Below the pieces are notes generated by a model. That model was given only the letters and a program-made list of their open reading frames with translations. It searched no databases and was not told the origin of the DNA. Positions 1 to 64,000 of a stretch of DNA of 64,000 bases are shown piece by piece; positions within the stretch are counted from its first letter, which is position 1, and each line of letters starts with the position of its first letter. This DNA comes from an uncultured virus (IMG/VR IMGVR_UViG_3300027782_000042) (Duplodnaviria; Heunggongvirae; Uroviricota; Caudoviricetes). The position numbers and the translations under genes were made by a program. The DNA is taken from the IMG/VR virus record IMGVR_UViG_3300027782_000042; one strand, written 5' to 3'.

Positions 1-1
1 T

Positions 2-124
2 GAACTTTATGTTAAACATGAAATGTCAGAAATTGAAGAAATTATATGGCACTTATTAACTAAAAAATATGGTAATTACCTTATAAATCAATTTGACGGT
101 AGAATCTGTGATGATGAGTATTAA
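2..124 (+). CDS. 3' end of hypothetical protein (partial)
   Basis: Open frame from window edge to TAA at 122-124 (..KKYGNYLINQFDGRICDDEY), resembles C-termini of the small acidic paralogs. Confidence 0.6.
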   Translation, partial: ELYVKHEMSEIEEIIWHLLTKKYGNYLINQFDGRICDDEY

Positions 125-125
125 T

Positions 126-536
126 ATGAACATACAAGAGAACATACAAAGAATTAGAGAAATGATAAATTATAATAATTCTGATTTAATATTATTAGAA
201 TCAATTGATTTGAGTACCGATAAAATTTTAGGTAGACAATTCAAATTGGACCTCATAGAAGAACCACACAAATTCCAAATTGAGGACAAAAATAAAACCT
301 TGATCAAAATGCAAATTAAAGCACCTAATGGTAAATTTATTAACATTGTGGATGTGGATCATGTTGTAGAAGATTTTGGGGATGGCAGTAAAAAATTAGT
401 AGGATATAATTTTAAAGGTAAAAGTGGAACTGTTAAATTGATAGAAGTACAAAATGTAAAAAAAATACTTGATTTTATTGATGACACCGAAAAAAAATCA
501 TTAACCATTTCATTTGTAACTTTTGAAAAAATATAA
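126..536 (+). CDS. hypothetical protein with MNIQENIQRIREM propeptide
   Basis: ORF track; ATG at 126 gives the shared N-terminal motif. Confidence 0.75.
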   Translation: MNIQENIQRIREMINYNNSDLILLESIDLSTDKILGRQFKLDLIEEPHKFQIEDKNKTLIKMQIKAPNGKFINIVDVDHVVEDFGDGSKKLVGYNFKGKSGTVKLIEVQNVKKILDFIDDTEKKSLTISFVTFEKI

Positions 537-538
537 AT

Positions 539-1315
539 ATGAACTTACAAGAACAAATATCAAAAATAAGATCAATGATGATATCTGAGGAGATGGTTCA
601 ATCAGATGCATGGAAATCAATCAAACAAACTTTAGATATCCTTAAAGATAAGAAAAAAGTATTACTACTTAGTTGTTCCAATAGATATAATTTTGATGAA
701 AAGAATATAGACATACCAAAGTCCAAGATGATAGCAATGTACTTGAACGATGAGTTGGGAGATAAGTCAGTATTGATTGATGTTCCCGAACTTAAAATAT
801 TACCTTGTGAGGGTAATGTATCAAGAAAAGATGGAAACAGTTGTGGAGTATTAAAAGCCGCACTTAAAGATAAGAAAAAGAACCCATCAGGGGATCACAG
901 ATGTTGGGTTAATATTAATGAACCTTCAGATGAGTTGTGGAAGATATCAAAAGAGTTATTTGAGTCAGACGCAGTTATATTTTTTAGTTCAATAAGATGG
1001 GGACAAGCAAATATGTATTACCAAAATTTAATTGAGAGATTAAACTGGTTGGAGAATAGACATACAACATTGGGTGAATCTAACATTATCAAAGATATTG
1101 AAACAGGATTTATTTGTGTGGGACAGAATTGGAATGGTGAGAATGTAACCAAAATACAAAAAGAAGTACATGAATTCTACGGGTTCAAACCAAACGATAA
1201 TTTATATTGGAACTGGCAATACACCAAAGATGAGAATGACGAGACACAAAAATCATACAAAGCATCACATAATAAATTTATGAAGGACACTAAACTCCCT
1301 GAAATAAAAGAGTAA
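539..1315 (+). CDS. flavodoxin-like / NADPH-dependent FMN reductase (iron-sulfur flavoprotein-like) with propeptide
   Basis: VLLLSCSNR, ILPCEG..C..C, ESDAVIFFSSIRWGQ..NLIERL motifs. Confidence 0.7.
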   Translation: MNLQEQISKIRSMMISEEMVQSDAWKSIKQTLDILKDKKKVLLLSCSNRYNFDEKNIDIPKSKMIAMYLNDELGDKSVLIDVPELKILPCEGNVSRKDGNSCGVLKAALKDKKKNPSGDHRCWVNINEPSDELWKISKELFESDAVIFFSSIRWGQANMYYQNLIERLNWLENRHTTLGESNIIKDIETGFICVGQNWNGENVTKIQKEVHEFYGFKPNDNLYWNWQYTKDENDETQKSYKASHNKFMKDTKLPEIKE

Positions 1316-1686
1316 TGAACCTACAAGAACAAATATCAAGGATACAATCAATGATGGGGGCGATTAATGAATCCGATATACCTTTAATTATTAGAAGAAG
1401 AGTATCGGCTGAAAATATAGAAGAGGCTTTTGAATCGGCGTTAGATAGAATGGGAGGATCAATGGAAAACCCAAATTCGGTAATATATAAAGAAAAGGGA
1501 ACTACATTAAGATTATTTGCTAAATTTGTAATTGATGAGATGGTAACATATTTAGAACAAGATTATTTTAATGATGATAATCGTATATATTTTGAGGACG
1601 ACGATTTCTATTATGATAAAATTAGAAAACCACTTCTTAAAAATTATGGGAGTAGAATAAAAGAAAGATACAATGAAATAATATGA
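1315..1686 (+). CDS. small acidic paralog-family protein with MNLQEQISRI propeptide
   Basis: ORF track, shared N-terminus, IRRR motif. Confidence 0.8.
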   Translation: MNLQEQISRIQSMMGAINESDIPLIIRRRVSAENIEEAFESALDRMGGSMENPNSVIYKEKGTTLRLFAKFVIDEMVTYLEQDYFNDDNRIYFEDDDFYYDKIRKPLLKNYGSRIKERYNEII

Positions 1687-2036
1687 AACTACAAGAACAC
1701 ATAAGAAGAATACTGATTGAAGAAACTGAAGTTATTCCAACGTCTATGTTGAGAAGAATTGATGGATATGTTAATAATATTTTATTAGCATATGGTAACC
1801 ACAATTTAAAAGGTAGTTTTAGAACTCTTATTGATGAAATTTCCGATTTAATAATAAATGATTTATTGTCGGATTATATTGATAGTATTGGTTATACTGT
1901 AGATGAAGAAGATGAAAAATATGATCAGTCAGTTGTTGATAAGGTATATGACACATATTACAATGTATTAGCGGAGTATATTCAAGGAAATTATTCTGAT
2001 GAAATTTACAAATTATATCATAAAAATAAAAGATGA
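1683..2036 (+). CDS. small acidic paralog-family protein with MKLQEHIRRILIEE propeptide
   Basis: ORF track, overlapping stop/start. Confidence 0.8.
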   Translation: MKLQEHIRRILIEETEVIPTSMLRRIDGYVNNILLAYGNHNLKGSFRTLIDEISDLIINDLLSDYIDSIGYTVDEEDEKYDQSVVDKVYDTYYNVLAEYIQGNYSDEIYKLYHKNKR

Positions 2037-2057
2037 GTAAATTGATAATTATATGAT

Positions 2058-2114
2058 ATGAAACTACAAGAACAAATAATGGTTCAGTATAAGATTAATT
2101 CATTCGGTTCATAG
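2058..2114 (+). pseudogene. propeptide-only remnant (MKLQEQIMVQ...)
   Basis: atgaaactacaagaaca identical to start of 1683 ORF, then stop after 18 codons. Confidence 0.45.
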
Positions 2115-2164
2115 TCCTCCGTTATCACTACGGAATTCACCTCATAATTTAATCTTATACTCTT

Positions 2165-2215
2165 AACAAGAGTAATCTTTACCTTCGTATTAAAAACAAG
2201 AGTAATCTTTACCTT
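2165..2215. repeat. 21-bp direct repeat AACAAGAGTAATCTTTACCTT x2
   Basis: copies at 2165 and 2195. Confidence 0.85.
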
Positions 2216-2932
2216 TCTATAAAGGATATGTGGTAATTATTGGGACATATCTTAAACAGTAATGTAAGGATATAACCTTATAATAAGTCCCCCCCTTTTA
2301 ATCACTACACTTCGTTTCGTTCTCCATTTAATCGGTCTTCGACCTCACCATTTAATCGGTCCCTATTAAGTAGACAAAATTAATATACATTTTGTGTAAC
2401 ACATTATGTGTAATTGTATGTAAGACCAATGGTCTTGATGAGGTAATTGTTATGGTGTGTTATTAGTTGGTAGATGAAGGGGGAACAATGAGTAGTATAA
2501 AATACATTATGTTCCCCACTTATTACCGCTTATTACCACTTAATAATATGTTTACATGTCTATATAAGTTGTCTATTGTTATGGGGTCAAAGGTTAAAAG
2601 GGTCATAAGTTGGACACTTATGGTTCGTTGAAGTTATCTATAAGTGATCTACTAACGACATAAATGTCTGTCCACGGCTACTGTACCATAACTAGATGTT
2701 TTTCGCTGGAGTTTGTCTATAGTAAAAAAATCCCCTCTACAGGTACCACTAGAAGGGTTTTTTTAACTCTTACGATAGCAACAGGACCAATAGTGGTGGG
2801 AAGAAGTGGTAAGTATATACCATAATATAAGTGGTAGAAAGTGGGAAAAGCATTGTGTAGTGACGCGAACGAGCATGACATTTTGACAAAAACAAGAAAA
2901 TTAACATATTTATTTATTAACAATTCCCCCTT

Positions 2933-3244
2933 ATGACACAGTTATTAGAAGTTTTCAATAAAGTTATTAACAAAAGTGGTGATACCATAACCCTGACATA
3001 TTGTCACCATAACTTTTCTGGCACGTGTGTGTACAAAGAACACAACATTGTGGGGCAGAATAAACCAATAAGACAAAGGTTCTACACACTACAGTCAGCA
3101 GACATGGGAGATGTAATAGAGTATATGTATCAACAAGGGATGGTAAAAGATGGGGACTTCAATAAGATAGGATCTGAACTACAGGACTATTCCCTCAGTC
3201 TTATTCATGATCATCAATCTCATCTACAATGTGACGACGAATAA
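2933..3244 (+). CDS. hypothetical protein (start uncertain)
   Basis: ORF track; lies inside the repeat-rich region. Confidence 0.35.
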   Translation: MTQLLEVFNKVINKSGDTITLTYCHHNFSGTCVYKEHNIVGQNKPIRQRFYTLQSADMGDVIEYMYQQGMVKDGDFNKIGSELQDYSLSLIHDHQSHLQCDDE

Positions 3245-4073
3245 AGTCTGAGACCTTTGACTTGGGGAAGTATTTCAAGAAGAAGGCACACAGTGTCATC
3301 CCCCAAAGTAAGAGACAGATAAGAATAAGATATACAGTTAAAAGATTTTCCATGGTACAAATATAATGGATACAATTTACCTTTTCAAGATCTACGTTAT
3401 ATTTATTATAGAACTTATTTTCCCCACAGTAGGGAGTTAGTTAATCAGGATCCCAAGGGACCATAAAGATTAAGATGAGGTCAACCAAATAACAATGTCA
3501 CTTTCCTATTTATGATGGGGAATTTTTTTATGCCTAATTGTTTTGCCATGTCAAATATATATCGTATCTTAGAGTATTGGTTTGGGGGTTATACTCTAGA
3601 CGACTACTCTGAAAGATGAGAAGCAAGTGGACTCCAACCTGCCTTATACTTTTCCCCATACTATAATATAAAGCAGGGTGGAGTCTACCCTCTTAGAGAA
3701 GAACTTGTTTCCCTGACCCGTCTCGGTATATGAACCACTGACAATATAAAGGTACGGGATTTAATTGACACCACCAAACTATCCCCCATGTTTATTCATT
3801 AAAAGATATTAACAACCCATAGGGGATCATAAAGTTATCAACATGACAGACTGACATAGGACGGGGGTCAAATGGGTTTGGCATACCCCTCCCCTATGGG
3901 GGTATATAAGAACTACCCCCTCCCCCCTCCCGTATGCCCCCTTATATGACATATTGACAGGGGGAAAAGGGGGTTCAATCCCAAAAATGAAATATTCGTA
4001 AAAAAATTCTGGAAAAATTTTTGGGAAAAATCGGAAATATTCCCCCATACTAATTGGTGGTATATTTATTACT

Positions 4074-4352
4074 ATGAGGATTATTATTACGGAAGCACAA
4101 AATAATAGATGGTGGTTACTAAGAAGATATAAGTTAGTTGAGAATAGTTTTGAAGAAACCCTTGACACTATTACTCCTTGTAAGTTTAAATCTTTTGATG
4201 AATACGAAAGAAGATTTGTAAACATTATGATGGATGAACTTCACCCTGTATATTATTTGATGGATGATTTTGACTACGATGGGATTATGTCTGAACTAAA
4301 GGATATGTTCTATGTTGAGTTAACTGAAATATACTACGAACGTAATTGTTAA
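4074..4352 (+). CDS. small acidic paralog-family protein, MRIIITEAQ propeptide
   Basis: ORF track; TATTTAT upstream. Confidence 0.8.
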   Translation: MRIIITEAQNNRWWLLRRYKLVENSFEETLDTITPCKFKSFDEYERRFVNIMMDELHPVYYLMDDFDYDGIMSELKDMFYVELTEIYYERNC

Positions 4353-4471
4353 TATAATATGTAAAGTAAAACCCTTCTAATCTGTAAAGTCGACCCCCTA
4401 TTTTAATTAACCCCCCATTTCTAAAAAAAATTTTTGGAAAATTTTGATATTTATTTGTATATAACAAAATT

Positions 4472-4663
4472 ATGCGTAAAGTCAGAAGAAGAAAAAACCA
4501 TATGAACATTATGGTTATTAATGAAGTCAATCAAATTGAGATTGTCCACGTACCAAATCATCTATCGGATGAATACATAAAGACATTTAATCTAATGGAA
4601 ATTCCAACCAAGGATGAACTATATGATTTTTTATTGGATCATAATAGTTTAAAGGTTAAATAA
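4472..4663 (+). CDS. hypothetical protein
   Basis: ORF track; TATTTAT upstream. Confidence 0.55.
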   Translation: MRKVRRRKNHMNIMVINEVNQIEIVHVPNHLSDEYIKTFNLMEIPTKDELYDFLLDHNSLKVK

Positions 4664-4699
4664 CTTTGTAAGTCCCATGTATTTATTAATAAAAATAAT

Positions 4700-5140
4700 A
4701 TGAAAAACATTAACGATTATAAAAAAAGATTTTACAACTTAATGGAATCCACAATGGGTGATGTTAGACCGTTAATAATGGAACAGTCAGGAACCACTCA
4801 AACTACAGGGGGAACTGTTACCACAGGATCTACACAAACAACGGGAGGTACTGTTACCACATCTGGAGGAACTCAAACACAAAAATCAATGCGTCCTATA
4901 ATTAATAAAACTCACGATAAGAATTACATCTACATTTATCTGCCTTTAACTGGCAAATATTATTTTATGGGACAACCAAATACTCCGGCAAATAAAAAAT
5001 ACCCTAAACCTGTGGAGGCCACGGGAGCTGGATTGGAGTCCATTAAGAAAAATGTGAAATTTACCCCCACAAATACCTCACCATCAGCATTAAGTACATC
5101 TATGTCTTCATCTTCACTAAATTCACTAAAGATTGATTAA
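4700..5140 (+). CDS. hypothetical protein with MESTMGDVRPLIME propeptide and Thr/Gly repeats
   Basis: ORF track. Confidence 0.8.
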   Translation: MKNINDYKKRFYNLMESTMGDVRPLIMEQSGTTQTTGGTVTTGSTQTTGGTVTTSGGTQTQKSMRPIINKTHDKNYIYIYLPLTGKYYFMGQPNTPANKKYPKPVEATGAGLESIKKNVKFTPTNTSPSALSTSMSSSSLNSLKID

Positions 5141-5150
5141 TAAAAATAAT

Positions 5151-5879
5151 ATGAACACAATTCGAGATTATAAAAATAGATTTAACCAATTGATGGAATC
5201 CACAATGGGGGATGTTAGGCCACTTATTTCTGAACAAGAAGTTAAAGACTTTTCGAATGAAATTTTTGAAGACCTAAAGAAAAACGGTTTTACTATTAAT
5301 AATTCTAACGCTAAACTTGTTGAAGCCAAAAAAGGAACTCTTTCACTTTCATTTCAACTACAGGTTGATTCTCAACAACAGAAATATTATAAACTAATTT
5401 TAATAGATTATCAGTCGGCAGTTGATCTTAATGTTGAAAAGATTACACCTGATCTACTAACCACATTTACTGGTGTTGATCAGAGTGGAAAATATGTTGG
5501 TCCGATTTATACTAAACCAACTGAAGAAGATAAGGAGTTTTTAAATACCTTATCTAGAAAAGATAAGTGGGAGATGACAACTAGTGGTCCCACAGAAAAA
5601 AAACCAGGATTCTATATGTGGAGATCTAGTCTGGGGGATCTTAATCTTACAACTTTAGGACAATCAAAGGAAACCACAAACATTTACAACTACATGAAGG
5701 ACTTCTATGCTATGGGTATTACCGCTCAAAAATATCAAAATTTTAATAATGCAGATTTAAAAGGACAAGTTAAGATTGTTGGTCAAGAACTTAAATCACT
5801 TGCGGCACCTGTGGTTGACAAGGCCAAACAAGGAATACAAAATATGGTGTCTAAAGTTAAAACAAAACTACAACGTTAA
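5151..5879 (+). CDS. hypothetical protein with MESTMGDVRPLISE propeptide
   Basis: ORF track; N-terminus paralogous to 4700. Confidence 0.8.
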   Translation: MNTIRDYKNRFNQLMESTMGDVRPLISEQEVKDFSNEIFEDLKKNGFTINNSNAKLVEAKKGTLSLSFQLQVDSQQQKYYKLILIDYQSAVDLNVEKITPDLLTTFTGVDQSGKYVGPIYTKPTEEDKEFLNTLSRKDKWEMTTSGPTEKKPGFYMWRSSLGDLNLTTLGQSKETTNIYNYMKDFYAMGITAQKYQNFNNADLKGQVKIVGQELKSLAAPVVDKAKQGIQNMVSKVKTKLQR

Positions 5880-5884
5880 AAATT

Positions 5885-6277
5885 ATGAAAAAAATTATAA
5901 GATTAACAGAACAAGATTTGGCTCTTATTGTTAAACGATTAGTTAATGAAAACTTTAAAGAAATTTCATGGGAGGATATTTGGTTTAAGTTAAGAAGATT
6001 ATCACAAAGTTTTCATTTCCCTTCGGATCCGGTATATAGTTTTGGTGGTCTTGATTTTATGGTTTCGGAAGATGGAGAAAGTTTGGACTTAATGGATTTT
6101 TATAAAGATCCTTATATGTGGAGAAATGAATACGATGAAGGTGTTGATGTTTTAAACAGGTATTCAGATAAAATTAGTAACTTTGTTGATGAGTTTAATT
6201 TAAAATACGACCATCCATTTACCCTTATGTTTAAAATGGATTCAAATTATAATATGAAATTTTATACTGAAAATTAA
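5885..6277 (+). CDS. hypothetical protein with MKKIIRLTEQDL propeptide
   Basis: ORF track. Confidence 0.8.
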   Translation: MKKIIRLTEQDLALIVKRLVNENFKEISWEDIWFKLRRLSQSFHFPSDPVYSFGGLDFMVSEDGESLDLMDFYKDPYMWRNEYDEGVDVLNRYSDKISNFVDEFNLKYDHPFTLMFKMDSNYNMKFYTEN

Positions 6278-6282
6278 ATAAT

Positions 6283-6657
6283 GTGAAAATCATAATTACA
6301 GAAAATCAGTACGAACAATTATTTAAGGATCTTCCTGTTCTTCTTAAAAGAAGAATAACTCGAAAGGACTTGGAGTATCTTGATAAAGAAGTAATACTTA
6401 ATATGAGGTATATCCCGGTTTATAATGATTTTGAGGATTATTTAAATTCTATAATCACTAACCTTGTTCACGAATTTGTTTTACACGAAAAGTACGATGA
6501 AATTGAAACCGAACACGATCCTGAGTATGGGGAAGTTTATGTAGACCTAAGTAGAAATAGAGCTATGGAGATATATTGGAAAATAATCCCCTTTCTTGAA
6601 AAACGATATAAGGATATGATATTACAATCTTGGGAAAAAAGAAAATCAATGGGGTAA
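6283..6657 (+). CDS. small acidic paralog-family protein, MKIIITENQ propeptide
   Basis: ORF track, GTG start. Confidence 0.8.
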   Translation: MKIIITENQYEQLFKDLPVLLKRRITRKDLEYLDKEVILNMRYIPVYNDFEDYLNSIITNLVHEFVLHEKYDEIETEHDPEYGEVYVDLSRNRAMEIYWKIIPFLEKRYKDMILQSWEKRKSMG

Positions 6658-6762
6658 CATTTACTCTCGTTCTTTAAACAAGGGCGTTTATTACTCTCGT
6701 TTGTATAAACACAACCCCATCTTTATTTTATAGTTCGGTATATTTATAATTAAAATAATATT

Positions 6763-7503
6763 ATGAGAAGACTTATATTTGAAAATGTATTTCAGGACTA
6801 TGAATTTTTGGATAGAAAAGAAGAACTATTTAATTTTCTATATTCCATAGGAATGGATTCAAACTCAGACAAAAGTTATGCTGATATAAATAAAGATGGA
6901 GAAAAAGATACTCTAATGGTAAACTTTAATATGGGTAATGTTACAGTTTATGTTGGATTATGTAATTTTTCTAACGGTGAGTTTAAATATCTTTTATATG
7001 TAAAATCAAGTGAAGGTATTGTTTTAAAACCAACCTTTTTTGATTCAGTTGAGGAAATTGAAAATAATGTTTCACCTTATATTAAAACCGCCTATGATGA
7101 TACAAAATTATCGTATCTTGGAATTGAAAATGAAAAAGAATACATGCCATCAAAATCAGAATATAATGACATGTTAAATTCTGCGATTGATTCCCAAGAT
7201 TGGGAGGAGGTTCGTAGGATACAAAATAAATATGGAAAACTTTATGAAAGTATGAAAAAAATTATAAGACTAACAGAATCGGATTTAACAAGACTTATTA
7301 AAAGGGTTATTAAAGAATCTGCAGATGATGGAGAGATTGATATGTCAAATTTACCAAATGAAATTAAAGATTTCGTGTTTAGATATGGTAACGTATCTAG
7401 TGACGCAACTGATGAAGAAATTATGGACGATCTTTATAGTTTAAGAGGAAGTGAAGACCGTAATATTAGTCGTCATGCAGTAAGATTGACAAGAAGATTA
7501 TAA
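6763..7503 (+). CDS. hypothetical protein containing an internal MKKIIRLTESDL module at 7252
   Basis: ORF track. Confidence 0.8.
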   Translation: MRRLIFENVFQDYEFLDRKEELFNFLYSIGMDSNSDKSYADINKDGEKDTLMVNFNMGNVTVYVGLCNFSNGEFKYLLYVKSSEGIVLKPTFFDSVEEIENNVSPYIKTAYDDTKLSYLGIENEKEYMPSKSEYNDMLNSAIDSQDWEEVRRIQNKYGKLYESMKKIIRLTESDLTRLIKRVIKESADDGEIDMSNLPNEIKDFVFRYGNVSSDATDEEIMDDLYSLRGSEDRNISRHAVRLTRRL

Positions 7504-7525
7504 CCACAGAATAAAAACGATAATT

Positions 7526-7560
7526 ACCCCATTCTCTAATAAGAGTGGGGTTTTCTTTTT
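7526..7560 (+). terminator. intrinsic terminator
   Basis: ACCCCATTCT/AGAGTGGGGT hairpin plus T tract. Confidence 0.75.
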
Positions 7561-7593
7561 ACTTTATATGTTTATATTTATAATAAAAAACTT

Positions 7594-8274
7594 ATGAAAA
7601 AATTATTATTATTTATTGTTACTGCTACTATGTTATTTAGTTGTGGTAAAGAAACAAAAACTGAAACGTTAGAAGATGTTGAGTCTGATAAAATTGTTAT
7701 GGTACATGATGGGTCTTTTGCTTTTTGTGGGGCATCGGCAGCAGTTCCTACGGGAAGAAAGATTATAGTACAAGGAGTTGAGTATGACGAGGGTTGTGCA
7801 ATCTGTCCTGTATTAAACGGACCATCTCTTTCAAGTTTGGCGATGGAAGGAGTAAGTGGAACTTATGGTAAGTTCAATGTTGAGAAAAACTTCCAAACTC
7901 CTGATGGTACAAGTAATACCGTATGGTCTTTATTTTGGTATTATGATACAACTACTACTATCCCTCAATTTAACCCTTCAACTAAGGAGTGGGAATATAT
8001 GACACCATATAACAGATCGTTTGTTATTAACTTGGATTCACCAAGTACAAGTGAGAGTAATATGTTTGCTATGCCGGGGATTATCTTTGATACAACATCT
8101 TCAGGTATTGTACTTGCTAAAGTATATGGTCCACTTAATGAGGCTGCGGTTCCATTGAGAAAAGCGATCCCTGTAAAGAACGGACAGACATCGGTTACCG
8201 CCGCTAAGGTTGGTTTCCCTTACCCTGTTGGAACTCCGATCCCATCACATACATTCTACAAGAAAAAAAACTAA
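7594..8274 (+). CDS. putative lipoprotein
   Basis: MKKLLLFIVTATMLFSC lipobox signal. Confidence 0.75.
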   Translation: MKKLLLFIVTATMLFSCGKETKTETLEDVESDKIVMVHDGSFAFCGASAAVPTGRKIIVQGVEYDEGCAICPVLNGPSLSSLAMEGVSGTYGKFNVEKNFQTPDGTSNTVWSLFWYYDTTTTIPQFNPSTKEWEYMTPYNRSFVINLDSPSTSESNMFAMPGIIFDTTSSGIVLAKVYGPLNEAAVPLRKAIPVKNGQTSVTAAKVGFPYPVGTPIPSHTFYKKKN

Positions 8275-8291
8275 CTAAAAATTAAAATTTT

Positions 8292-8320
8292 AAACCCCAC
8301 CTCATCAGTGGGGTTTTTTG
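8292..8320 (+). terminator. intrinsic terminator
   Basis: AAACCCCAC/GTGGGGTTT hairpin plus T tract. Confidence 0.75.
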
Positions 8321-8343
8321 TTTCCCCATATATTTATTGTTGT

Positions 8344-8667
8344 ATGAAAATCATTATAACTGAAAGTCAAAAACAATCATTGGATTATTATCAATTATCT
8401 AACTGTATTAAACGAAGGTTGGATATTGATGCACTTGATAAGATTGTTATTAAAGCTATGGAAGTGTTGGTTGGTGTTAGGTCTTCGATTGAAAGTTTTG
8501 TTGAATCCGTATGTAATTTTACCTATGACAAACTTGATTTAGAATATGGTATTGAAATATGTTGGGGGGATGAAACTTGGGAACAGTTCTCTATACCAAT
8601 TAAACGATTTTTGGACTCAAGGTATGATGACACTATAAAAAAGTATTTTGAAAATTACTATAATTAA
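8344..8667 (+). CDS. small acidic paralog-family protein, MKIIITESQ propeptide
   Basis: ORF track, start adjusted. Confidence 0.8.
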   Translation: MKIIITESQKQSLDYYQLSNCIKRRLDIDALDKIVIKAMEVLVGVRSSIESFVESVCNFTYDKLDLEYGIEICWGDETWEQFSIPIKRFLDSRYDDTIKKYFENYYN

Positions 8668-8674
8668 AAGTATA

Positions 8675-8983
8675 ATGAATAACAGTTTTATAATAAGAAG
8701 GTATGATCGCATTAACGAAATTGTTAATGAAAAGATGATGTATTATCCCCCGTGTGATTATACCTACATTGGTGGATTTAATGATTACTTTGATGATGTT
8801 TCAACTGCAGTTATACGTGAAGTTGTTGATATTGATCTTAATTTAGAATGGGAAAAGGCAATGGACATGATTGATGATTTTTCATACATGATGGAAAATA
8901 GTATTAGAGAAATATTTTTTCGTAAAATAAAATCATACTTTGATAAAATTCATAAAAAGGGATGTGGGGAAGGTGGATTATGA
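8675..8983 (+). CDS. small acidic paralog-family protein
   Basis: FIIRRY..PPCDY motif. Confidence 0.75.
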   Translation: MNNSFIIRRYDRINEIVNEKMMYYPPCDYTYIGGFNDYFDDVSTAVIREVVDIDLNLEWEKAMDMIDDFSYMMENSIREIFFRKIKSYFDKIHKKGCGEGGL

Positions 8984-9438
8984 AAATAATAATTACAGAG
9001 GACCAATACGGATTATTATCTGAGATGATTAAACTTGACATTAAAGTTGGCGACACTATAATGGGGGGTAAGTTTAAAAACAAAAAGGTTGTTGTTAAAA
9101 CAATTGGAAAAAATGATAAGGGTGATATTACAATTAACGGTAAACCATTATTAAGATTTAGAATATTAAAAGAAAATAACTTTCATTTGCGTAGAAGAGA
9201 ATCTATGATGAAAGAAAAATTGGATTGGATAGTTCGTAATAATTTTGATAATGAAGAACTTAAATTTACTCCTTTTGAACATTTTAGATTACATATATCT
9301 GATTATGTTGGTAGCCAAATGGCAAACGAACTTAATTTAAGTGGGGATGAAAAGGTTATATTTAGAAATCAGATAATCCAGTATATTCGTAGTAATTTTT
9401 ATGAATACTTAAAAGAAATTTGGGAGTCTAATCGGTAA
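8980..9438 (+). CDS. hypothetical protein, MKIIITEDQ propeptide
   Basis: ORF track, start adjusted. Confidence 0.8.
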   Translation: MKIIITEDQYGLLSEMIKLDIKVGDTIMGGKFKNKKVVVKTIGKNDKGDITINGKPLLRFRILKENNFHLRRRESMMKEKLDWIVRNNFDNEELKFTPFEHFRLHISDYVGSQMANELNLSGDEKVIFRNQIIQYIRSNFYEYLKEIWESNR

Positions 9439-9656
9439 CTATAATAAATCTTAATTTTCTTCCTTTTTGATTGGGTCCGGAAACCGAACCCGACTTCGTC
9501 GGAATTTTTTGACCGTCCGACCCCTTCGGGTATTTTTAAATTATTTAAGTCGTTTACTTAATGGGTCTCTCAGAAAAAAGGAATCCTTAATAAATTAATT
9601 ATGAAAAAAATGATTTTTTTAAGATAACATATATTTATAAATAAAGAAAAATAATT

Positions 9657-10166
9657 ATGAAAAAAATAATCAGATTAACTGAGTCCGATCTTGCAAGAAT
9701 CGTAAGACGAGTAATTAGAGAAGAAGAAATGGGTGGTCCTGGTGACGAATCCATGAGCATGTCCAAGGCGAGCAATAACATGGGTGGTACTGTTCCTGGA
9801 TGTAAAGACACAAAGTCTGCAACAGGACAAAATTTGGGTTGTGTTACAAACAGAAAACCTTATTACGATATGATGAAAAAAGGTAAGATACCAGACGTTA
9901 TATTAACATATAAACTTGACGGACCTTGGTTTGATAACCACACATATACTTCAATGTTTGATATGGCAACACCTGGTATGGGATTAGACGATAAAACGTT
10001 AGCCTATCAATTATATGCCGTTAGACAAGGAAATTATGGTGTTAACCCATCACAAGCAAATGCAACTTTTAAATTAGGTGCAGATGAACGACAAAAAGCT
10101 CAAGATATCGGTGGTATTAACGCTCAACTTGAAAAAGTATTCAGAGGGTCCGCAAGTCCAAGATAA
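9657..10166 (+). CDS. hypothetical protein, MKKIIRLTESDL propeptide
   Basis: ORF track. Confidence 0.8.
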   Translation: MKKIIRLTESDLARIVRRVIREEEMGGPGDESMSMSKASNNMGGTVPGCKDTKSATGQNLGCVTNRKPYYDMMKKGKIPDVILTYKLDGPWFDNHTYTSMFDMATPGMGLDDKTLAYQLYAVRQGNYGVNPSQANATFKLGADERQKAQDIGGINAQLEKVFRGSASPR

Positions 10167-10634
10167 TTATTTAATATCCATTTTAAAATCTAAGAATTCA
10201 TATCGATTATAGTCGTTATTGTACTCTAAATTTCTTTCAATATAGTCGACCTTGTTTAATACAGGGTCGATTTTTATTTTTGTGTAGATTGATGGTACGT
10301 TACCCATCAAATCATTATCAAAAAAATAGACTTCATATGAATTAATATTTTTCACAACTTTAATTGAATCGATAAAAACTGAAGAACCATCAGAAAAATT
10401 TACATTAAGGGTGTTATTTTTTAAATCAATAAAGTATTCTGTATTTGTTTCTCTAATTTCTTTGTTATAAACAACCGAATCTATATTTCTTGTGTAATTA
10501 ATTTTTCTAACTGAAATACTAATTAAAGAATCATTTGGTTCTGTTTTATAATTAACATTGTCATTTAAATTTACGTCTTTTACAATAAATGAAGTGAAGA
10601 CAAAGAACAAGAAAGAGATAATAAAAGTTTTCAT
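10167..10634 (-). CDS. putative secreted protein
   Basis: N-terminal signal peptide; host-type promoter upstream. Confidence 0.7.
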   Translation of the reverse strand: MKTFIISFLFFVFTSFIVKDVNLNDNVNYKTEPNDSLISISVRKINYTRNIDSVVYNKEIRETNTEYFIDLKNNTLNVNFSDGSSVFIDSIKVVKNINSYEVYFFDNDLMGNVPSIYTKIKIDPVLNKVDYIERNLEYNNDYNRYEFLDFKMDIK

Positions 10635-10656
10635 AATATTTTTTTTAAGGTTATTA

Positions 10657-10687
10657 CAAATGTAATGGATTTTTTTGGTTCAAACAA
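10657..10687 (-). promoter_or_regulatory. Bacteroidota sigma70-type promoter
   Basis: minus strand TTG...TACATTTG. Confidence 0.55.
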
Positions 10688-10729
10688 CTATAGGGTATTA
10701 TTTTTTATTTTTAAATGTATTTATCCTAT

Positions 10730-11035
10730 ATGAGGATAATTATAACCGAAGATCAACATAAACAAATTCTTTCATTTATTCGAAGACTTAGTATTGCTGA
10801 CGAAATTATTTCTAGATTAAACCCTAAAGACATTTGTAGAATATGGTCGAACACAGAAAAGGACGCATTATTTTTTGCTGATGACGTTATTTTGGGAATT
10901 GTATGGGAAATTAATCAAACACTTGGAATTAAAAATTCGTATCACAATAAAGATCTGTATAGATTTTTTGAGGATTATGGTTATTACGACAAACTAAAAA
11001 AATTTTTTCACAAATCATTTGAATCATGCGAATAA
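10730..11035 (+). CDS. small acidic paralog-family protein, MRIIITEDQ
   Basis: ORF track. Confidence 0.8.
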   Translation: MRIIITEDQHKQILSFIRRLSIADEIISRLNPKDICRIWSNTEKDALFFADDVILGIVWEINQTLGIKNSYHNKDLYRFFEDYGYYDKLKKFFHKSFESCE

Positions 11036-11376
11036 TCATAACTGAGTCTCAAAGTAAAATTCAATGGCTACTTAGGAGATTGCATTATCCTGAAATTAAT
11101 GATCAATTAAAAGATATTGTTATTGAGGGTTTTGATTACACTAATGCTTGTGAATACAATACGTATTATAGTTATGAAACTAACGTAGTAAATGGGTCTA
11201 TACCAACATTTATTAATTCATATACTGAACTTTCTGGTAATGTGTATGTTGAAGACAAAGAACTTGATGAGTTTATACGTAAACTAATAATTGGTAAGTA
11301 CCGTGGATTAATTCAACGGGAATATCGGGACCGTTATTGTAATGAAGACGATGATGAAGATGAATCGGATTATTAA
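11026..11376 (+). CDS. small acidic paralog-family protein, MRIIITESQ
   Basis: ORF track. Confidence 0.8.
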   Translation: MRIIITESQSKIQWLLRRLHYPEINDQLKDIVIEGFDYTNACEYNTYYSYETNVVNGSIPTFINSYTELSGNVYVEDKELDEFIRKLIIGKYRGLIQREYRDRYCNEDDDEDESDY

Positions 11377-11389
11377 CTATTAATAAACT

Positions 11390-11719
11390 ATGAAAATCAT
11401 TATAACAGAAAACCAAAACTATCTTATTAGACGAATACAACAATTTATTGAAATTGTTGAAGGTCAGATTGAGGGGTATGAATTAAATGAAGATGGTGCA
11501 TGGTGGTGTCGTAATAATAGCCCATATGCATTTTATGATAATCTTGTAGGCAGATCTATTGAGGAATTTGTTAATCAGAATTGGAATTTCTTTCACGATA
11601 CTTCCGAAAAGGGTGGTTCAGAAATGGACATCAGTATGTTAAATAAAATAGTTGAGGAGAACTACGGTAATTATATTAGAAATCTTTTTACCCGTAAGTG
11701 TTCGGTGTCAAGGTTTTAA
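11390..11719 (+). CDS. small acidic paralog-family protein, MKIIITENQ
   Basis: ORF track. Confidence 0.8.
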   Translation: MKIIITENQNYLIRRIQQFIEIVEGQIEGYELNEDGAWWCRNNSPYAFYDNLVGRSIEEFVNQNWNFFHDTSEKGGSEMDISMLNKIVEENYGNYIRNLFTRKCSVSRF

Positions 11720-11746
11720 AATAAAATTTAATGATATTTATTTAAT

Positions 11747-12409
11747 ATGAAAACAATAAAAGAAAATATAAATAGAATGTTAAACTTAATGGAATCACAA
11801 CATGGTATTGTCCTTCCTTTAATTAATGAACAAAACTCAGAGTATTGGAATGCAGTACAAGGAATATCAAATAACCCCCAAGGTAAAAAACAAGTTATAA
11901 AAGAAATTGCGGCGTCAAATCCTTTAACGTATCCAGGAAAAGGTTCATTGATTTTTGTTGACAAAAAAACGCCTATATATGTTGGGGTAATGATACAAGC
12001 ACAAAATCAACCATTAGTAAAACCTGTTGAGTCCCCAAATATGGCATTAAGTGCTCCATTTGGTTATTATTTATCATTTTTTTTAGCCGATGAACAAGAT
12101 TCAAAAGGGTATCCTAACAACAAACCTCATCAGGCCGATTATTTTACCGTTAAATGTGCGAAATTAAAAAGTGGAAAGTTTCAAATTTTAACTATGCCGT
12201 CATTTACCGAACAATTTAAAAAACAATCAATGGACACAACAAAAGGTGGTGCTAGAGCGTCTGTAGAATTAAGTCTTTCTATGGCGTTAAAAGATTTAGA
12301 CGGATGGATGGGTTCATTACGAAATGATATAAATGCCGAATTAGGTAGAATGGGATTTCCGGCCTTACCAAATTCTTTAACGTGGAATGGGATTCAAGAC
12401 GTTGCATAA
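11747..12409 (+). CDS. hypothetical protein with ..LMESQHGIVLPLINE propeptide
   Basis: ORF track. Confidence 0.8.
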   Translation: MKTIKENINRMLNLMESQHGIVLPLINEQNSEYWNAVQGISNNPQGKKQVIKEIAASNPLTYPGKGSLIFVDKKTPIYVGVMIQAQNQPLVKPVESPNMALSAPFGYYLSFFLADEQDSKGYPNNKPHQADYFTVKCAKLKSGKFQILTMPSFTEQFKKQSMDTTKGGARASVELSLSMALKDLDGWMGSLRNDINAELGRMGFPALPNSLTWNGIQDVA

Positions 12410-12430
12410 TAAAAGGATCGTTAGACCCTT

Positions 12431-12928
12431 TTATTTTATAGTTACATAATCACTAACCCGACCTGTAAAGTAATCAACAGGAACATCATTTAAAGAAAAA
12501 TTCCAATTCCAATAGTAGCACATAGTCGGAGTGTTTTTATTTGTTTGATTTTTTCTTGTGTCTAACACTAAAAAACAATCAATAATTTGTCCTTCATATT
12601 CAGCGTAATTTGGATCACATAATTCTTGTGTAGTAATTGAGTATATTGAATCTTTAAAAAAGATTTTTTTAACCATCAAAGTATCTAAAGGTAAATTGTT
12701 TTTAAATCTATAAATTCTTTTTTCAGATTTATTGATCACAAGTTTCAAGTTGACTGGAGTATATGTTTTAGAGTATTCTCCACACTCTGATTTCTTAATC
12801 ATTAAATGTAAAGAGTCCTTCCCATACTTAGAAAATATTCCAATCTTAGAAATCGAAACATCAATTACATTTTGTGAAAAATTTAAAAATGATAAAAATA
12901 GAATTAAAAAGGTCATTAGTGGTTTCAT
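12431..12928 (-). CDS. putative secreted protein
   Basis: signal peptide ending ..NFSQ; TACATTTG promoter element at 12952-12959 on minus strand. Confidence 0.7.
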   Translation of the reverse strand: MKPLMTFLILFLSFLNFSQNVIDVSISKIGIFSKYGKDSLHLMIKKSECGEYSKTYTPVNLKLVINKSEKRIYRFKNNLPLDTLMVKKIFFKDSIYSITTQELCDPNYAEYEGQIIDCFLVLDTRKNQTNKNTPTMCYYWNWNFSLNDVPVDYFTGRVSDYVTIK

Positions 12929-13022
12929 TGGTATTTTGTTTAATTATAAAACAAATGTACAATTATTTTTAATATAAACAAAATTTTATTTCCTTTCTCT
13001 ATTTATTAACTATATAATAATT

Positions 13023-13202
13023 ATGAACGATTCACAAAAAGCCGAAAAGTATAATCAACTGATGTATGAGTATACGAGAACACAAAACAAAATTTCATCT
13101 ATTAGAGGTGAATCTTTGGAACCAAATGAAAGTCAACTTAGAGAAATTAGAGAACTTGAGAACAAATTGAGACTTATTATGGAAACCGCATCTAGATTGT
13201 AA
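13023..13202 (+). CDS. small coiled-coil hypothetical protein (59 aa)
   Basis: read by hand: MNDSQKAEKYNQLM...ASRL; TATTTAT upstream, terminator downstream. Confidence 0.7.
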   Translation: MNDSQKAEKYNQLMYEYTRTQNKISSIRGESLEPNESQLREIRELENKLRLIMETASRL

Positions 13203-13210
13203 TACATTAT

Positions 13211-13234
13211 ACCCCTCTAACCGGAGGGGTTTTT
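13211..13234 (+). terminator. intrinsic terminator
   Basis: ACCCCTC/GAGGGGT plus T tract. Confidence 0.7.
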
Positions 13235-13257
13235 AATTTTTTATAATATTTATTAAC

Positions 13258-13746
13258 ATGGAAAAATCTAAATTTGAAAGAATAGGTGATGATGGTTTGA
13301 TTAGGTACCGAAATCATGTAAAAAAATTATTATCTGACGCCAACATTGGCTTTGAGGACATTAGTGATTTCTATGGTTTTTTAAGTTCGAATTACAGGAC
13401 AGAACAAAATGGGTTAAAAAGATCAATAATGTCACCTGTGGGGGGTTCTTTTAAACGAACCGACATTGAGTATCTATATTATATATTATACGTCTCAAAT
13501 CAAGATGATGGTAAAATAACAAGACCCACATTTGAATATAAAGAGATCGAATATATCACAGAAGAAAGAATATTGACTAGAATAACACGATCTGGTGGTA
13601 TTGACACGTATATTCCTGACAATTTAGATAGTGGTTACTTATTTGATTTAAGGGGTGCGTCCGATTTTGAACCTTACGATTGGGATGAGACCGATAGAGA
13701 GGAATTAGATTGGGACCAAAGAGATGATTGGTTTGACTTTAATTGA
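13258..13746 (+). CDS. hypothetical protein (tandem paralog 1)
   Basis: MEKSKFE.., paralogous to next ORF. Confidence 0.8.
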   Translation: MEKSKFERIGDDGLIRYRNHVKKLLSDANIGFEDISDFYGFLSSNYRTEQNGLKRSIMSPVGGSFKRTDIEYLYYILYVSNQDDGKITRPTFEYKEIEYITEERILTRITRSGGIDTYIPDNLDSGYLFDLRGASDFEPYDWDETDREELDWDQRDDWFDFN

Positions 13747-13757
13747 TATTTATTATT

Positions 13758-14237
13758 ATGGAAAAATCTAAATTAGAAAAATTATCGGACTCCGCTATTA
13801 TAAGATATTATAATTTTATATACCCAATGGTAATACAGTCATATATCGATAGTACTGAAATCTCGGAATTCTCTTCAGAAATTTCAGATAACAATAATCT
13901 ATTTAAAAAAATTTTTACTCCTATTGCAGGAGGAAGTCGTATGGATATTGAATATATTTGGTGCCTTATAAAATATAATAATGAAGAAAAAATAGAAGGA
14001 GACGTTATTAATAGACCTGAAAATAAAGAACGTTCCGTTGAATATGTTGTGGAAGAGACCTTATATCAACAAAACACATATTCCGAAAATATGACAACTT
14101 ATTTAGATGGGGATGATTTTGATTCCTCTTATCTTTGGTCTTTAAGAGAAAGTGAGGAAATCCGTCCTTGGGAATGGACAATTGTTGATAGTGACGTATA
14201 TGACAGTAATGTAACTGATGAAGAATTTAGATTATAA
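13758..14237 (+). CDS. hypothetical protein (tandem paralog 2)
   Basis: MEKSKLE..; shared R.DIEY, RP, LDS.YL..LR motifs. Confidence 0.8.
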   Translation: MEKSKLEKLSDSAIIRYYNFIYPMVIQSYIDSTEISEFSSEISDNNNLFKKIFTPIAGGSRMDIEYIWCLIKYNNEEKIEGDVINRPENKERSVEYVVEETLYQQNTYSENMTTYLDGDDFDSSYLWSLRESEEIRPWEWTIVDSDVYDSNVTDEEFRL

Positions 14238-14280
14238 AATGAAATTAAACTTATAATCATTCTCCCATATATTTATTTAT

Positions 14281-14841
14281 ATGAAAATTATCTTAAACGA
14301 AAATCAACTTGGTGGTCTAAAAAAAACTTTAGAGGATTCAATTGACGATGTTGGTGTTTACCAAACTTTAAAAAGATATAATCTTAATTTAAGGGCATTA
14401 TCGGTAATTTTTAATGGGGATATGCCTGAAATATCATGTCAAGATCTTTATGATATGATACGAGATCAAATAAAAATATTAACCTCAGAACCAAAAATTT
14501 TTAACAACCATAACTTTGATTTTGGATTTGATCGTATGGCAGGGTCTCTTGAGTTTACATGTAAAAAATTAGACTCAGAATCCAATGAATCTTTATCAGG
14601 GTGGGCAACCCCTTATTGGAATGGTGAGTGTTACATTCCTATTGATTTTGAATTTTATAGTTGGAATTACGATGGTCAAGAGTTAAGAGAAGAAGATATA
14701 AATGGAGATTTTAACCATATGGAGGACGCTCCAACAGAGTTTAATAGTTTTAATGACATTAAAAGATGGTTAGAAAATGATTACCTAAAAATGTTATCAG
14801 AAAGGTGTGATGAGGTTTTTGAAGAACTAAGAAAAGATTAA
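14281..14841 (+). CDS. hypothetical protein, MKIILNENQ propeptide
   Basis: ORF track. Confidence 0.8.
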   Translation: MKIILNENQLGGLKKTLEDSIDDVGVYQTLKRYNLNLRALSVIFNGDMPEISCQDLYDMIRDQIKILTSEPKIFNNHNFDFGFDRMAGSLEFTCKKLDSESNESLSGWATPYWNGECYIPIDFEFYSWNYDGQELREEDINGDFNHMEDAPTEFNSFNDIKRWLENDYLKMLSERCDEVFEELRKD

Positions 14842-14843
14842 TT

Positions 14844-15701
14844 ATGAAAATAATAGTAAGTGAGGATCAATATAATACTTTAAAAAGTAATTTTTTAAAT
14901 GAAAGTGAAGAACTTAATAAATATGGTTTAACTGCCGATGAAATGCGTCAAGTTGAGGAATTGGCAGAAAAAGAGGCTTTAGAAGATCTTGAAAATCTAA
15001 AAAAAAATATTAAAGAGAAGGAGAAAGACGTTGAACATTACTCAAATTTTGACACCTCACACATAAAAGATGAGTATGTTTTAGATCACATAAAAAAAGA
15101 AATTGTCGAACCAGCAAAAAAAGAACTTGAACGTTTAAAAAAATATCTTTCTGAACACGATATTGAAAAAACAAAAGAAAGAATAAGGGATTGGAATATC
15201 TATAGTGCCGGTGGTCTTGGGTGGTCATTTAGATACAATAGATATCGAGAAGAGGCGTTGAAAAAAAGTTTAACAAAGGATAATTTAATTGATTTATTTG
15301 TTACCGCCTTAGAAGGAGGATCAAACTATTGGTATTACATGGATTTACCTAAAAATATAAGATCCTATGGACAATCAACATCAGAGGCCGTTGGTGAATA
15401 TATCCTACAAGGTGGTAATATTGAAGTTTATGATATTGAGGAGTACAGGGAGGTAAAACGTAACTATATTGATGGTGATTATGATATTACTGGTGATTTA
15501 AAAGACGATAAAAGTTATTATAGTGATTTAGAAGAAACAAAATTAGGTTATATTGATATGGATAAAATATTGGAATCAATTCCTATTATAAAAAAAGATT
15601 ACCCTGAGATATGGGAACGAATCCTGTTAGAAGAAGGAGATGCCGGAGATGCCGATGTATTCCTACAACTTTGTGTAATGGGTGAAGTGGTATTTGGATA
15701 A
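14844..15701 (+). CDS. hypothetical protein, MKIIVSEDQ propeptide
   Basis: ORF track. Confidence 0.8.
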   Translation: MKIIVSEDQYNTLKSNFLNESEELNKYGLTADEMRQVEELAEKEALEDLENLKKNIKEKEKDVEHYSNFDTSHIKDEYVLDHIKKEIVEPAKKELERLKKYLSEHDIEKTKERIRDWNIYSAGGLGWSFRYNRYREEALKKSLTKDNLIDLFVTALEGGSNYWYYMDLPKNIRSYGQSTSEAVGEYILQGGNIEVYDIEEYREVKRNYIDGDYDITGDLKDDKSYYSDLEETKLGYIDMDKILESIPIIKKDYPEIWERILLEEGDAGDADVFLQLCVMGEVVFG

Positions 15702-15706
15702 AAGAT

Positions 15707-16117
15707 ATGAAAATAATAATAACAGAAGGTCAATTTAATGATTTAAAAAATAAAACCAAATATGATTTTGGTTTTAATTTATTTAAAGATATGGTTAGGT
15801 CAAAATATCCTTTTATTAAAAATTTGTCTTTTAATGAATTTAAGACTTCTAATGATTATAGAGATCAAAGTAAATATTACATTATTTATATTAATATTAC
15901 TGTAAATAAAGATGAAATGGAAAATTATCTTTTTGTTGGTGATGGTGGAGATGAATATAGTCGTAGTGGTGAATGGAATAAAGATCTCCTTGAAGATCTT
16001 TTAGGAAAAATATACGATAGATTACCTAAAAATGTAAGATACAATTACCCTGATGATCACCCAACATGGCCAAGTGAAGCTGCCGGTATTAATGTATCTG
16101 AACTCAAAGAAATTTAA
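15707..16117 (+). CDS. hypothetical protein, MKIIITEGQ propeptide
   Basis: ORF track. Confidence 0.8.
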   Translation: MKIIITEGQFNDLKNKTKYDFGFNLFKDMVRSKYPFIKNLSFNEFKTSNDYRDQSKYYIIYINITVNKDEMENYLFVGDGGDEYSRSGEWNKDLLEDLLGKIYDRLPKNVRYNYPDDHPTWPSEAAGINVSELKEI

Positions 16118-16166
16118 AAAACATTTATTTTTTTTTAAACTCCACGATATTTATAATAAAAATTAT

Positions 16167-18116
16167 ATGAATAGGAGTTATAGTAAAATACGATATATCC
16201 AAGAAATTAATAAAAGAATGGATAATAAATTAATTGAAGAAAAGATAACAAATTCTTCAGTCGGGTTTATCTCTGAACAAGGAGAAAAGAAAACCTTTTT
16301 AAATCTATTGGAAAAACAAAGATTAATTGAGGAACAACTTAAATATGGTGGTACTAAAAATTTTATCTTAGAACAAGAAGAGGAAGATCCTGAAGGTGAA
16401 GAGGATTTATCAGGTATCCCTGATCTTGAATCAGACGAGGATTATGACGCAATAATTGCGTATTACCCTGAAGAATATGATGAATATCTTAGAACAACAT
16501 TTAAAGATTTCCTTGGTGATGAGGATGAGGGTGAAACTTTAACCGAATCAGATCAAAGATTATTAATTGAAGCCGACCTATTAATAGAAAGATGTCCCGA
16601 ATATTTAGCTGACTGTTTTAAACAGTGGGGTAAAAAATTTAAAAGAACTAAATTTGCTCGATGGTTTAAAAGAAAAATTGGTAGACCTACCAAAGAAGCA
16701 ATGGAAAAATTTGGTAAAAAAGTAAAAAACGGTTTTAGAAAATTCATGAAAAATGTAAAAGGTATTGATCTTAACATTGAACATAAAAAACGTAGAAAAA
16801 AAGGTAAAAATTACAAACGTAAGAATAGTCGTAAAATTAAATCATTAGATAAAGTATGGGCAAAAAATAAAAGAGGTACGATAAAAATTGGTAGAGTAGG
16901 TTGGTTAACATTTGGTAAAGGTAGAGGTTCGGCATCAGAAGACTTTAGTTCGGAAGAAGAAATGGAACCTTCAATTGGGGAGGATGAGTACGTATCTTAT
17001 TTAAAAGAGAATGAATCTAAAATGGTTAGTCTTATGTCTAAAACATCTAAATCTAATTGGGCAACATTAAAGGCAGATCCTGAAGAAATCGCATATGCGG
17101 TTGCCGTGTTAGAAAGATTTAATGACACTTATGAAGAAAAAAAATGGCGAAAAGTTGGTGTTGGTATTGATCAAGAAACATTCATCAGAGAGTGTGAAGA
17201 GGACCCTATAGTTAATAACATTCCTCAAGAAGAAAAACTATACCCTACGGAAACTTTTGAATTTCCGTTAAATCCTGATAACGATAAAAATTTATTTAAA
17301 GATAATGAGTGGGATGAGTCTTTTGCACAAATTTTCGTACAAGAAATGAAAGATCTTTGTTCGTTAATACAAAAACAAATGTCAGGATTAACTCCACCTG
17401 AAGGTAAACCTAAGGCCTACCTTGAAGCTATGTATCTACAGGCATCAGCATCAAGATTAAGAAATGGGGGAAAAGCTGCAACATTATCATTTAAACAATT
17501 ATCAGAAAATAGATTGGCAACAGGTAAAGCAATAATGATAAGAGAATTATCGGCGATTGGTGTTTTAATTGACGGTAATACAAAATATTATTTTGACACG
17601 GACGCAAATCCAACGGACACAAACCCCAAGGGTAACGGAGACGGTTCATCTGGACCTAACCCACCAATGGGCAAAGGATTTATTGCGAAAGGTAATTTTC
17701 CTATGACACCAAATTGTGGTCCAAATGACCCATCATGTACGTTAAATGGAAAAACCGTACTTAGAACTGAGTGCGGAACCCCACATACTAACATATTAGA
17801 ATATGATAAATATAAATTTATTAATGGATCGGTTAAACTAATATTTAATGACGACTATAAACCAGAACCCGATAATACACCACCGGATGATAAGAAAAAA
17901 GATTTTGACCCAGAAGTTGAAGTTATAGAAACTAATCTTTACCCAATTTATTTCTACGCACCTGGTAAAAAACCGTTTAAAATTCCAATCCCCGGATTAA
18001 GAATTAAATGGAAACAACTTTTTACATTTAAAAGAAGGGCAAGAGGAACATACGGACCTCCGGCAGGTAAGAAAAACGGAGCGACAAAATGTGAGGCGTT
18101 TGGAAGCAAACTATAA
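16167..18116 (+). CDS. large hypothetical protein with acidic and basic tracts, possible OmpA-like C-terminal region
   Basis: start adjusted after TATTTATA; LQASAS..LSENRL resembles OmpA-like motif. Confidence 0.7.
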   Translation: MNRSYSKIRYIQEINKRMDNKLIEEKITNSSVGFISEQGEKKTFLNLLEKQRLIEEQLKYGGTKNFILEQEEEDPEGEEDLSGIPDLESDEDYDAIIAYYPEEYDEYLRTTFKDFLGDEDEGETLTESDQRLLIEADLLIERCPEYLADCFKQWGKKFKRTKFARWFKRKIGRPTKEAMEKFGKKVKNGFRKFMKNVKGIDLNIEHKKRRKKGKNYKRKNSRKIKSLDKVWAKNKRGTIKIGRVGWLTFGKGRGSASEDFSSEEEMEPSIGEDEYVSYLKENESKMVSLMSKTSKSNWATLKADPEEIAYAVAVLERFNDTYEEKKWRKVGVGIDQETFIRECEEDPIVNNIPQEEKLYPTETFEFPLNPDNDKNLFKDNEWDESFAQIFVQEMKDLCSLIQKQMSGLTPPEGKPKAYLEAMYLQASASRLRNGGKAATLSFKQLSENRLATGKAIMIRELSAIGVLIDGNTKYYFDTDANPTDTNPKGNGDGSSGPNPPMGKGFIAKGNFPMTPNCGPNDPSCTLNGKTVLRTECGTPHTNILEYDKYKFINGSVKLIFNDDYKPEPDNTPPDDKKKDFDPEVEVIETNLYPIYFYAPGKKPFKIPIPGLRIKWKQLFTFKRRARGTYGPPAGKKNGATKCEAFGSKL

Positions 18117-18130
18117 GTTATTTATAATAC

Positions 18131-18158
18131 AAAAAAGAGGACTTAGTCCTCTTTTTTT
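18131..18158. terminator. bidirectional terminator
   Basis: AAAAAAGAGGAC/GTCCTCTTTTTT between convergent genes. Confidence 0.75.
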
Positions 18159-18714
18159 ATGCTTTATATCTAAGACAGATCATAATAGAATGAGTTGACT
18201 TGTAGATACCAAAACCATATTTGTTTGATCTTTCACTTAACAACATCTCCATGTGGCCTTTAGATCTAATAAATATATCAAAACAACAGTCGGCAATAAC
18301 TTTATTTATATCGTATTTATTTAGATCAATTTTTGTAAATAACATGAAATTTAATTCGGCAATATTTTCAGAATTATTATTTGGTAAATTAGGGTCATGT
18401 TTAAATTCAGACACCAAACATTTAGCGTATGATTTAGATTTTTTTGTTAAATCCTTATCTTCAGTTACGGGAGATTTACCATAAGATTTTCTAAAGTTGT
18501 TAAATGATTCCAACATGTAAGAATTAATTTTGTTTGTGTCAATTTTTCCAATCATCTCTTCAGATGGGAATGAAAATGAACCACCACCTTTTGGGACAAT
18601 CATCTTACTATCTTTACTTACATACTCCCAAACGTCAGAATACATCTCATATGTTTGTGAATTTGAAACAAAAACAATCAAAAAAGTAAAAACAAAAGAT
18701 ATTAAATTTTTCAT
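18157..18714 (-). CDS. secreted CAP/SCP-domain protein
   Basis: signal peptide; NNFRKSYG, FKH, SENI, SKGH..LL, YGFG motifs. Confidence 0.7.
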   Translation of the reverse strand: MKNLISFVFTFLIVFVSNSQTYEMYSDVWEYVSKDSKMIVPKGGGSFSFPSEEMIGKIDTNKINSYMLESFNNFRKSYGKSPVTEDKDLTKKSKSYAKCLVSEFKHDPNLPNNNSENIAELNFMLFTKIDLNKYDINKVIADCCFDIFIRSKGHMEMLLSERSNKYGFGIYKSTHSIMICLRYKA

Positions 18715-18845
18715 GGTTTAATTATTTAGTGATTAATATATTACAAATATAATGTTTATTTCCATTAATTGCGCCATAAAATGATTTTTTTTTTTAATAG
18801 TACATATTTATTATTAAAGAAATTAAAAATTAAAAATAAAAAAAC

Positions 18846-19157
18846 ATGAAAAGGATAGTTAGACTAACAGAATCAGATCTTGCAAGAATTGTAAGAAGAG
18901 TAATAAACGAAGGTGCATCACAATTAGGTAAACCAATGAAAATTGGACCTAAAACATATGTAGCACAAAAATTTGGTGATGGGAATATCGGGTATGTTGA
19001 TCTAACGGTACCAGGAACTGCCATTAAAGATGCTAATATTATAGCGACTTTAAATAAGTCTACAGGATATAATATCCCAACTTCAAACGGAATACTTTCC
19101 GTTGGATACATCCAAAAAAATCCTGGGTATCAAACTAATCTTAGAAATCTTATATAA
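18846..19157 (+). CDS. hypothetical protein, MKRIVRLTESDL propeptide
   Basis: ORF track. Confidence 0.8.
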   Translation: MKRIVRLTESDLARIVRRVINEGASQLGKPMKIGPKTYVAQKFGDGNIGYVDLTVPGTAIKDANIIATLNKSTGYNIPTSNGILSVGYIQKNPGYQTNLRNLI

Positions 19158-19159
19158 TA

Positions 19160-19738
19160 ATGAAAAGGATAGTTAGACTAAATGAAAATGATTTGGCAAG
19201 AATCGTAAAAAGAGTAATAAGAGAATCTGAAGATGTTTTGGTTGATGAAATTGATACTGAGTTAGATTCTGTGGATGAGAACAATCCTGATCCAGGAATT
19301 TTAGAAAGAATTATTAATAAAATACAAGATGCGGGTCATGACGTTGAAATGTTCATTAAAAAACTAAGAAGGAATCGTAGAAAATTAGAAATGAATTTAA
19401 AACGAAAATTCAAACGATCTAAAATGGGTAAGTGGATAAAGAATGGTTTTGGTGGAATGAATGAATCTTTTAACATTCCTCGTCATAGAGAATTACAATA
19501 CTTATTAAGAGAATCTGAAGATGCTTTGGTTGATGAAATTGATTCTGCTTTGGATTCTATGGATGAAAATAGTCCAGATCCTGGACCATTACAAATGTTA
19601 ATTGATAAAATTGAGGCTGCGGGTCATGACGTTGAAATGTTCATGAACAAATTAAGAAGAAACGCTAGAAAATTTAAAAGAAAATTAAATAGAGTATTTA
19701 GAAATCTTAGATTTAAAAGAAAAAAACCCATGTTTTAA
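19160..19738 (+). CDS. hypothetical protein with propeptide and internal duplication
   Basis: RESED.LVDEID..LDS.DEN.PDPG..AGHDVEMF repeated twice. Confidence 0.8.
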   Translation: MKRIVRLNENDLARIVKRVIRESEDVLVDEIDTELDSVDENNPDPGILERIINKIQDAGHDVEMFIKKLRRNRRKLEMNLKRKFKRSKMGKWIKNGFGGMNESFNIPRHRELQYLLRESEDALVDEIDSALDSMDENSPDPGPLQMLIDKIEAAGHDVEMFMNKLRRNARKFKRKLNRVFRNLRFKRKKPMF

Positions 19739-19794
19739 CTTTAAAAACTATATTGACATATCAAAATGGTAATAAAAAAAGTAAATTAAATATT

Positions 19795-19827
19795 AAAACC
19801 CTTAAATAAATTGTTTAGGGGTTTTTT
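19795..19827 (+). terminator. intrinsic terminator
   Basis: AAAACCCTTAAA/TTTAGGGGTTTT. Confidence 0.7.
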
Positions 19828-19848
19828 ATTTTTATTATATTTATTTAT

Positions 19849-20226
19849 ATGAGTACTATTATAGAAAAAATTGTAAGATCTGTTTTAAATAAAGAGTATA
19901 ACCAAATAAATGGTTTGTATGAATCAATAACTCCTGAAGAACTAAAAAGACTCAGAAGAATTCAAGAAGTAAGAAATACAATAGAGTTTCAAACAGAAGT
20001 TCAAGACCCTTGCAATTTTGATGATGGGGAAGAATATGCAGATTTTTGTATTGGAGAAGGATTAAGTTTTTTTTATGGTGATGAAGGTTACGAAAGAGAA
20101 GATGAAATTTTTAAAGACGAAGAAGAAGACCATTTAAGAGATGAGATAACAGATATGATGTATGAAGAGTATTTTGATTATCTGTCAAATCTTTGGAATG
20201 AAGATAAGGATAATTATGATTGTTAA
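19849..20226 (+). CDS. small acidic paralog-family protein
   Basis: LRRI..DPCNF motif. Confidence 0.75.
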   Translation: MSTIIEKIVRSVLNKEYNQINGLYESITPEELKRLRRIQEVRNTIEFQTEVQDPCNFDDGEEYADFCIGEGLSFFYGDEGYEREDEIFKDEEEDHLRDEITDMMYEEYFDYLSNLWNEDKDNYDC

Positions 20227-20232
20227 TTAAGT

Positions 20233-20550
20233 ATGGATAAAAATATACTTTTTATTAGAAGATATACTATTATTAAAGAACTAATTGAGGAGTCATTTGA
20301 CGTTCTTGAGGGTGATGTTTGTGATTATACCTTTAGTGAATTTTTAACCGAGATTTGTTGGCAAGTTTCAGATAAAAAAGAATTATTACAATTAAGTGGT
20401 ATAGGATATAATGACCTTATACATATGTGGGTTAGAAATAATTTTCATACTCATATAAGAAAAGTGTTTGAAAACTTATTACAAGAAGAATCTTGTTTTG
20501 ATGATTTTTATGATGTTAATGATGAGTATGATAACGACGATTACATGTAA
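20233..20550 (+). CDS. small acidic paralog-family protein
   Basis: FIRRY..DVCDY motif. Confidence 0.75.
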   Translation: MDKNILFIRRYTIIKELIEESFDVLEGDVCDYTFSEFLTEICWQVSDKKELLQLSGIGYNDLIHMWVRNNFHTHIRKVFENLLQEESCFDDFYDVNDEYDNDDYM

Positions 20551-20572
20551 GGTGTAGATAATATTTAATGAT

Positions 20573-21271
20573 ATGAAAAGAAAGTTTATTTATTTAATGG
20601 AGTTTTTAAAACAATTTGATTGTGATAAAATTACACAAACATACACATTTTATGACTCCGGTTATGATTGGGGATTGCAAGAATTGGGTTGTGAAAAATC
20701 TGGAGAGACAAAGTATATTGCGACCCCAAAGGCGTTATATAGTCTTTTAGAAGATATTCTAGATCACACGGTTCAAGAAATTGAAAGTGATGTATATAGG
20801 TATAATGATGATATATCAAGATTTGACCTCCATGTAGAGATATTTCCAAAGAAAGGTTTATTGGTTTATTCAAATGCCGACATACAATCATACGGAAAAG
20901 AAGAAGAATCTACAGAATATGAATTTGACGAACAAGATGAGGACGATAACATTGTAATTAAATGTCGTGAGTTTTTATCTAATTTAGGGGATCCTGATAG
21001 TGTTACAATATCTTATGATGGTTCAGGAGATAGTGGAGCCTTAGAACAAAATGGAATAACATCAGACGGTAGGAGTGTTGATATACCTTCAGACATTGAA
21101 GACATTTGTTACAGTCAATTAGAAGAGTTTTCTGGTTGGGAAATAAATGAAGGATCTAGTGGGGAAATAGTTATTACCAATGATTCATTAATAGTTGATC
21201 ATAATTGGAATAGAGAAGAATGGGATAATGTCGGTTTAGATATTGAGGTTACCGCAGATACTTTAGATTAA
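20573..21271 (+). CDS. acidic hypothetical protein
   Basis: ORF track; YDGSGDSG and GWEINEG motifs. Confidence 0.75.
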   Translation: MKRKFIYLMEFLKQFDCDKITQTYTFYDSGYDWGLQELGCEKSGETKYIATPKALYSLLEDILDHTVQEIESDVYRYNDDISRFDLHVEIFPKKGLLVYSNADIQSYGKEEESTEYEFDEQDEDDNIVIKCREFLSNLGDPDSVTISYDGSGDSGALEQNGITSDGRSVDIPSDIEDICYSQLEEFSGWEINEGSSGEIVITNDSLIVDHNWNREEWDNVGLDIEVTADTLD

Positions 21272-21374
21272 TTATCTTTAGTATTGTTAAAAAAAGAAAT
21301 CCCTATAATAATCCACCCTATTATAAGAACCGTTACAAAATCATTCATTTTAAAGTTAGTATATTTATAAGTAT

Positions 21375-21854
21375 ATGATAACAAATAAACAAGAACAAGG
21401 TTTTAAGGTGTTAAATTCTGTTGTAACAACGGAATTTCCATTTATAAAAAAGATAGTACCTCAAAGAGAAAATGTTTACCATTGGATTTATTCTTTTGAT
21501 GTTGATTTACATATAAACCTTTTGGAGTTATCAAAATATGTTGGGATTCCTTTTTCTGAAAAATTTAAAGATATGGATATTGAAAAATTAAGAGACGTTA
21601 TATTTGATTGGAACAAATGGGGATTATCTTATGTAGCACATTTTTTTGATGATATAGATGATAGTTTAGGATATAAATTTAATCGTAAAATTGAAGAATA
21701 CATGTTTAAAGTTTATAGTCAATTACCAAAAGAGTTTAGAATAAATTGTCATGAGAACCACCCAAAAAAAGACGAAGTAATGGACCTTCTTAAACACACC
21801 TTTGAAGAACCAAAAAAAGTTGGTATAGGTAATATGATATTTTATGTAGATTGA
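21375..21854 (+). CDS. hypothetical protein
   Basis: ORF track. Confidence 0.75.
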   Translation: MITNKQEQGFKVLNSVVTTEFPFIKKIVPQRENVYHWIYSFDVDLHINLLELSKYVGIPFSEKFKDMDIEKLRDVIFDWNKWGLSYVAHFFDDIDDSLGYKFNRKIEEYMFKVYSQLPKEFRINCHENHPKKDEVMDLLKHTFEEPKKVGIGNMIFYVD

Positions 21855-21875
21855 AGTATTTATATAAAAAGCCAA

Positions 21876-22613
21876 ATGAAAAGATTAATAATTTCTGAAG
21901 AAGAAAAAAAATATATTTTAAAAACCCATAATCTAAATGAGTCCTTACCCGATTTAGAGGCATTCCCAATTGATGGGGGAAGATATAATATTGGTTATGA
22001 TCAAAAATGGGATGATTGGAATAACCCTATGGGGACTGCCAATTCTGACTATTCAAGACAAGCAACTCACGCAGGTGCGGGAGGTCATTTAAACGGACAT
22101 ATTGGGGTTGATATATTTGGACCTAAAGGAACTCCAATACTTGCTCCTGTTGACGGTAAAGTTAAGTTTGGTGGTAATGGGTTAACCGTAATTATTGAAG
22201 ATCCTGAGACAGGTTTCTCACATTGGTTGGGTCACTTAGATACAAGAACAATAAAAGAAGGTGATTTTGTTTTTGCAGGACAACAAGTAGGAACATTAGG
22301 TGATTCAGGTAACGCAAAAGGCACCGCACCTCATCTACATTATAATATTTATAAAACAAGTGGTGGTTTTTACAGTGGTGAAGATCCTTTAGATGTTCTT
22401 AAAAAGGCAATTGGTAAAAAATCGGAGAAACCTACAGAACGTAAATTTGAGGATCTTGGGGATAAATTTAAAAACACATTTAAAAAAATATTTGGGACTG
22501 AGGAAAAAGACGATAAAGGTAATGTAAAAGCAGAAGACGAAGTAGATCTATGGGATAAAATGAAAATCGCAGGAAATGTTTTCTTTGATAAAATAAAAAA
22601 TATGTTCGATTAA
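21876..22613 (+). CDS. M23 family metallopeptidase with propeptide
   Basis: HIGVD, GTPILAPVDG, GHL, PHLH motifs. Confidence 0.9.
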   Translation: MKRLIISEEEKKYILKTHNLNESLPDLEAFPIDGGRYNIGYDQKWDDWNNPMGTANSDYSRQATHAGAGGHLNGHIGVDIFGPKGTPILAPVDGKVKFGGNGLTVIIEDPETGFSHWLGHLDTRTIKEGDFVFAGQQVGTLGDSGNAKGTAPHLHYNIYKTSGGFYSGEDPLDVLKKAIGKKSEKPTERKFEDLGDKFKNTFKKIFGTEEKDDKGNVKAEDEVDLWDKMKIAGNVFFDKIKNMFD

Positions 22614-22614
22614 A

Positions 22615-22905
22615 ATGAGAGAAGTTAGACTAACAGAAACAGAATTAATAAAAGCGATAAAGAAAATCATTAGTGAAAACGATGATTACGTAACGGGGGT
22701 TTCCGCATCAGAAAAAACTGAACTAATTGATGACGTTATTAACAGATTAAGTGAGTTTGGGATGCAATATAAAATAGAACTTAACAGATTAAATTCAAAA
22801 TTTAATCCAGAAAAAGTTAGAAGAATTCCAAGACCTAGATCAGTTGAGGATATAGATTTACCTAAAGGATTAAGAATCAGTAGAACCGTATTTCCAAAAG
22901 ACTAA
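22615..22905 (+). CDS. hypothetical protein, MREVRLTETEL propeptide
   Basis: ORF track. Confidence 0.75.
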   Translation: MREVRLTETELIKAIKKIISENDDYVTGVSASEKTELIDDVINRLSEFGMQYKIELNRLNSKFNPEKVRRIPRPRSVEDIDLPKGLRISRTVFPKD

Positions 22906-22907
22906 CA

Positions 22908-23609
22908 ATGAAAAAAGTTTTTAATAAAATATTGCAATCAGAAAAAAATGAGATATTGGAAATGCATAAAAAACATGGTAATTTAATATCAGAACAAGAT
23001 AGTTTTAGTCCTTACGCAACATCTATGCTTGATAACCCTGATTACACAACAACCACTACCACAGAAAAAAATACTGTTGATAATGGAGAGGTTATTCCGG
23101 TTAAAGATATATTTAAAGGTGAGAATCTACCCGAATTACCAATTAAAAAAATTGAAAGGGTTGATAGACCACCTGCAGTTATTGAAATTGCGAAGGATTT
23201 TATAGGTAAACCTTATGTGTATGGATCTCAAGGACCTAATTCATTTGACTGTAGTGGATTTATAAGATATGTCTTTTCTAAAGCAGGAGTTATAGGTGGC
23301 ATTGATGATATAAAAAAAATACCAAGAACCGCTTCAGGAATATACTCCTCACCAAACACAAATAAAATATCTTTTAATGAAATACAACCAGGAGATTTGG
23401 TATTTTTTAAAAGCGGTAGTAAAATAAGTCATATTGGGTTAATTTCAAATGTAACCGATAATGAAAAAGATGAAAAAATTTTTCACATGGTACACGCATC
23501 TTCATCATCTGGAATACAAGATACGGAAAAAACTAACTACACCAAAACAGGGGTTAATAAGAATTCCTATTGGTCCCCTAAAATAGCCGGTTACGGTAGA
23601 GTTGCTTAA
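22908..23609 (+). CDS. NlpC/P60 (C40) peptidase with propeptide
   Basis: GKPYVYG, FDCSG, PGDLVFF, SHIG, VHAS motifs. Confidence 0.9.
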   Translation: MKKVFNKILQSEKNEILEMHKKHGNLISEQDSFSPYATSMLDNPDYTTTTTTEKNTVDNGEVIPVKDIFKGENLPELPIKKIERVDRPPAVIEIAKDFIGKPYVYGSQGPNSFDCSGFIRYVFSKAGVIGGIDDIKKIPRTASGIYSSPNTNKISFNEIQPGDLVFFKSGSKISHIGLISNVTDNEKDEKIFHMVHASSSSGIQDTEKTNYTKTGVNKNSYWSPKIAGYGRVA

Positions 23610-23665
23610 CTATATGGATTGGTTATTAGATAGTATAAATCCCCAAAATTAATCGGGGATTTTAA

Positions 23666-24091
23666 TTATTTTACTTCCAATACTTCTAAATCAAAAATCA
23701 ATTTTTTACCTGCCAAAGGATGGTTACCATCCAATTTAACACTTTCTTCATTGACTTCCATCACCCTAAAGTTAATTGGTCCCATTGGTGTGTTTGCTTG
23801 TAGCATATTACCAACCATCACACCTTCAGGAACTTGTTCTTTTGGTACTTCTTGAATCATAGCTTCGTTATGTTGGCCGTAAGCCATGTCTGACTCGATT
23901 TCAACAGTTTTTTTATCACCAACTTCCATATCAATCAAACCATCCTCAAATCCTTTAATAAGTTGGCCTTGACCTAATGTTGCGGTTAATGGATCTCTAC
24001 CTTCATTCAATGAAGAATCAAAAATTGATCCGTCCTCTAATTTACCCGTGTAATTAACAGTCACGGTACTGTTACTTGTAATTTTTCCCAT
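23666..24091 (-). CDS. FKBP-type peptidyl-prolyl isomerase (SlyD/SlpA-like)
   Basis: YTGKLEDGSIFDSS, LIKGFE, AYG, DGNHPLAGK. Confidence 0.9.
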   Translation of the reverse strand: MGKITSNSTVTVNYTGKLEDGSIFDSSLNEGRDPLTATLGQGQLIKGFEDGLIDMEVGDKKTVEIESDMAYGQHNEAMIQEVPKEQVPEGVMVGNMLQANTPMGPINFRVMEVNEESVKLDGNHPLAGKKLIFDLEVLEVK

Positions 24092-24357
24092 AATTTATTT
24101 TTTTTAAAATATAAATATTTTAATTATAAATGTAAAATCAAACAAAAATAAAAATTACTAATAAAACTATTGTTACAATAATTCTTACGATATACAACCA
24201 TAAAAAAACTCCCAATAACTTATATAGTATATCCTTCTTCTTAAATTTCAACAAATCAATTAAAAATGATTTAATGTTAGGCCAATAAGATTTTATAATA
24301 TTAAACATATGATAAGTATAAGAAATTTTTTTTCACAAATCAACATATTTATTATAT

Positions 24358-24864
24358 ATGAAAACTAATATAAACGAAGAATTAAATTATATTAAATTCC
24401 TTTTTGATTATAAAAAAGGAGTTGTGGTGTCAGAACAAGAAGTTGTAACCACAAACACCACAGAATTACCCACTGATCCTGAAAAAAAAATAGAAGAACC
24501 TAAAAAAATAGAAGAACCTAAAAAAGAAGAAGACCCTAAAGAATCAATTGAGTCATTAACTAACAAAATATGTGATCAAAATAATAACAAATGTAAACCT
24601 TGTGGTGAAATGTTAAAATTACTTGCGGTAGGAAATTTAAAAGAAAATATAATTGAAAAGTGTTTAGATTGTAAGGGTAAAAAGGGATCTGATTATTTAA
24701 AATGTGATAGTATTAAAGGACAATTATTGGCAATGTCAGGTAAATTAAATACTGAGAAAAATTCGGTTCATGGTCAAGCTTCAATTTGGGTAATGTTAGG
24801 TAGTAGTTTACTTTCATTAGGAACTCAAATTAAATCACTGTTTAATAAAGAACCTAGATATTAA
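24358..24864 (+). CDS. hypothetical protein with propeptide, Cys-rich core and C-terminal hydrophobic segment
   Basis: ORF track. Confidence 0.75.
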   Translation: MKTNINEELNYIKFLFDYKKGVVVSEQEVVTTNTTELPTDPEKKIEEPKKIEEPKKEEDPKESIESLTNKICDQNNNKCKPCGEMLKLLAVGNLKENIIEKCLDCKGKKGSDYLKCDSIKGQLLAMSGKLNTEKNSVHGQASIWVMLGSSLLSLGTQIKSLFNKEPRY

Positions 24865-24875
24865 ATTTAAACGTA

Positions 24876-25091
24876 ATGTTTAAATTTTTAAAATATCTTT
24901 TAATGACCATAATGGATAAATATGGTTCATTTATGTGGTTTGGTACTCACATATCTATGACACAAACAGATTGGCACTGGATACTTGAAACTTTTTTATG
25001 TGTTTTAGTTAATTTTTTAGTTATATTTTCCGTATATTTGCAATACAAAGAAAAGGAAAATGAAAAATTACGAAAAACTGACAATACCTGA
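24876..25091 (+). CDS. small membrane protein
   Basis: ORF track; hydrophobic stretch. Confidence 0.65.
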   Translation: MFKFLKYLLMTIMDKYGSFMWFGTHISMTQTDWHWILETFLCVLVNFLVIFSVYLQYKEKENEKLRKTDNT

Positions 25092-25650
25092 AGATTCCGC
25101 TTGGAATAGAAAAACAATATCCGCTCGTATTTGGAGAAATCTACATTGGAGAATAAGATACTTTATTGGTGGATGTAAAAATATCATAAGGTGGATACCA
25201 ACTTTATATAAAGATAAGGATTGGGACGATTGGTATATCTATACAATATTACAAAAGAAAATTGAGTTTCAAAGAAAGGAGATAATCTACGCAAATCGTC
25301 ATATGCAAGTTGATCGTGATAATCGTGATATGACTATAACCCTTAATTTAATTGAAAGAGTTAAAGAAGATTATTATGGTATTGAATATCTTGATTACTC
25401 TGAAACTAAATTTAGATTTGAACCGATTGAGGGAGATAGAGAACTCTACTCAATGGAACAAGATGTTATTTCAGAAAAATATGATGAATATATAAAAAAA
25501 TACTCTTCAAGTGTTCGTAAAGTATTGAAAGAAAAACCTGATTTAGATAAAAAAGATTTGTGTTTTTATGTTGCAAAACATAATGAAGAAAAGGCTCACG
25601 ACCTTTTACATAGAGTATTAAAAGAAAGAATGAGAAGATGGTGGGATTAA
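25060..25650 (+). CDS. hypothetical protein
   Basis: ORF track; DKDWD and C-terminal WWD. Confidence 0.8.
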   Translation: MKNYEKLTIPEDSAWNRKTISARIWRNLHWRIRYFIGGCKNIIRWIPTLYKDKDWDDWYIYTILQKKIEFQRKEIIYANRHMQVDRDNRDMTITLNLIERVKEDYYGIEYLDYSETKFRFEPIEGDRELYSMEQDVISEKYDEYIKKYSSSVRKVLKEKPDLDKKDLCFYVAKHNEEKAHDLLHRVLKERMRRWWD

Positions 25651-25832
25651 AAGTATATAAAGTAAAAGATAAAGAAAATTACGAAAATTTAAGAATTGGG
25701 TTAAGTGGGTGGTGTTTTTTTAGGTATGAAAATGATAATTACTATCTAAAGGCACCACTTAATAAAACAATTAAAGATTTAATTGATGCTGGGGTTATTC
25801 AGATACAAGATCAAACGAAGATTGAACAATAA
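25638..25832 (+). CDS. hypothetical protein
   Basis: ORF track. Confidence 0.6.
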   Translation: MVGLKVYKVKDKENYENLRIGLSGWCFFRYENDNYYLKAPLNKTIKDLIDAGVIQIQDQTKIEQ

Positions 25833-26076
25833 TTTCTTTTTTATGACCAACCACACTCCAAGCTAATTTAATAAATGAAATTAAACTTGTTGGATATAAA
25901 ACCTCAAAGTCCTCCAAACTGTTAACATATAAAGTTGTGTTTATTAAATAACAATCCTTACTCCTAACGTGAGTTAAATTGTTAATTACTATACAACTAT
26001 TTTTACCAAATATATTTTGTATTTGACCTTTAAGTTGGGTGTCTAAAAAAAGTTGTAACATTCTTTTTCTTTTCAT
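25795..26076 (-). CDS. hypothetical protein
   Basis: ORF track. Confidence 0.6.
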   Translation of the reverse strand: MKRKRMLQLFLDTQLKGQIQNIFGKNSCIVINNLTHVRSKDCYLINTTLYVNSLEDFEVLYPTSLISFIKLAWSVVGHKKEIIVQSSFDLVSE

Positions 26077-26155
26077 ATATTATATGGTAATCATTAAATG
26101 CTCATTTGACAAGGTTTTCAATTGAATTATTTATTAATATTACTATTTATTTTAT

Positions 26156-28618
26156 ATGAAACTTATTTTAACAACATTACTAATTTTAATTACAGTACTT
26201 GGACACGGTCAGTATTGTCCATACTTAGGCCCCGATCAATTATTACCTTGTGGTATTAACTCAACCACTTTAACAGCGGATTTAAGTCAGTGTGGACCTG
26301 GTGGACCAAATCCAAACCAAACAACAAACTATGGTGTAACAAATATACCTTATGTTGCTCAAACAAATACGGGAACAAGTTTGTTTATGTCTGACGACTC
26401 ACAACAAGGACCATTTAATATTGGGTTTAATTTTTGTTTCTTTGGTCAAACATATACACAATTTTATATTGGGTCTAATGGTTGGATTTCATTTAGTGGA
26501 GGACAACCCGTAACGTTTACATCACAACCTATTCCAACAGGAAACGCATTAGTACCTAAGAATTGTATTATGGGACCGTGGCAAGATTGGCATCCAGGTA
26601 TTGGTGGTCAAATAAAATATCAAGTTCAGGGTGTTGCTCCGTGTAGAAAATTAGTTGTTAGTTGGACAAATATGCCAATGTTTTCTTGTACCTCTAACTT
26701 TGGTACATTTCATATTGTAATTTACGAATCAACAAATTATATTGAAAACCACATTCAAAATAAACCGGCTTGTTTACAATGGCAAAGTGGAACCGCAACT
26801 CAAGGAATTCATAATTTATTGGGTACTATTGGTATTACATCACCAGGAAGAAATTCAACTGCTTGGACTACGGTAAATAACTCATATAGATGGACTCCTT
26901 CAGGTCCTACAGTAACACCAACTTTAACTTGGTATCAAGTAGGTAACCCAAATCCAATTGGAACTGGACCAACAATTACCGTTACACCACCACCCGCAGG
27001 TGCAAATTACACCTGTCAATTTGTTTATCCAACCTGTAATGCGGGATGGTCTACTTGTAATGTAGGTATTGGTAATTTAGGTCCTGATACTGTGTTTGTT
27101 CAACATGGTCCACCACAATTACCACCACCAAATTTAGTTTTACAAGATCCACACTGTAATAATGGGTGTGATGGATCAATTATAGTAACCCCTAATGGTG
27201 GAACAGGAGTAACAACTATCTCTTGGAACGGTGGATCAACAAACTTAACCCTAAACAACTTATGTAGTGGTAACTATTTGTTTAATTTAGTTGATGCTGC
27301 AGGTTGCACTTACAGTGGATCAGCAACTTTACTTAATCCTCCACCATTACAATCACCACAATTTGCAAATACTAACCCAACTTGTTTTGGTTATTGTGAT
27401 GGAACATCAACTGTGAACCCAATTGATGGTGTATCACCTTATACATTCCTTTGGGGTAACAGTCAAACCACTCAAACGGTAACAAATCTATGTTCAGGTC
27501 AACAAACTGTAACGGTTTATGACCAATATAACTGTCCTGCACAAGGAACAACCACTTTAGTTGATCCTCCGATGGTTACAGTTAACCAAATCACAGGTTT
27601 AGATACGGTTTGTTATAACTCTACAGTTAATCCTTATGGTGTTACAAGTGTTTTTCCTAACTTAGGGTATGTTTGGTCCAACACAATAGGTAATATTACC
27701 ACAGGACAAGGGACAGACCAAATAAATTTAGATGTTACTGGCGTAAATGGGGGTAATTATTCTAACTCACTATCAGTTATTGGTGTAAATCAACTTGGAT
27801 GTCAGTCATTACCTGAAACTTTTAACCTTGTTGTGTTAAATATTCTTCCGTCGATCACTCAAGTTGGTCCATTTTGTGAATACGACAACTGTATTAACCT
27901 AAATGGAACCCCACAAGGTGGGATTTTTAATGGATTAAACGTTTGGAATGGTCAATATTGTCCAAATAACGGATTTATTGGTCTTGATGTTGTGAATTAT
28001 GACTATTTTCAGTCAGGATGTTTGTTTAACACATCAATAAATGTGCAAATATACCCAAGACCACTCATTTCTCCTGTTGTAAACGGTGTTGTTTTTGAAA
28101 ATACTGAGTATCATGAGATATGTGAGGGGGATACAATTACCGATATGTTTGATGTAGTGTCTCCAAATGGTGGATATAACGAGTGGTACTCGTTTGGGGA
28201 CACAACAATTAGTCAAACCTTAAATATTACTTGGGATCAAGATGGAATATTCCAATTTCAAGTAGTTAGATGGGACAATGGATGTGTTTCTAACCCCGAA
28301 ACCTTCATTATAACCTTAGAATTGTGTCCAAATGAGATATTTTACATCCCAAACACGTTTACACCTAATGGTGATGAGTATAATACCCTTTGGGGACCCG
28401 TTTTTACCTCTGGATATGACAAATATGGGTTTGAATTGTTAGTTTTTAACCGTTGGGGTAACATTATTTGGGAATCTAAGGACCCTGAAGGTAAATGGGA
28501 CGGGACTTATGGTAATAAACCATGTCCTGACGGTGTTTATCCTTGGAAAATAGTGTTTAGTGTTGGAAATACTGATGAAAAGAAGGAAATACACGGATTT
28601 ATAACATTAATTAGGTAA
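26156..28618 (+). CDS. T9SS type-B sorting domain (gliding-motility CTD) protein with SprB-like repeats
   Basis: signal peptide; C..CDG..V....G..PY...W repeats; C-terminal YIPNTFTPNGD..N, VFNRWG, WDG..DGVY, GFITLIR. Confidence 0.9.
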   Translation: MKLILTTLLILITVLGHGQYCPYLGPDQLLPCGINSTTLTADLSQCGPGGPNPNQTTNYGVTNIPYVAQTNTGTSLFMSDDSQQGPFNIGFNFCFFGQTYTQFYIGSNGWISFSGGQPVTFTSQPIPTGNALVPKNCIMGPWQDWHPGIGGQIKYQVQGVAPCRKLVVSWTNMPMFSCTSNFGTFHIVIYESTNYIENHIQNKPACLQWQSGTATQGIHNLLGTIGITSPGRNSTAWTTVNNSYRWTPSGPTVTPTLTWYQVGNPNPIGTGPTITVTPPPAGANYTCQFVYPTCNAGWSTCNVGIGNLGPDTVFVQHGPPQLPPPNLVLQDPHCNNGCDGSIIVTPNGGTGVTTISWNGGSTNLTLNNLCSGNYLFNLVDAAGCTYSGSATLLNPPPLQSPQFANTNPTCFGYCDGTSTVNPIDGVSPYTFLWGNSQTTQTVTNLCSGQQTVTVYDQYNCPAQGTTTLVDPPMVTVNQITGLDTVCYNSTVNPYGVTSVFPNLGYVWSNTIGNITTGQGTDQINLDVTGVNGGNYSNSLSVIGVNQLGCQSLPETFNLVVLNILPSITQVGPFCEYDNCINLNGTPQGGIFNGLNVWNGQYCPNNGFIGLDVVNYDYFQSGCLFNTSINVQIYPRPLISPVVNGVVFENTEYHEICEGDTITDMFDVVSPNGGYNEWYSFGDTTISQTLNITWDQDGIFQFQVVRWDNGCVSNPETFIITLELCPNEIFYIPNTFTPNGDEYNTLWGPVFTSGYDKYGFELLVFNRWGNIIWESKDPEGKWDGTYGNKPCPDGVYPWKIVFSVGNTDEKKEIHGFITLIR

Positions 28619-28673
28619 AAATTTGACTTTTTAAGTAAAATTTACTAAGTTTTTGGTATAAAAATTAAAAAAT

Positions 28674-28904
28674 ATGTTGTTAACGGTAGTTTTAATCATT
28701 TTCACGGTAGTTTTAGTAGCAATTGCTATCGGAATGGTGTTTTGGTGGAGAAAATTTGGTAAATCTTTCTTTGAAATGTCTAAAAACCTAACAAAAGTGA
28801 ACCAAGATATGTTAAAAAACCCAAAAATGGGTAATTTTGGTAACTTTTCTAAGGATTTTGACCAACAATTAAAGGTAATTCAGGACTTTTTAAAGAAAAA
28901 GTAA
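28674..28904 (+). CDS. small membrane protein
   Basis: N-terminal TM helix. Confidence 0.7.
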   Translation: MLLTVVLIIFTVVLVAIAIGMVFWWRKFGKSFFEMSKNLTKVNQDMLKNPKMGNFGNFSKDFDQQLKVIQDFLKKK

Positions 28905-28973
28905 CATTTTTACCAAAAAAAATCAAAAATTTACATAAAAACCCTTCTTTTTTTACAATAAATAGGAGGGTTT

Positions 28974-29141
28974 TTAAGGTAAAATACCTAATTTTACCTT
29001 TTTTTGACGTATTTCAACCTCATATGGGCCTGTATTTGACCTATAATTATCGTATTTCCATATCATAGTACAGTCGTCGTGTTCTATGATCCTTTCGTAT
29101 TTTTTACGTTCAGGGACTTTTTTAATCTTTTTATCGTTCAT
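28974..29141 (-). CDS. hypothetical protein
   Basis: start adjusted to MNDKKIKK after TATATTTG element. Confidence 0.6.
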   Translation of the reverse strand: MNDKKIKKVPERKKYERIIEHDDCTMIWKYDNYRSNTGPYEVEIRQKKVKLGILP

Positions 29142-29406
29142 ATTATACAAATATAAGGGTTTTTTACTAAAATACCTAATTTTTCTTGTATAGTGAATTA
29201 TACCACTCAAGATATTCCTTCCTATCTTTTATAATTCTGTTAAAAAAAATAGAATAAACAGATATTGTAAAAATTAACACATAAATCATAACAATAATAA
29301 GTATTTTTTATGGGGTAAAGTAGGTCATACAAAAGTTAAGTTTACGTTAAATAAAAAACCCCACTTTTTAAAGTAGGGTTAGTGAAAATAATAAAATAAA
29401 TAATAA

Positions 29407-29670
29407 TCACTCTACAGGAGTTTCTTCGTTTTCAGATCCATGTTTTTTATTGATAAATTTATCGACAGATCCAATAGCAAAAGACCCTAACACAATGATA
29501 AGGAATGAATTGAAAATAAACTCATTAACCACTAACGGAGATCCCATAAAACCTGTAACAATATCCGCACCGGCAAATAAACACATCATAATAAACGCAA
29601 TAAACCCTACTACGGATTTTTCGTTTATTGAGTTGTTGTCACAGAACAGTTGTTTAAAAAAATTTTTCAT
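29407..29670 (-). CDS. two-TM membrane protein (holin-like topology)
   Basis: two hydrophobic helices, charged C-terminus. Confidence 0.7.
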   Translation of the reverse strand: MKNFFKQLFCDNNSINEKSVVGFIAFIMMCLFAGADIVTGFMGSPLVVNEFIFNSFLIIVLGSFAIGSVDKFINKKHGSENEETPVE

Positions 29671-29829
29671 AATTATTTGTTTTAATTATAAATATTAATT
29701 TTTTTAGGTAAAACCATTTACTTTATAATTTTTTACATTATGAATGAAAATTATGGTCAAATAAAAAGGGACAGTAGCGAATTGTCCCTTTATTTGTTAC
29801 CGTTAACGGTAACGATCCTAAGCAAAACC

Positions 29830-30360
29830 TTATTGTCCTTTAACTAAGTTTACACATTGTTTTAAATATTCTTTAGCCCTTGGGGATGGGGTGTATTCGT
29901 CTTCCCTTGTCTGTAAATTTAACACCCTCTCAATATCCTTAACAAGTTCAGTACCGTGTTCATTTTCTTTATATAACTCAATAATTTTATCCATAGATTT
30001 ATGACAATCACCTGTTGTTTCATCATAATAGTTTTTATTTCTAAACTTATTTAAATGGTTCATCATTTCATAAGCTAAATGGGATCCACCGTCTTTAATG
30101 TCCTTAAATAATCTAATGTTATTTAATATACCTAAAGTATCTACCATAGAATTAACTCCTGATTGTCTTTTTGTGATTCCTGAAGAATATTTACCAAACT
30201 CCTCTGATCTACCAACAATTTCATCTAATGGAATTACATTTTCACGAACACATCTTGGTTTAACTTGTTCCTTCTTTCTTTTGGTTTCTGAATCCTCTTC
30301 ACTTAATATTCTATTGGCGATTCTTCTAATATCTGATTCTGAAATTTTACGCATTCTCAT
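29830..30360 (-). CDS. hypothetical protein with RKISESDIRRI..ILSE propeptide
   Basis: ORF track. Confidence 0.75.
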   Translation of the reverse strand: MRMRKISESDIRRIANRILSEEDSETKRKKEQVKPRCVRENVIPLDEIVGRSEEFGKYSSGITKRQSGVNSMVDTLGILNNIRLFKDIKDGGSHLAYEMMNHLNKFRNKNYYDETTGDCHKSMDKIIELYKENEHGTELVKDIERVLNLQTREDEYTPSPRAKEYLKQCVNLVKGQ

Positions 30361-30431
30361 ATTATCATTTTTTACATAAATATATCGAAATTACTGAATT
30401 TACAAATATTTATATTAATAAATTATTTAAC

Positions 30432-30806
30432 ATGATAAATGAATCAACAATAAAACTATTACTGAATAAAATATTAAGGGAGGAATTTTTTAATATTTTA
30501 TATGAAGACTATTATGGTTCTGTCGAAAATATTGATTTTATTAATGAGTCAGAATATCAAGGAAGAAAAGTACAGTTAGGTAAAATAATGCAAGGAGACA
30601 TAAAAAAATTCAAAGTTTATGTCAAAAACGATAAAGGTAAAGTTGTTAAAGTTAATTTTGGTTTTGGTGGTAAGTCTGCTCACGGTAAAAGAATGGTTAT
30701 AAAAAAGAATAACCCCGAAAGAAGAAGATCATTCAGGGCTAGACATAATTGTGACAATCCAGGACCAAGATGGAAACCAAGATATTGGGCGTGTAGATCT
30801 TGGTAA
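30432..30806 (+). CDS. conserved basic phage protein with propeptide
   Basis: KFKVYV..VNFG..RRRSFRARHNC..RYWAC. Confidence 0.75.
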   Translation: MINESTIKLLLNKILREEFFNILYEDYYGSVENIDFINESEYQGRKVQLGKIMQGDIKKFKVYVKNDKGKVVKVNFGFGGKSAHGKRMVIKKNNPERRRSFRARHNCDNPGPRWKPRYWACRSW

Positions 30807-31763
30807 TTATTTAATCACGTATTCTACTGTATTTAAACAATCTAAAGTTTTTGGGTTTCCTCCCCCATAAGAAATTGCACTTTGTAGAGACTCCTGTATA
30901 TCATTTAATTTACTAAAAATTGATTTCTCTTTATATGGTATTAATTTTCTAATACCCTCTATTCTGTTGGTTTTGCCTGTCTGAGATGAGGAGGCACTAC
31001 CCCAAAACTCAACAAATAAAGAATCACCACTCTCGATCAGTTTTCCTGGAGATTCGTCATAACCGGCAAACATACCCCCAACCATAACCATAGACGCCCC
31101 TAAAACCAAACTTTTAACAATATCAGAATGTTCTTTAATTGATCCATCCGCAATTATTGGAACTTTTGACTCTCTACTACACCACTCAATCATGTTTGCT
31201 TGCCACCCTCGATTGCCAAATCCTGTTGAATGGTAGGTAGTACAGGCTGACCCACCACCAATTCCACACTTAATTGCATCACATCCCCACTCTGTTAGAT
31301 CTTTAACTGCGTCAGGAGTACAAACATTACCACCAATAAGAAAAACATCAGACATCTTATTTTTAATATAACTGACCATTTTTTTCATTTTAATTGAATG
31401 TCCGTGTGCAATGTCAATTGTAATAAAATCAGGGATAAGGTCTTTCGATGCCAAATAATCAATTAACCCATATGAGTCATCATTCACACCAATAGAAATT
31501 GATGAGATAAGATTTAGTTCTTTCATTGTTTTAACAAACTCAACCTCATCAATATTAAACCTATGTAGAATGTAAAAATAACCCTCCTCAGCGAGTTTAA
31601 TTGCCAAACTAACATCTATTATACTTTCCATGTTTGCAGGAACCACAGGTAATTTAAATTTAAATTTACCAAACTCACAAGTTGTGTTGCATTCAGACCT
31701 ACTATCCACATAACTAAATTGTGGGATAAGTGTGATGTCTTCGAAATCAAATTTGTTTTTCAT
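30807..31763 (-). CDS. guaC: GMP reductase
   Basis: PVVPANM, YILHRF, ITIDIAHGHS, GIGGGSACTT, IIADG, LQSAISYGG; no CBS domains. Confidence 0.9.
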   Translation of the reverse strand: MKNKFDFEDITLIPQFSYVDSRSECNTTCEFGKFKFKLPVVPANMESIIDVSLAIKLAEEGYFYILHRFNIDEVEFVKTMKELNLISSISIGVNDDSYGLIDYLASKDLIPDFITIDIAHGHSIKMKKMVSYIKNKMSDVFLIGGNVCTPDAVKDLTEWGCDAIKCGIGGGSACTTYHSTGFGNRGWQANMIEWCSRESKVPIIADGSIKEHSDIVKSLVLGASMVMVGGMFAGYDESPGKLIESGDSLFVEFWGSASSSQTGKTNRIEGIRKLIPYKEKSIFSKLNDIQESLQSAISYGGGNPKTLDCLNTVEYVIK

Positions 31764-31860
31764 TTTTAGTACTTTCTATTTGTTTAATAGTTTCATTAAT
31801 TTACCTTCTATAAAAAAATACGTATTATTAAAAATACAATCAACACTAATATTTATTAAT

Positions 31861-32457
31861 ATGAAATATAATGATCTGTTACTTGAGAACAATAGACGTA
31901 GGGAAGTCATAAGAGTTATTGTAAAAGATATCATCTCAGTATTTAAACAAGAGGAAGACGGTGAATTTTATTTACCCAACTACATAAATGATGATAAAGA
32001 TTTTTATAATTTCACTAATTTTGAAAACAACTTATCCGTTGAAGTGATTATAAACCCCAACTTTGATGTTGATGATTTTATCGTTGATGGAAATTACTGG
32101 GGTAGTGATGATATAATAGAAATTATAATAGATTATAATCCTGATGTAAAAAATAAAATACTATATGATTTAGTTGGTGAGTTAAACCAAGTGGTTGCTC
32201 ATGAAATAAGACATATTGATCAAAGAAATAAAGAAACTTTTGATTTAGATGGTCCTGAAGAAGAGGATCCTTACGAATATTACACACAACCACATGAAAT
32301 TGATGCTCAAGTATTTGGGTTCAAGAGATTATCAAAAATCGCAAAAAAACCATATGAAATGGTGGTTAAAAACTGGTTTGATAAACACAAAGATATTCAT
32401 AGATTAAGTAATAAAGAAATGGAAGATGTTATAAATATATTAATGAATAACAAATAA
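31861..32457 (+). CDS. putative zinc metallopeptidase-like protein
   Basis: VVAHEIRHIDQ (HExxH) plus PHEIDA. Confidence 0.6.
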   Translation: MKYNDLLLENNRRREVIRVIVKDIISVFKQEEDGEFYLPNYINDDKDFYNFTNFENNLSVEVIINPNFDVDDFIVDGNYWGSDDIIEIIIDYNPDVKNKILYDLVGELNQVVAHEIRHIDQRNKETFDLDGPEEEDPYEYYTQPHEIDAQVFGFKRLSKIAKKPYEMVVKNWFDKHKDIHRLSNKEMEDVINILMNNK

Positions 32458-32458
32458 A

Positions 32459-32869
32459 ATGGCAAGAATATTTCCACAAAAATACATACAAAAAATAGAA
32501 GACATTAAAAGATTAGTATTAATAAGATCTAAATTATTATCTGAATTTGGAAATGAGGGAGTTAAAATAGAATTAGATGATTATTCTTATGATCAAAAAC
32601 TTGATATTTTTCATGAACTAATTTTTAACATAGACCTAAAATCTATTGATTGTGATGATTGTGATTTTTATATAGATTCTCTTGCTGACACCATTAAAAA
32701 CTATAACGATAAAATTATAAATGGGTCAAGATTTGAAGTAACCTCAAAATTGGACATAGTAAATGGGAATACTACAAGAGGGGTTTTATTATCGGAAATA
32801 ACTTATAAATTTTCAGAGATCCAAAAGTTATCTTTTGGTCTATTTATTGACCCCAATAATAAATTTTAA
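32459..32869 (+). CDS. hypothetical protein
   Basis: ORF track. Confidence 0.7.
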   Translation: MARIFPQKYIQKIEDIKRLVLIRSKLLSEFGNEGVKIELDDYSYDQKLDIFHELIFNIDLKSIDCDDCDFYIDSLADTIKNYNDKIINGSRFEVTSKLDIVNGNTTRGVLLSEITYKFSEIQKLSFGLFIDPNNKF

Positions 32870-32870
32870 A

Positions 32871-33491
32871 TTAAGATTTAAATCTATTTATTATTTTTTT
32901 AATTAATTCTCTTACAACCACACCAGAAATTGTTATTCCACCAAATGAAACTAATCTTTTTGTTAATTCGTTAATTTCTGATTCACCCATATTTGTAAGA
33001 GATATTTCATATAATTGTGGTATTATAGGTATTAGAAACGCATAAGCAATCATATTACTTATTTTATGTGTTGTAATACCTAAACTATCAATAAACGATA
33101 AAAATACTTTTTCTAAATTTTCAGATTTAGATAAAGTTTTATCAAATAGATTAACTAATCCACGATCTTTTATTGCCAATAAAACCTTATTTAATTTTTG
33201 TTTATTTGATGAAAAATAAGTCAATATAACACCACTTAATATTAAAAAAAGATCCGTATCATTAATATTTACAGACTCGTTTTTAACAAAATCAGAAATA
33301 GGACCAATAAATCCACCAATGGTCGACCCCCAAGTTATTAAAAATCCAAGATCAAAACCAATTTGTTTTTCGGAGGTTTTAAGTACTTTAGATGTGAATG
33401 ATTTTAAACCATTTAAAGTTTTTATAATACCGTTGCTTGACTCCTCGAGTAAAATATATTTATATTGAGATTCCGTAATTATTATATTCAT
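32871..33491 (-). CDS. membrane protein with MNIIITESQ..ILLEE propeptide
   Basis: ORF track; several hydrophobic helices. Confidence 0.75.
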   Translation of the reverse strand: MNIIITESQYKYILLEESSNGIIKTLNGLKSFTSKVLKTSEKQIGFDLGFLITWGSTIGGFIGPISDFVKNESVNINDTDLFLILSGVILTYFSSNKQKLNKVLLAIKDRGLVNLFDKTLSKSENLEKVFLSFIDSLGITTHKISNMIAYAFLIPIIPQLYEISLTNMGESEINELTKRLVSFGGITISGVVVRELIKKIINRFKS

Positions 33492-33526
33492 GGTTAATTA
33501 ATAAATATATCGTAATATTTATTTAT

Positions 33527-34237
33527 ATGGGAAAGAAAAAATTGTTAAATGCTGACTTGGAAGTTGGCGACTCGGTTCAGTTAATAAGTATGACCGATCC
33601 TTATAAAATACCTCCATCAATGATGGGTAAGGTTAAATTTGTTAGTAACGTACAAGGAAGTAAAATTTATGGCGTTGAGTGGAAAACACCTAATGGAACT
33701 GTTATTGGTTCATTATCATTAATTGATGATATTAATCCTGAAACAGGTAAAAGGTTGGATAATTGGTTTAGAATCGTTGACGAAGAGTATGACGAGTCTT
33801 CAAATGAAGATCGAATAGAGGAAAATTTTATAACGTTAACAAAAGGTCAGATTATAAAAGAGTCAAAAAAAAAAATACCTGAAGAGTTTGTAAGGTTATC
33901 TGAGTTATATAATATTGCCGAAATATACAAATATTTAGAGGCTCTTAGAATCTCTAGTATTGTAAATATGAATGGGTCTTCACCATACCTATATATGGGT
34001 AGAGATAGAATTTATCACCAACACTACTTTGAAGACTTTGATAGTGAGGAAAGACAAGAAAATTATGATTATGTTCTTGAAAATTCAGATAAGATCAAGA
34101 ACATGATCATTAGAGGTGCCTATTCCGTAACTGGTGCAGATAATATGAGAGGTTTGGAAAGAAAAGTTCAGCAAGATGCGACTGACCTATTTCAACTATA
34201 TGCCAAAATGAAAGGTGGTAGTAAATTTATGCGTTAA
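33527..34237 (+). CDS. hypothetical protein, N-terminus DUF4314-like
   Basis: GDSVQLISMTDP..GKV..VEW..GSLSLI pattern. Confidence 0.65.
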   Translation: MGKKKLLNADLEVGDSVQLISMTDPYKIPPSMMGKVKFVSNVQGSKIYGVEWKTPNGTVIGSLSLIDDINPETGKRLDNWFRIVDEEYDESSNEDRIEENFITLTKGQIIKESKKKIPEEFVRLSELYNIAEIYKYLEALRISSIVNMNGSSPYLYMGRDRIYHQHYFEDFDSEERQENYDYVLENSDKIKNMIIRGAYSVTGADNMRGLERKVQQDATDLFQLYAKMKGGSKFMR

Positions 34238-34263
34238 TAAAGTATTTATAATAAAATTAAATT

Positions 34264-34713
34264 ATGGGAAATTACTTTTTAAATATTAACAAACAAGAAA
34301 AACAAAACATTTTAGATAAACATAAGACAGTTTATGATGGTTTTGTTACCAAGTACGGTCAATCAATAAATAATCAACCACTATACGTCCAAGATTTTGC
34401 AAATGACAAAAATGGAATTACAGTATCAAACAAAGGTGTTGTTAAAAACTACACTAACGTTAATATTAACGAAACTAATATACCTATTGACAATGTAGGG
34501 TTAAAACGTAATATTGGTTTAGATTTTAACGATTATAAAGATGAGGATGATACTGATTGGGTTAACCAATTAATGTCTTCAGAAGATGAATTAGGTGAAG
34601 AAATTAATGAGTTTGATTTATATACTGAAATTGATGAGGACGAACAAGAGCCTTTAAAAGATAATGTTCATGAATCTTTAAATATGTTTAAAAGGTTTAA
34701 AAAATATAATTAA
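34264..34713 (+). CDS. hypothetical protein with propeptide
   Basis: ORF track. Confidence 0.75.
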   Translation: MGNYFLNINKQEKQNILDKHKTVYDGFVTKYGQSINNQPLYVQDFANDKNGITVSNKGVVKNYTNVNINETNIPIDNVGLKRNIGLDFNDYKDEDDTDWVNQLMSSEDELGEEINEFDLYTEIDEDEQEPLKDNVHESLNMFKRFKKYN

Positions 34714-35018
34714 TGGAAATAAAAGAAATCTCATCATATTATTTTGATCAAGACACAAAAAGACTTGATGTTTCATTTAGATTAACGATAGATTCTGAAG
34801 ATGAGATAAGACATGATGTTCTAAAATTAGAAGAAGCAAAAGAATTTGGTTATGACATTATAACCGAAGATTCTAATTTTTTTGATTTAGATGAAGATGA
34901 AGATTTTGATGAAGATTTTGATGATTTTGCTACGGTAGATGAAGAAATGTTATTGGCCTATTTAAATGAGTATTACATTGTTTATCCCAATAAATTACCT
35001 AAATCTGATTTATTTTGA
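34713..35018 (+). CDS. acidic hypothetical protein
   Basis: ORF track. Confidence 0.75.
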   Translation: MEIKEISSYYFDQDTKRLDVSFRLTIDSEDEIRHDVLKLEEAKEFGYDIITEDSNFFDLDEDEDFDEDFDDFATVDEEMLLAYLNEYYIVYPNKLPKSDLF

Positions 35019-35260
35019 CCGACTTAAATCAAATAATGAGATTAATGTCTGATTATACTTTTGATTCTTCTGAGAATGGAGAATTAGGAGAACAAGATGA
35101 AGCCGGAGGTGGAGGTGGAGGAGGATCCTCAGCACCATACCCTACTGTAACTAAATGGGAGACAGGATTGGCAAGAAGTGTGGCCAACCAAATAGACAGT
35201 AAGTCTAAATGGAAAGACCTTTATAAAATAACAAGAGGAAAGGCGAATACATTATTATGA
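35015..35260 (+). CDS. hypothetical protein with Gly tract
   Basis: ORF track, TTG start overlapping upstream stop. Confidence 0.65.
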   Translation: MTDLNQIMRLMSDYTFDSSENGELGEQDEAGGGGGGGSSAPYPTVTKWETGLARSVANQIDSKSKWKDLYKITRGKANTLL

Positions 35261-37008
35261 AAAATATTGACAACATAATATTAAATTCTTTAAGACTAAT
35301 AAATTACGATAGGTCTAAACATGTGACAGAACAAAAACTATTAAATATTTCTGAAGACTATGAAAGCGAATATTTAAAACGTAAAGGTCTTGAAAAAGGT
35401 TTAGAAAATGCCGGATATTACGATAAAGGGGATTATTGGAAAAAAATCCAAGATGATAATTTTAAAAATATCTCAGGATCTTTTTTAAAAGATATTGCTT
35501 GGAAAAATACAAATAAGTCAAACTCTCTACCAAAAGAATCCATGCAAAATCAATTAATAAGTATTAATAGTGTAGTCCCTAATGAAACGTTATATCAAAC
35601 ACAAGAAGATTATAACAAATCAAAAATAACACCACTAGAGTGGGCTAAAGTTAATGAGTCATATAACGAATCAAAAGCCATAAATTATTTTGGTTCACAA
35701 TGTATGAAATTATCAGGAAGGTACCCAAAATATGATGCTGGATATTCGGATGATTGGGATTATTACGTTTCGTCATCCTCTAACACCAGATGTAAATCAA
35801 AAAAAGTAAAAGTTGTAAGTGATAAAGATAAAAACAAAGTTGAATATCTTTATCAAAAGAAATTACTAAATCCAATTACATTAAAAAATGGAAATTCATA
35901 TAATTTAACCAAATTTACATATGACCCCGACTGTACCCCAATAGATTATAATTTATGTTTAAGGTATGCATGGCAGTCTGTATTTTCAACAGGTGTTAAC
36001 AATAATTCCGTATTAAAATTTAAAAAAGGTGATAAAACATATGTTGGTTGTATGACAGACAATTGGTTTCCTTGGTTTAATAGGTTTGTTGGTTATATTG
36101 AGGAAGGTCAATCAAAAGTAAAAGATCCATATACAGGTATATTTGATACAAACAAGTGCAATAAACCAGGAAGTGAAGCCTCAAATTTTTCAGGAGTTGT
36201 AAAAGTTGAGAACATATTAAGAGATAGTAGTCTTGGTACAGATTCTTGGGATAACCCACCGAATGCGTTATCACCAAGTAGTATGGGTTTATCTTTACAG
36301 GAATTTAAATTAAAAGGAAATTTAAGTGTGGATTGGAATTTAATTTATAAATCTAAAGTTGATTTTTATGATTCTCTTGAGGGGGATTTATACACAAAAG
36401 ATTCCACAGGTAAATACGGTTTGGACAACGAATGGAATGATAGAACAGAAAGTTATATTAATAGAGTTTATGAACCTAAAATAGATGATTTTATTGATAA
36501 AAAAAAATTTGAGGATGGTTTAATATGGGTAAAAAGTGAACAAGAAGTAATAAAAAATGACGTAAACTCAAATAAAGAAATTTTATTACCTTGGTTTACG
36601 GGTGCTTGGGATGAGTTAGTTGAGGCTTTTGATAATGCCTATACAGAAGATAAATTATCTATGTCTTGGTTAAAAGGTACTCCAAAGAAACATCCCGCAA
36701 CAAAACCTTTATATCGAATTGGTGTTGAAAAAATACCGAAATCAATTAAAGTTTTAAATTTTAATACGGCAACAGTTGATGAATTAAAAAAATTAAAAGA
36801 AATAAATTATAATGGTTTAAAAAAATACGATCACACCGAACTTTGGGGAAAACAGGGACCTGATCAAAAAACACAGGTCACAGGTGAATTGAGTATTGAT
36901 GAACAAATTGCTGCGGTAGAAATGATGAATCAAAAAATGATAAACTCAATAAAACAAGGGTTTATATTACCGTCCAATAGTGGAACTAACTTTAAAAGAT
37001 TTGGATAA
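35257..37008 (+). CDS. large hypothetical protein with propeptide
   Basis: ORF track. Confidence 0.8.
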   Translation: MKNIDNIILNSLRLINYDRSKHVTEQKLLNISEDYESEYLKRKGLEKGLENAGYYDKGDYWKKIQDDNFKNISGSFLKDIAWKNTNKSNSLPKESMQNQLISINSVVPNETLYQTQEDYNKSKITPLEWAKVNESYNESKAINYFGSQCMKLSGRYPKYDAGYSDDWDYYVSSSSNTRCKSKKVKVVSDKDKNKVEYLYQKKLLNPITLKNGNSYNLTKFTYDPDCTPIDYNLCLRYAWQSVFSTGVNNNSVLKFKKGDKTYVGCMTDNWFPWFNRFVGYIEEGQSKVKDPYTGIFDTNKCNKPGSEASNFSGVVKVENILRDSSLGTDSWDNPPNALSPSSMGLSLQEFKLKGNLSVDWNLIYKSKVDFYDSLEGDLYTKDSTGKYGLDNEWNDRTESYINRVYEPKIDDFIDKKKFEDGLIWVKSEQEVIKNDVNSNKEILLPWFTGAWDELVEAFDNAYTEDKLSMSWLKGTPKKHPATKPLYRIGVEKIPKSIKVLNFNTATVDELKKLKEINYNGLKKYDHTELWGKQGPDQKTQVTGELSIDEQIAAVEMMNQKMINSIKQGFILPSNSGTNFKRFG

Positions 37009-39482
37009 TGAGTAAAAATAAATTAAACGAAGAAATAGAAAATATTAAATCATTAATGACTATTAATGAGGCACTTCCAATTGGAGTAGGTCCAACTGGA
37101 TTATCTGCCGCTCAAGGCATTATGAACTTCTTTAATCCTAATACTGCACCTGAAGACAGTATTTTTAATAGACAAACTTTTTTAGAAACGGGAAAAAATA
37201 ACATACCTATGGGATATTTTGTTCCTAATATGATGGTTGGGAAATGTTATACATATTCAAAAATTAATCTTAGTGATCCTGTATGGAAAATTATGGGATT
37301 AGAAAAAATGGGGTTTGTTCCAGGTGAGGATTTATTTGAGGATGAAGACGGGACTTATATAAAACCTTCAAAAGACTCCCCTATTAGGATATATTTACCA
37401 AAAAAAGAATGGTTTGAACAATTTTCAAACTGCATTTTCTCAATTAAAAAAGTTAATGAGTGTGATAAACCAAACGCTTACGGGAATAAAATTTATACTT
37501 TACTATTCCAACTAAAAGACCCAAATTTAGCAATTAAAACTTTACAATTAACTAGTGAAGGTTTGATTTCTGTTGGAAGTATTAGTAGTGAAAATAGGGG
37601 GTGGGACCTTTATTCAAATTTTAAATCGTCCGGATATTTTTATATTAATAATGTTGGAAACATACAAGAATCTAAAAACAATAAAAATGATATGTTATTA
37701 GAAGTTTTTGATTCTGAATACGAACCTTATAATGTCCAACAGATGGAAAGAGAGGCAAAACTGAACAGAGATCTAGAAAATATTGAAAATGAAAAAAATG
37801 AAAAATTGGCCAACCTAATATCGTCTTCTCCGTTAAATAATATAGAAGAATATTCTTGGGCAAAAATAGAACAAGAAGGTGGAAGATCAGATTTTGATAA
37901 ATGGTATGACTCAAGTTCAGGTACTTTAATTACTATAGGGGTTGCAATTTTATTAGGGGTATTAACAGGAGGATTAGCCGCCGCTGCCGTAGAGGGTTTG
38001 GCATTGTCCGCCGCCGCATCAACCGCAGTAAGAGTTTCTGTTGTGGTATTTACTGAGGCAATTATTGGAGTTCCTGAATCAATATACCTTCACGATAGGG
38101 GTATGGATTCACAAGCAGGATTAATACTTTTTATGTGTTTAATACCCGCATTTGGTGAATTAGGAAGATTTAATAAATTTTTAAAAAAACCCGCATCTTT
38201 TGATGAAGCAATAGAAAATTTGGTTAGAAAAAATAAGTCGGGTGGTATGCAAACTCCTGCCGAATTTAAACAATGGCTTGACGGATTGAAGGTTACTGAC
38301 CCTGCATTATATGATTATATTTCAAAAGCATTACCTTTAGCTGAAACAACCGCAAGAAATGGAACTAAGATTATAGAAAGAAAAATTTATTCTGGATTAG
38401 AACTAGCCTTATTAAACGCAAAAGGCGGTAACATAGAAAAGGCTTATGAATTTTTAAATGCGGTAGAAAAAAGATCTATTAAGAAGATGCCGTCTCATTG
38501 GCCATCTACCGCTAAAAATTTAGGTTTTTCTCTTGGTATGGCGGGAGTGGCAGGAATAATATTCGCAGTATTTTTCTCAAGTGATAGTGAATTGGGTAAA
38601 CCATCAGAAATGAAAGCAAGAGTGGATAAAGGAATATCAGAATCAGAAAGACTATTTGGGACTAAAGTTGCTAATCAAATACAGACAAAGATAAAAAAAT
38701 TAACAGATGAAATTGGGAAAGCTTCGGAGTCTGATAATTGGAAGTTATTTTATTCTAAAACAAACGAACTATTAAAAGTATATAAAGATTTATGTAGGAT
38801 GGGAGCGTCCGGAACGGTAGACCCAACAAGATTTTTATCGGACACAATTTATAAATCATATCAAATAAGTTTATTAAACTATATTAATCAATGTGAACAA
38901 GTACAGTCAGGTACTAGAAATAGTCTTAGTGTTCCTATTTTTGACTCAAATATTGCAAAAAACTCACTTATTAACAGTAGACCTGATTTAGATCCGGCCA
39001 ACGGATCAGTACTTAAAGGTAAATCAGAAATATGTGAGTTTTTAAATTGGGCTTACTTAAATTATAACGATAAATTTCAATACTATTATAATATTGAAAT
39101 TACTTCACCTTTTACAAAAGAAACTCAAAAAAATAAATTTTGGGTAAAGGGTATAGATGGTGGATTAACCGTACCTAACCCTAATAGGGCGGTAGGAAAC
39201 ATCTTATGTGAAAAATGGTTTAACCCTATAAATCAAAATATACCAAAATTTGATTATCCTGACTTTTTGTCTCACCCATTAATGAAAAATTTATGGGCAC
39301 AATACGGAACTTTATATTCTGATTTTAAAAATAGTTCTTGTAATAAACCAGGTTTTACTGAAATTACTAAGGCAAGCGAAATCGGTACGTTAAATGATCC
39401 TAACTATGAATATTGTACATTTAAAGATAGTCTTGGAAAAACTAAATATTTTAAAAAAATAAAAGAAAAAGTAGAAAATTAA
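37008..39482 (+). CDS. large putative virion/ejected protein with hydrophobic helices
   Basis: LNEEIENIKSLMTINE propeptide; internal TM-like segments. Confidence 0.75.
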   Translation: MSKNKLNEEIENIKSLMTINEALPIGVGPTGLSAAQGIMNFFNPNTAPEDSIFNRQTFLETGKNNIPMGYFVPNMMVGKCYTYSKINLSDPVWKIMGLEKMGFVPGEDLFEDEDGTYIKPSKDSPIRIYLPKKEWFEQFSNCIFSIKKVNECDKPNAYGNKIYTLLFQLKDPNLAIKTLQLTSEGLISVGSISSENRGWDLYSNFKSSGYFYINNVGNIQESKNNKNDMLLEVFDSEYEPYNVQQMEREAKLNRDLENIENEKNEKLANLISSSPLNNIEEYSWAKIEQEGGRSDFDKWYDSSSGTLITIGVAILLGVLTGGLAAAAVEGLALSAAASTAVRVSVVVFTEAIIGVPESIYLHDRGMDSQAGLILFMCLIPAFGELGRFNKFLKKPASFDEAIENLVRKNKSGGMQTPAEFKQWLDGLKVTDPALYDYISKALPLAETTARNGTKIIERKIYSGLELALLNAKGGNIEKAYEFLNAVEKRSIKKMPSHWPSTAKNLGFSLGMAGVAGIIFAVFFSSDSELGKPSEMKARVDKGISESERLFGTKVANQIQTKIKKLTDEIGKASESDNWKLFYSKTNELLKVYKDLCRMGASGTVDPTRFLSDTIYKSYQISLLNYINQCEQVQSGTRNSLSVPIFDSNIAKNSLINSRPDLDPANGSVLKGKSEICEFLNWAYLNYNDKFQYYYNIEITSPFTKETQKNKFWVKGIDGGLTVPNPNRAVGNILCEKWFNPINQNIPKFDYPDFLSHPLMKNLWAQYGTLYSDFKNSSCNKPGFTEITKASEIGTLNDPNYEYCTFKDSLGKTKYFKKIKEKVEN

Positions 39483-39549
39483 AATCCTTATTTAATTACA
39501 TTATTAAATAAGAACATATTTATTATATAAAACATAAAATAAAAAAGTC

Positions 39550-41631
39550 ATGGTTAGAAATCAAATAAATGAAATAATCAGAATAAAAAATTTAATGGGG
39601 TTTAAGACTAACCCTTTAAATGAATCAAGAAATTTAATAAAAAAAATACTAATTAATGAGGCGGCTATAGGTCCCAAACAAGAAATGATAGAATTAGTTA
39701 GGAAATTTTTTAGATATTCTAATGAAGAAGCGGCAGAATTCTATAAAACCTTAGCCGATGAGGAAAAAATCTATATGAAGGAACTTATAGACGCTCAAAA
39801 TGAACTTGGTGGTCGTATTGCTGGTGATTTAACTGATCCATTTGTTGTTGCATCATTAAGAAAAACATTAACAGATAGTGGTGATGACTTAAAAAAAGTA
39901 TTAGCAAAGGCATCAAGAAATATAGAAAGAAGATTGGCGGGTCTTAATGTACAAACTCTTTTAACTATGGATGGTGATGTTGCGTCAATGCTTAGAACCG
40001 TTCAGTTGTCTAAGAATGTACAAATTAATAATAAAAATGCAACTTTATTAGATTTATTGGCGGTAATTGAGAAATCAGGTGGTGTTAAAAAATCTACTAT
40101 TTTTGATGCAAATCCAGAAATGTGGGGTATTTTAGCTCAAGATTTAAATAAAGTTTCGGATGATGCTCCCGATAATGTAAAGAAGTATTTGGCCGATTTG
40201 CAAGAAGAAATCTTTGAAAAAAATGATCCTGACTCTTATATTGATATTATTGCAAGAGAGGAAGATGAGATTATGGCCTTAATAGATGATGCGGAATTTA
40301 CTATTTTAAAAAGAGATTTAGAAGAACCAATTACAATAGATTTTGAGATTGAAGATGTTATTAATAATAATGATATACCATTAGACCAAAAACAAAAGGC
40401 TCAGAAAATGTTTCAAGAACGTTTGGCTGGTTGTGATACAAGAGCTTGTAGAATTTTAAACAATATTGCAAAGAAAAACCCTGAAAAATACAATAAGTTT
40501 TGGAACAATATTGAAAATGAATTTTTAAATAGAATCAAACTTGGAGAACAATTTCAACCTTTACAAGGTACAATCACAAATACCGCTCAAGTACTTAAAA
40601 AACTTGGGGGTGGTGCTGGAACAGGAAAGGCTTTAACTGAGTCGGATATTGATGCAATTAGTACCGCAGTTTTTGAAGACATTAAAAAGTCAGGTAATTG
40701 GTTTTTTAATACTAAGTCCTTTATGGGGTGGGATGCTTACATGAGTAATGGAGAATGGATATCAACAATTAAAAGTCTATTATTTGGTCAAAGTTTAAAT
40801 ACGGGTAAATTTGGAACATTTAAAGATATGTTAAAAAGATGGGCGGGATTTAACACTCTTATTTTTACAATACAATTTGCCGATAAACTTAGGGAGTACA
40901 ATCAAGGACCAAAAGTTGGTGAAACAAGTGGCGAACTTTTAATGAGACTTGGTTATGAAACCGGTAAAGATATGTTAGGTGGCGGACTTTTTGGGGCGGC
41001 ACCTATTTTAAGAATTGGTTATGAAACTGCGGTGAAAATGATAGACGTAATGATTGAAGATTATGCTTACGTTTCTGAGGCAGATTTAAAAGAATATCTA
41101 AGAGACTCAAACGGTTGGACGGATATCGTAATGGATCAATTTATATTTCACCCTGTTGATAACAAGTCGTATGTTACTTATTTTCAGAACCCAACGGATA
41201 ACTCATCCCCAAGAACTGTTATATCTGGAATAACAGTTACACCATATGATACTTCAAATGGTACATACACAACAGATAGAACATCAATACCATCAAAAAT
41301 AGTTTTTGTTAAAGAAGGATCAAAAACACCTATTGTTACTAAACAACAAGTTCCTTCAGCCGAAATAGATAAAGTTAAAACAATGTTATATGAAAAATCG
41401 GTTATTTCTAAGTTTATAAAGAAAAAAGTTTTAGCTACCGACATTAAATATGAAGGAGAAACAAAAGTTAATAAAGACGGAAAAGATTTGACAATGTTAA
41501 AATTTACTTACACAAACACTAGTGATGTTGATTTAGTATTAATTTTTTCATATGACGAGTGGGTAAGTGCTAATAAACCTGATTTAACAACTGACCCATT
41601 ATTTGACCAATATTGTAGATTTGATTCTTAA
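39550..41631 (+). CDS. large putative virion protein
   Basis: INEIIRIKNLM..LNE..LINE propeptide. Confidence 0.75.
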   Translation: MVRNQINEIIRIKNLMGFKTNPLNESRNLIKKILINEAAIGPKQEMIELVRKFFRYSNEEAAEFYKTLADEEKIYMKELIDAQNELGGRIAGDLTDPFVVASLRKTLTDSGDDLKKVLAKASRNIERRLAGLNVQTLLTMDGDVASMLRTVQLSKNVQINNKNATLLDLLAVIEKSGGVKKSTIFDANPEMWGILAQDLNKVSDDAPDNVKKYLADLQEEIFEKNDPDSYIDIIAREEDEIMALIDDAEFTILKRDLEEPITIDFEIEDVINNNDIPLDQKQKAQKMFQERLAGCDTRACRILNNIAKKNPEKYNKFWNNIENEFLNRIKLGEQFQPLQGTITNTAQVLKKLGGGAGTGKALTESDIDAISTAVFEDIKKSGNWFFNTKSFMGWDAYMSNGEWISTIKSLLFGQSLNTGKFGTFKDMLKRWAGFNTLIFTIQFADKLREYNQGPKVGETSGELLMRLGYETGKDMLGGGLFGAAPILRIGYETAVKMIDVMIEDYAYVSEADLKEYLRDSNGWTDIVMDQFIFHPVDNKSYVTYFQNPTDNSSPRTVISGITVTPYDTSNGTYTTDRTSIPSKIVFVKEGSKTPIVTKQQVPSAEIDKVKTMLYEKSVISKFIKKKVLATDIKYEGETKVNKDGKDLTMLKFTYTNTSDVDLVLIFSYDEWVSANKPDLTTDPLFDQYCRFDS

Positions 41632-41652
41632 CATTAAATTATAAAAAAATAT

Positions 41653-43083
41653 ATGAAAAATTTTAAATTACTTAATTTATTACTTGAATTTAATGAGACC
41701 ACTGATTGTCAAGCCGGAACAAAGGTTACTATAACCCAAACAGAATATGCGAATATGTCCGATTCTGCTAATTATAATTACTGGAAGGATACTAGAAGTA
41801 ATTATTTTAAATGTAAAAAAAAGGGATCGACTCCTGTTGTTGTAACTCCTCCTGTCGTATCAAACGAATGTCCTAGTGAAACAGAAAAACCTGAATTTAT
41901 AAAATATATTTGGATTAGTCAAGGATGGGTTGACGGGTCAGGAAATCCTGATACAATAGCTCATAAATCAAAAGCTTGTGGTGTTAATGGTAGTGGAGTC
42001 GCTAAAACTTGTACTTATCAACAATCATTAACAAAACCATGTGGTCCTGGATTAAAGGCGGCATGGAAAGAATTAAAATTAAAATTTGAAGAGTGGAAAA
42101 AGGGTAACCAAAACCCTGTTGTGGATCCTGAAGCAAAAAAGAAAGAATGTGAGTCTCAAGGAATGAACTATGATGAGACAACAAAAAATTGCGTGGCAAA
42201 AAAACAAGAGGTTGATCCTGATGCTCAACAACTTGTTAATTCTATGGAACAATATAGAACTATATTAAATAGTTTTTACGACCCGACAGGTTGGATTAAC
42301 GTAAACACCCTATCTCCATCGGAGTATGTTCCAAATTTCCTGTCTTTAAAAATGTTAACACAAGTAACTAAACAAATTGTGGAACTAATAAATCAAAAAG
42401 TTAGTTCTTCTGATTTTGGTTCATTTGTGGAAATGATGGAGACATTAAAAATATCGTATAACGTAGAAAAATACAAAGATTTTTTCCAAAAAAAGGTAGA
42501 TCCTACAGGGACCGATGTTTTTGGAAGTATTGACACATTAATCAATGAAATAAAAACATCCGCAAATGAAAGTAAAACGGCTTACGGTTATGACCCATTA
42601 ACATCACCAACGGAAAAACAAATTAGAGATTTTGTGTTTAGAGGACAATTAAGGTCTGTATATAAATCAGGTAGACTTAATCTTATGATGATGGTTTATA
42701 CGTATACTGATACTCAGCCTTTAAAAACAAATAATAAAGAGTCAGTTTCGGAAATAACAAGTTTTTATAACGAGGTAAGTAAAAATAGAAATTTTGACAA
42801 TTGTAAAAATATTCTAGGTGTTTATAGAGAAACATACCAAGAGGATGGAGTTTACTCACCAACTTTATTGGTTAATGTAAAGACCGAAATACAAAAATGT
42901 TGGTGTGATAAACAATACGAAGATTTAGGTAAATTAGGTACTAAAAACATGTTCGATAAAGAAATGAGAAAAGGTAGAAAAGAATTAATTAGTTTTTTAA
43001 ATCAATTACCAAGTGCTACCATGGGAGACTTTGCGGTTAGACTTAATAGTGGAGTTTGTACTAAAAATAAAAGTTATAGGTGA
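41653..43083 (+). CDS. large Cys-containing hypothetical protein
   Basis: ORF track. Confidence 0.75.
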   Translation: MKNFKLLNLLLEFNETTDCQAGTKVTITQTEYANMSDSANYNYWKDTRSNYFKCKKKGSTPVVVTPPVVSNECPSETEKPEFIKYIWISQGWVDGSGNPDTIAHKSKACGVNGSGVAKTCTYQQSLTKPCGPGLKAAWKELKLKFEEWKKGNQNPVVDPEAKKKECESQGMNYDETTKNCVAKKQEVDPDAQQLVNSMEQYRTILNSFYDPTGWINVNTLSPSEYVPNFLSLKMLTQVTKQIVELINQKVSSSDFGSFVEMMETLKISYNVEKYKDFFQKKVDPTGTDVFGSIDTLINEIKTSANESKTAYGYDPLTSPTEKQIRDFVFRGQLRSVYKSGRLNLMMMVYTYTDTQPLKTNNKESVSEITSFYNEVSKNRNFDNCKNILGVYRETYQEDGVYSPTLLVNVKTEIQKCWCDKQYEDLGKLGTKNMFDKEMRKGRKELISFLNQLPSATMGDFAVRLNSGVCTKNKSYR

Positions 43084-43231
43084 TACTGAAAACACTTATC
43101 GATCGTAGTTGATTGGTAAGGATAAACCATCAAAGAAAGGGGAGGTGTTCATTATCTAGCAATTTGGGAACTTAGGTTCCCATTTTGTTTTTAACACTGT
43201 ATTTATGTAAAAAATTATATAAATTTTTAAT

Positions 43232-43975
43232 ATGAAAAGACCATTAATAGAACAGAATAAATCCTACGCTTTAGGTAATTTTATAATGTTAACGCCAACA
43301 ATAAAAAAATTATCGGAAATACGTGGAGAAAAAATAGACGTTTATTTTACAACTCCTTATGTTAAGGAATGTTTCATCGATTGTGAATTTATGAATCACG
43401 TAGGTAAATTAAGAAGAGAACCAACAATATCAAGTAGTATGGTTAACAGAAATACGCCAGACTATAAATACGTTTTTGAAAATGTTATCAATCAACCTTG
43501 GACAGAAAAGTATCACACGTATGTTGATAATGTTAGTGAAATACCTAAAAATAATGAAGATTATATACTTTTACTTAATGGTTTAGGTGGGTTATCTATG
43601 AATGATAAAGACCCAAAACCACATTGGTTTGGAAAAAAGGAAATATCCGAAATTATTTTTTATCAAATTAAAGAAAAAAGTAAATTACCTTTGGTGTTTA
43701 CCGGATCTGAATCCGATATGAAACAAAATCCTTGGATGGAAAAAATATGTGACCGAATTGAGATTGGAGATATTAGAAGATCTTTATCGTTAGTTAGGGA
43801 TGCAAAAAAGATAATATCAAATGATACAGGATTAGCTCATTGTGCTGGTGCAATGAATAAGGATATTTTAATTCTTTGGAAGGACACCCCTTTTATTAAA
43901 AACCAAAACCCAGGTAAAAAAACAATTTATTCTCAAAAACAAAATTGGATAAAGGACATTAATAACTACTTATAA
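43232..43975 (+). CDS. glycosyltransferase family 9-like protein
   Basis: ALGNFIMLTP and ISNDTGLAHCAGA motifs. Confidence 0.8.
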   Translation: MKRPLIEQNKSYALGNFIMLTPTIKKLSEIRGEKIDVYFTTPYVKECFIDCEFMNHVGKLRREPTISSSMVNRNTPDYKYVFENVINQPWTEKYHTYVDNVSEIPKNNEDYILLLNGLGGLSMNDKDPKPHWFGKKEISEIIFYQIKEKSKLPLVFTGSESDMKQNPWMEKICDRIEIGDIRRSLSLVRDAKKIISNDTGLAHCAGAMNKDILILWKDTPFIKNQNPGKKTIYSQKQNWIKDINNYL

Positions 43976-43978
43976 AAT

Positions 43979-44599
43979 ATGAGGATAATAACATTTTATA
44001 ATGAAAAAATAAACCCAATAGTTGTTGATTATCAAAAAAAAGTATTTAATCATTTTAAATATGATATAAATCAGATAAACGTATCAAATTGGGTTAGTCA
44101 TGGTAATTCAATTGACGATTATTTAACAACAATTGAAGACCCAAATGAAGTTATTGTTCTATTTGATATTGATTGTATTCCATTAAACAAAAAAATAATA
44201 GGACATGCGGTTGAATGGGTGATAAAAAATGATGGTGTATTTGGTAACTCTCAGTTAGCCCCTAAATTAATGAAACCTCATAATACTTTTATTTATGTTG
44301 CACCTTCTTTTATGGTTTTTACTATGAAGACATATGAAAGATTAGGTAAACCAAGTTTTACAACAAATAATAGATCAGATTGTGGTGCAGAAATAACCCA
44401 TAACGCAATAGAAAAAGACGTAAAGATTAAATTATTATACCCAACAAGCGTAGAAGTTCCAACTGTTAAATTAAAAGACAATATTTGGTTTGGGTATGGG
44501 ACAAACTATGAGAATAACACTTATCATTCTTTTGAATCTAGATTCAGAAAAAAAGACAGTTTTTTCTTGAATAAATGTAAAAGTATTTTAAATATTTAA
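43979..44599 (+). CDS. putative glycosyltransferase (GT-A, DxD)
   Basis: LFDIDCIP. Confidence 0.6.
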   Translation: MRIITFYNEKINPIVVDYQKKVFNHFKYDINQINVSNWVSHGNSIDDYLTTIEDPNEVIVLFDIDCIPLNKKIIGHAVEWVIKNDGVFGNSQLAPKLMKPHNTFIYVAPSFMVFTMKTYERLGKPSFTTNNRSDCGAEITHNAIEKDVKIKLLYPTSVEVPTVKLKDNIWFGYGTNYENNTYHSFESRFRKKDSFFLNKCKSILNI

Positions 44600-44600
44600 T

Positions 44601-46301
44601 ATGGATAAAATTTATGATTTTTGTATTTTAATTACCACATATAATAGACCTGATTTTTTAAAAAGGTTATTAGATGATATAAATAACCAAAAAAAAGATT
44701 ATAATGTTTTGGTTGCGGTTTTTAATGATGGTAGCGACGTTGAATATGACCTTAGTAGGTATGACGTAAAAAAAATAGATATTTACCCAAACATGGGTAA
44801 AAAAAAGTATTATAATGTTATTAATAAAACTTTTGAATTTGTAAAAAATATTCATTCTAAATATTTTATTTATTTACCTGACGACATTAAATTAGTTGAT
44901 AATTTTTTTGAAGAAACTAAAGAGATGTACATAAAAATTGACTCAAGAAAAAAAATATGTTTAAACATATTAACAGACGATAGAGTTCTTAGAGATAATT
45001 GGGGTTACCCTAAAGGGGTGGATTATGGGGATTTTTATCAAACGCAATGGAATGACCTATGTTTTATTTGTGAAAAAAAGTTTTTTGAGTCCTTGGATTA
45101 TAAAATATATGATATACCACTATCTAGGTGGTCTAAAAACCCAAATCTAAGTTCTGGTGTTGGTCATCAAATAACTGATAGATTAAACAAAAAAAAGTTT
45201 TTCCTATACCACACCAAAAAATCTATGGTAATTCATGGGGATCATGAATCTAAAATGAATTATACTGAAAGATTAAAAACTAAATTAGTGACTAAACATA
45301 ATTTTGATTTATCTATAATTGTACCAACATATAAGAATACAAATTACCTTGACGAATGTATAAATTCTTTGGTCAAATCCACAGAAAATTATAATGTGGA
45401 GATTTTAATTGGGGTTGACGGGTGTAAAGAAACTATGGATTTTATTAAAGGAAAAAAGTTCCCAAAAAACGTAACATTTTTTTATTTCAATGAAAATGAA
45501 GGTCCTTACTCAATTAAGAACACTTTAACAAGTATATGTAATTCTAAAAATTTATTATTTTTTGATTCTGATGATATATCAGAAAAAGAATTAGTGTCAA
45601 CAATTATTAATAATATTGATAAATATGATTGTATAAAGCCAAAATATAAAGATTTTGGTGTTGGTATTACACCGTCAAATAAGTCACTTTTTGGTGAGGG
45701 TGTGTTTGCAATAACTAAGGAATTATTCTTAAATATGAATGGTTTTGAACCTTGGATGTGTGCTGCTGATTCTGATTTTATGGGTAGATTATATAAGAGA
45801 AAATGTAAAATACTACATACACCTGTAACTTTATTTAAAAGAAGAATTCATGATAATGGTTTAACAAGTCGTACTGACACCGGACTAAGATCACCAAAAA
45901 GATTCCAATATCAACAAATATCAAAATCTAAAAAAGGTGACGGCAATCCTAAAAAATTAAACATAAGGGATTTTAAAATTATTGACCATGATGGGATTTT
46001 AGAAACGTTTGTTTACCCTGAAATAGTTGAAACAAATAATGAAAAATGTTTGGTTTCTATTTTTAACAAAGAACCAAAAATAATAGAAGAAGTTTTTATT
46101 CGTAAAAAACAAAAAGTAGTTTCGGACAATCCTTTATTTAATATTCTTAAAAACAAAGAAAAAGTAACTGAAGTTAATATAGTAACAGAACAAAGAAAAA
46201 ATGTTGAACAAATAAAACAAAAAACAAAGAGACAAATTAATGATGAGTTTAATCCGCCAAAACCAAATAGAAGACTTGATCTACCAAAATTAAGATTTTA
46301 A
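44601..46301 (+). CDS. tandem GT2 glycosyltransferase
   Basis: ILITTYNR..DDI and SIIVPTYK..FFDSDD domains. Confidence 0.85.
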   Translation: MDKIYDFCILITTYNRPDFLKRLLDDINNQKKDYNVLVAVFNDGSDVEYDLSRYDVKKIDIYPNMGKKKYYNVINKTFEFVKNIHSKYFIYLPDDIKLVDNFFEETKEMYIKIDSRKKICLNILTDDRVLRDNWGYPKGVDYGDFYQTQWNDLCFICEKKFFESLDYKIYDIPLSRWSKNPNLSSGVGHQITDRLNKKKFFLYHTKKSMVIHGDHESKMNYTERLKTKLVTKHNFDLSIIVPTYKNTNYLDECINSLVKSTENYNVEILIGVDGCKETMDFIKGKKFPKNVTFFYFNENEGPYSIKNTLTSICNSKNLLFFDSDDISEKELVSTIINNIDKYDCIKPKYKDFGVGITPSNKSLFGEGVFAITKELFLNMNGFEPWMCAADSDFMGRLYKRKCKILHTPVTLFKRRIHDNGLTSRTDTGLRSPKRFQYQQISKSKKGDGNPKKLNIRDFKIIDHDGILETFVYPEIVETNNEKCLVSIFNKEPKIIEEVFIRKKQKVVSDNPLFNILKNKEKVTEVNIVTEQRKNVEQIKQKTKRQINDEFNPPKPNRRLDLPKLRF

Positions 46302-46345
46302 CTTGATATTGTTTTAAGTATTAAGTATTTTTAAATAAAAAACTT

Positions 46346-46534
46346 ATGTTCATTATAATTAAACACGTAAAAACAAATAATAAAGGAATTTCAGGTAAAA
46401 GACTTCCTGTAATATTATTAAATACCGAAACTGAAGTGTGGGAATTTAACACCATCGAAGAGGCTGAAAAAATGAAAGAGATCTTCCAAACTAATTCTGA
46501 TTCAGGTCACATATACGAAGTAAAAAAAATATAA
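46346..46534 (+). CDS. hypothetical protein
   Basis: ORF track. Confidence 0.7.
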   Translation: MFIIIKHVKTNNKGISGKRLPVILLNTETEVWEFNTIEEAEKMKEIFQTNSDSGHIYEVKKI

Positions 46535-46535
46535 T

Positions 46536-46652
46536 ATGGAAGAAATTTTAGAATTAATTCATAACGAATTTATAGAATCGGAAGATTACTACGTGTTCTT
46601 ACGTAGATTGGATGAAGAACAGGAAAATATTGAAAAAACGATTGTCAATTAA
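46536..46652 (+). CDS. small acidic hypothetical protein (38 aa)
   Basis: read by hand MEEILELIHNEF... Confidence 0.45.
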   Translation: MEEILELIHNEFIESEDYYVFLRRLDEEQENIEKTIVN

Positions 46653-46671
46653 AAAAAATCACATATATTTG
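46642..46671 (+). promoter_or_regulatory. Bacteroidota-type promoter upstream of leader 1
   Basis: TTG...TATATTTG. Confidence 0.55.
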
Positions 46672-46716
46672 TACAAGAATTAAAATTTTTAGAAAAAACA
46701 ATATATTTATAACAAG

Positions 46717-46827
46717 ATGAAAACAACTAATAGACATATGAACATTTGTAACCCGAGCATTCAGTGGTCGTTTAACGTGTATCGTACGCTTAAGTCGCAT
46801 AATAGGGCATTTTTATTTATGAGTTGA
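46717..46827 (+). CDS. attenuator leader peptide 1 (36 aa) for tRNA array 1
   Basis: MKTTNRHMNICNPSIQWSFNVYRTLKSHNRAFLFMS; codons match array-1 anticodons; followed by terminator. Confidence 0.8.
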   Translation: MKTTNRHMNICNPSIQWSFNVYRTLKSHNRAFLFMS

Positions 46828-46856
46828 TAAAGATTAACTAAACATATAAGAAATAT

Positions 46857-46889
46857 AAGACCCTAACTCAAAACAGTTAGGGTTTTTTT
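46857..46889 (+). terminator. attenuator terminator 1
   Basis: AAGACCCTAACT-caaaac-AGTTAGGGTTTTTTT. Confidence 0.85.
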
Positions 46890-46903
46890 ATACCCAAAAA
46901 TTT

Positions 46904-46976
46904 GGTTCCTTAGTATAGTTTGGTAATATCCCGGCTTTGTAACCCGGAGTCATCAGTTCGACCCTGATAGGAACCT
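46904..46976 (+). tRNA. trnT: tRNA-Thr(UGU)
   Basis: cloverleaf, loop TT-TGT-AA, one anticodon-stem mismatch. Confidence 0.8.
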
Positions 46977-46987
46977 CAAAAGAAAAA

Positions 46988-47003
46988 GTTCTTTGACATA
47001 TTG
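46988..47003 (+). promoter_or_regulatory. boxA-like antitermination site
   Basis: GTTCTTTGACATATTG. Confidence 0.6.
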
Positions 47004-47013
47004 GATTCATTAA

Positions 47014-47085
47014 TGTTCCCTCGTCTAATCGGCAGGACACATGGTTTTGGTCCATGGAATCGAGGTTCGAACCCTTGGGGAACAA
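47014..47085 (+). tRNA. trnQ: tRNA-Gln(UUG)
   Basis: cloverleaf, CATGG-TTTTGGT-CCATG. Confidence 0.9.
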
Positions 47086-47091
47086 CAATAA

Positions 47092-47175
47092 GGAAGATGA
47101 ATCACAACGGCTTGTGACCCCGTCTTGAAAACGGGCGGTACCGAAAGGTATTGGGATCGACACCTACTTCTTCCT
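47092..47175 (+). tRNA. trnS: tRNA-Ser(UGA)
   Basis: CCCGT-CTTGAAA-ACGGG, long variable arm. Confidence 0.8.
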
Positions 47176-47181
47176 CTATAA

Positions 47182-47257
47182 CGGGATGTGGACTAATTGA
47201 CTAAGTCGCCACTTTTGGGAAGTGGACATCATCCAGGTTTGAGTCCTGGTATCCCGA
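47182..47257 (+). tRNA. trnP: tRNA-Pro(UGG)
   Basis: CCACT-TTTGGGA-AGTGG. Confidence 0.85.
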
Positions 47258-47262
47258 CTAAT

Positions 47263-47338
47263 GTCTTCGTAGCTCAGTTGGTTTCAGAGCACTCCACTTT
47301 TAATGGAGGGGTCACAGGTTCGAACCCTGTCGGGGACA
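47263..47338 (+). tRNA. trnK: tRNA-Lys(UUU)
   Basis: CTCCA-CTTTTAA-TGGAG. Confidence 0.9.
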
Positions 47339-47346
47339 CAAAAAAA

Positions 47347-47377
47347 TTTGGTAGATTAAAAAAAACCATTAACTTTG
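47347..47377 (+). promoter_or_regulatory. Bacteroidota-type promoter
   Basis: TTTG...TAACTTTG just before ORF 47382. Confidence 0.65.
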
Positions 47378-47381
47378 TACT

Positions 47382-47597
47382 ATGAATAAAGTAGAGAAAA
47401 TTAAAAAAGGACTTCCAAACGGAATGGTTAAGGTTGGGGAAGAATGTGAGAGAGCAATCGTAAGATTGGTTAAACAAGGTAAATCCGAAAACGAGGCAAC
47501 AGAAATTGTTTTGAAACTATTAAAAGATAGTAAACCTTATATTGAACAAGGAATGTACTCTACCACAATTGAAAGTATTAAAATGATAACATCATAA
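47382..47597 (+). CDS. hypothetical protein
   Basis: ORF track; own promoter. Confidence 0.7.
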   Translation: MNKVEKIKKGLPNGMVKVGEECERAIVRLVKQGKSENEATEIVLKLLKDSKPYIEQGMYSTTIESIKMITS

Positions 47598-47599
47598 AC

Positions 47600-47673
47600 G
47601 CACCTTTAGCTCAGATGGTAGTAGCGGTTGTTTTACATACAACAGGTCACAGGTTCGATCCCTGTAGGGTGTA
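47600..47673 (+). tRNA. trnV: tRNA-Val(UAC)
   Basis: GTTGT-TTTACAT-ACAAC. Confidence 0.9.
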
Positions 47674-47677
47674 CAAA

Positions 47678-47799
47678 GGTTGATTGGGGAATGATATAAC
47701 GTTAACGTGTCAGTAGTTCGTAGTTATGTCGGAGTTTTAACTGTCATAGTAACGCCAATCATAAAAGGGGATGTCCACGGAACCATCTTCCCCTTTCCT
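47678..47799 (+). ncRNA. unidentified structured RNA
   Basis: TGATTGG/CCAATCA and AAAGGGGA/TCCCCTTT stems between tRNAs. Confidence 0.4.
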
Positions 47800-47804
47800 G
47801 AACT

Positions 47805-47890
47805 GGGAGAGTTGAGCAATTGGTTGGCTCAGCAGACTGTAAATCTGTCGTCGTGAGACCTTGGGGGTTCGAGTCCCTCCTCTCCCACCA
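47805..47890 (+). tRNA. trnY: tRNA-Tyr(GUA)
   Basis: GCAGA-CTGTAAA-TCTGT, variable arm, encoded CCA. Confidence 0.9.
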
Positions 47891-47896
47891 AAAAAT

Positions 47897-47969
47897 GGAC
47901 AAGTAGCTCAATTGGGAGAGCATCGTACTGTTAATACGAGGGTTGTAGGATCGTACCCTACCTTGTCCG
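47897..47969 (+). tRNA. trnN: tRNA-Asn(GUU)
   Basis: TCGTA-CTGTTAA-TACGA. Confidence 0.85.
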
Positions 47970-47976
47970 CAACAAT

Positions 47977-48049
47977 GCTCACGTAGCTTAATCGGGAAAG
48001 CACCACGCTGATATCGTGGAGAGAATAGGATCGTAACCTATCGTGAGCA
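47977..48049 (+). tRNA. trnI: tRNA-Ile(GAU)
   Basis: CCACG-CTGATAT-CGTGG. Confidence 0.85.
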
Positions 48050-48107
48050 CAAAAAGGGGAATAACTTGTGTGGGTGCCCCAACTACTGCAGGAGTACCAC
48101 ACTCTAT

Positions 48108-48193
48108 GGAAGATAAACCTTGATGGAGATAGGGTCCGCCTGCTAAGCGAGATGTACCCGTAAGGGTATTTGGTTCGATTCCAATGTCTTCCT
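48108..48193 (+). tRNA. trnS: tRNA-Ser(GCU)
   Basis: CGC-CTGCTAA-GCG, long variable arm. Confidence 0.75.
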
Positions 48194-48201
48194 CGATTAA
48201 A

Positions 48202-48285
48202 ATCCGGAAATTTTCCGGATAGGATGACTTTTTTTCCGGATAGACATCTACAATTGAATAATCTATTAGGAAAATTTCCGGATAG
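48202..48285. repeat. TTTCCGGATAG x3 with ATCCGGAAA-T-TTTCCGGAT palindrome
   Basis: direct inspection. Confidence 0.75.
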
Positions 48286-48299
48286 ATATAAAACAACAA

Positions 48300-48367
48300 C
48301 CCGTATGATCAGGGATCAAAGTTGGCTCATATCCGACTTGAGGTTGGTTCAAGTCCAACATACGGGA
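48300..48367 (+). tRNA. trnM: atypical tRNA-Met(CAU) with minimal D-arm
   Basis: CCCGTAT/ATACGGG acceptor, GATC-AGG-GATC D-arm, GTTGG-CTCATAT-CCGAC. Confidence 0.6.
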
Positions 48368-48373
48368 CTATAT

Positions 48374-48447
48374 GGTGTTTGTAGCTCAATCGGGAGAGCG
48401 TCGGTTTGTGAAGCCGAAAGTAGTGGGATCGAAACCCACCATTCACC
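48374..48447 (+). tRNA. trnH: tRNA-His(GUG)
   Basis: G-1, C73, TCGGT-TTGTGAA-GCCGA; two acceptor mismatches. Confidence 0.8.
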
Positions 48448-48449
48448 CA

Positions 48450-48578
48450 AAAGAATTTACAACGGACAAGGCTTAGGCAAGTGAGTTGAGAATGAGTAGT
48501 AGGAGATGTTATCGTTTGGACTACAGAAAGTTTGATACAAGAGATTGGTGGGATGCGAGTGGTTGACCAAAATTCTTT
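48450..48578 (+). ncRNA. unidentified RNA closed by terminal stem
   Basis: AAAGAATTT/AAATTCTTT ends. Confidence 0.35.
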
Positions 48579-48582
48579 AATT

Positions 48583-48655
48583 ACCTTCGTAGTTAAATAG
48601 AATAGAACCTGTGGCTACGGACCACAAGATGTGAGTTTGAGTCTCGCCGAAGGTA
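48583..48655 (+). tRNA. trnR: tRNA-Arg(ACG)
   Basis: TGTGG-CTACGGA-CCACA. Confidence 0.85.
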
Positions 48656-48656
48656 C

Positions 48657-48833
48657 AAAAGATGATAAGAAACGTAGAATGACAGACGTGGAGAGACGTG
48701 TCGTAAGGGTACACACTAAGGAAAGGTATTCAATCTTAATTGTATTGATGTAACAACCCAACTCTCTAATGGTGTGTGAAGCGTCGTAGTGATACGAACC
48801 CCAGATTCCTGATAAAGTCATTTATCATCTTTT
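48657..48833 (+). ncRNA. unidentified structured RNA (~175 nt)
   Basis: AAAAGATGATAA/TTATCATCTTTT closing stem, AATGAC/GTCATT, ACACAC/GTGTGT. Confidence 0.5.
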
Positions 48834-48837
48834 ATTT

Positions 48838-48910
48838 GCCCCCATCGTCCAACTGAACAGGACGTTCCCCTTCTAAGGGAAAGATCGGAGTTTGAATCTC
48901 TGTGGGGGTA
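48838..48910 (+). tRNA. trnR: tRNA-Arg(UCU)
   Basis: TTCCC-CTTCTAA-GGGAA. Confidence 0.85.
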
Positions 48911-48918
48911 CAAAACAC

Positions 48919-48989
48919 ACATGGTACAGACAAGGTGTCGGTCAGGTCTCCAAAACCTCGACGGGTTAGTTCGATTCTAACACCATGTG
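48919..48989 (+). tRNA. trnW: atypical tRNA-Trp(CCA) with minimal D-arm
   Basis: ACATGGT/ACCATGT, GACA-AGG-TGTC D-arm, AGGT-CTCCAAA-ACCT. Confidence 0.7.
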
Positions 48990-49035
48990 CAAAAATTAAT
49001 TTTGCCAGTTAAAAAAAATTTCGTATCTTTACAGT

Positions 49036-49530
49036 ATGAAAGACGCACTACCATATTGTAATACAGGAAAAGCCATTAAAGGTTATGAAGAATCTGCAAT
49101 CGCAAAAAATGAAACCAACGATTGTGTTGTAAGAGCATTTGCATCTTGTTTTGATGTGTCTTACGATTACGCTCACAAATACGTTAGAGAAAATTTTGGT
49201 CGTAGAGATCGTAACGGTACTTATGGTACTGTAGATAAAATGACTAAACTTGCAGAAAATAGAAGTCAAGTAAACTACAAAAAAGTTAAGTGTGTTGGTA
49301 AATTAAACAATTACCGTAGACACACTTTGGAGTACGATGTTAAAGTAAAGGGTGAGAGAGTTAAACGTAAAATGACTGTGGGTACATTTACAAAACAAAA
49401 CCCTATTGGGACATTCTTTATGTTAGTTAGTCGTCACGCTTTCACAATCAAAGATGGTGTGGTAATTGGTAACCACGAGGATTCAACCAAGAAAAAACGT
49501 GTATTACTTCATGCGTTTGAAGTTAAATAA
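49036..49530 (+). CDS. hypothetical protein (NDCVVRA motif)
   Basis: ORF track; host-type promoter directly upstream. Confidence 0.8.
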   Translation: MKDALPYCNTGKAIKGYEESAIAKNETNDCVVRAFASCFDVSYDYAHKYVRENFGRRDRNGTYGTVDKMTKLAENRSQVNYKKVKCVGKLNNYRRHTLEYDVKVKGERVKRKMTVGTFTKQNPIGTFFMLVSRHAFTIKDGVVIGNHEDSTKKKRVLLHAFEVK

Positions 49531-49593
49531 GACGGGAGGCGAGAGTTGAGGGTAGAACCATTAGGATACCTCAACCAAGTCCTCCCTGAAGAA

Positions 49594-49666
49594 GGACAGG
49601 TAGCTCAGTTGGTAGAGCTCAGGATTGAAGATCCTGGAGTCGGGGGTTCGACACCCTCTCTGTCCA
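49594..49666 (+). tRNA. trnF: tRNA-Phe(GAA)
   Basis: CAGGA-TTGAAGA-TCCTG. Confidence 0.9.
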
Positions 49667-49682
49667 CAAATAAAAAGAAATA

Positions 49683-50138
49683 ATGAACAGAGTATTTAGG
49701 ACAATTAATGGTGAAGCGATACCTGATGTGGTTAAACACACCTTAGATGTTTTAAAGGAATGTCCATGGGTTGAGATCCATATTGGAACCGATTCACAAA
49801 ACCATAGAAGAAGTACCGTATATGTTACGGTAATTGCTTACAGGTATGGTAATCGTGGTGTTCACTACATCCTACACAAACAAAAAGTGAAAAAAATAAA
49901 AGACAAGTGGACACGTCTTTGGAATGAAGCCGATTATTCAATTGAGGTTGCCGAATGGTTAACTCAAAAAGTAAAAGTTAAGGTTGAAATAGATTTGGAT
50001 TATAATTGTGAAGATAAACATTACAGTTCAAAACTTGTTTCTCCTGTTGTTGGGTGGGCAACGTCGTTAGGTTATAAAGCAAATATTAAACCTGACAATC
50101 AAATTGCAACAAGAGCGGCAGATCACCACTGCCGTTAA
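49683..50138 (+). CDS. RNase H-like YkuK (DUF458) family protein
   Basis: IHIGTDSQ, RLWNEA, EIDLDYN, IKP..ATRAAD. Confidence 0.85.
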   Translation: MNRVFRTINGEAIPDVVKHTLDVLKECPWVEIHIGTDSQNHRRSTVYVTVIAYRYGNRGVHYILHKQKVKKIKDKWTRLWNEADYSIEVAEWLTQKVKVKVEIDLDYNCEDKHYSSKLVSPVVGWATSLGYKANIKPDNQIATRAADHHCR

Positions 50139-50140
50139 TT

Positions 50141-50213
50141 GCTCAGGTGGTCGAGTGGTTTAGGCCCAGGTCTGCAAAACCTTGGTACGGGGGTTCGAAT
50201 CCCTCCCTGAGCT
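50141..50213 (+). tRNA. trnC: tRNA-Cys(GCA)
   Basis: AGGT-CTGCAAA-ACCT, U73. Confidence 0.85.
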
Positions 50214-50220
50214 CAAAAAT

Positions 50221-50294
50221 GCCTTCGTGGTGGAATTGGTATACACGTCACTCTTAGAAAGTGAATTTTGCAGGTTCGAGTCCTGCCGGAGGTA
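50221..50294 (+). tRNA. trnL: tRNA-Leu(UAG), short variable region
   Basis: TCACT-CTTAGAA-AGTGA, Leu-type D-arm. Confidence 0.8.
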
Positions 50295-50313
50295 CAAACA
50301 AAAAAAAGTGAAG

Positions 50314-50556
50314 ATGGAAAAGTTGATGAAAAATAAAGAAGGAGAATACCTATACGTTTTTGATATAATTCAAAACGGTAAAGTCGCAGGGTCAAATATT
50401 TTGTGGAGTAAGAACTTCATCCAAGTAATGGCGAGTGCAAAAAAAAGATTTGGTAATGTGGATAATGAGTCTTTTAAAAGATTAACCAAAGATGAGTACG
50501 CAACTATGATCGAGGATCAAAAAACAAAAAAACTTGATAAAAAAAGAAAGTGGTGA
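50314..50556 (+). CDS. hypothetical protein
   Basis: start adjusted to MEKLMKN downstream of tRNA-Leu. Confidence 0.65.
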   Translation: MEKLMKNKEGEYLYVFDIIQNGKVAGSNILWSKNFIQVMASAKKRFGNVDNESFKRLTKDEYATMIEDQKTKKLDKKRKW

Positions 50557-50595
50557 TTTAAATCGTATATTGAATATTTATTAATAAAACATTTA

Positions 50596-50928
50596 ATGAA
50601 AAAAGTAATTAGACTAACAGAATCAGATTTAACAAGAATTGTTAAACGTGTAATTAATGAAAATGACAACTATAAAGACAGAAGTATGTATGATCCGTAC
50701 TATAGTGAAGAACTTCAAGAGTTAATTGAAGAGGCGAGAGATTTCCTTGAAAATGAATGTGGATATGACATTGAAGAAATCAATTCAATGGATGAATTTG
50801 ATATTATTGAGGCGTTATATGCTGATAATAATGAAGATTTAGCTGATGAAATTGAAAAATTATTAAACCAAGAAGGTTTTTATAATGCCGATGAGGACGA
50901 AGACTTTGATGATGAAGAATATGCATAA
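50596..50928 (+). CDS. acidic protein, MKKVIRLTESDL propeptide
   Basis: ORF track. Confidence 0.8.
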   Translation: MKKVIRLTESDLTRIVKRVINENDNYKDRSMYDPYYSEELQELIEEARDFLENECGYDIEEINSMDEFDIIEALYADNNEDLADEIEKLLNQEGFYNADEDEDFDDEEYA

Positions 50929-50951
50929 TAAAAAATATAAAAAACATAAAA

Positions 50952-51284
50952 ATGAGAAATAGATTAACAGAAAGAGACTTATCACGTATTGTTAAACGTG
51001 TAATTAATGAAAATAAAGAGGGTATGATTCGTATCCCAAGTATGTATGAGGGTGTTAGAATGGAACTTGGAAAAAGTGCTAACCCACAAGATGTCATTGA
51101 CATGTATAATGAACTTGTTGAAGAGGGGTCTACTCTTGTTGACTATTCTGAGTATGGAACTGAAGGTATGTTTTATAATGAAGAAGGTGATGAGATCCCT
51201 GTTAATGTAATTCTTGATGAACTTAACTACGCAATAGTTGGTGAAGAAGATGAAGATTACGACGATGAAGATGGAAATTATTAA
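50952..51284 (+). CDS. acidic protein, RLTERDL..VINE propeptide
   Basis: ORF track. Confidence 0.8.
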   Translation: MRNRLTERDLSRIVKRVINENKEGMIRIPSMYEGVRMELGKSANPQDVIDMYNELVEEGSTLVDYSEYGTEGMFYNEEGDEIPVNVILDELNYAIVGEEDEDYDDEDGNY

Positions 51285-51344
51285 ATAAAACTTGACACTT
51301 TTAAAAAGTATCATATATTTATAACAAAACAAATAAAAACGCAA

Positions 51345-51419
51345 ATGAAAAATTTACATATCATATTATTAGGCGGATTGGCGATAGCTGAGGATCGTTC
51401 CTATAAGGAGATGGTATGA
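51345..51419 (+). CDS. attenuator leader peptide 2 (24 aa) for tRNA array 2
   Basis: MKNLHIILLGGLAIAEDRSYKEMV; core codons match array-2 anticodons; followed by terminator. Confidence 0.8.
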   Translation: MKNLHIILLGGLAIAEDRSYKEMV

Positions 51420-51443
51420 TAATTTAACACATAATAAATTTTG

Positions 51444-51475
51444 AAAACCCATCTCCAAAAGAGGTGGGTTTTTTT
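51444..51475 (+). terminator. attenuator terminator 2
   Basis: AAAACCCATCTC-caaaa-GAGGTGGGTTTTTTT. Confidence 0.85.
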
Positions 51476-51490
51476 GTTCTTTGAAATTTT
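51476..51490 (+). promoter_or_regulatory. boxA-like site
   Basis: GTTCTTTGAAATTTT directly after terminator 2. Confidence 0.5.
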
Positions 51491-51518
51491 GGAAATTAAA
51501 AAATAAACAGTATCTTTG
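51488..51518 (+). promoter_or_regulatory. Bacteroidota-type promoter
   Basis: TTTG...TATCTTTG. Confidence 0.6.
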
Positions 51519-51522
51519 TTTT

Positions 51523-51813
51523 ATGATAACATTTGATGATATAGAGTTTAAACCACATGGTATTGGTAATGGGGTTCACGGATTACTGTTTTTTCCTGGA
51601 GGATACGGAATCTCGGTTGTAAGATTTAAATCTCCTTTTGGTGGGGGTGGATCATATACTTCAGATGATGATGATTATGAGGTCGCCGTTATTAAAGGAA
51701 CAAAAGATGATTGGGAAATTTCTTATGACACAAAAATAACTAATGATGTTTTGGGTTATCAGACTAAAGAGGATATAAATAAATTAATTACTCAAATTTT
51801 AAGATACTGTTAA
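51523..51813 (+). CDS. hypothetical phage protein
   Basis: start adjusted; FPGGYGISVV..YEVAV..DVLGY. Confidence 0.75.
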   Translation: MITFDDIEFKPHGIGNGVHGLLFFPGGYGISVVRFKSPFGGGGSYTSDDDDYEVAVIKGTKDDWEISYDTKITNDVLGYQTKEDINKLITQILRYC

Positions 51814-51814
51814 A

Positions 51815-51979
51815 ATGAAAACAAAGGAAAAAAATATCGTACATAAGATGATCTTGGGTAGTCAAAGGGTTGCTCAAAAAGAACAAGGTTTTTTTGATGG
51901 TAGATTTGTTACTAGATCTATGGATTTAAAAAATAATTACACAAGGAAAGAAAAACACAAAAAAAGTTTGGTAGATTAG
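51815..51979 (+). CDS. small basic protein, ArfA-like ribosome rescue factor candidate
   Basis: read by hand: ..FDGRFVTRSMDLKNNYTRKEKHKK.. Confidence 0.55.
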   Translation: MKTKEKNIVHKMILGSQRVAQKEQGFFDGRFVTRSMDLKNNYTRKEKHKKSLVD

Positions 51980-51998
51980 AAAAAACCTTGTATATTTG
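51967..51998 (+). promoter_or_regulatory. Bacteroidota-type promoter
   Basis: TTTG...TATATTTG. Confidence 0.6.
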
Positions 51999-52061
51999 TA
52001 AGACAAACAACGGGGGTAGGAAGTGAGAGGTTGGTGTCCTACTCCCGTGAAGACAGAAGAA

Positions 52062-52074
52062 GTTCATTGAAATA
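52062..52074 (+). promoter_or_regulatory. boxA-like site
   Basis: GTTCATTGAAATA after hairpin 52010-52048. Confidence 0.5.
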
Positions 52075-52080
52075 AAAATA

Positions 52081-52165
52081 TAGTGGTTGTAAGAAACGGG
52101 AAACTTGTAAAGTACATTAACCTGTTGGCTCAAGATGGTGAAACAAGAGTGTGAGTCAACTACTA
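52081..52165 (+). ncRNA. unidentified structured RNA
   Basis: TAGTGGTTG/CAACTACTA closing stem. Confidence 0.4.
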
Positions 52166-52177
52166 ACTACATAAATT

Positions 52178-52252
52178 TGTCAGGTGGGCGTAATGAGGGA
52201 CGGTGCCCGAATCCTATAGGTTGCTTATCCGGTTCGAGTCCGGCCCTGACAA
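52178..52252 (+). ncRNA. tRNA-like RNA without canonical anticodon arm (family copy 1)
   Basis: TGTCAGG/CCTGACA acceptor, GGTTCGAGTCC T-arm. Confidence 0.6.
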
Positions 52253-52265
52253 AAAAATTTTAAAT

Positions 52266-52387
52266 AGGTAAGTGGCGGAATTGGCAGACGCTTAGGTTTA
52301 TTCCCCGTAAGAAGTCACCGAGATATAGCTGGGGATGTCTCTTGAAAAGGGAACTATATCGTACAGGTTCGAATCCTGTTTTACCTA
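52266..52387 (+). ncRNA. tRNA scaffold with ~70-nt structured insert replacing the anticodon arm
   Basis: acceptor, TGGCGGAATTGGCAGACGC D-arm, CAGGTTCGAATCCTG T-arm. Confidence 0.6.
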
Positions 52388-52392
52388 CATAT

Positions 52393-52463
52393 TGCGGTTT
52401 AGTGTAATTGGTAGCACACGGGGCTCATAACCCTGAGGCCAGGTTCGAGCCCTGAATCCGCTA
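52393..52463 (+). tRNA. trnfM: initiator tRNA-fMet(CAU)
   Basis: 1:72 mismatch, three G:C pairs in anticodon stem, CTCATAA loop. Confidence 0.8.
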
Positions 52464-52469
52464 CTAAAT

Positions 52470-52550
52470 GCTGACGTACCAGTGGACGCTTATATCGTCT
52501 ATGACTGTAGTGGTAAGTTTAAAACGTTGGTTCGAATCCAACCGTCAGTA
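52470..52550 (+). tRNA. atypical tRNA-like RNA with UAU (Ile) anticodon loop
   Basis: GCTGACG/CGTCAGT acceptor, GGACG-CTTATAT-CGTCT, canonical T-arm, no D-arm. Confidence 0.5.
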
Positions 52551-52556
52551 CAATAA

Positions 52557-52628
52557 GCGGGTATCGTATAATGGTTATTACTCCACACTTCCAATGTGGA
52601 GACGAGTGTTCGATTCATTCTACCCGCA
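52557..52628 (+). tRNA. trnG: tRNA-Gly(UCC)
   Basis: CCACA-CTTCCAA-TGTGG. Confidence 0.9.
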
Positions 52629-52633
52629 CAAAT

Positions 52634-52706
52634 GGGCCTGATGCCGACGGCAGGTCGACTGATTTGCAATCAGATCGTATGGGTTCGATTCCCACAGTGT
52701 CCACCA
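52634..52706 (+). tRNA. trnA: tRNA-Ala(UGC)
   Basis: G3:U70, CTGA-TTTGCAA-TCAG, acceptor bulge, encoded CCA. Confidence 0.7.
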
Positions 52707-52728
52707 AATAAACAATTAATACAAATGA

Positions 52729-52884
52729 ATGATGAGAGAAGTTTTATCAGGAACCTCAGAGTCATCGAAAGTTAAAATGATTAGAGTTAACACGAATACT
52801 GACTGGTTGAAGAAACTGAAAAAAACGCTTAATAGAACGAAGTACAAGTTTAGGGTGGGGAGCGGGTCCCACAAAAAAATTTAA
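52729..52884 (+). CDS. small basic hypothetical protein (51 aa)
   Basis: read by hand MMREVLSG...GSHKKI. Confidence 0.35.
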   Translation: MMREVLSGTSESSKVKMIRVNTNTDWLKKLKKTLNRTKYKFRVGSGSHKKI

Positions 52885-52891
52885 AAAAAGA

Positions 52892-52923
52892 TTTGGTAGA
52901 TCAAAATAGATTACATATCTTTG
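52892..52923 (+). promoter_or_regulatory. Bacteroidota-type promoter
   Basis: TTTG...TATCTTTG. Confidence 0.65.
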
Positions 52924-52943
52924 TAGAACAAAAATAAAGAACT

Positions 52944-53225
52944 ATGACAAACACAGAGACAATTAAAACAGTAGGTTTAAGAATTATAAAGATTGAGGGA
53001 TATGATTATTGTTTGACAGGATACCCAAACAAAAACACAATCCGTGAATGGGAAGACGCATATGAGTTTGAAAGTTTTGTTCAGAATGTCTTAAAGATTG
53101 ATGGTGAATTTGATTCTGAAAGTGGTCAGTTCTACGTGTACTTCAAAACCAAACAAAAGGCTACCTCCTCTTTGAATAAAATTGAAAAACATTTCAAAAA
53201 AGTTGGTGAAATGTTAGGTTTGTAA
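52944..53225 (+). CDS. hypothetical protein
   Basis: ORF track. Confidence 0.75.
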   Translation: MTNTETIKTVGLRIIKIEGYDYCLTGYPNKNTIREWEDAYEFESFVQNVLKIDGEFDSESGQFYVYFKTKQKATSSLNKIEKHFKKVGEMLGL

Positions 53226-53236
53226 TAAAACAAAAT

Positions 53237-53308
53237 GGTCCCATCGACTATCGGTTAGGTCGCCAGGTTTTCATCCTGGAAAGTCGGGTTCGACTCCCGG
53301 TGGGACTA
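53237..53308 (+). tRNA. trnE: tRNA-Glu(UUC)
   Basis: CCAGG-TTTTCAT-CCTGG. Confidence 0.9.
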
Positions 53309-53368
53309 CAATGAAATGAACAACATAGCACACAAGTTGTACCTCTACGGTTTTAAAGTGTGGTTATT

Positions 53369-53444
53369 GGAGATTAGGTCAAATGGTTAAGATGTCGCCC
53401 TGTCACGGCGTTCGGAGCGGGTTCGACTCCCGTAATCTCCGCCA
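53369..53444 (+). tRNA. trnD: tRNA-Asp(GUC)
   Basis: CGCC-CTGTCAC-GGCG, G73, CCA. Confidence 0.9.
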
Positions 53445-53451
53445 AAAGAGA

Positions 53452-53467
53452 GTTCTTTGAAATATTG
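53452..53467 (+). promoter_or_regulatory. boxA-like site
   Basis: GTTCTTTGAAATATTG. Confidence 0.6.
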
Positions 53468-53603
53468 ATAGTGGTTTTCCCCACCTCAACGGATGTCGAC
53501 AATCCAGAGTGGATCAGGAATTCAGCACCCTCTGCCGGGGCCCTGAGAAAACTCAGAAGACGCAGTTAAGATTGGAGCGAGAAGGGTACTCCATCACTAT
53601 CAA
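53465..53603 (+). ncRNA. unidentified structured RNA (~140 nt)
   Basis: TTGATAGTG/CACTATCAA closing stem, GC-rich interior hairpins. Confidence 0.5.
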
Positions 53604-53611
53604 CAATATTT

Positions 53612-53685
53612 AGTCAGGTGGCTAATTGGTAACGCGCCCCGACAGAATGTTGGGGAGATTGCAGGTTCGAGTCCTGTCCTGACTA
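53612..53685 (+). ncRNA. tRNA-like RNA with extended anticodon stem (GAA at tip, no U33)
   Basis: AGTCAGG/CCTGACT acceptor, CCCCGACA-GAA-TGTTGGGG, canonical T-arm. Confidence 0.6.
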
Positions 53686-53775
53686 CAAATATTAAAAAAT
53701 TATGACACCAATATTATTTGTATTATTTGTTTTGTTTATCTTTATGGTAAGAAAGAGAAAATAACTCTTTAAAAT

Positions 53776-53862
53776 GCTCGGATGGTGGAATTGGTAGACA
53801 CGACAGGTTTAAGCTCTGTTGACCAGTGGGTTGTGAGGGTTCGAGTCCCTCTTCGAGTACCA
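53776..53862 (+). tRNA. trnL: tRNA-Leu(UAA)
   Basis: ACAGG-TTTAAGC-TCTGT, long variable arm, CCA. Confidence 0.9.
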
Positions 53863-53869
53863 ATGATAA

Positions 53870-53957
53870 ACTTCAGTACCCGTACCGCCAACGTAGGGTT
53901 AAATTAGATACAATTTCGTGTTACATTTATGTATGTGCGGGGAGTAGAATGCTGAAG
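53870..53957 (+). ncRNA. unidentified long hairpin RNA
   Basis: CTTCAGTA/TGCTGAAG and CCCGTAC/GTGCGGG stems. Confidence 0.4.
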
Positions 53958-53967
53958 AGTCGTTGTT

Positions 53968-54042
53968 TGTCAGGAGTGTAATGAGGCATGGTGCCGAGTC
54001 CTTTATGGTTGCTCATTGTGGGTTCGAATCCCACCCTGACAT
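53968..54042 (+). ncRNA. tRNA-like RNA without canonical anticodon arm (family copy 2)
   Basis: TGTCAGG/CCTGACA acceptor, GTGGGTTCGAATCCCAC T-arm, interior similar to 52178. Confidence 0.6.
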
Positions 54043-54046
54043 CAAA

Positions 54047-54121
54047 GGTCCTATAGCTCAGTTGGTTAGTAGCACTTGACTCATAATCAAGGGGTCGCAG
54101 GTTCGAGTCCTGCTGGGACCA
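54047..54121 (+). tRNA. trnI: tRNA-Ile2(CAU, lysidine type)
   Basis: CTTGA-CTCATAA-TCAAG; GGTCCTA acceptor with C4:G69/C5:G68 as in Ile2 tRNAs. Confidence 0.75.
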
Positions 54122-54165
54122 CAAAATATATTTATTTTTTAGTAAAATATTACTATATTAAAAAT

Positions 54166-54237
54166 GGCCCCATAGTTAAATGGATATAACGAATCTCTTC
54201 TAAAGATTAGTTCCTAGTTCGATTCTAGGTGGGGCTA
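54166..54237 (+). tRNA. trnR: tRNA-Arg(UCU), second copy
   Basis: AATCT-CTTCTAA-AGATT. Confidence 0.9.
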
Positions 54238-54254
54238 CATTTTTTTAAAAAAAT

Positions 54255-54285
54255 TTTGTAGATCTCAGAAATTCCCTTATCTTTG
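54255..54285 (+). promoter_or_regulatory. Bacteroidota-type promoter
   Basis: TTTG...TATCTTTG. Confidence 0.6.
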
Positions 54286-54309
54286 TTTAAACCAAAAAAC
54301 ATTAAGGAT

Positions 54310-55059
54310 ATGACGACAGACATCACAACTCAGGTAAAAAACTACAACGGTAAAAATTCTTTCATCTTGAAAATGAAGGACGCAGTCTCTAAATACGGTT
54401 CTTTGACAGTTAACCAAAGATCTGCGGTTGAGAAGATTTTCAACAATCCTGTTGAGGCAAAATCAGTTGAGATGACTGACGATATGAAAAAAATCGCATC
54501 TTACGAAGGTCCTAACTCTTTCGTTATTGACCTTAAAAACAAACTTAACCAATACGGTAAACTTTCTGAAAAACAGATCTCTACTGGTTTGAAACAAATC
54601 GATAAAGAGGAGAACAAAACTGTTATCCGTAAAGTTAACGTTCCTGCGATTGGAGACACAATCAAAGTTGGTCGAAAAATCGGACAACAACTTAAAGAAC
54701 AATACGGACTTAACTTTAACCCAATCCTTTTGGATATCACTAAAGTTTTGTCTTTCACATCAAAGGCGGTTAAATTCTCAGGTAAAATGACCGTAAAACG
54801 TGGGGATGTTTGTGTGTGTTGTGCTAAGACTCTTACAGACGAGTTCTCAATGTTGACTAAAATGGGTAAGACATGTGCTAAACACATGGGGGTTACATAC
54901 ATTACGGATGTGAATCAAGTTGACAAATTCCGTGAAGAATACCTTAAGAGGGTTGAGGAGATCGGTGAGATGGAATTTTGGGTTCCAAATTCACAAATCA
55001 AGTCTTGGGAAGGTGACACCAAAGTTCTTCAAAAAATGTCACACCTTTGGTTTAAATAA
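54310..55059 (+). CDS. hypothetical protein with N-terminal repeat and DUF6011-like zinc finger
   Basis: Y.G.NSF..KYG.L..Q twice; CVCCAKTLTDEFS..MGKTCAKH. Confidence 0.75.
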   Translation: MTTDITTQVKNYNGKNSFILKMKDAVSKYGSLTVNQRSAVEKIFNNPVEAKSVEMTDDMKKIASYEGPNSFVIDLKNKLNQYGKLSEKQISTGLKQIDKEENKTVIRKVNVPAIGDTIKVGRKIGQQLKEQYGLNFNPILLDITKVLSFTSKAVKFSGKMTVKRGDVCVCCAKTLTDEFSMLTKMGKTCAKHMGVTYITDVNQVDKFREEYLKRVEEIGEMEFWVPNSQIKSWEGDTKVLQKMSHLWFK

Positions 55060-55259
55060 AAAGAATGTGGGGTTTGTTCATTATGGGACAGACCCCGCTC
55101 ATTTGGTATAGTTTTGGGTATTTTATTTATTATTTATTAAAAAAAACGTTATGGAAATTATTATCGGAATTTCAATCCCTTTTATTTTGGCGGGAATTGT
55201 TTTATTGTCTTATATGATATATAACAAAAAATAAAAAAGGGACCTAAGTCCCTTCAATT

Positions 55260-55856
55260 TTATTTAATATCTGTTGATTTAATTAATGTGTAACTAAATG
55301 AGTTACCATGTATTTCTTTGGCTTTTCTACAAATCTTCATGAACTCCTCAAAATCCGCAGATTTTTTAAATACTTGACAACCTTCAGACCAATTCTCAAC
55401 ATATGTTGAATCGGCACCTGCTTTATGAATGTTAATACCATAAACACCTTCAGTAATTTTTTTCTCATCATAAATTAGATCTTTATTGGCATCACGATAA
55501 ACCTTAACGTTTTTCGCTTGACCTAAAGCTTCGTATTTACCTTGATGTAATCTAATTGTGTGAGATCCTCTATATTGACCCTCAACCAATCTTGCAACAC
55601 CATCTTTATTATGGTATTCCATAACACCTTTTTTACCTGGATCTGTAGTTGCTGGCCAAATATGGAATTTCCATTGACCGTCTACTTTATAGGATAATGT
55701 TAAATAATCATCAAAAACATTAGTAACTTTTTGTCCTGTAGCGGCATTTCTGATCCCAATGATATTAACATCGTAACTTTTGTTTGATGTATCTTCAAAC
55801 CAAACATAACCTTTGGATTTTACTGCGGTTTCAACCTGTTCTCTTGTATAACTCAT
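55260..55856 (-). CDS. L,D-transpeptidase-like (YkuD-type His/Cys) protein
   Basis: GINIH..WSEGCQV. Confidence 0.6.
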   Translation of the reverse strand: MSYTREQVETAVKSKGYVWFEDTSNKSYDVNIIGIRNAATGQKVTNVFDDYLTLSYKVDGQWKFHIWPATTDPGKKGVMEYHNKDGVARLVEGQYRGSHTIRLHQGKYEALGQAKNVKVYRDANKDLIYDEKKITEGVYGINIHKAGADSTYVENWSEGCQVFKKSADFEEFMKICRKAKEIHGNSFSYTLIKSTDIK

Positions 55857-55923
55857 AATAATTAATTTTCATTATAAATATATCTCACTTTGAAAAGTAA
55901 AGAGTTAGGACATATTTATTGAT

Positions 55924-57543
55924 ATGAAATATCGTTTAAGAATAAAAATAACATTAGTTATCGCCGCTTTACTAATGATTGCATTTATGTGTGTTAAAAT
56001 TGCGGTTCTTATTGGGTTACGAGAATCTACAGAAACAACTAGATGGCTAGAATTTTTTGGGGTTATTTCTCTCATCCCTATATCTGCGTTATTAATTAAA
56101 GACTTTATCAATTCCACTAAAGATACTGTATCTAAAGAATCGGTGGATAAATTGGTAGAATTAGAACATTTCTTAAATTCTTCTTCCATCATATCTAAAG
56201 CTGATGCAAAAGGAAAGATTACATACGTTAATCAAAAATTTACCGAAATCTCAGGTTATTCATTAGAAGATGTTCTTGGTAAAGACCACAATATTGTAAA
56301 TTCTGGAACACACCCAAAAGAGTTTTGGTCTAATATGTATAAAACTGTTGTTGTGAATAAGGGTCTTTGGAATGAGGTTTGTGTCAATAGGGCAAAAGAT
56401 GGAAGTCTTTATTATGTGGATACTTTTATTAAATGTAGTTTTGATGAAAACGGTAAATTGTTAGAGTTTATGTCAATTCGTCAAGACTTAACTTCTTTAA
56501 AAAAGACTGAACAAGAAATATCAAATAGAATGAATGCGATTAACAGATCAAATGCCGTTATTGAATTTGATTTAGATGGTAACATAAAATTTGCAAATGA
56601 TTTATTTTTAAGTACTTTAGGTTATGATTCGCACGATGAACTTGTTGGAAAACATCATAGTATATTTGTTGAAGATGTGGTAAAAGACTCTGAAGAATAT
56701 TCAAACTTTTGGAAAACTTTAAAAGGTGGTCAATTCTTTATGGGTGAAATCATTAGAAAGAAAAAAAACGGATCTTTAATTTATCTCCAAGCGACATATA
56801 ACCCCATCATAGGAACCGATGGGAAACCATATAGAGTAATGAAAATCGCCACTGACATCACCCAAAGTATTAATCAACAAATGGAGATTGAAAAGAAAAA
56901 TACCTATTTAGAGCATGCCGCAAAGATATTAAGACACGATATGCACTCTGGTATTAATACATATATGCCAAGAGGATTAAGCTCTTTAGAACGAAGATTA
57001 ACTCCTGAAGATATAAAAAATTTAAAAATAGAATCCCCACTTAGAATGATTAAAGAAGGTTTAAAACATTCTCAAAAAGTATATAAAGGGGTTTACGAAT
57101 TTACCAATTTGGTTAAAAAAGATGTTGTTTTAAATAAAGCGGAATGTGATTTAAAATTAATCCTATCTGATTATCTATCATCTACTGCATATATTAGTCA
57201 AGTTATTATAGATGAGTTACCAACTATTGAGGTAAACGAAGCACTATTTTGTACTGCGGTTGATAACTTGATTAGAAACGGTTTAAAGTATAATGATTCG
57301 GATTCTAAATTTGTTAAAATAACTTCAGACGAGAATTATGTTTACATTCAAGATAATGGTAGAGGAATCACACAAGAAGATTTTGACCACCTATGTAAAC
57401 CATATACAAGAAAAGAAGGACAAAAAGAATCTGGTACTGGTTTGGGATTAAATATTTGCGTTGCTATTTTAGAAGAACACGGGTTTAATATTACCTGTGA
57501 GAAAAATGAAATAGGAACAAAAATAAAAATAAAAATAAAATAA
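55924..57543 (+). CDS. membrane-bound PAS-PAS sensor histidine kinase
   Basis: 2 TM helices, two PAS/PAC, ILRHDM H-box, NLIRNGLKY, DNGRGI, GTGLGL. Confidence 0.9.
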   Translation: MKYRLRIKITLVIAALLMIAFMCVKIAVLIGLRESTETTRWLEFFGVISLIPISALLIKDFINSTKDTVSKESVDKLVELEHFLNSSSIISKADAKGKITYVNQKFTEISGYSLEDVLGKDHNIVNSGTHPKEFWSNMYKTVVVNKGLWNEVCVNRAKDGSLYYVDTFIKCSFDENGKLLEFMSIRQDLTSLKKTEQEISNRMNAINRSNAVIEFDLDGNIKFANDLFLSTLGYDSHDELVGKHHSIFVEDVVKDSEEYSNFWKTLKGGQFFMGEIIRKKKNGSLIYLQATYNPIIGTDGKPYRVMKIATDITQSINQQMEIEKKNTYLEHAAKILRHDMHSGINTYMPRGLSSLERRLTPEDIKNLKIESPLRMIKEGLKHSQKVYKGVYEFTNLVKKDVVLNKAECDLKLILSDYLSSTAYISQVIIDELPTIEVNEALFCTAVDNLIRNGLKYNDSDSKFVKITSDENYVYIQDNGRGITQEDFDHLCKPYTRKEGQKESGTGLGLNICVAILEEHGFNITCEKNEIGTKIKIKIK

Positions 57544-57561
57544 AAAACAAAAAAGAAAAAA

Positions 57562-57999
57562 ATGATTGATTCAATTTTATTAGTAGATGATGAGGATTTA
57601 TTCCATTTGGTATTTGAAGACGCTTGTTCGTTACTTGACATAAGTTTGTCTTTAAATGCGTTAAATAGTTCTGACGAGGCAGCAAAACTATTTCAAAAAT
57701 GGTTCCAGGATGGTGACAATAATGATAAACCTGAATGTGTGTTTGTTGACTTAAACATAATTGGTAGTTCTTTTGATGGTATAGAGTTAATTAGAAAAGT
57801 TAATTTTGAATATGGTAATCACGTAGTTATTGGTATCATATCATCATCAAACGAACCGGAAGAACAAGCAAAAGCGCTCCAGGCTGGTGCTCAATTCTGG
57901 ATTATTAAATCAGATGATATTGAACCTCGTTTAGAAGAGTTCAGAAAGGATTATGAGGGGTATAAAAATAGAACATTACCTTTTAAAGTATATAAATGA
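57562..57999 (+). CDS. single-domain response regulator
   Basis: ILLVDDE, VFVDLNI, DGIELI, SSS, GA..WIIK. Confidence 0.9.
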   Translation: MIDSILLVDDEDLFHLVFEDACSLLDISLSLNALNSSDEAAKLFQKWFQDGDNNDKPECVFVDLNIIGSSFDGIELIRKVNFEYGNHVVIGIISSSNEPEEQAKALQAGAQFWIIKSDDIEPRLEEFRKDYEGYKNRTLPFKVYK

Positions 58000-58670
58000 T
58001 AAAGTTAGATACAAATAGTGAAGAAAATTTAATTAAACTCTTTGATTCCAAAAATATTGGGATTGAGGGAAATATTATCAAGTTGTTTGAAACAGATAAT
58101 GATGAATTTAAATCATACTTAACTAAGTGTTCGGAGAAAGACAAAGATTCAAGACGTAAAAGATTGGAGATAACAAAAAAAATTCAAACGCAAAATAATG
58201 AGTTATCAAATCTAAATGTGGAAAATCAAAAAATGATGGAAGATCTTCAGTTAACATTAAAAGAAGCTGAGGAACAAAAAGAACAAATAGAAAAACAGAA
58301 CGAGGAATTGATGGATTGGAGAGTGGGGAATGAAAAAATCCAACAGGAACTTCAAAAAGAAATGATTAAATCTGAACAGGCTAGAATTCAGTCAGAAACG
58401 GCAAAAACAAACGCATTAAACGACTTGGATATACTCCAAAAAAGAAACCAAACAGAATTAATATCCAATATAGTAAAAGTTGCTCTTTATATTATTATTG
58501 GTGTTGGTATTGTTACCACAGGAGTGTATGTTTTTACTCTTATAATGGGTAAAGATACTCAAGTAATAAGTGCTACTTGGTCTAATATATTTGGGATACT
58601 TCTAACAAACGCCTTTTCAATAGTGGGAACTATTATGGGTATAAAATACGCAACAGAAAATAAACAATAA
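57996..58670 (+). CDS. coiled-coil protein with two C-terminal TM helices
   Basis: ORF track; overlaps RR stop. Confidence 0.75.
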   Translation: MIKLDTNSEENLIKLFDSKNIGIEGNIIKLFETDNDEFKSYLTKCSEKDKDSRRKRLEITKKIQTQNNELSNLNVENQKMMEDLQLTLKEAEEQKEQIEKQNEELMDWRVGNEKIQQELQKEMIKSEQARIQSETAKTNALNDLDILQKRNQTELISNIVKVALYIIIGVGIVTTGVYVFTLIMGKDTQVISATWSNIFGILLTNAFSIVGTIMGIKYATENKQ

Positions 58671-58682
58671 AATAAAAAATCT

Positions 58683-59507
58683 ATGTTATTAAAAAATGGA
58701 TCCAAAGGAGAGGATGTAAAAAAACTCCAAACAAAATTAGGACTTACTGCGGACGGATCATTTGGTCATGGAACAGAAAAAGCGGTAAAAGAATGGCAAT
58801 TATCTAATGGATTAACCTCAGATGGTATTGTTGGTGATGGTACTTGGTCTAAAATGTTCGGAACAACTCAGGTAGTTAAAGAAGATTTTGTAATTCCTTC
58901 AGGTGGACCATTAAACATTGAAAAATTAAAAGGTCATATTCCTGATGTTGTTATTGCCCAAATCCCTGAAACTGCAAAGAAATTTAATATCACAACCAAT
59001 CTTAGACTTGCTCACTTTTTATCACAGTGTGGACACGAGTCAGGAGGATTTAAGGCGGTGTCAGAAAATTTAAATTATTCTGCTGACGGATTAAAAAGAA
59101 CGTTTGGTAAATACTTTCCTGGTAACTTGGCCGAATCATACGCTAAACAACCTGAAAAGATCGCATCAAGGGTATATGCTAACCGTATGAGTAACGGAGA
59201 TGAGACATCAAAAGAAGGTTATAAATTTAGAGGTAGAGGTTACATACAATTAACAGGAAAAGGAAATTATACGAGTTTTACAAAATTTATTGGTGAGGAT
59301 TGTGTGTCAAATCCTGATCTTGTTGCGACCAAATATCCATTGGCTTCGGCAGCGTTCTTTTTTGACTCAAACAAACTTTGGTCAATATGTGATAAGGGGG
59401 CGGATGATGTCACAGTTACCGCAGTTACAAAACGAGTTAATGGTGGAACTATTGGATTACCTGATAGAATAAAACACTTCAAAGAGTACTATAACTTATT
59501 AAAGTGA
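58683..59507 (+). CDS. endolysin: PG-binding domain + glycoside hydrolase family 19
   Basis: LKNGSKGEDVKKLQ..DG.VG; AHFLSQCGHES, FRGRGYIQLTGK.NY, VTKRVNGG. Confidence 0.92.
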   Translation: MLLKNGSKGEDVKKLQTKLGLTADGSFGHGTEKAVKEWQLSNGLTSDGIVGDGTWSKMFGTTQVVKEDFVIPSGGPLNIEKLKGHIPDVVIAQIPETAKKFNITTNLRLAHFLSQCGHESGGFKAVSENLNYSADGLKRTFGKYFPGNLAESYAKQPEKIASRVYANRMSNGDETSKEGYKFRGRGYIQLTGKGNYTSFTKFIGEDCVSNPDLVATKYPLASAAFFFDSNKLWSICDKGADDVTVTAVTKRVNGGTIGLPDRIKHFKEYYNLLK

Positions 59508-59544
59508 TATTTATAATAAAATAAACTATAAAAAAATAAATTTT

Positions 59545-59712
59545 ATGAAATTATCTAAAGAACAAATTATGGGGATTATCAGACACGGATTAACATTCGT
59601 TGGTGGTATCTTTATAATGAAAGGACTTGCTAGTGAGTCAGTAGTAACCGAAATTATCGGTGGTGCAATGACATTAACAGGTGCCATTTGGTCTATTGTC
59701 GATAAAAAATAA
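59545..59712 (+). CDS. putative holin (two TM, 55 aa)
   Basis: read by hand MKLSKEQIMGIIRHGLTFVGG..GAIWSIVDKK next to endolysin. Confidence 0.7.
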   Translation: MKLSKEQIMGIIRHGLTFVGGIFIMKGLASESVVTEIIGGAMTLTGAIWSIVDKK

Positions 59713-59729
59713 ATTTAGTGGATAGACGT

Positions 59730-59757
59730 AAAACCCTCAAATTTTTTGGGGGTTTTT
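59730..59757 (+). terminator. intrinsic terminator
   Basis: AAAACCCTCAA/TTGGGGGTTTT. Confidence 0.7.
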
Positions 59758-59794
59758 AATTTAACGTAATATTTATCATATAAATCAAATTAAT

Positions 59795-60448
59795 ATGAAG
59801 AAATTAATTTCAGAATCGGAAAAAACCAGAATTAGAAAAATGAATTCTATTGAGGAAGGTTGGTTTTCTGATGTTCTTGATACCATAAAAAAATCAGATA
59901 CGATAAAAGATATTAAGAAAAAATTTAAAGAATTAACTGGAGTTGATTTTGAAGAAAAAGAAAAGACAGGAGAAGTAACAAAAGAATATAAAAGTTACAA
60001 AATTGAAGATCCTTCAGACGAAGACATAAAATTCTACGAAAAAGTTTTAGAAAAAATAGACGCACCTATAACAAAGGAAAATATGGCGTTTTTTTATTCT
60101 TGGAGACAAGCCGAAGGGGCAAAATCTTCATACAATCCATTTAACACAACACAATCTATGCCTGAATCTACGTTTTGGAATTGTTTAAGTAAAAAAGAGG
60201 GTAAATGTCTTAGTGGTGTTAGAAATTATAAAAACGAAAAGGACGGTATTGAAGCAACCGTAAAAACATTGACAAATGGTAGATATGATTGTATTGTTAA
60301 TGGATTGAAAAAAAATAAAGGAGCAAAAGAGATTGCTCAATGTTCTAGTTTAGATACTTGGGGAACAAAAGACGGAATTAGTAAAGTTTTAAGTGTAGGA
60401 AAAATAACTCCACCTGAAATCTCAAGATCATTAGTTAAAAAAGTTTAA
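59795..60448 (+). CDS. lysozyme-like protein with propeptide
   Basis: WRQAEG..YNPFNT..GVRNY..GIEAT. Confidence 0.55.
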   Translation: MKKLISESEKTRIRKMNSIEEGWFSDVLDTIKKSDTIKDIKKKFKELTGVDFEEKEKTGEVTKEYKSYKIEDPSDEDIKFYEKVLEKIDAPITKENMAFFYSWRQAEGAKSSYNPFNTTQSMPESTFWNCLSKKEGKCLSGVRNYKNEKDGIEATVKTLTNGRYDCIVNGLKKNKGAKEIAQCSSLDTWGTKDGISKVLSVGKITPPEISRSLVKKV

Positions 60449-60453
60449 TAAAT

Positions 60454-61062
60454 ATGGAAAGTTATGTAGGAATTATAATAGCATTTATAACAGGAGTTGT
60501 TGGTCCCATATTACTTCTTTATATTAAAAAGAAATTAGAGAATAAAGAAAAACCGGATATGGTTAAAGACACATTGAGGGTTGCGGAGTTGGTAACAAAC
60601 AAAATAGAACATATTAAAGATGAATTTAATGCCGATAGAGTTTGGATAACTCAATTTCACAATGGAGGTAACTTCTACCCAACAGGTAAATCAATGGCTA
60701 AGTTTTCAATAATGTACGAAACAGTACATCCAGGAGTTCAATCCGTACAAACTAATTTTCATAATATTCCCGTAAATTTATTTTCAAAATCAATAAATCA
60801 ATTATTAAGTAATGATGTAATTGAGGTGTCCGACTTCAAAGATGAAACAATTGCAACATACGGATTAAAATACATTGCCGAAGACACGGGATGTAAATCA
60901 AGTTACTTATTTGCAATTAAAACAATTGATGATAGGTTTATAGGTACTTTAGGTCTTGATTACACAAAAAGAAAAACAAAACTTGACATTGAATCAATAA
61001 ATCATTTATTGGTTCATGCAACCTCTTTAGGTGGAGTTTTAATGACGCACTTACAACAATAA
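60454..61062 (+). CDS. N-terminal TM + GAF-like domain protein
   Basis: TM helix; FNADRVWI..FHNG, GCKSSYLFAI..FIGTLGLDY. Confidence 0.7.
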   Translation: MESYVGIIIAFITGVVGPILLLYIKKKLENKEKPDMVKDTLRVAELVTNKIEHIKDEFNADRVWITQFHNGGNFYPTGKSMAKFSIMYETVHPGVQSVQTNFHNIPVNLFSKSINQLLSNDVIEVSDFKDETIATYGLKYIAEDTGCKSSYLFAIKTIDDRFIGTLGLDYTKRKTKLDIESINHLLVHATSLGGVLMTHLQQ

Positions 61063-61098
61063 TTTTGTAAATACAATTAAAGTTCATATCTTTACGGT

Positions 61099-61581
61099 AT
61101 GAATATTTTCTTTTTAGATTTTGATACAAAAAAATGCGCTCAATATCATTGTGATAAACACGTTGTCAAGATGATATTAGAAACCGCACAACTTTTATGT
61201 GGGACTCACTGGGTAATTGGAAATGAGGCCCCATATAAATTATCCCACAAAAATCACCCATGTTCAATATGGGTTAGAGAGTCCCTCTCAAATTATCTTT
61301 ATTTATGTGATCTTGGTTTGGAGTTATGTAAAGAATACACTTATCGATATGGTAAAAGACACAAATCTCAGGATGTAATAGAATGGTGTTTAATAAATAA
61401 ACCAAATATCCACGATGTTGATTTTACATCCCCACCATTAGCGATGGGTGATGAATTTAAAATAGGAAACGATGTGATCGAATCATATAGAAATTATTAC
61501 CGAGAAGGAAAAAAACTTATCGTTAGTTGGAAAAACAGGGTTATTCCAAGTTGGTTTCAACCCGACGAAGTATTTATATGA
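61099..61581 (+). CDS. pyrimidine-dimer DNA glycosylase / endonuclease V family protein
   Basis: MNIF.LD, HCDKHVVKMILE.AQLL, HKNHPC..W, EY.YRYGK.H. Confidence 0.75.
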   Translation: MNIFFLDFDTKKCAQYHCDKHVVKMILETAQLLCGTHWVIGNEAPYKLSHKNHPCSIWVRESLSNYLYLCDLGLELCKEYTYRYGKRHKSQDVIEWCLINKPNIHDVDFTSPPLAMGDEFKIGNDVIESYRNYYREGKKLIVSWKNRVIPSWFQPDEVFI

Positions 61582-61592
61582 TAAAATCATAT

Positions 61593-63116
61593 ATGAAACA
61601 TTTTTTATCTGAAGAAATAAGAAGAATAAAAACATTAATGTCAATTAATGAATCAATAGATACTACGGCACCTAAATTTTCAACTAAAATATTTGATAAA
61701 GTGGATCCTACTTGGGGAGGAGGACCTAATTCACATGCCGCAAGACATCCAGACCCAACAGGAAAGGATTGGTGGAGTAATAACGCCTACGATATAATGG
61801 CACCTGAAGGTACACCTGTTTATTCAATATCCGATGGATATGTTGATAAAATTACAGATAACCCTCCCGGATTAAAATCTAGTGGAGGTAAAAGAATTTA
61901 TGGTGACAGTATTACCGTTAGGGGTAGTGGTGGTAATCCTGACGTTTTTTATACCCATATTACAAATATTGTTGTTGAGGATGGGGATCCTATTAAAAAA
62001 GGTCAATTACTTGCATATATCGTAAAGGGTGAGTTAGGAATTCCTGATCATGCACACGTTTCAGTTAAAGTTGGTGATGTTAAAGATTTCGTTGACGTAA
62101 ACGGTAATATTGAGGGTGTGGATAATAGTTTATTAGGTAATTTATCAATTACAACAAGTAAAGGTGAAGAAACCCCTATTGACACTAAAACAATAATGGG
62201 TACGGCAGCCGGATTAACCGCAGCCGCTCTAAGTTCTTTAGATATTAAAAGACCTGAATCGGATATAAGTGGTATTGCTTCAAGATTTGGTATTACAGAC
62301 GTTGATGTTAATACTGATTCCGTATCTGGAGTCTTAAATAAAATAATACTATCTTCAGAAGGTATCGGTACCGATGAAACTTCAATACATGATGCAATTA
62401 AAAAATTAAGTAGTTGTTATGAACTTGATGAACTAAATAAAATGGTTGAAAGAAAGGAAATTGATGGGAAAAAATATAAAGACGTATTTGATTACATTAA
62501 TAGTGAAATGAATTATGGAGATGAACTATTTGTTAAAAGTTTAGTTAAAACAATAAATAATATTTGTCCAAATACTGTAACAGATAAAGGGAACCAAATT
62601 TTACGTGTTAATAAAAGTATTTACGTAGGTGGAGGAATTGATAAAGTAGTTCCAATAAAACTTCTTAATGATTTAAAATCTTATGGTCTTTCAGATAATG
62701 CCGCCAAAGGAGTTGTTGCAAACGCTTTTGGTGAAAGTGTTTTTAACGTTAAGGCTAAAGGGGATTCAGGAAGTTACGGGGAAAGTTCAAATAGATCAAT
62801 AAACATTGATGGTAAAAAATACTGTTCTTTTGGTTTATGGCAATATAATATTTGTGGTGGAATGGGAGTTTCATTCTTGAAGAACTATAACGTAAATGTT
62901 GATACTTCTTCAGATGAAGAAAAATTAAGAATTTTATTTGATTATAATAAACAAGTTGAGTTTATGTCAAAAAGAATAAAAGAAGAACAAATTAACAGTG
63001 AGAAGGACGTAAGAACTTGGATAGATTGGATTGTTGATAATGTTGAGAGACCTTCAGATAGGACTTCCGCAAAAATAAAAAGGCAAGAATTTGCAAAACA
63101 ACAAGGATGGTCTTAA
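61593..63116 (+). CDS. M23 peptidase + annexin-like + tail-lysozyme-like multidomain protein with propeptide
   Basis: YDIMAPEGTPVY..YTH..DHAH; EGIGTDETSIHDAI; AAKGVVAN.FGES..SFGLWQ..VERP. Confidence 0.75.
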   Translation: MKHFLSEEIRRIKTLMSINESIDTTAPKFSTKIFDKVDPTWGGGPNSHAARHPDPTGKDWWSNNAYDIMAPEGTPVYSISDGYVDKITDNPPGLKSSGGKRIYGDSITVRGSGGNPDVFYTHITNIVVEDGDPIKKGQLLAYIVKGELGIPDHAHVSVKVGDVKDFVDVNGNIEGVDNSLLGNLSITTSKGEETPIDTKTIMGTAAGLTAAALSSLDIKRPESDISGIASRFGITDVDVNTDSVSGVLNKIILSSEGIGTDETSIHDAIKKLSSCYELDELNKMVERKEIDGKKYKDVFDYINSEMNYGDELFVKSLVKTINNICPNTVTDKGNQILRVNKSIYVGGGIDKVVPIKLLNDLKSYGLSDNAAKGVVANAFGESVFNVKAKGDSGSYGESSNRSINIDGKKYCSFGLWQYNICGGMGVSFLKNYNVNVDTSSDEEKLRILFDYNKQVEFMSKRIKEEQINSEKDVRTWIDWIVDNVERPSDRTSAKIKRQEFAKQQGWS

Positions 63117-63187
63117 TTTTTTTAATGACTTTGTTGACTGTTTAAAATATATGGTTTATAATTGTTGTATATTTAAAAACAAGAAAA

Positions 63188-63337
63188 ATGACAGAATTAG
63201 AAACACAAGTAATCGAGATCGAACTTTTTAGTTACCTTAACGATAAAGGTCAAAGACTTTTTACTCCAAATTTTGAATTTGCCGATGTTATGGCAAGAAA
63301 ATACGGGACGTTTAAAGTTTACGTAGAAAAATATTAA
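63188..63337 (+). CDS. small hypothetical protein (49 aa)
   Basis: read by hand MTELETQVIE...VYVEKY. Confidence 0.6.
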   Translation: MTELETQVIEIELFSYLNDKGQRLFTPNFEFADVMARKYGTFKVYVEKY

Positions 63338-63355
63338 AAAAAGTTCACAAAGTAC

Positions 63356-63471
63356 TTGACAAAACAAAACAAATGTCGTAACTTTGTAAAACAAATTTGG
63401 AAAACGTCCAAATAAGAAATAAAAAAAGTTTAGAAAAAATTTGGAAAATTCAAAAAGTATTCTTATCTTTG
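63356..63471 (+). promoter_or_regulatory. tandem Bacteroidota-type promoters (P1/P2-like)
   Basis: TTG...TAACTTTG (63379-86) and TTTG...TATCTTTG (63464-71), each followed by TAAAACAAAT and a short hairpin. Confidence 0.65.
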
Positions 63472-63498
63472 TAAAACAAATCGGAAAAGTCCGATAAC

Positions 63499-63511
63499 GT
63501 TCTTTGAAAAG
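63499..63511 (+). promoter_or_regulatory. boxA-like site
   Basis: GTTCTTTGAAAAG. Confidence 0.55.
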
Positions 63512-63514
63512 TTA

Positions 63515-64000
63515 GATATTATCCGTTCAGGATTAAGTTAAGAACCTTCGGGTTTAAGAATGAAACTGATAAAGATATTGGGCCGTGTATAGTCCATAAA
63601 ATAAACTACGAAAGTAGGATAAAGTGAACCCCCAAGTGTAACGGGTTTGCGTCTTAATGGTCTTCGGATCATTGAGGTCGAGTACACAGGCGAGATACCA
63701 TAAAATCTTTAGTACCGAGGCCAACGGTGTAGGGAAAGTGATTTTATGATGAGGTGATGTGGGTCATCTTGTTGAGGAGGGAACTCTAATAGGAATAACT
63801 CGTAGGGACGATGCAAGAATCAATATTTCCAATGTTGTTATTGCGGGTCTCAGTACGATAGGGTACTTAAAACCGAAAGGTATGACAACAAACAGGTGGT
63901 GCTGACATTGTCCTTGATAAACTTCTACCAAGGGGTTAATCTCGAAGTAATCTTGAAATATTGAAATGGGGACATTTCACGAGGCAGTTTGGTATTTTGT
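63515..64000 (+). ncRNA. large structured ncRNA (5' part; GOLLD/ROOL-class candidate)
   Basis: no ORF, raised GC, UUCG and GAAA tetraloop hairpins, rRNA-like promoter/boxA leader. Confidence 0.55.

Follow-up and report, generated by a model that had tools for sequence, protein, structure and literature searches.

Putative leader-peptide attenuators in front of tRNA genes in a large lake phage

The closest described counterparts of the units considered here are the multivalent leader-peptide attenuators of enterobacterial amino-acid operons, namely the thr, ilvGMEDA and ilvBN leaders. Two units found in the analyzed window, a 64,000-nt stretch of DNA from a large lake phage having its tRNA genes in blocks, resemble them in having a short leader that would be translated, an intrinsic terminator, 1:2, 2:3 and 3:4 pairings that exclude one another, and regulatory codons for several amino acids. 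The differences concern the genes behind the terminator (tRNA genes here, biosynthetic enzymes there), the breadth of the codon content (up to 17 amino acids and 18 tRNA species here, runs of one to three amino acids there), the placement of segment 2, which lies here inside the ORF just ahead of the stop codon, and the setting, a phage of Bacteroidota-type hosts. We regard both units, with a probability of about 0.7, as ribosome-mediated transcription attenuators gating read-through into phage tRNA genes, and slow reading of an array's codons by ribosomes probably raises tRNA production by the phage. No account of leader-peptide attenuators gating phage tRNA arrays was found in the literature searched.

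ARAGORN with default settings called 22 tRNAs from 46904 to 54238, and Rfam gave 23, one of them insert-bearing (52266-52387). Relaxed ARAGORN added Ser(UGA) at 47092-47176, Ser(GCU) at 48108-48194, Trp at 48919-48990 and two weak Ile(UAU)-like genes, and homology to tRNAs of relatives supplied elongator Met (48300-48368, 98.6% identical) and Ala(UGC) (52634-52702, 91-96% identical). By these calls, the two tRNA lists proposed in the earlier note from the sequence alone are right, except that a second Phe(GAA) of array 2 (53612-53686) had been missed. ORFs are interspersed among the tRNAs of array 1, the order of which is kept in relatives. Homologs are present in 88 fetched loci, and both leader ORFs are conserved in about 30 distinct related viral contigs. 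Coordinates are collected in Table 1.

Table 1. Features of the two leader units and tRNA arrays (window coordinates)
Feature	Position	Strand	Details
Promoter-like site P1a, TTGTCA-N16-TATATTT	46642..46670	+	upstream of leader 1; kept in relatives
Shared motif ATATATTTATAACAA	46701..46715	+	2 nt 5' of leader-1 ATG; second, weaker promoter-like -10 element
Leader 1 ORF	46717..46827	+	36 codons + TGA
Leader 1 segment 2, TAGGGC	46803..46808	+	candidate antiterminator 5' strand; partner 46859-46864
Hairpin holding leader-1 stop codon	46823..46838	+	6 pairs, one with AU/UA compensation in 5/11 sequences
Intrinsic terminator 1	46857..46889	+	stem then seven T; 11 pairs, 4 compensatory (31 sequences); dG -14.9 kcal/mol
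tRNA array 1	46904..50295	+	Thr Gln Ser Pro Lys Val Tyr Asn Ile Ser Met His Arg Arg Trp Phe Cys Leu(UAG); ARAGORN, Rfam, homology
boxA-like GTTCTTTGACAT	46988..46999	+	exact match, tRNA-Thr/tRNA-Gln gap; not directly behind terminator 1
Internal promoter-like 21-mer TTTGGTAGATTAAAAAAAACC	47347..47367	+	ahead of ORF 47382-47597
Promoter-like site P2, TTGACA-N16-TATATT	51292..51327	+	contains shared motif 51313-51327; almost invariant among relatives
Leader 2 ORF	51345..51419	+	24 codons + TGA
Leader 2 segment 1, CATATCAT	51357..51364	+	partner 51411-51418
Leader 2 segment 2	51407..51418	+	GGAGATGG (51407-51414) with terminator 5' arm 51449-51456; 51411-51418 with segment 1
Intrinsic terminator 2	51443..51475	+	95.8% paired, 2/11 pairs compensatory; dG -17.6 kcal/mol
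boxA-like GTTCTTTGAAAT	51476..51487	+	directly 3' of terminator 2; GTTCTTTGACAT in most relatives
Internal promoter-like 21-mer	51967..51987	+	ahead of structured RNA and array 2
tRNA array 2	52393..54238	+	fMet, Ile(UAU)-like, Gly, Ala, Glu, Asp, Phe, Leu(UAA), Ile(UAU)-like, Met/Ile2(CAU), Arg(UCU); ARAGORN, Rfam, homology

Zero-mismatch matches to TTGWCA-N16-TATATTT occur in the window at 46642 and 51292 only. A sequence shared upstream of both leaders had been reported, and ATATATTTATAACAA, which is the -10 part of this promoter-like element, is indeed present in exact form only there (46701 and 51313); allowing up to two mismatches, 8 matches were counted against 2.56 expected, a number reached by 0 of 100 shuffles. 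A weaker promoter-like element, TTAAAA-N16-TATATT, precedes leader 1 at 46680-46707. The 21-mer TTTGGTAGATTAAAAAAAACC has two matches in the window (47347 and 51967; 0.04 expected), a further promoter-like site is located near 51488 between leader 2 and array 2, and transcription of most tRNAs could start at the internal sites at 47347 and 51967 independently of the leaders. As to the boxA-like site assumed to follow each terminator, it does so for leader 2 (51476), but the GTTCTTTGACAT-type site of leader 1 (46988), a candidate boxA, stands behind tRNA-Thr.

The short ORFs expected before the tRNA blocks are present and conserved. ATG and the open frame are retained in all 31 complete unique homologs of leader 1 (34-37 codons) and all 31 unique homologs of leader 2 (22-24 codons), the +1 and +2 frames are closed by stops (31/31 and 30/30, respectively), and indels inside both ORFs are 3 nt long (multiples of 3). 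Terminators were anticipated some 25-30 nt past the stop codon, and strong intrinsic ones are found at 30 nt in leader 1 and at 24-28 nt in leader 2. Terminator 1 is followed by tRNA-Thr so closely (10-14 nt from the T-tract in 31/31 relatives, 14 nt in the window) that no room is left for a promoter, and therefore this tRNA must be transcribed through the terminator. The architecture described in the earlier note is confirmed, with the qualification that array 2 does not come directly after leader 2: the 917 nt (~0.9 kb) between them hold, in order, a promoter-like site, a pair of ORFs, a second promoter-like site and a structured RNA. Among 30 relatives, only 13 have leader 2 directly before tRNAs, with tRNA-Leu(UAA) no more than 109 nt away.

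An antiterminator in the last codons, also postulated earlier, is strong for leader 2: its pairing with the terminator 5' arm is kept in 96.2% of 208 cells (44-68% in slid controls), with compensatory changes in 4 of 8 pairs and a score reached by 0/500 shuffles, and the ORF end pairs with its own terminator arm at -13.39 kcal/mol compared with -11.70 for permuted arms (0/2000 permutations). The 1:2 pairing is kept in 112/112 cells over 14 distinct sequences with 1 compensatory change, a result matched by 71/500 shuffles. The switch predicted for leader 2 is trp-like. The leader-1 duplex in this window comprises only 5-6 bp with -7.5 kcal/mol versus -14.9 for the terminator. Its partner positions (nt 82-91) are seen again in most relatives, a 15-bp antiterminator helix is predicted in a diverged subgroup, another subgroup has a 1:2 helix and the terminator, and the pairing of the own ORF end was reached with swapped terminator arms in 1/2000 permutations; in most close relatives the antiterminator has no advantage over shuffles, and RNAalifold found none common to the whole leader-1 family. 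The leader-1 switch appears, on these predictions, weak in this copy and clear in diverged relatives. The anatomy of a ribosome-mediated attenuator, comprising ORF, terminator, covarying ORF-end antiterminator and start-proximal anti-antiterminator, is supported in both units.

From these features we infer translation of the ORFs, stalling on them, actual control of read-through and its physiological trigger. A strong promoter would yield a transcript carrying the short leader ORF, whose start-proximal part (segment 1) can pair with the last codons (segment 2); the latter may alternatively pair with the terminator 5' arm (segment 3), which otherwise would join segment 4 in the terminator. A ribosome moving smoothly to the stop codon would cover segment 2, allowing the terminator to fold and leaving the tRNA genes untranscribed. 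Stalling early, when a charged tRNA is short, would mask segment 1 and leave segment 2 free for segment 3, and RNA polymerase would continue into the tRNA genes. Slow decoding of its own codons would increase expression of each tRNA block, and recovery of supply would switch it off again, constituting negative feedback.

Codon content was compared using the 15 codons read by array 2 alone, which make up 32.2% of the 14,958 codons in the window's ORFs; the binomial and shuffle tests employed ignore shared ancestry. Leader 1 contains 2 such codons of 35 (P 1.9e-4; 0-2 in all 31 homologs) and leader 2 has 13 of 23 (P 0.014). Among derived codon states in relatives they account for 7/124 in leader 1 (39.9 expected) and 21/30 in the leader-2 core (9.7 expected), and the partition of codon sets by array is kept under substitution. 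Array 1 reads 33 of the 35 leader-1 codons (31 plus two ATG counting the Met homolog), and each of its 18 tRNA species finds a codon there (P 2e-5, or 1.4e-3 if draws are restricted to array-1 codons), with 16-18 species covered in all 31 homologs. The assignment of leader 1 and the leader-2 core to the codon families of arrays 1 and 2 is thereby borne out, and therefore each block is expected to answer to its own codons. Coverage of species by leader 2 is 7/9 (P 0.26), and its match to the window's own array without the Ala homolog, 12/23 (P 0.13), is weak alone. In an independent lineage (L080/L081), an unrelated leader, a 28-codon ORF with the same four-segment layout, stands ahead of Thr-Gly-(Ser)-Leu-Leu, and 14-17 of its 27 codons correspond to this array of its own (P 0.007 to 0.0014). 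A 4 x 6 leader-by-array matrix gave top enrichment for the own array in 4/4 rows; the match was not significant for the L078 leader (10/27, P 0.11) and for leaders of two cultured phages (8/19, P 0.17; 12/32, P 0.10).

These data have to be weighed against the notion that the attenuators respond to translation capacity at large or to starvation for amino acids instead of the supply of the particular tRNAs encoded downstream, the codon partition being a by-product of constraints on base composition or RNA structure, which we consider unlikely. Since leader 1 spans 17 amino acids, nearly any shortage would stall it; G starts 12 of the 15 array-2-only codons, and leader 1 has GC3 of 15/35 against 21% in the window ORFs and many rare codons of any kind. 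The covariation of codons and anticodons anticipated in the earlier note is weak on the fine scale: of 61 tRNA losses among relatives 11, all for the two Arg species, are accompanied by loss of the codon, which stays in the other 50, as this alternative would have it. Yet the synonymous choice follows the arrays, with Leu as CTN in leader 1 (TTR makes up 71% of Leu codons in window ORFs) and Ile as ATT/ATC, as opposed to TTR and mostly ATA in leader 2, a choice that avoidance of G cannot produce; moreover, the Gly, TTA and ATA codons of the unrelated L080 leader correspond exactly to the Gly, Leu(UAA) and Ile(UAU) tRNAs of its array.

It is quite improbable that the ORFs encode small proteins, or that the transcripts are small RNAs with their own terminators, while tRNAs come from constitutive leak-through and internal promoters with no coupling. 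The residues staying in place (the initial MK and, for leader 1, also P, W, Y and T), the internal promoter-like sites and the annotation of the homolog in Maribacter phage Panino as hypothetical protein agree with such a role, but the ORF end covaries with the terminator 5' arm, something superfluous for a free-standing gene, a tRNA starts 10-14 nt behind the T-tract in 31/31 relatives, and a codon for each tRNA species is conserved while its position shifts. We find it hardly likely that a protein or Nus-type factor (lambda Q/N-like, or boxA/NusB-NusE) is loaded at the shared motif or boxA-like site with the ORFs being incidental. In favor of this, the shared 15-mer overlaps both promoters, the three exact matches to GTTCTTTGAMAT (46988, 51476 and 53452) all fall within the tRNA region, and promoter, short transcript and strong terminator recall lambda PR'-tR', but open frames, 3-nt indels, codon partition and 2:3 covariation are left unexplained, and the leader-1 boxA-like site comes after both terminator and tRNA-Thr. 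Very little probability is given to nascent-chain arrest peptides of the TnaC/SecM kind, sensing a small molecule or the ribosome state and not tRNA supply; invariant P, W and Y at fixed positions of leader 1 and invariant MKNLH at the start of leader 2 would suit them, but most positions vary freely inside the codon set of the array. Codon-matched attenuation, as initially conceived, is partly supported: anatomy, codon partition and tRNA-Thr adjacency speak for it, the distance of leader 2, the internal promoter-like sites, the weak fine-scale covariation and the weak leader-1 switch against it.

The switch logic is the same as in trpL, hisL, leuL and pheL (Rfam Trp_leader, His_leader, Leu_leader and Phe_leader), but tandem runs of one codon are absent here, and a search of the window with a threshold of E 1 gave no curated Rfam leader family. 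In Tenacibaculum phage Gundel_1 the analogous leader is weakly matched, over the whole length, by the Phe_leader model at 27.9 bits (E 0.019), under the gathering score of 55. T-box riboswitches, for which Rfam gave no match in the window, likewise let the tRNA state set terminator read-through, but they need no ribosome, bind the uncharged tRNA themselves and control aminoacyl-tRNA synthetase and amino-acid genes, whereas a conserved ORF is found here. With boxA/Nus antitermination of rRNA operons the locus has in common boxA-like GTTCTTTGA sites close to where operons of untranslated RNA begin, and with lambda PR'-tR' and Q a strong promoter, short transcript and strong terminator, but a translated leader and codon logic are not part of those systems. 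Phage tRNAs are described as counter-defence against anticodon nucleases (PMC10264068, PMC11464382), which would give a phage reason to sense the loss of particular tRNAs; purely as conjecture, host anticodon nucleases might be tied to the attenuators. The subject of these reports, in their available parts, is the tRNAs themselves, whereas here it is transcriptional control of the tRNAs.

The AT-rich window (26-41% G+C in 2-kb steps) has tRNA genes packed densely on its plus strand from 46904 to 54238; ARAGORN with default settings reported 22 of them and Rfam 23, a gene with an insert at 52266-52387 being among the latter. Relaxing the ARAGORN thresholds added Ser(UGA), Ser(GCU), Trp(CCA) and two weak Ile(UAU)-like genes, and two genes missed by this program, elongator Met and Ala(UGC), were recovered via homology to the tRNAs of related viruses. 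The division into two arrays described in the earlier note proved correct in its tRNA lists except that a second Phe(GAA) gene had been omitted. The insert-bearing tRNA-like gene (insert of approximately 40-50 nt; Rfam tRNA, 32.7 bits) is read by ARAGORN in intron mode as Thr(UGU) with a 37-nt intron. Open reading frames located within the arrays belong to no informative family, with the exception of an RNase H-like protein of 151 aa (PF04308, E 1.3e-25) encoded between tRNA-Phe and tRNA-Cys, which is kept at full length with 67-97% identity in more than 60 of 67 related loci. Two tandem ORFs of 110 aa are probably paralogs, as judged by their common N-terminal stretch (..RIVKRVINEN..) and acidic tails; a family search gave no match for either.

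Both arrays are preceded by the same succession of elements, and in this respect the earlier description holds: an upstream motif, a short ORF and, 24-30 nt past its stop codon, a terminator in the form of a G+C-rich hairpin followed by seven T. The motif, 15-mer ATATATTTATAACAA, has exactly two exact copies in 64 kb, one upstream of each leader ORF, and constitutes the -10 part of the pattern TTGWCA-N16-TATATTT, whose only two perfect matches are the two leader sites. Near-identical 21-mers TTTGGTAGATTARAAAAAACC, differing only at the R position and each followed by TAnnTTTG, occur twice against 0.04 matches expected, and we take them to resemble internal promoters of Bacteroidota type. Three exact matches of GTTCTTTGAMAT (46988, 51476 and 53452) all fall within the tRNA region, while with up to two mismatches this sequence is not enriched (41 matches, 31 expected). 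It may represent boxA, and the three copies may serve as boxA-type antitermination sites for long untranslated operons.

Positions of the features discussed in the text (window coordinates unless a phage or locus is named)
Feature	Position	Remarks
Leader 1 ORF	46717-46827	36 codons
Array 1	46904-50295	18 tRNA species, Thr first
Promoter-like 21-mer, first copy	47347-47367	
Elongator tRNA-Met	48300-48368	
RNase H-like ORF	49683-50138	151 aa
Tandem ORFs	50596-50928, 50952-51284	110 aa each
Leader 2 ORF	51345-51419	24 codons
Antiterminator strand of leader 2	51407-51414	ORF end
Terminator 5' arm of leader 2	51449-51456	
Promoter-like 21-mer, second copy	51967-51987	
Hairpin	52005-52045	upstream of structured RNA
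Structured RNA	52063-52190	approximately 125 nt
Insert-bearing tRNA-like gene	52266-52387	
Array 2	52393-54238	fMet to Arg(UCU)
tRNA-Ala(UGC)	52634-52702	
Second tRNA-Phe(GAA)	53612	
tRNA-Leu(UAA)	53776	
Tenacibaculum phage Gundel_1 (MT732474)	L089 2470-2592	20-codon ORF, terminator, tRNAs; ORF starts MKTK
Maribacter phage Panino (PP540027)	L090 1529-1695	33-codon ORF annotated as hypothetical protein, terminator, tRNA-Tyr; ORF starts MKTK

Searches with two protein anchors yielded 21 and 67 related viral loci, some on contigs of 270-304 kb, and both leader regions are present in about 50 of these loci with 72-100% identity. This gave 33 distinct leader-1 sequences, two of them cut by contig ends, and 31 distinct leader-2 sequences, one of which (locus L034) was missed by the terminator pattern and is absent from the later steps; locus L086, identical to the window, was excluded from alignment A1. 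The ATG and the open frame are kept in 31/31 homologs of leader 1 (34-37 codons) and in 31/31 homologs of leader 2 (22-24 codons), from which translation of both is predicted. Since gaps inside the leader ORFs are 3 nt long (mostly 1-2 nt in the spacers), stops interrupt the +1 and +2 frames of every leader sequence, and approximately 4-6.5% of single-base changes would create a stop, yet none appears among 124 and 54 derived codon states, the leader frames are under selection to stay open. A DNA search of a phage collection with the segment 46300-52400 returned matches at the level of tRNAs only and no close relative. Four metatranscriptome runs, available as contigs only, contain 6-19% of the sampled words; these contigs map to tRNAs, to some ORFs and to the structured RNA, with next to nothing on the leader bins (46714-46920 and 51268-51474).

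Direct location of each array behind its leader, as initially assumed, is valid for leader 1 and fails for leader 2 in the window. The tRNA-Thr(UGU) gene starts 10-14 nt past the leader-1 T-tract in 31/31 distinct relatives, which leaves no room for a promoter, so that at least the Thr-Gln-Ser-Pro-Lys block can, judging from this spacing, only be made by terminator read-through. For leader 2, tRNA-Leu(UAA) is found within 25-109 nt downstream in 13/30 relatives; in the other 17/30, the window included, the nearest one downstream lies beyond 200 nt or is missing altogether. In the window the leader is followed by the boxA-like site, a promoter-like site, two ORFs, the promoter-like 21-mer and a structured RNA, and the Leu(UAA) gene lies far inside array 2. 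A simple terminator scan of the plus strand between the two leaders listed no further terminator-like site.

The structured RNA itself is conserved and occupies the position between the internal promoter and array 2, with a hairpin and the promoter-like 21-mer upstream of it. RNAalifold applied to 33 distinct relatives supports a 9-bp helix GTTGRYTCA/TGARYCAAC with five compensatory pairs (six over the whole fold), and a second pairing, CTYG/CRAG, read by eye, changes on both sides in the window. An Rfam search to E 1 gave no match. In many relatives a tRNA lies directly 3' of this RNA, which may act as a further type of leader or as an element for processing.

In its predicted pairings leader 2 has the four-segment layout of trp-type attenuators, in which segments 1 and 2 are the start and the end of the ORF and segments 3 and 4 are the terminator arms, segment 2 lying inside the ORF directly before the stop codon. 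The ORF end GGAGATGG is complementary to the terminator 5' arm CCATCTCC, and across 26 distinct sequences this antiterminator is paired in 96.2% of 208 cells with compensatory changes in four of eight pairs, a support equal to that of the terminator (95.8% paired). Its covariation score is reached by 0/500 shuffles, and sliding the partner by 1-3 columns reduces pairing to 44-68%. When the 3' arm is omitted, nt 58-73, that is the ORF end, become the predicted partner of the 5' arm in 29/30 leader-2 sequences, and in full-length folds nt 13-20 of the ORF start pair with nt 67-74. This 1:2 helix is paired in 112/112 cells of the 24-codon subfamily, where low variation makes it hard to test (one compensatory change, equaled by 71/500 shuffles); a similar helix in a different register is formed in the 22-codon subfamily.

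The antiterminator proposed for the last codons of both leaders, competing for the terminator 5' arm, is borne out for leader 2; for leader 1, where it is weak in the window, the support is partial. The leader-1 terminator is well supported (11 pairs, four with compensatory changes), and compensatory changes accompany the terminator between ORF and tRNAs at both leaders. The candidate antiterminator strand comprises codons 28-31 around GGG, a recurrent predicted partner of the 5' arm in approximately two-thirds of leader-1 sequences, and the duplex is short in the window and its close relatives (-5 to -7.5 kcal/mol, -7.5 in the window). In truncated folds of the close relatives, upstream pairing of the 5' arm was mostly no commoner than with shuffled sequence, and RNAalifold returned no consensus pairs for the leader-1 alignment truncated ahead of the 3' arm. 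As the pairing register differs between subgroups, column counts across the whole family were abandoned for the leader-1 helices, and a per-sequence duplex swap test and subgroup folds were used instead. For the most diverged subgroup (six sequences) folding predicts a 15-bp helix that joins the ORF end to the spacer and 5' arm; the consensus fold of another subgroup (11 sequences) pairs the ORF start with the segment-2 region, retains the terminator and includes a hairpin that encloses the stop codon and shows AU/UA compensation. In the register-free swap test, whose permutations ignore shared ancestry, duplexes of the ORF end with its own arm averaged -7.87 versus -6.95 ± 0.27 kcal/mol with arms swapped among relatives in leader 1 (1/2000 permutations) and -13.39 versus -11.70 ± 0.33 kcal/mol in leader 2 (0/2000).

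Correspondence between leader codons and arrays was evaluated against the usage of 57 long window ORFs (14,958 codons), where the 15 codons read by array 2 and not by array 1 (TTA, TTG, ATA, GGN, GCN, GAR and GAY) make up 32.2%; every P value counts related sequences as if they were independent. As the earlier note had it, leader 1 keeps to the codon families of array 1, containing array-2-only codons at 2/35 positions (P 1.9e-4; 0-2 in all 31 homologs), and the core of leader 2 keeps to those of array 2, with 13/23 such codons overall (P 0.014) and 12/14 among codons 4-17. Leucine is spelled CTN in leader 1 (71% TTR in window ORFs) and TTR in leader 2, isoleucine ATT/ATC and mostly ATA, respectively. 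Derived codon states, taken from a protein-guided alignment, retain this partition: 7/124 are array-2-only in leader 1, where 39.9 are expected from genome usage and 21.9 from usage-weighted single-base neighbours, and 21/30 in columns 2-16 of leader 2, where the same expectations are 9.7 and 13.1.

Besides avoiding the other set, leader 1 carries at least one codon for 18/18 array-1 tRNA species. When 35 codons are drawn at random, the mean coverage is 11.8 species and a fraction of 2e-5 of the draws reaches all 18, rising to 1.4e-3 if only array-1 codons are drawn; in every one of the 31 homologs 16-18 of these species are represented, only Arg species ever being missing, with several codon positions shifting. 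Coverage by leader 2 (7/9 array-2 species, P 0.26) is not unusual. The expected covariation of codons and anticodons among relatives is seen in part: the partition is kept under substitution, but tRNA losses mostly go unmirrored, since among the 61 consensus tRNAs not found in 27 relatives with complete arrays the leader retains the codon in 50, and the 11 mirrored cases are all Arg(ACG) and Arg(UCU). Some of these "losses" may be ARAGORN misses, as occurred in the window.

A similar anatomy is observed outside this family. Three loci (L080-L082) possess a leader whose sequence is not evidently similar to leaders 1 and 2, in which a 28-codon ORF ends in GGATCCAG, complementary to the terminator 5' arm, and the ORF start pairs with the ORF end. 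The ORF lies 67 nt before the tRNAs Thr-Gly-(Ser)-Leu(UAG)-Leu(UAA), with Arg(UCU), Met and Ile(UAU) later. Taking window codon usage as background, 14/27 of its codons, or 17 once the Ser tRNA of L081 is counted, are read by its own array, where 7.5-9.0 would be expected (P 0.007 to 0.0014); the counts are 13-16/21 when the last six codons are left out. In a matrix of four leaders and six arrays, the own array gave the highest enrichment in 4/4 rows; the match of the leader at L078, another compared locus, is non-significant taken singly (10/27, P 0.11). At 11560-11890 of L078 a leader-2-like unit ends with its terminator, and immediately beyond it come a promoter and a leader-1-like ORF, which has Glu and CAG codons and precedes Thr, Phe, Gln(CUG), Glu and Asp tRNAs.

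Two cultured marine phages, Gundel_1 of Tenacibaculum and Panino of Maribacter, have the same anatomy and offer usable laboratory systems for analogous leaders. The Gundel_1 leader has a fold z of -4.36 and weakly matches Rfam Phe_leader over its entire length (27.9 bits, short of the gathering score); in Panino the tRNA-Tyr gene directly adjoins the T-rich tail of the terminator. The codon match is only suggestive in both (Gundel_1, 8/19 codons, P 0.17, 5/9 species; Panino, 12/32 codons, P 0.10, 6/6 species).

The leaders are thus real and conserved, and their codons correspond to the tRNAs behind them through the partition by array and the 18/18 species of leader 1. We consider it likely, with a probability of about 0.7, that these units are ribosome-mediated attenuators gating tRNA arrays and tuned to the codons those arrays read. 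Going further, phage tRNA arrays would be inducible, self-limiting replacement modules in which the leader works as a checklist and a missing tRNA turns the matching block on, an idea we hold as tentative and less likely than not in this full form. If any listed tRNA were lost, for example because a host anticodon nuclease cleaves it or the synthesis of host tRNAs is shut off, the ribosome would stall and thereby switch on the block holding the replacement; the link to host tRNA-cleaving defence is an attractive inference. Counting against a strict checklist are the mostly unmirrored tRNA losses, the internal promoters, the weak leader-1 switch and the lack of a tRNA adjacent to leader 2 in the window.

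The reason for phages to carry tRNA genes is debated between codon compensation and counter-defence, and, as far as we know, the control of these genes is largely unknown. With a codon-matched attenuator before its tRNA arrays, a phage would sense tRNA supply via the decoding speed of a test peptide and hold it by negative feedback, and counter-defence would be directly testable at the matching leader. If arrays do act as replacement modules, ribosome-mediated attenuation would let a virus sense that the host sabotages translation, and the trait would be widespread among Bacteroidota phages, the cultured Gundel_1 and Panino among them. For annotation, such ORFs of 20-40 codons ahead of tRNA arrays should not be entered as hypothetical proteins.

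With regard to known systems, Rfam leader families (Trp, His, Leu, Thr and Phe leaders, Bacteroid-trp) gave no match at 46500-54400 to E 1 or in the whole window at gathering score, and a model search of the window for T-box riboswitches (specifier loop and T-box sequence) found none. Full-text literature searches, which reached few subscription journals and no older papers on phages T4 and T5, turned up no description of a leader peptide or attenuator before tRNA genes. To our knowledge, leader-peptide attenuators all control genes for amino-acid biosynthesis, transport or aminoacyl-tRNA synthetases. The window leaders resemble these classic attenuators in their conserved ORF, their terminator and their antiterminator, the last weak in the window copy of leader 1, but the genes behind their terminators are tRNAs, and attenuators of this kind would extend trp-type attenuation from amino-acid genes to tRNA genes.

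Follow-up and report, generated by a model that had tools for sequence, protein, structure and literature searches.

A putative leader-peptide transcription attenuator ahead of phage tRNA genes

Layout of the tRNA locus

The DNA analysed here (the window, 64,000 nucleotides in full) comes from an uncultured freshwater phage whose host probably belongs to the Bacteroidota. Its plus strand, which carries all features described below, contains in this order a promoter, a short leader ORF, a covarying terminator, and a tRNA-Thr gene. This is the layout of an attenuator.

The promoter is of the Bacteroidota sigma-A type and spans 46641–46671. It comprises a -33 TTG (46642–46644), a 19-nt spacer, and a -7 box, TATATTTG (46664–46671). 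The consensus, located at -12 to -5, is that of PMC9723704. The TA and TTTG of the box are conserved in relatives and its two middle bases vary, and the same -33/-7 arrangement recurs ahead of other genes in the window. Transcription is predicted to start near 46676, which would place the ATG of the leader ORF 41 nt past the start. A second promoter-like box, the motif TATATTTATAAC, is followed after a short spacer by the start context ATGAAAACA; together they make up the translation start region (46702–46724), which is near-invariant in an alignment of 35 related sequences. The motif also precedes ordinary phage genes of 100–150 amino acids in at least 19 of 50 distinct matches, and therefore supports a real translation start at the ATG.

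Leader ORF 1 occupies 46717–46827 and consists of 36 codons and a TGA stop codon (46825–46827), encoding the peptide MKTTNRHMNICNPSIQWSFNVYRTLKSHNRAFLFMS. The sequence and the ORF list agree on both ends of the frame, and the coordinates and codon list of the initial annotation match them exactly.

The intrinsic terminator T1 (46861–46889) is built from an 8-bp G+C-rich stem, with the arms CCCTAACT (46861–46868) and AGTTAGGG (46875–46882), a 6-nt loop, and a run of seven T (46883–46889). Its stability is -10.4 kcal/mol. The helix is paired in 92.1% of alignment cells, and five of its eight pairs change on both sides. Three plus-strand terminators were seen between 44 and 56 kb, two of which are T1 and the terminator of a second leader described below. 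The tRNA-Thr gene starts 14 nt 3' of the T-run of T1, a gap that leaves no room for a promoter.

tRNA array 1 (46904–50295) encodes tRNAs for Thr, Gln, Ser, Pro, Lys, Val, Tyr, Asn, Ile, Ser, Met, His, Arg, Arg, Trp, Phe, Cys, and Leu(tag). Three ORFs and internal promoters at 47370 and 49024 lie among these tRNA genes. Default ARAGORN and Rfam searches recover 14 of these tRNAs. Ser(tga) at 47092–47176, Ser(gct) at 48108–48194, and Trp(cca) at 48919–48990 appear only at a relaxed ARAGORN threshold, and a Met(CAT)-like tRNA at about 48300–48372 was recognised by eye only, with an 11-nt anticodon-loop match to Met(cat) at the same place in relatives. The count of 18 tRNAs thus depends on accepting four weak calls. 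A conserved motif that follows tRNA-Thr, GTTCTTTGAMATWTTGG (46988–47004), might be a further promoter, in which case T1 would gate tRNA-Thr alone. Given this possible promoter and the two internal ones, which are of the sigma-A type, strict control by T1 may extend no further than tRNA-Thr or the first five tRNAs.

Assembled metatranscriptome contigs from three runs cover parts of 46367–46807, and the tRNA region from 46888 onward is covered in one run. No such contig spans 46814–46887, so these data are silent on termination versus read-through. Two of the contigs, from two studies, end at about 46801–46807, where strain variation also starts; we draw no conclusion from this coincidence.

Codon content and conservation of leader 1

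The codons of leader ORF 1 closely mirror the tRNAs encoded downstream. With the four weak tRNA calls accepted, codons 1–30 all fall within array-1 boxes and cover 18 of 18 families, as the initial annotation had described, and coverage is already complete by codons 1–25. The only foreign codons are GCA (codon 31) and TTA (codon 33), array-2 codons that are confined to the end of the frame as had been noted.

Array-1 boxes account for 67.9% of the codons in the long ORFs of the window. An exact calculation under phage codon usage, which the initial annotation had called for, gives P = 5.05e-9 for 29 post-ATG codons that are all in-box and include every family; for 24 codons, P is 2.8e-9. Among the 151 ATG ORFs of 30–60 codons in the six frames of the window, leader ORF 1 is one of three without a foreign codon and the only one to cover more than 15 families. 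In other loci, 2998 ORFs of 30–60 codons were scored, and at least 17 families with zero foreign codons were found only in homologs of ORF 1 (L241 and L247). The 23 sensing codons are all decodable by array 1, against a background of 68% (P 1.4e-4). Where a box is read by a U34 tRNA, 8 of 13 leader-1 codons have G at the third position, compared with 10% in phage genes (P 8.5e-6).

Homologs of leader 1 were collected through the flanking proteins of 62 and 71 amino acids, and 35 distinct sequences related to it, taken from contigs of lake phages, were aligned. All 35 contain an open frame of 35–37 codons, and the six gap runs inside the frame are all of 3 nt. Variation is equal across the codon, with 17, 19, and 18 of 26 columns variable at positions 1, 2, and 3, respectively. 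All 16 array amino acids are present in 27 of 28 distinct peptides, in which Cys, Val, Ile, and Leu shift position. Foreign codons make up 28 of 999 across the family against an expected 32%; only two of them fall among the 728 codons at positions 1–26, and the remainder lie at codons 27–33, within or beside the RNA segment 2 defined below. The preference for G-ending codons in U34 boxes extends to the whole family (218 of 484). Leader 1 is thus conserved in the manner of a translated frame and as a composition, but not as a protein.

The match between leader and array varies in detail. Every isoacceptor is covered in the window copy, as had been claimed, but this does not extend across the family, where both Arg boxes occur in only 13 of 28 distinct peptides. 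An Arg codon at positions 2–26 and Arg tRNA genes are both present in ten cases and both absent in four; two cases have the codon only and none has the genes only. In L262, Infernal confirms that the interval from His to Trp is free of tRNAs. Losses from the array are followed only loosely by the leader, which retains an amino acid for which no tRNA was called downstream in 35 of 320 cells (for example in L273, L266, and L290), a mismatch that may in part reflect missed tRNA calls. A blastn search of public phage records returned matches at the level of tRNAs only and no relative of the leader. The nearest record matches the query at tRNA pieces only, yet carries a copy of leader 2.

These patterns bear on whether the frame is an ordinary small phage gene, encoding a basic 36-residue peptide with a function of its own and followed by a normal terminator, with the tRNAs expressed by leak-through or from other promoters. 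Such a gene would account for the promoter, the terminator, and a start context common to real genes, as well as for the metatranscriptome contigs over the leader region. A folded or binding peptide, however, is not expected to vary equally at all codon positions and to let its residues move while the amino-acid set stays. The codon-array match would also stand unaccounted for, the 14 nt before tRNA-Thr are too short for a promoter, and in eight of eight leader classes the end of the ORF supplies the 5' strand of a helix that competes with the terminator (see below). We therefore regard a small gene of this kind as improbable.

Predicted alternative folds of the leader RNA

In the minimum-energy fold of the untranslated leader, segment 1 in the start-codon region (46715–46723) pairs with segment 2 (46803–46814; TAGGGCATTTTT, codons 29–33) to form helix P1. 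P1 is paired in 95.2% of alignment cells and is mostly invariant, and hence provides little covariation evidence. A hairpin over the stop codon, P2 (46822–46839; AGTTGAT / ATTAACT), is paired in 83.3% of cells, with four of its seven pairs changed on both sides.

The compensatory changes in P2 and in the terminator helix, and third codon positions that are conserved like the others, would also suit a small RNA of some 210 nt without coding function, reaching from promoter to terminator and containing the open frame incidentally. A frame that stays open in 35 of 35 sequences of AT-rich DNA, ORF indels that are multiples of three in six of six instances, and a composition constraint defined by codons all speak against a small RNA, which is highly improbable.

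The alternative partner of segment 2 is segment 3 (46849–46865; AGAAAT..G.CCCTA), which takes in the first 5 nt of the T1 5' arm. Segments 2 and 3 would form the 5' and 3' strands of a candidate antiterminator within which P2 is nested. The pairing overlaps the CCC of the terminator and is dominant in pre-terminator folds. Its GGG:CCC core is kept in 29–34 of the 35 sequences, and the adjacent pair covaries (C-G in 20, U-A in 8, other in 7). In all 13 homologs folded before the terminator 3' arm exists, with leader nucleotides from 84 onward free, the terminator 5' arm is paired with a probability of 0.4–0.85; this falls to about 0 in the homolog pre-terminator folds once the nucleotides before 90 are masked.

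The strength of the antiterminator differs among copies. In the window it adds -4.5 kcal/mol of stability, a value reached by 17 of 300 shuffles, and owing to this weakness the window switch may be leaky. In the subgroup of L329, L009, and L262, the antiterminator is a helix of 10–11 bp, with 0, 1, and 0 of 300 shuffles doing as well, and L099, L251, and L077 likewise have strong antiterminators (0–1 of 300). By this measure neither leader 2 of the window (72 of 300) nor L085 (135 of 300) reaches significance, although complements of 8–10 bp are visible by eye in both; the ddG measure under-reports helices that reach beyond the narrowly defined 5' arm, as in L085. A single consensus antiterminator for the whole leader-1 family was considered and ruled out. 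The subgroup of L262, L329, and L009 uses a shifted register, and energies were therefore computed per sequence.

The initial annotation had proposed a different antiterminator, formed by TGAGTTG (46820–46826) and TAACTCA (46864–46870). Both segments exist in the window and can form 7 bp, including one G-U pair. Over the 35 sequences, however, they pair in 54.1% of cells, compared with 54.3% after shuffling and 53.6% after a one-column slide. The pairing is broken in L017, L008, and L016 and absent where the terminator arm reads CCCGAGA. In the window it amounts to -3.6 kcal/mol against -4.6 kcal/mol for the competing, conserved P2 hairpin, and masking of the leader nucleotides before 96 leaves the terminator 5' arm with a pairing probability of only 0.09. 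It is thus neither competitive in folding nor covarying in homologs, an outcome that the initial annotation itself had named as counting against it, and as the antiterminator it is barely credible. With the antiterminator at 46803–46814/46849–46865, the sensing zone would cover approximately codons 2–24 rather than 2–30.

We consider it likely that a ribosome-mediated (leader-peptide) transcription attenuator heads this phage tRNA gene block. Transcription would begin at the sigma-A type promoter, and the 36-codon leader would be translated as the RNA grows. If the leader is left untranslated, segments 1 and 2 would pair and T1 would form. If the ribosome reaches the stop codon without delay, it would cover segment 2 and the stop-codon hairpin, leaving the CCC of the terminator free, and T1 would again form. 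In both cases transcription would end 14 nt short of tRNA-Thr. A ribosome that dwells on one of the codons from 2 to about 24 would leave segment 2 free to pair with segment 3 before the terminator 3' arm is made. The antiterminator would then occupy the terminator stem at its base, and transcription would continue into the tRNA genes. Because the leader codons sample all 18 array families and include rare G-ending codons, the switch would report a shortage of any tRNA supplied by the array and feed back on its synthesis.

The sequences show the individual elements and how they are conserved, an open frame under a composition constraint, a terminator, and codons that match the arrays across the leader classes; we infer translation of the leader, a stall-driven shift of the fold, and tRNA supply as the signal. 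The general idea of the initial annotation, that a translated leader mirrors the downstream tRNAs in its codons and that the position of a ribosome on it gates the terminator, is supported by the architecture, its conservation, and seven other leader classes, whereas the specific antiterminator it named is not.

Related leaders and known attenuators

A paralogous leader 2 lies at 51292–51476 and contains a promoter, an ORF (51345–51419; MKNLHIILLGGLAIAEDRSYKEMV), and a terminator (51443–51476). It was found with a leader-1 profile (nhmmer, E 2.6e-5). Its codons are rich in Gly, Ala, Glu, Asp, TTR, and ATA. Twelve of its 16 sensing codons belong to boxes absent from the first 30 codons of leader 1, and they match array 2.

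Leader 2 is one of seven other leader classes that share the design, with antiterminators of 7–12 bp whose 5' strand lies within the last 5–38 nt of the ORF. Among the matches listed for two loose DNA patterns, most were unrelated AT-rich DNA; tRNAs followed at least six matches of the first pattern and 5 of the 118 listed for the second, and classes C, F, and G were found incidentally through the first. The codon content of each leader follows its own array. L085 encodes PQPQQHP ahead of tRNAs for Pro, Pro, His, Gln, Gln, and Gln. The core of L289, M F H I E S Q C W, precedes exactly those nine tRNAs, and L077 is a narrow His/Trp leader. L281 contains all 20 amino acids, and its array serves all 20.

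Over eight leaders, the match of codons to the own array gives a summed z of 24.1, reached by 3 of 40320 array permutations, or by 6 of 40320 when all codons are counted; because the eight classes have the promoter and start motif in common and include several homologous members, they are not fully independent. The test omits L128 (a 600-nt locus with a terminator, in which Arg and Thr are the only visible tRNAs), L134 (a 4-codon ORF), and L298, L324, L328, and L330 (short ORFs, with zero tRNAs within 6 kb).

The same architecture could serve an attenuator that senses the general status of translation, that is, any slowing of ribosomes, as in host shut-off or under a ribosome-targeting defence, with the codon match being secondary. 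A leader of 16 amino acids has little specificity on its own, and the 35 of 320 cells in which an amino acid is kept without a downstream tRNA call point in the same direction. Such a sensor would not, however, call for narrow leaders ahead of narrow arrays (L085 with Pro/Gln/His, L289 with nine amino acids, and L077 with His/Trp), nor for the complementary codon content of leaders 1 and 2. The rarity of equally good permutations, the exclusion of foreign codons from positions 1–26 in 726 of 728 cases, and the conserved choice of rare codons likewise argue for a specific signal. We give the sensing of general status a small chance.

The wider proposal, that phages of lake and marine Bacteroidota use modular tRNA-supply sensing in which each tRNA block stands behind its own 'test message' listing its tRNAs, has in our judgement about an even chance of being correct. 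A phage of this kind would switch on exactly the tRNA set that limits decoding and switch it off once supply is restored. Possible triggers include cleavage of host tRNA by anticodon nucleases, host shut-off, and the AT-rich codon demand of the phage itself.

Bacterial tRNA genes are subject to growth-rate and stringent control, which is not known to sense decoding itself, and to our knowledge the regulation of phage-carried tRNA genes is largely unknown. If correct, the present proposal would describe the first case in which decoding speed exerts feedback control over tRNA genes. It would provide a direct and self-correcting sensor of tRNA supply, extend attenuation beyond amino-acid metabolism to the decoding apparatus, and give the phage an inherent response to defences that target tRNA. 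The occurrence of phage tRNA genes in blocks headed by terminators would likewise be explained, and the proposal connects phage tRNA arrays with the depletion or cleavage of host tRNA in a way that can be tested. The codon content of a leader could in turn predict the tRNAs of its block, including odd ones that standard finders miss (4 of 18 in array 1).

A search of the open full-text literature, judged by title and start of abstract, found no leader-peptide attenuator ahead of tRNA genes. Rfam identified no described family other than tRNA in the window. Its leader families gave no match at E up to 1 in 44000–56000 and none at the gathering score in the whole window, and the T-box (RF00230) was not found in either range. 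The relative L299 has sub-threshold matches to Thr_leader and Trp_leader (E 0.32 and 0.39).

T-box riboswitches bind uncharged tRNA directly, without translation, and control synthetase and amino-acid genes in Firmicutes. They resemble the phage leader in using terminator/antiterminator control to report the state of a specific tRNA, but the phage leader has a conserved, putatively translated frame instead. In E. coli pheM-pheST, a leader with Phe codons controls phenylalanyl-tRNA synthetase. It is likewise a case of leader-peptide attenuation of a component of the decoding apparatus; unlike the phage leader, it concerns one amino acid and a synthetase rather than tRNA genes, and is cellular rather than viral.

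The closest parallels are the attenuators of amino-acid operons. Multivalent leaders are found in enterobacteria, such as those of ilvGMEDA with Ile, Val, and Leu codons and of thr with Thr and Ile codons, beside trpL, hisL, leuL, and pheL. In Flavobacterium, ilvE, hisG, and pheA are reported to have leader-peptide attenuators on mapped transcripts (PMC9723704, with Table S7). The phage leader shares with the amino-acid operon attenuators a promoter-proximal short ORF, an intrinsic terminator, and, as a candidate, a mutually exclusive antiterminator with its 5' strand at the end of the ORF. The putative regulatory codons lie upstream by about a ribosome footprint, and pairing of the start region would set termination as the default. 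Rare codons are a further likeness, since the leu leader uses rare CUA codons.

Several differences set the phage leader apart. The genes downstream of leader 1 are tRNA genes and small phage ORFs, not biosynthesis or synthetase genes, whereas amino-acid operon attenuators control biosynthetic enzymes and all described leader-peptide attenuators that we know of regulate either amino-acid biosynthesis or a synthetase. We therefore class the phage leader as a variant rather than a member of the described attenuator family. Unlike the leaders of amino-acid operons, it has no codon runs; its 16 amino acids (18 families) mostly occur once or twice each. Finally, the phage leaders are phage-borne and come in matched sets, with one leader per tRNA block.

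Codon content and conservation of leader 1

Leader 1 is an ORF of 36 codons on the + strand (ATG 46717, TGA 46825–46827) at the head of array 1, a block of 18 tRNA genes (46904–50295). A σA-type promoter is recognized by sequence at 46641–46671 on the same strand, which places the transcription start near 46676. Promoters of Bacteroidota type, composed of a TTG near −33, a spacer of about 19–21 nt, and a TAnnTTTG box, are found upstream of many genes in the 44–56 kb region, including two inside array 1 at 47370 and 49024. The σA consensus given for Flavobacterium has the same form, and its box spans −12 to −5 (PMC9723704). The ORF is followed by terminator T1 (46861–46889, + strand), which has an 8-bp stem, a 6-nt loop, and seven T. 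The tRNA-Thr gene starts at 46904, 14 nt past T1, too short a distance for a promoter.

The phage DNA of the window is AT-rich (31% G+C). Its products include a phage tail lysozyme domain protein, a PAS and histidine-kinase ATPase domain protein (55924–57543), and a protein that combines SprB repeat, PKD-like, and CHU_C type IX secretion sorting domains (26156–28618). The last supports a Bacteroidota host. Uncultured viral contigs with lengths reaching about 300 kb are the nearest relatives of the window, and near-identical DNA is present in freshwater and lake metagenomes.

The 18 array-1 tRNAs serve 16 amino acids. Fourteen are called by default ARAGORN and Rfam, and a relaxed ARAGORN threshold adds Ser(tga) (47092–47176), Ser(gct) (48108–48194), and Trp(cca) (48919–48990). 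Another tRNA, which is Met(CAT)-like and has an unusual D arm (~48300–48372), is seen by eye only; it occupies the position of the Met(cat) called by ARAGORN in relatives and shares an anticodon-loop 11-mer with it. These four unusual tRNAs are missed by default ARAGORN and/or the Rfam tRNA model. In addition, an ORF within the array (49683–50138) matches the Pfam family RNaseH_like (PF04308, E 1e-25).

The initial annotation held that the first 30 codons of leader 1 all fall in array-1 boxes and cover all 18 families. Both points are confirmed when the relaxed-threshold and by-eye tRNAs are counted. All families are already covered by codons 1–25, and the only foreign codons, those outside array-1 boxes, are GCA (31) and TTA (33). 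Array-1 boxes account for 67.9% of codons in the long ORFs of the window; under this usage, 29 codons would remain within the boxes and cover all families with an exact probability of 5e-9. None of the 151 small ORFs in the six frames of the window besides leader 1 covers more than 15 families, and only leader-1 homologs are comparable among 2998 small ORFs in the other fetched loci. In boxes decoded by U34 tRNAs, eight of 13 leader-1 codons have a final G, versus 10% in the genes of this phage (P 8.5e-6), as do 218/484 across the leader-1 family. CTN is used for leucine even though 60% of Leu codons are TTA, and the leader avoids ATA. The codon choice of leader 1 is odd and conserved.

Relatives were gathered via flanking proteins and a specific DNA pattern, and alignment A1 was built from 35 copies of the complete element that differ in nucleotide sequence. 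A frame of 35–37 codons is open from the aligned ATG in all 35 sequences, all six gap runs within the ORF are 3 nt long, and variation is spread evenly over codon positions 1, 2, and 3 (17, 19, and 18 of 26 columns). These features indicate that the frame is under selection and that the amino-acid sequence, in the usual sense, is not. What the family keeps is the amino-acid set. All 16 array amino acids are present in 27 of 28 distinct peptides, and single-copy residues move among peptides, with Cys at 11, 14, or 21 and Val at 9, 18, or 21. The sole exception, from locus L262, lacks Arg, and its array contains no Arg tRNA by ARAGORN and Infernal. Full coverage of the 18 families holds in the window copy and is a weaker claim for the leader-1 family, in which both Arg boxes occur in only 13 of 28 peptides. 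Foreign codons make up 28/999 family-wide and 2/728 at positions 1–26; the others lie at positions 27–33, in or beside RNA segment 2.

Array content was compared within the family for 16 distinct leaders with at least 4.5 kb downstream. Arg codons at positions 2–26 and Arg tRNA calls are both present in ten cases and both absent in four, which represent at least three lineages; Arg occurs in the leader only in two cases and in the array only in none. A leader amino acid is without a downstream tRNA call in 35/320 cells (L273, L266, L290, and others), and only 3/219 array cells have an amino acid missing from the leader. The former count is surely raised by unusual tRNAs that escape calling. 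Leaders track array losses partially, and not every loss is followed. At the position held by tRNA-Lys(ttt) in relatives, the much reduced array 1 of L266 has an ARAGORN call for a tRNA with anticodon TTA, which would decode the stop codon TAA.

RNA structure of the leader-1 element

Two hairpins are supported by alignment A1. T1 pairs in 92% of cells, with five of eight pairs changed on both sides, and P2, a hairpin over the stop codon (46822–46839), pairs in 83%, with four of seven pairs changed on both sides. The initial annotation had proposed an attenuator in which TGAGTTG (46820–46826) pairs with TAACTCA (46864–46870) as antiterminator. The proposal is right in kind, but this pairing was rejected: it forms in 54.1% of cells versus 54.3% in shuffles, reaches −3.6 kcal/mol versus −4.6 kcal/mol for the competing P2, and is missing wherever the terminator arm differs.

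When the RNA present before synthesis of the terminator 3′ arm was folded, all 13 homologs tested showed an alternative pairing. In it, segment 2 (leader nt 87–98, 46803–46814, TAGGGCATTTTT, codons 29–33) pairs with segment 3 (46849–46865), which takes in the first five bases of the T1 5′ arm; P2 lies within this helix. The terminator 5′ arm pairs with a probability of 0.4–0.85 when the leader is free from nt 84 onward and of ~0 when nt before 90 are masked. GGG:CCC pairs of the helix are kept in 29–34 of the 35 sequences, and the adjoining pair covaries (C-G 20, U-A 8, other 7). These segments pair over 10–11 bp in the L329/L009/L262 subgroup, where 0, 1, and 0 dinucleotide shuffles out of 300, respectively, do as well. 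The antiterminator gain in the window copy is only −4.5 kcal/mol and is equalled by 17/300 shuffles; the switch is weak in this copy.

Segment 2 has an alternative partner in the start-codon region (46715–46723), which forms helix P1 with 46810–46818. P1 pairs in 95% of cells and is nearly invariant, so covariation says little about it. The predicted pairings of the four segments fit the classical 1:2 / 2:3 / 3:4 logic, in which segment 2 would be covered by a ribosome at the stop codon and left free by one held at codons up to ~24. The best reading, which we consider probable, is that leader 1 is a leader-peptide attenuator that senses tRNA supply. The 3′ part of a homologous leader and its terminator (L299, 6091–6187) gave non-significant, sub-threshold Rfam matches to Thr_leader (27.4 bits, E 0.32) and Trp_leader (25.5 bits, E 0.39).

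Leader 2 and other leader classes

A leader-1 profile search found one paralog in the window, leader 2 (51292–51476, + strand), with a promoter at 51292, an ORF at 51345–51419 (MKNLHIILLGGLAIAEDRSYKEMV), and a terminator at 51443–51476. The last codons contain GGAGATGG, which is complementary to the terminator 5′ arm. Twelve of 16 codons in its sensing zone belong to families missing in the first 30 codons of leader 1 (Gly, Ala, Glu, Asp, TTR, ATA). These families are served by array 2, in which the Ala(TGC)-like tRNA (~52634–52707, encoded CCA end) is seen by eye only. This tRNA and a 122-nt tRNA match with an apparent insertion in the anticodon region (52266–52388) are also missed by default ARAGORN and/or the Rfam model.

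Leader 2 is followed by two small ORFs, another promoter, and then array 2; in relatives L021/L022/L325, it lies directly before tRNA-Leu(taa). A structured, G+C-richer stretch (52005–52260) without an Rfam match lies directly after a σA-type promoter (51991) and finishes with a tRNA-like T arm; L085 has a comparable stretch between terminator and first tRNA. Between array 1 and leader 2 lie two 110-aa paralogs (50596–50928 and 50952–51284) with a common basic N terminus, very acidic tails, and no Pfam family match. A GOLLD RNA (RF02032, 322 bits, E 1e-91) is present in relative L273 (10621–11031, − strand of the locus) and was not found in the window.

Six more leader classes occur in other viral contigs (L281/L099, L263, L289, L085, L077, and L018). 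The 44-codon leader of L281/L099 contains all 20 amino acids, and its array serves all 20. In L263, Cys and Arg are absent from both leader and array tRNAs. In L289, an array of Glu, Phe, Cys, Ile, Trp, Met, Gln, His, and Ser tRNAs follows a leader whose core consists of M, F, H, I, E, S, Q, C, and W. In L085, PQPQQHP precedes Pro, Pro, His, Gln, Gln, and Gln tRNAs, and in L077 a His-rich leader containing Trp precedes Trp, Trp, and His. Each class carries a 7–12 bp complement of the terminator 5′ arm within the last 5–38 nt of the ORF. The antiterminator was matched by few of 300 shuffles in L099 (0), L251 (1), L077 (0), and L018 (6), and by more in L219 (19), L021 (24), window leader 2 (72), and L085 (135).

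Every leader was scored against every array, and the arrays were then permuted (40320 permutations); L128, L134, and four short ORFs without tRNAs were omitted. The own array wins with a summed z of 24.1, reached by 3/40320 permutations with sensing codons and 6/40320 with all codons, in a set whose classes share a start motif, are partly homologous, and include arrays serving nearly all amino acids, which have no power.

Possible reach of T1 and relation to known attenuators

The 17-nt motif GTTCTTTGACATATTGG (46988–47004) is conserved after tRNA-Thr in all relatives and also follows leader terminators of other classes, usually ~10 nt before a tRNA. As GTTCTTTGAMATWTTG(G), it occurs in the window in tRNA regions only, after tRNA-Thr (46988–47004), the leader-2 terminator (51476–51492), and tRNA-Asp (53452–53467). 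Its role may be that of a promoter, a processing signal, or a site for a protein. As a promoter, it would restrict the gating by T1 to tRNA-Thr in this phage. Otherwise, T1 would gate the Thr, Gln, Ser, Pro, and Lys genes at a minimum and contribute to the rest of the array, because no + strand terminator is seen between T1 and 51443. Assembled metatranscriptome contigs span the leader region and tRNAs except 46814–46887 and are uninformative on termination. Contigs of two studies (X17 and X18; relatives of ~91–93% identity) both end at 46801–46807, the start of segment 2, where strain variation also begins.

Leader-peptide attenuators have been reported on mapped Flavobacterium transcripts for ilvE, hisG, and pheA (PMC9723704, Table S7). 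No Rfam leader or T-box model matches the window, and full-text searches of literature outside subscription journals, judged by title and the opening of the abstract, found no paper on such control of tRNA genes. The nearest leader-peptide attenuators are the multivalent ilv and thr leaders. Their mechanism is the same as that proposed for leader 1, but the target here is tRNA genes, and the leader samples many codon families, whereas the known leaders use runs. Further differences are the occurrence in a phage and the matching of two leaders to two arrays.

Follow-up and report, generated by a model that had tools for sequence, protein, structure and literature searches.

The leader-peptide attenuators of enterobacteria (ilvGMEDA and thr, with trpL and hisL as the paradigm) come closest to the locus described here. 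They carry a short leader ORF whose codons match the regulated function, and their transcript folds either into a 1:2 hairpin followed by a 3:4 intrinsic terminator or into a 2:3 antiterminator, with the stop codon of the ORF inside region 2. They may also sense more than a single amino-acid family. Our locus resembles them in each of these respects, as judged from its codons and predicted folds. T-box riboswitches are a second relevant case, since they too are leaders that respond to tRNA status through alternative terminator and antiterminator structures. Finally, in the boxA/Nus antitermination of rRNA operons and at the nut boxA of lambda, a boxA-type motif stands early in a long, untranslated and structured transcript, and this arrangement also has its likeness here.

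To our knowledge, the regulation of phage tRNA arrays is essentially undescribed. In the part of the full-text literature covered by our search, no published account of a leader-peptide attenuator in front of tRNA genes was found. What phage tRNAs are for is debated, with papers addressing codon compensation and the evasion of defences that target tRNAs, PARIS and retrons being examples (PMC10264068, PMC11464382, PMC11555353). The trn operon of Anabaena sp. PCC 7120, with 26 tRNA genes, is under the repressor TrcR and resembles the present case in that the expression of an accessory set of tRNA genes is held down and then induced in certain conditions (PMC10272220). Here we analyse a leader module, leader 2, that lies upstream of a phage tRNA array and whose features suggest transcription attenuation, together with its paralog, leader 1.

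Results

The phage and its two tRNA arrays

The stretch of DNA that was analysed (the window) comprises 64,000 nucleotides of an uncultured virus (IMG/VR record IMGVR_UViG_3300027782_000042). Its source is a large, AT-rich lake phage with promoters of the Bacteroidota type (TTTG...TAnnTTTG). Both leaders with all their parts, as well as array 2, lie on the + strand. The closest complete relative found is a 304-kb viral record (G002). A blastn search of 50900–53300 against 50,697 phage records returned tRNA-sized matches only, none of them extending over more than 4% of the query, and no annotated relative was found in this way. Another record, G001, is the same virus (100% identity) and is therefore uninformative on conservation.

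ARAGORN, run with default settings, calls two blocks of tRNA genes, 46904–50295 and 52393–54238, with 22 genes in total. At a relaxed threshold, array 1 represents 17 codon families (Thr, Gln, Ser-TCN, Pro, Lys, Val, Tyr, Asn, Ile-ATY, Ser-AGY, His, Arg-CGN, Arg-AGR, Trp, Phe, Cys and Leu-CTN), to which array 2 adds Met, Ile(UAU), Gly, Glu, Asp and Leu(UAA), along with second copies of Phe and Arg(UCU). A tRNA-Ala(UGC) gene at 52634–52705 was recognised from its homology with ARAGORN-predicted genes of relatives (four-sequence alignment, mean column identity 90%). Together, the two arrays hold all 24 codon families distinguished in the analysis. When default and relaxed calls are combined, array 2 extends over 52177–54238 in the order odd tRNA-like gene, tRNA with insert, Met, Ile(UAU), Gly(UCC), Ala(UGC), Glu, Asp, Phe, Leu(UAA), Ile(UAU), Met and Arg(UCU). 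Searching for tRNA-Arg genes by DNA similarity proved too insensitive, missing an Arg(UCU) gene that ARAGORN finds in the relative G004, and ARAGORN was used instead.

The tRNA-Ile(UAU)-type genes of array 2 are situated at 52470–52551 and 53968–54043 (relaxed threshold; the same type is called at default settings in relatives). Since array 2 encodes tRNA-Ile(UAU), ATA need not depend on lysidine Ile2, and the dependence of ATA on Ile2 and TilS assumed in the initial annotation is probably wrong.

Anatomy of leader 2

Leader 2 is composed of a promoter (51292–51321), a 24-codon ORF (51345–51419) and a 13-bp intrinsic terminator (51443–51473), and a direct reading of the sequence bears out every coordinate given for it in the initial annotation. 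The promoter, TTGACA-16-TATATT (51292–51319), is both sigma-70-like and Bacteroidota-like. Its TTGACA box (51292–51297) is followed by a 16-nt spacer and TATATTTA, and the element, which occupies 51292–51327 in all, ends in the 14-mer TATATTTATAACAA (51314–51327). The spacer contains an inverted repeat, ACTTTT-A-AAAAGT (51297–51309). This promoter is the best sigma-70-like match on the + strand of the region (11/12) and is kept in 19 distinct sequences. The 14-mer has exactly two copies in the window, at 46702 and 51314, and is thus common only to leaders 1 and 2; it is likewise present exactly twice in each of the relatives G002, G003 and G004, always at the two leaders.

Leader ORF 2 runs from the ATG at 51345 through 24 codons to the TGA at 51417–51419 and encodes MKNLHIILLGGLAIAEDRSYKEMV. 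The terminator, which makes up regions 3 and 4 of the leader (51443–51475), pairs 51443–51455 with 51461–51473, and its U-tract (U7) spans 51469–51475. With 13 pairs it has the longest stem of the eight terminator-like sites in 45000–56000, and it folds at −17.1 kcal/mol. In the alignment, 96% of the cells of this stem are paired and two pairs show compensatory changes, a score that none of 500 shuffles reaches. No Rfam leader family was found for leader 2 (45000–56000, E up to 1), and no T-box is among the 33 Rfam matches obtained for the same range and threshold. Promoter-like matches as a class are no commoner in the region than in shuffles (46 vs 39.1 ± 7.1).

Codon content of leader ORF 2

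Codons 7–17 of leader ORF 2 (51363–51395) read ATA TTA TTA GGC GGA TTG GCG ATA GCT GAG GAT and belong to the families Ile-ATA, Leu-TTR, Gly, Ala, Glu and Asp, all of which are unique to array 2. The initial annotation had singled out this stretch as 11 consecutive codons drawn only from array-2 families; the run is indeed there, and it is beyond chance. Under a codon-usage model built from the 46 long ORFs of the window, in which array-2-unique families account for 34% of codons, a run of at least 11 in 23 codons has a probability of P = 6.9e-5. Real genes give the same picture, with no such run in 12,305 gene segments of 23 codons and a longest run of 10. According to the codon-usage model, it is also uncommon for at least 14 of the 23 codons to come from the array-2-unique set, as they do in leader 2 (P = 0.008), or for 7/7 array-2-unique families to be present (P = 0.028).

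Among the 260 ATG-started small ORFs of 20–45 codons in the six frames of the window, leader ORF 2 alone has a run of at least 8. Mononucleotide shuffles of ORF 2 that stay open reach a run of at least 11 in 1 of 48,217 cases (P = 2e-5), and since these shuffles are matched in composition, G-richness alone does not explain the run. Codons 2–6 of leader 2 also use array-1 families, so the split of families between the two leaders is not clean, and most families in leader 2 are sampled by one or two codons only.

Predicted alternative RNA structures

The minimum free energy (MFE) fold of leader 2 consists of a long hairpin that connects codons 5–9 with the end of the ORF, followed by the terminator (z-score −3.4; 0/200 shuffles as good). 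Region 1, the 5′ strand of the hairpin, is 51357–51370. In the MFE register of this 1:2 hairpin, 51359–51370 pairs with 51410–51421 and 96% of the cells are paired in the alignment; this 12-bp register is without two-sided changes and no better than shuffles. The RNAalifold register, in which 51357–51364 pairs with 51411–51418, fits better: its eight pairs are formed in 19/19 sequences, with one compensatory change.

Region 2 (51407–51421) takes in the final codons together with the stop codon, and two alternative partners are predicted for it, region 1 and region 3. Its segment GGAGATGG (51407–51414) is the exact complement of region 3, CCATCTCC (51449–51456), which lies within the 5′ arm of the terminator and includes the first loop base. 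Both this 8-bp antiterminator overlapping the terminator arm and the distance of 11 nt between the end of the codon run and GGAGATGG had been proposed from the sequence and are present as described. An exact 8-mer complement arises in 54 of 20,000 dinucleotide shuffles of 51345–51442, and the region 2/region 3 duplex has an energy of −15.1 kcal/mol as compared with −8.3 ± 2.0 kcal/mol in shuffles (P = 0.004). The three helices of leader 2 are comparable in strength (−16.8, −13.9 and −17.1 kcal/mol).

We modelled the translating ribosome as a masked footprint of 30 nt and folded the nascent RNA up to 51460, which amounts to a thermodynamic sketch with no kinetic simulation. In this model the antiterminator is the MFE structure for A-site codons 3–17, and it cannot form from codon 19 on because region 2 is then covered by the ribosome. 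The end of the array-2 codon run (codon 17) would thus be the limit of antiterminator-permitting stalls, and the variable, array-1-type codons 18–21 would be the stall position that favours termination.

Conservation of leader 2

Homologous loci were reached via the upstream gene; a 22-mer scan led to 23 viral contigs, and a promoter-plus-start pattern yielded more. The metagenome scan gave at least 120 loci, of which 32 among the matches listed carry a small ORF and a terminator. All but one of these 32 are of the leader-2 (MKNLH) type with 22–25 codons, the exception (L329) being a different ORF. The leader 2 module is kept in at least 19 viral and at least 30 further metagenomic sequence variants, and ORF 2 is open at 24 codons in 20/20 aligned sequences.

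Among the 20 viral nucleotide variants of leader 2, 14 cover 7/7 array-2-unique families and six cover 6/7, lacking the internal Met only. Runs of at least 7 are found in 19/20 viral variants (P = 0.006 each), the exception (L042) having a run of 6. Diverged cores such as LLGGLAIAED, SLRGLAEAED, TLLGADLEAGD and, in a 22-codon ORF, LLIGGDLAEA have runs of 7–11, and some metagenomic variants have short runs of 3–6 (3 in LLGGTEADT, 5 in LLGGSVIADED). The variable sites of ORF 2 are distributed as 10/14/14 over codon positions 1, 2 and 3, and residues change in 15 of the 23 codon columns. Purifying selection on the amino-acid sequence of leader 2 was not found by these measures, and searches of Pfam and PHROG with the peptide returned 0 families at E up to 1. 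In this comparison it is the codon set that is conserved, and not the peptide sequence.

In the first alignment of 19 sequences, the eight antiterminator pairs were no better than shuffles (91.4% paired vs 90.6% in shuffled columns; 67/500) because both strands are conserved, and two clades showed an internal mismatch. In a wider set of 26 distinct region 2/region 3 combinations, the mean energy of a leader's own duplex is −13.25 kcal/mol (range −17.3 to −7.8), as opposed to −10.8 kcal/mol for mismatched partners; the own-duplex mean is equalled or bettered in only 7 of 50,000 permutations, which ignore shared ancestry. An uninterrupted helix of at least 7 bp is present in 20/26 combinations; in the remaining six the longest unbroken stretch is only 4–6 pairs, as in L041 and in the L022 type with its U.U mismatch.

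Several changes in this helix are compensatory. One is GAAGATGG/CCATCTTC in L053. In the 22-codon clade, GGAGAGGG/CCCTCTCC has G-C in place of a U-A pair of the window. A further compensatory difference separates L064 from L081 (AGGAGGG/CCCTCC vs AAGAGGG/CCCTCT): region 2 changes from G to A, and a base of the terminator loop from C to T. These substitutions (U-A to G-C, G-C to A-U) support conservation of the predicted alternative pairing. An alignment to homologous leaders, which the initial annotation had suggested as a check, thus finds the codon set kept (6–7 of 7 families in 20/20 viral variants) and the region 2/region 3 pairing kept with compensatory changes.

Leader 1

Leader 1 (46702–46889) has the same 14-mer TATATTTATAACAA, a 36-codon ORF (46717–46827) and a terminator (about 46858–46889). 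The gene for tRNA-Thr starts at 46904, 14 nt past the U-tract, and in 22/22 variants a tRNA gene lies at most a few tens of nucleotides downstream of leader 1 with no promoter between. The 35 non-start codons of the ORF cover 17/17 array-1 families (P = 7.6e-5, codon-usage model), which none of 11,753 real gene segments does, and composition-matched shuffles of leader 1 reach 17 families with P = 0.0027. Only four of its codons are array-2-unique (P = 0.002). All 19 nucleotide variants of leader 1 retain 16–17 of the 17 families; Cys, Val and Arg-CGN codons shift position between clades, and in-frame indels occur. These data support the assignment to leader 1 of a mirror-image codon set, for array 1.

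A consistent antiterminator was not found in leader 1, where the candidate pairing is weak and lies at different positions in different clades. The content of the leader tracks that of the array weakly. In G010 about half of array 1 has been lost and the leader is unchanged, keeping 16 families with only eight array-1 tRNAs, and the leaders of G005 and G006 keep CGN in genomes in which tRNA-Arg(ACG) is not detected. Leaders without CGN have arrays without Arg(ACG) in 4/4 cases; for leaders with CGN the same is true in 2/6.

The boxA-like motif

The initial annotation had noted a boxA-like motif adjoining the U-tract of leader 2. The motif, GTTCTTTGAAATTTTGG, occupies 51476–51492 (+ strand), of which 51476–51485 reads GTTCTTTGAA. 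Relatives carry the 17-mer GTTCTTTGACATATTGG, from which the copy at 51476 differs at two positions, and have the motif just before tRNA-Leu(UAA). Further boxA-like copies are located inside the tRNA arrays, at 46988–47004 (exact GTTCTTTGACATATTGG) and 53452–53468. Overall enrichment of GTTCTTTGA in the window is not significant (36 vs 28 ± 5 at up to one mismatch).

At least 122 stretches, most of them from Bacteroidota genomes (e.g., Pedobacter, Mucilaginibacter and Chitinophagaceae), contain the 17-mer. At 8/8 sampled loci it lies in the 16S–23S spacer, after the spacer tRNAs and 64–214 nt before the 23S gene, which is where a spacer boxA is expected. The boxA label is thus well founded, the motif matching that of the Bacteroidota 16S–23S spacer, and the 17-mer suggests Bacteroidota as the host phylum. 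We also considered the 17-mer as a boxA of the 16S leader and rejected this, since a 16S gene begins in the next 700 nt at 0/110 loci. In rRNA operons, the 17-mer could also belong to the 23S processing stem.

Promoters downstream of the terminator and metatranscriptome coverage

The initial annotation also cautioned that host-type promoters separate the terminator from some or all of the tRNA genes, a caveat that turns out to be both real and general, applying to 15/19 leader-2 loci. In the window, TTTG...TAnnTTTG promoters start at 51488, 51967 (51967–51998) and 52892. The one at 51488–51518 (+ strand; TTTG, 19 nt, TAtcTTTG) lies directly after the terminator and is predicted to feed the ORFs 51524–51813 and 51815–51979. 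A promoter-like site of the form TTG...TAnnTTTG is found 11–40 nt after the terminator in the window and at 14/18 other distinct loci. In the window, the tRNAs are therefore not directly downstream of leader 2, as the promoters at 51488 and 51967 and two ORFs precede them; in 4/19 loci, tRNA-Leu(UAA) follows the U-tract by 28–31 nt, without a promoter.

Given these promoters, the downstream genes need no read-through, yet the leader 2 module is still conserved. In the window, read-through of an attenuator could at most supplement transcription initiated at 51488 and 51967. In four freshwater metatranscriptome runs, for which contigs were used, coverage on the leaders is 0.36 in the bin 51226–51482 (X4) and 0 elsewhere. 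Many of the metatranscriptome pieces are tRNA look-alikes from other organisms.

Discussion

Starting from the anatomy, conservation, codon statistics and alternative-pairing covariation demonstrated for leader 2, we think it rather probable that this leader is a ribosome-mediated, multivalent leader-peptide transcription attenuator that senses the supply of array-2 tRNAs. The computational tests applied to the single elements of this reading came out in its favour. Several observations weigh against it: the promoter-like site after the terminator at 15/19 loci, the six weak region 2/region 3 combinations, the array-1 families in codons 2–6, the sampling of most families by one or two codons where classical attenuators have tandem runs, the short runs of some variants, the loose fit between leader and array content, and the lack of a consistent antiterminator in leader 1. 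In the proposed mechanism, the leader's own promoter would start a transcript of ~150 nt, and a ribosome would translate the 24-codon ORF. Smooth decoding would place the ribosome on the last codons and the stop codon (51407–51419), where it would cover region 2; the terminator (51443–51473) would then form and transcription would end. If the ribosome stalled in codons 7–17, it would cover region 1 and leave region 2 free, and pairing of GGAGATGG with CCATCTCC would block the terminator. Ribosome stalling would in this manner control read-through. RNA polymerase would run on, transcribe the boxA-like motif, which may have been copied from the rRNA spacer of the host phylum, and proceed towards the tRNA genes. 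We infer that the signal is the supply of tRNA (e.g., after host tRNA cleavage or shut-off) and not that of amino acids.

A broader proposal, for which we see an even chance, is that the tRNA arrays of large Bacteroidota phages are regulated according to demand. A pair of paralogous "codon-sampler" leader peptides, expressed from a kind of promoter that the genome reserves for them, would split the 24 codon families between them, with leader 1 covering array 1, and each would open its own array when any of the corresponding tRNAs becomes limiting (e.g., through host shut-off or anticodon nucleases). A hijacked rRNA-spacer boxA would then commit the polymerase to the whole untranslated array.

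Other explanations have to be weighed against attenuation. Leader 2 might be an autonomous small gene, in which promoter, small ORF or structured RNA, and terminator produce a small RNA of ~150 nt or a micro-protein that acts in trans, the adjacency to tRNA genes being a matter of synteny. The strong promoter and strong terminator of the module and its fold z-score of −3.4 would be expected of such a gene, as would the conservation of the module in the 15/19 loci where a separate promoter follows the terminator; moreover, liberated attenuator RNAs and small stable RNAs are known from phage tRNA regions, the species 1 and 2 RNAs of T4 being examples. However, the peptide is without protein-like constraint (10/14/14; 15/23 columns), while the ORF length and the codon set are kept, and no Pfam, PHROG or Rfam family was found. 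An autonomous gene would also leave unexplained why both leaders match their arrays, why the end of the ORF covaries with the terminator loop base and why some modules directly adjoin tRNA genes, and we regard it as rather unlikely. The leader could, on the other hand, sense translation and act on a different output, with the position of the ribosome governing, for example, RNA stability or processing, or Rho access; or it might do no more than hold the read-through fraction constant, thus serving upstream of boxA loading as an insulator or a fixed attenuator. A terminator stands before tRNA genes with no promoter between in leader 1 (22/22) and in 4/19 leader-2 loci, the boxA follows directly after the U-tract, and leader 1 is without a consistent antiterminator, all of which would suit an output of this kind. 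Nevertheless, a fixed attenuator needs no codon-matched ORF, and the covarying region 2/region 3 pairing and the stall geometry of leader 2 fit a classical switch; we therefore consider another output decidedly improbable.

It is very unlikely, almost to the point of dismissal, that the features of leader 2 are due to chance, i.e., that a G-rich, structured spacer contains a spurious ORF whose use of GNN, TTR and ATA codons is fortuitous and that the 8-mer complement is coincidental. The hypothesis is admittedly post hoc, having been formed on the same sequence, purine-rich and pyrimidine-rich segments pair easily, and promoter-like matches are, as stated above, no commoner than in shuffles. 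Against this stand probabilities of 1e-3 to 2e-5 and the replication of the features in diverged clades and in the paralogous leader 1.

If leader 2 is an attenuator as proposed, the phage would measure decoding capacity directly and answer with tRNA synthesis, and the "tRNA depletion" hypothesis would become testable with a simple reporter. Leader-peptide attenuation would be extended to tRNA genes, to Bacteroidota and to viruses, and the leader would represent a natural sensor of tRNA supply across many codon families.

Compared with the known systems, the phage leaders show clear differences. T-box riboswitches bind uncharged tRNA directly, through a leader of about 200–300 nt that has a specifier loop and needs no ORF. 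The trn operon of Anabaena is governed by a protein repressor, and a word search of the corresponding article returned no leader, attenuat-, stall, terminator or small ORF (PMC10272220). Unlike the boxA of rRNA operons and of lambda nut, the phage motif sits inside tRNA arrays and directly after a putative attenuator. As for the enterobacterial attenuators, they regulate biosynthetic enzymes and use tandem repeats of the relevant codons, whereas the putative attenuator presented here concerns phage tRNAs, with seven families sampled by one to three codons each. It further differs from them in having two paralogous leaders for two arrays, Bacteroidota as the host phylum and a boxA after the terminator.

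Leader 1 and tRNA array 1

Leader 1 (46702–46903, + strand), which precedes the tRNA block of array 1, combines the 14-mer promoter motif also found in leader 2 with a 36-codon ORF and a terminator, and the tRNA-Thr gene starts 14 nt past the U-tract of that terminator. The ORF covers all 17 tRNA families of array 1 (17/17; 35 of its 36 codons were counted). In relatives, the codon positions shift and coverage of the array-1 families is still 16–17 of 17.

Array 1 is interrupted by a 180-nt gap at 48195–48374, flanked by tRNA-Ser(GCU) and tRNA-His. The equivalent gap is occupied by tRNA-Met(CAU) in three related viral genomes (G003, G004 and G005), and this gene would provide the match for an ATG that is conserved inside leader 1. 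One RNA-library contig from the freshwater metatranscriptome run X1 skips 48194–48300.

Region between the arrays

The interval between arrays 1 and 2 holds a tandem pair of paralogous 110-aa ORFs (50596–50928 and 50952–51284). Both carry acidic tails and share the N-terminal motif L-T/S-E-x-D-L-x-R-I-V-K-R-V-I-N-E-N; synteny was anchored on relatives of the second ORF. Within the spacer of the leader-2 promoter is an inverted repeat, ACTTTT-N-AAAAGT (51297–51309), which nearly all 19 distinct homologs retain with minor alterations and which is degenerate in locus L036. The repeat is a possible operator at which a regulator could bind.

Unusual tRNA-like genes

Directly 3′ of the promoter at 51967, about 250 nt of sequence (52000–52265) are comparatively rich in G+C, and Rfam gave no match to this stretch. 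Its 3′ end resembles the T-arm and acceptor of a tRNA, and ARAGORN at a relaxed threshold calls a ‘tRNA-???’ at 52177–52253; in relatives, the equivalent position is taken by a ‘tRNA-???’ of 93 nt. RNA-library contigs from a second metatranscriptome run, X2, map to 51853–52213 with 0–1 differences. The tRNA-like gene that follows (52266–52388, 122 nt; Rfam tRNA and ARAGORN) has an apparent insert: the Rfam tRNA score across 52266–52387 is 32.7 bits, and when introns are permitted ARAGORN suggests one of 37 nt.

At the relaxed threshold, ARAGORN calls no suppressor-type tRNAs within the window. It does call them in relatives (L169, 12544–12635; L171, reverse strand; L176, 1922–1995; L177, 5619–5702), with anticodon CTA in the arrays of G002 and G004 and TTA in those of G010 and G011.

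A boxA-like motif in the tRNA region

A motif of 17 nt occurs three times in the tRNA region, as GTTCTTTGACATATTGG or in a closely similar form (46988–47004, 51476–51492 and 53452–53468). An identical motif lies upstream of the 23S in the 16S–23S spacers of Bacteroidota, a likeness that hints at this phylum as the host. The phage has probably hijacked the motif, either as a boxA or as a signal for processing.
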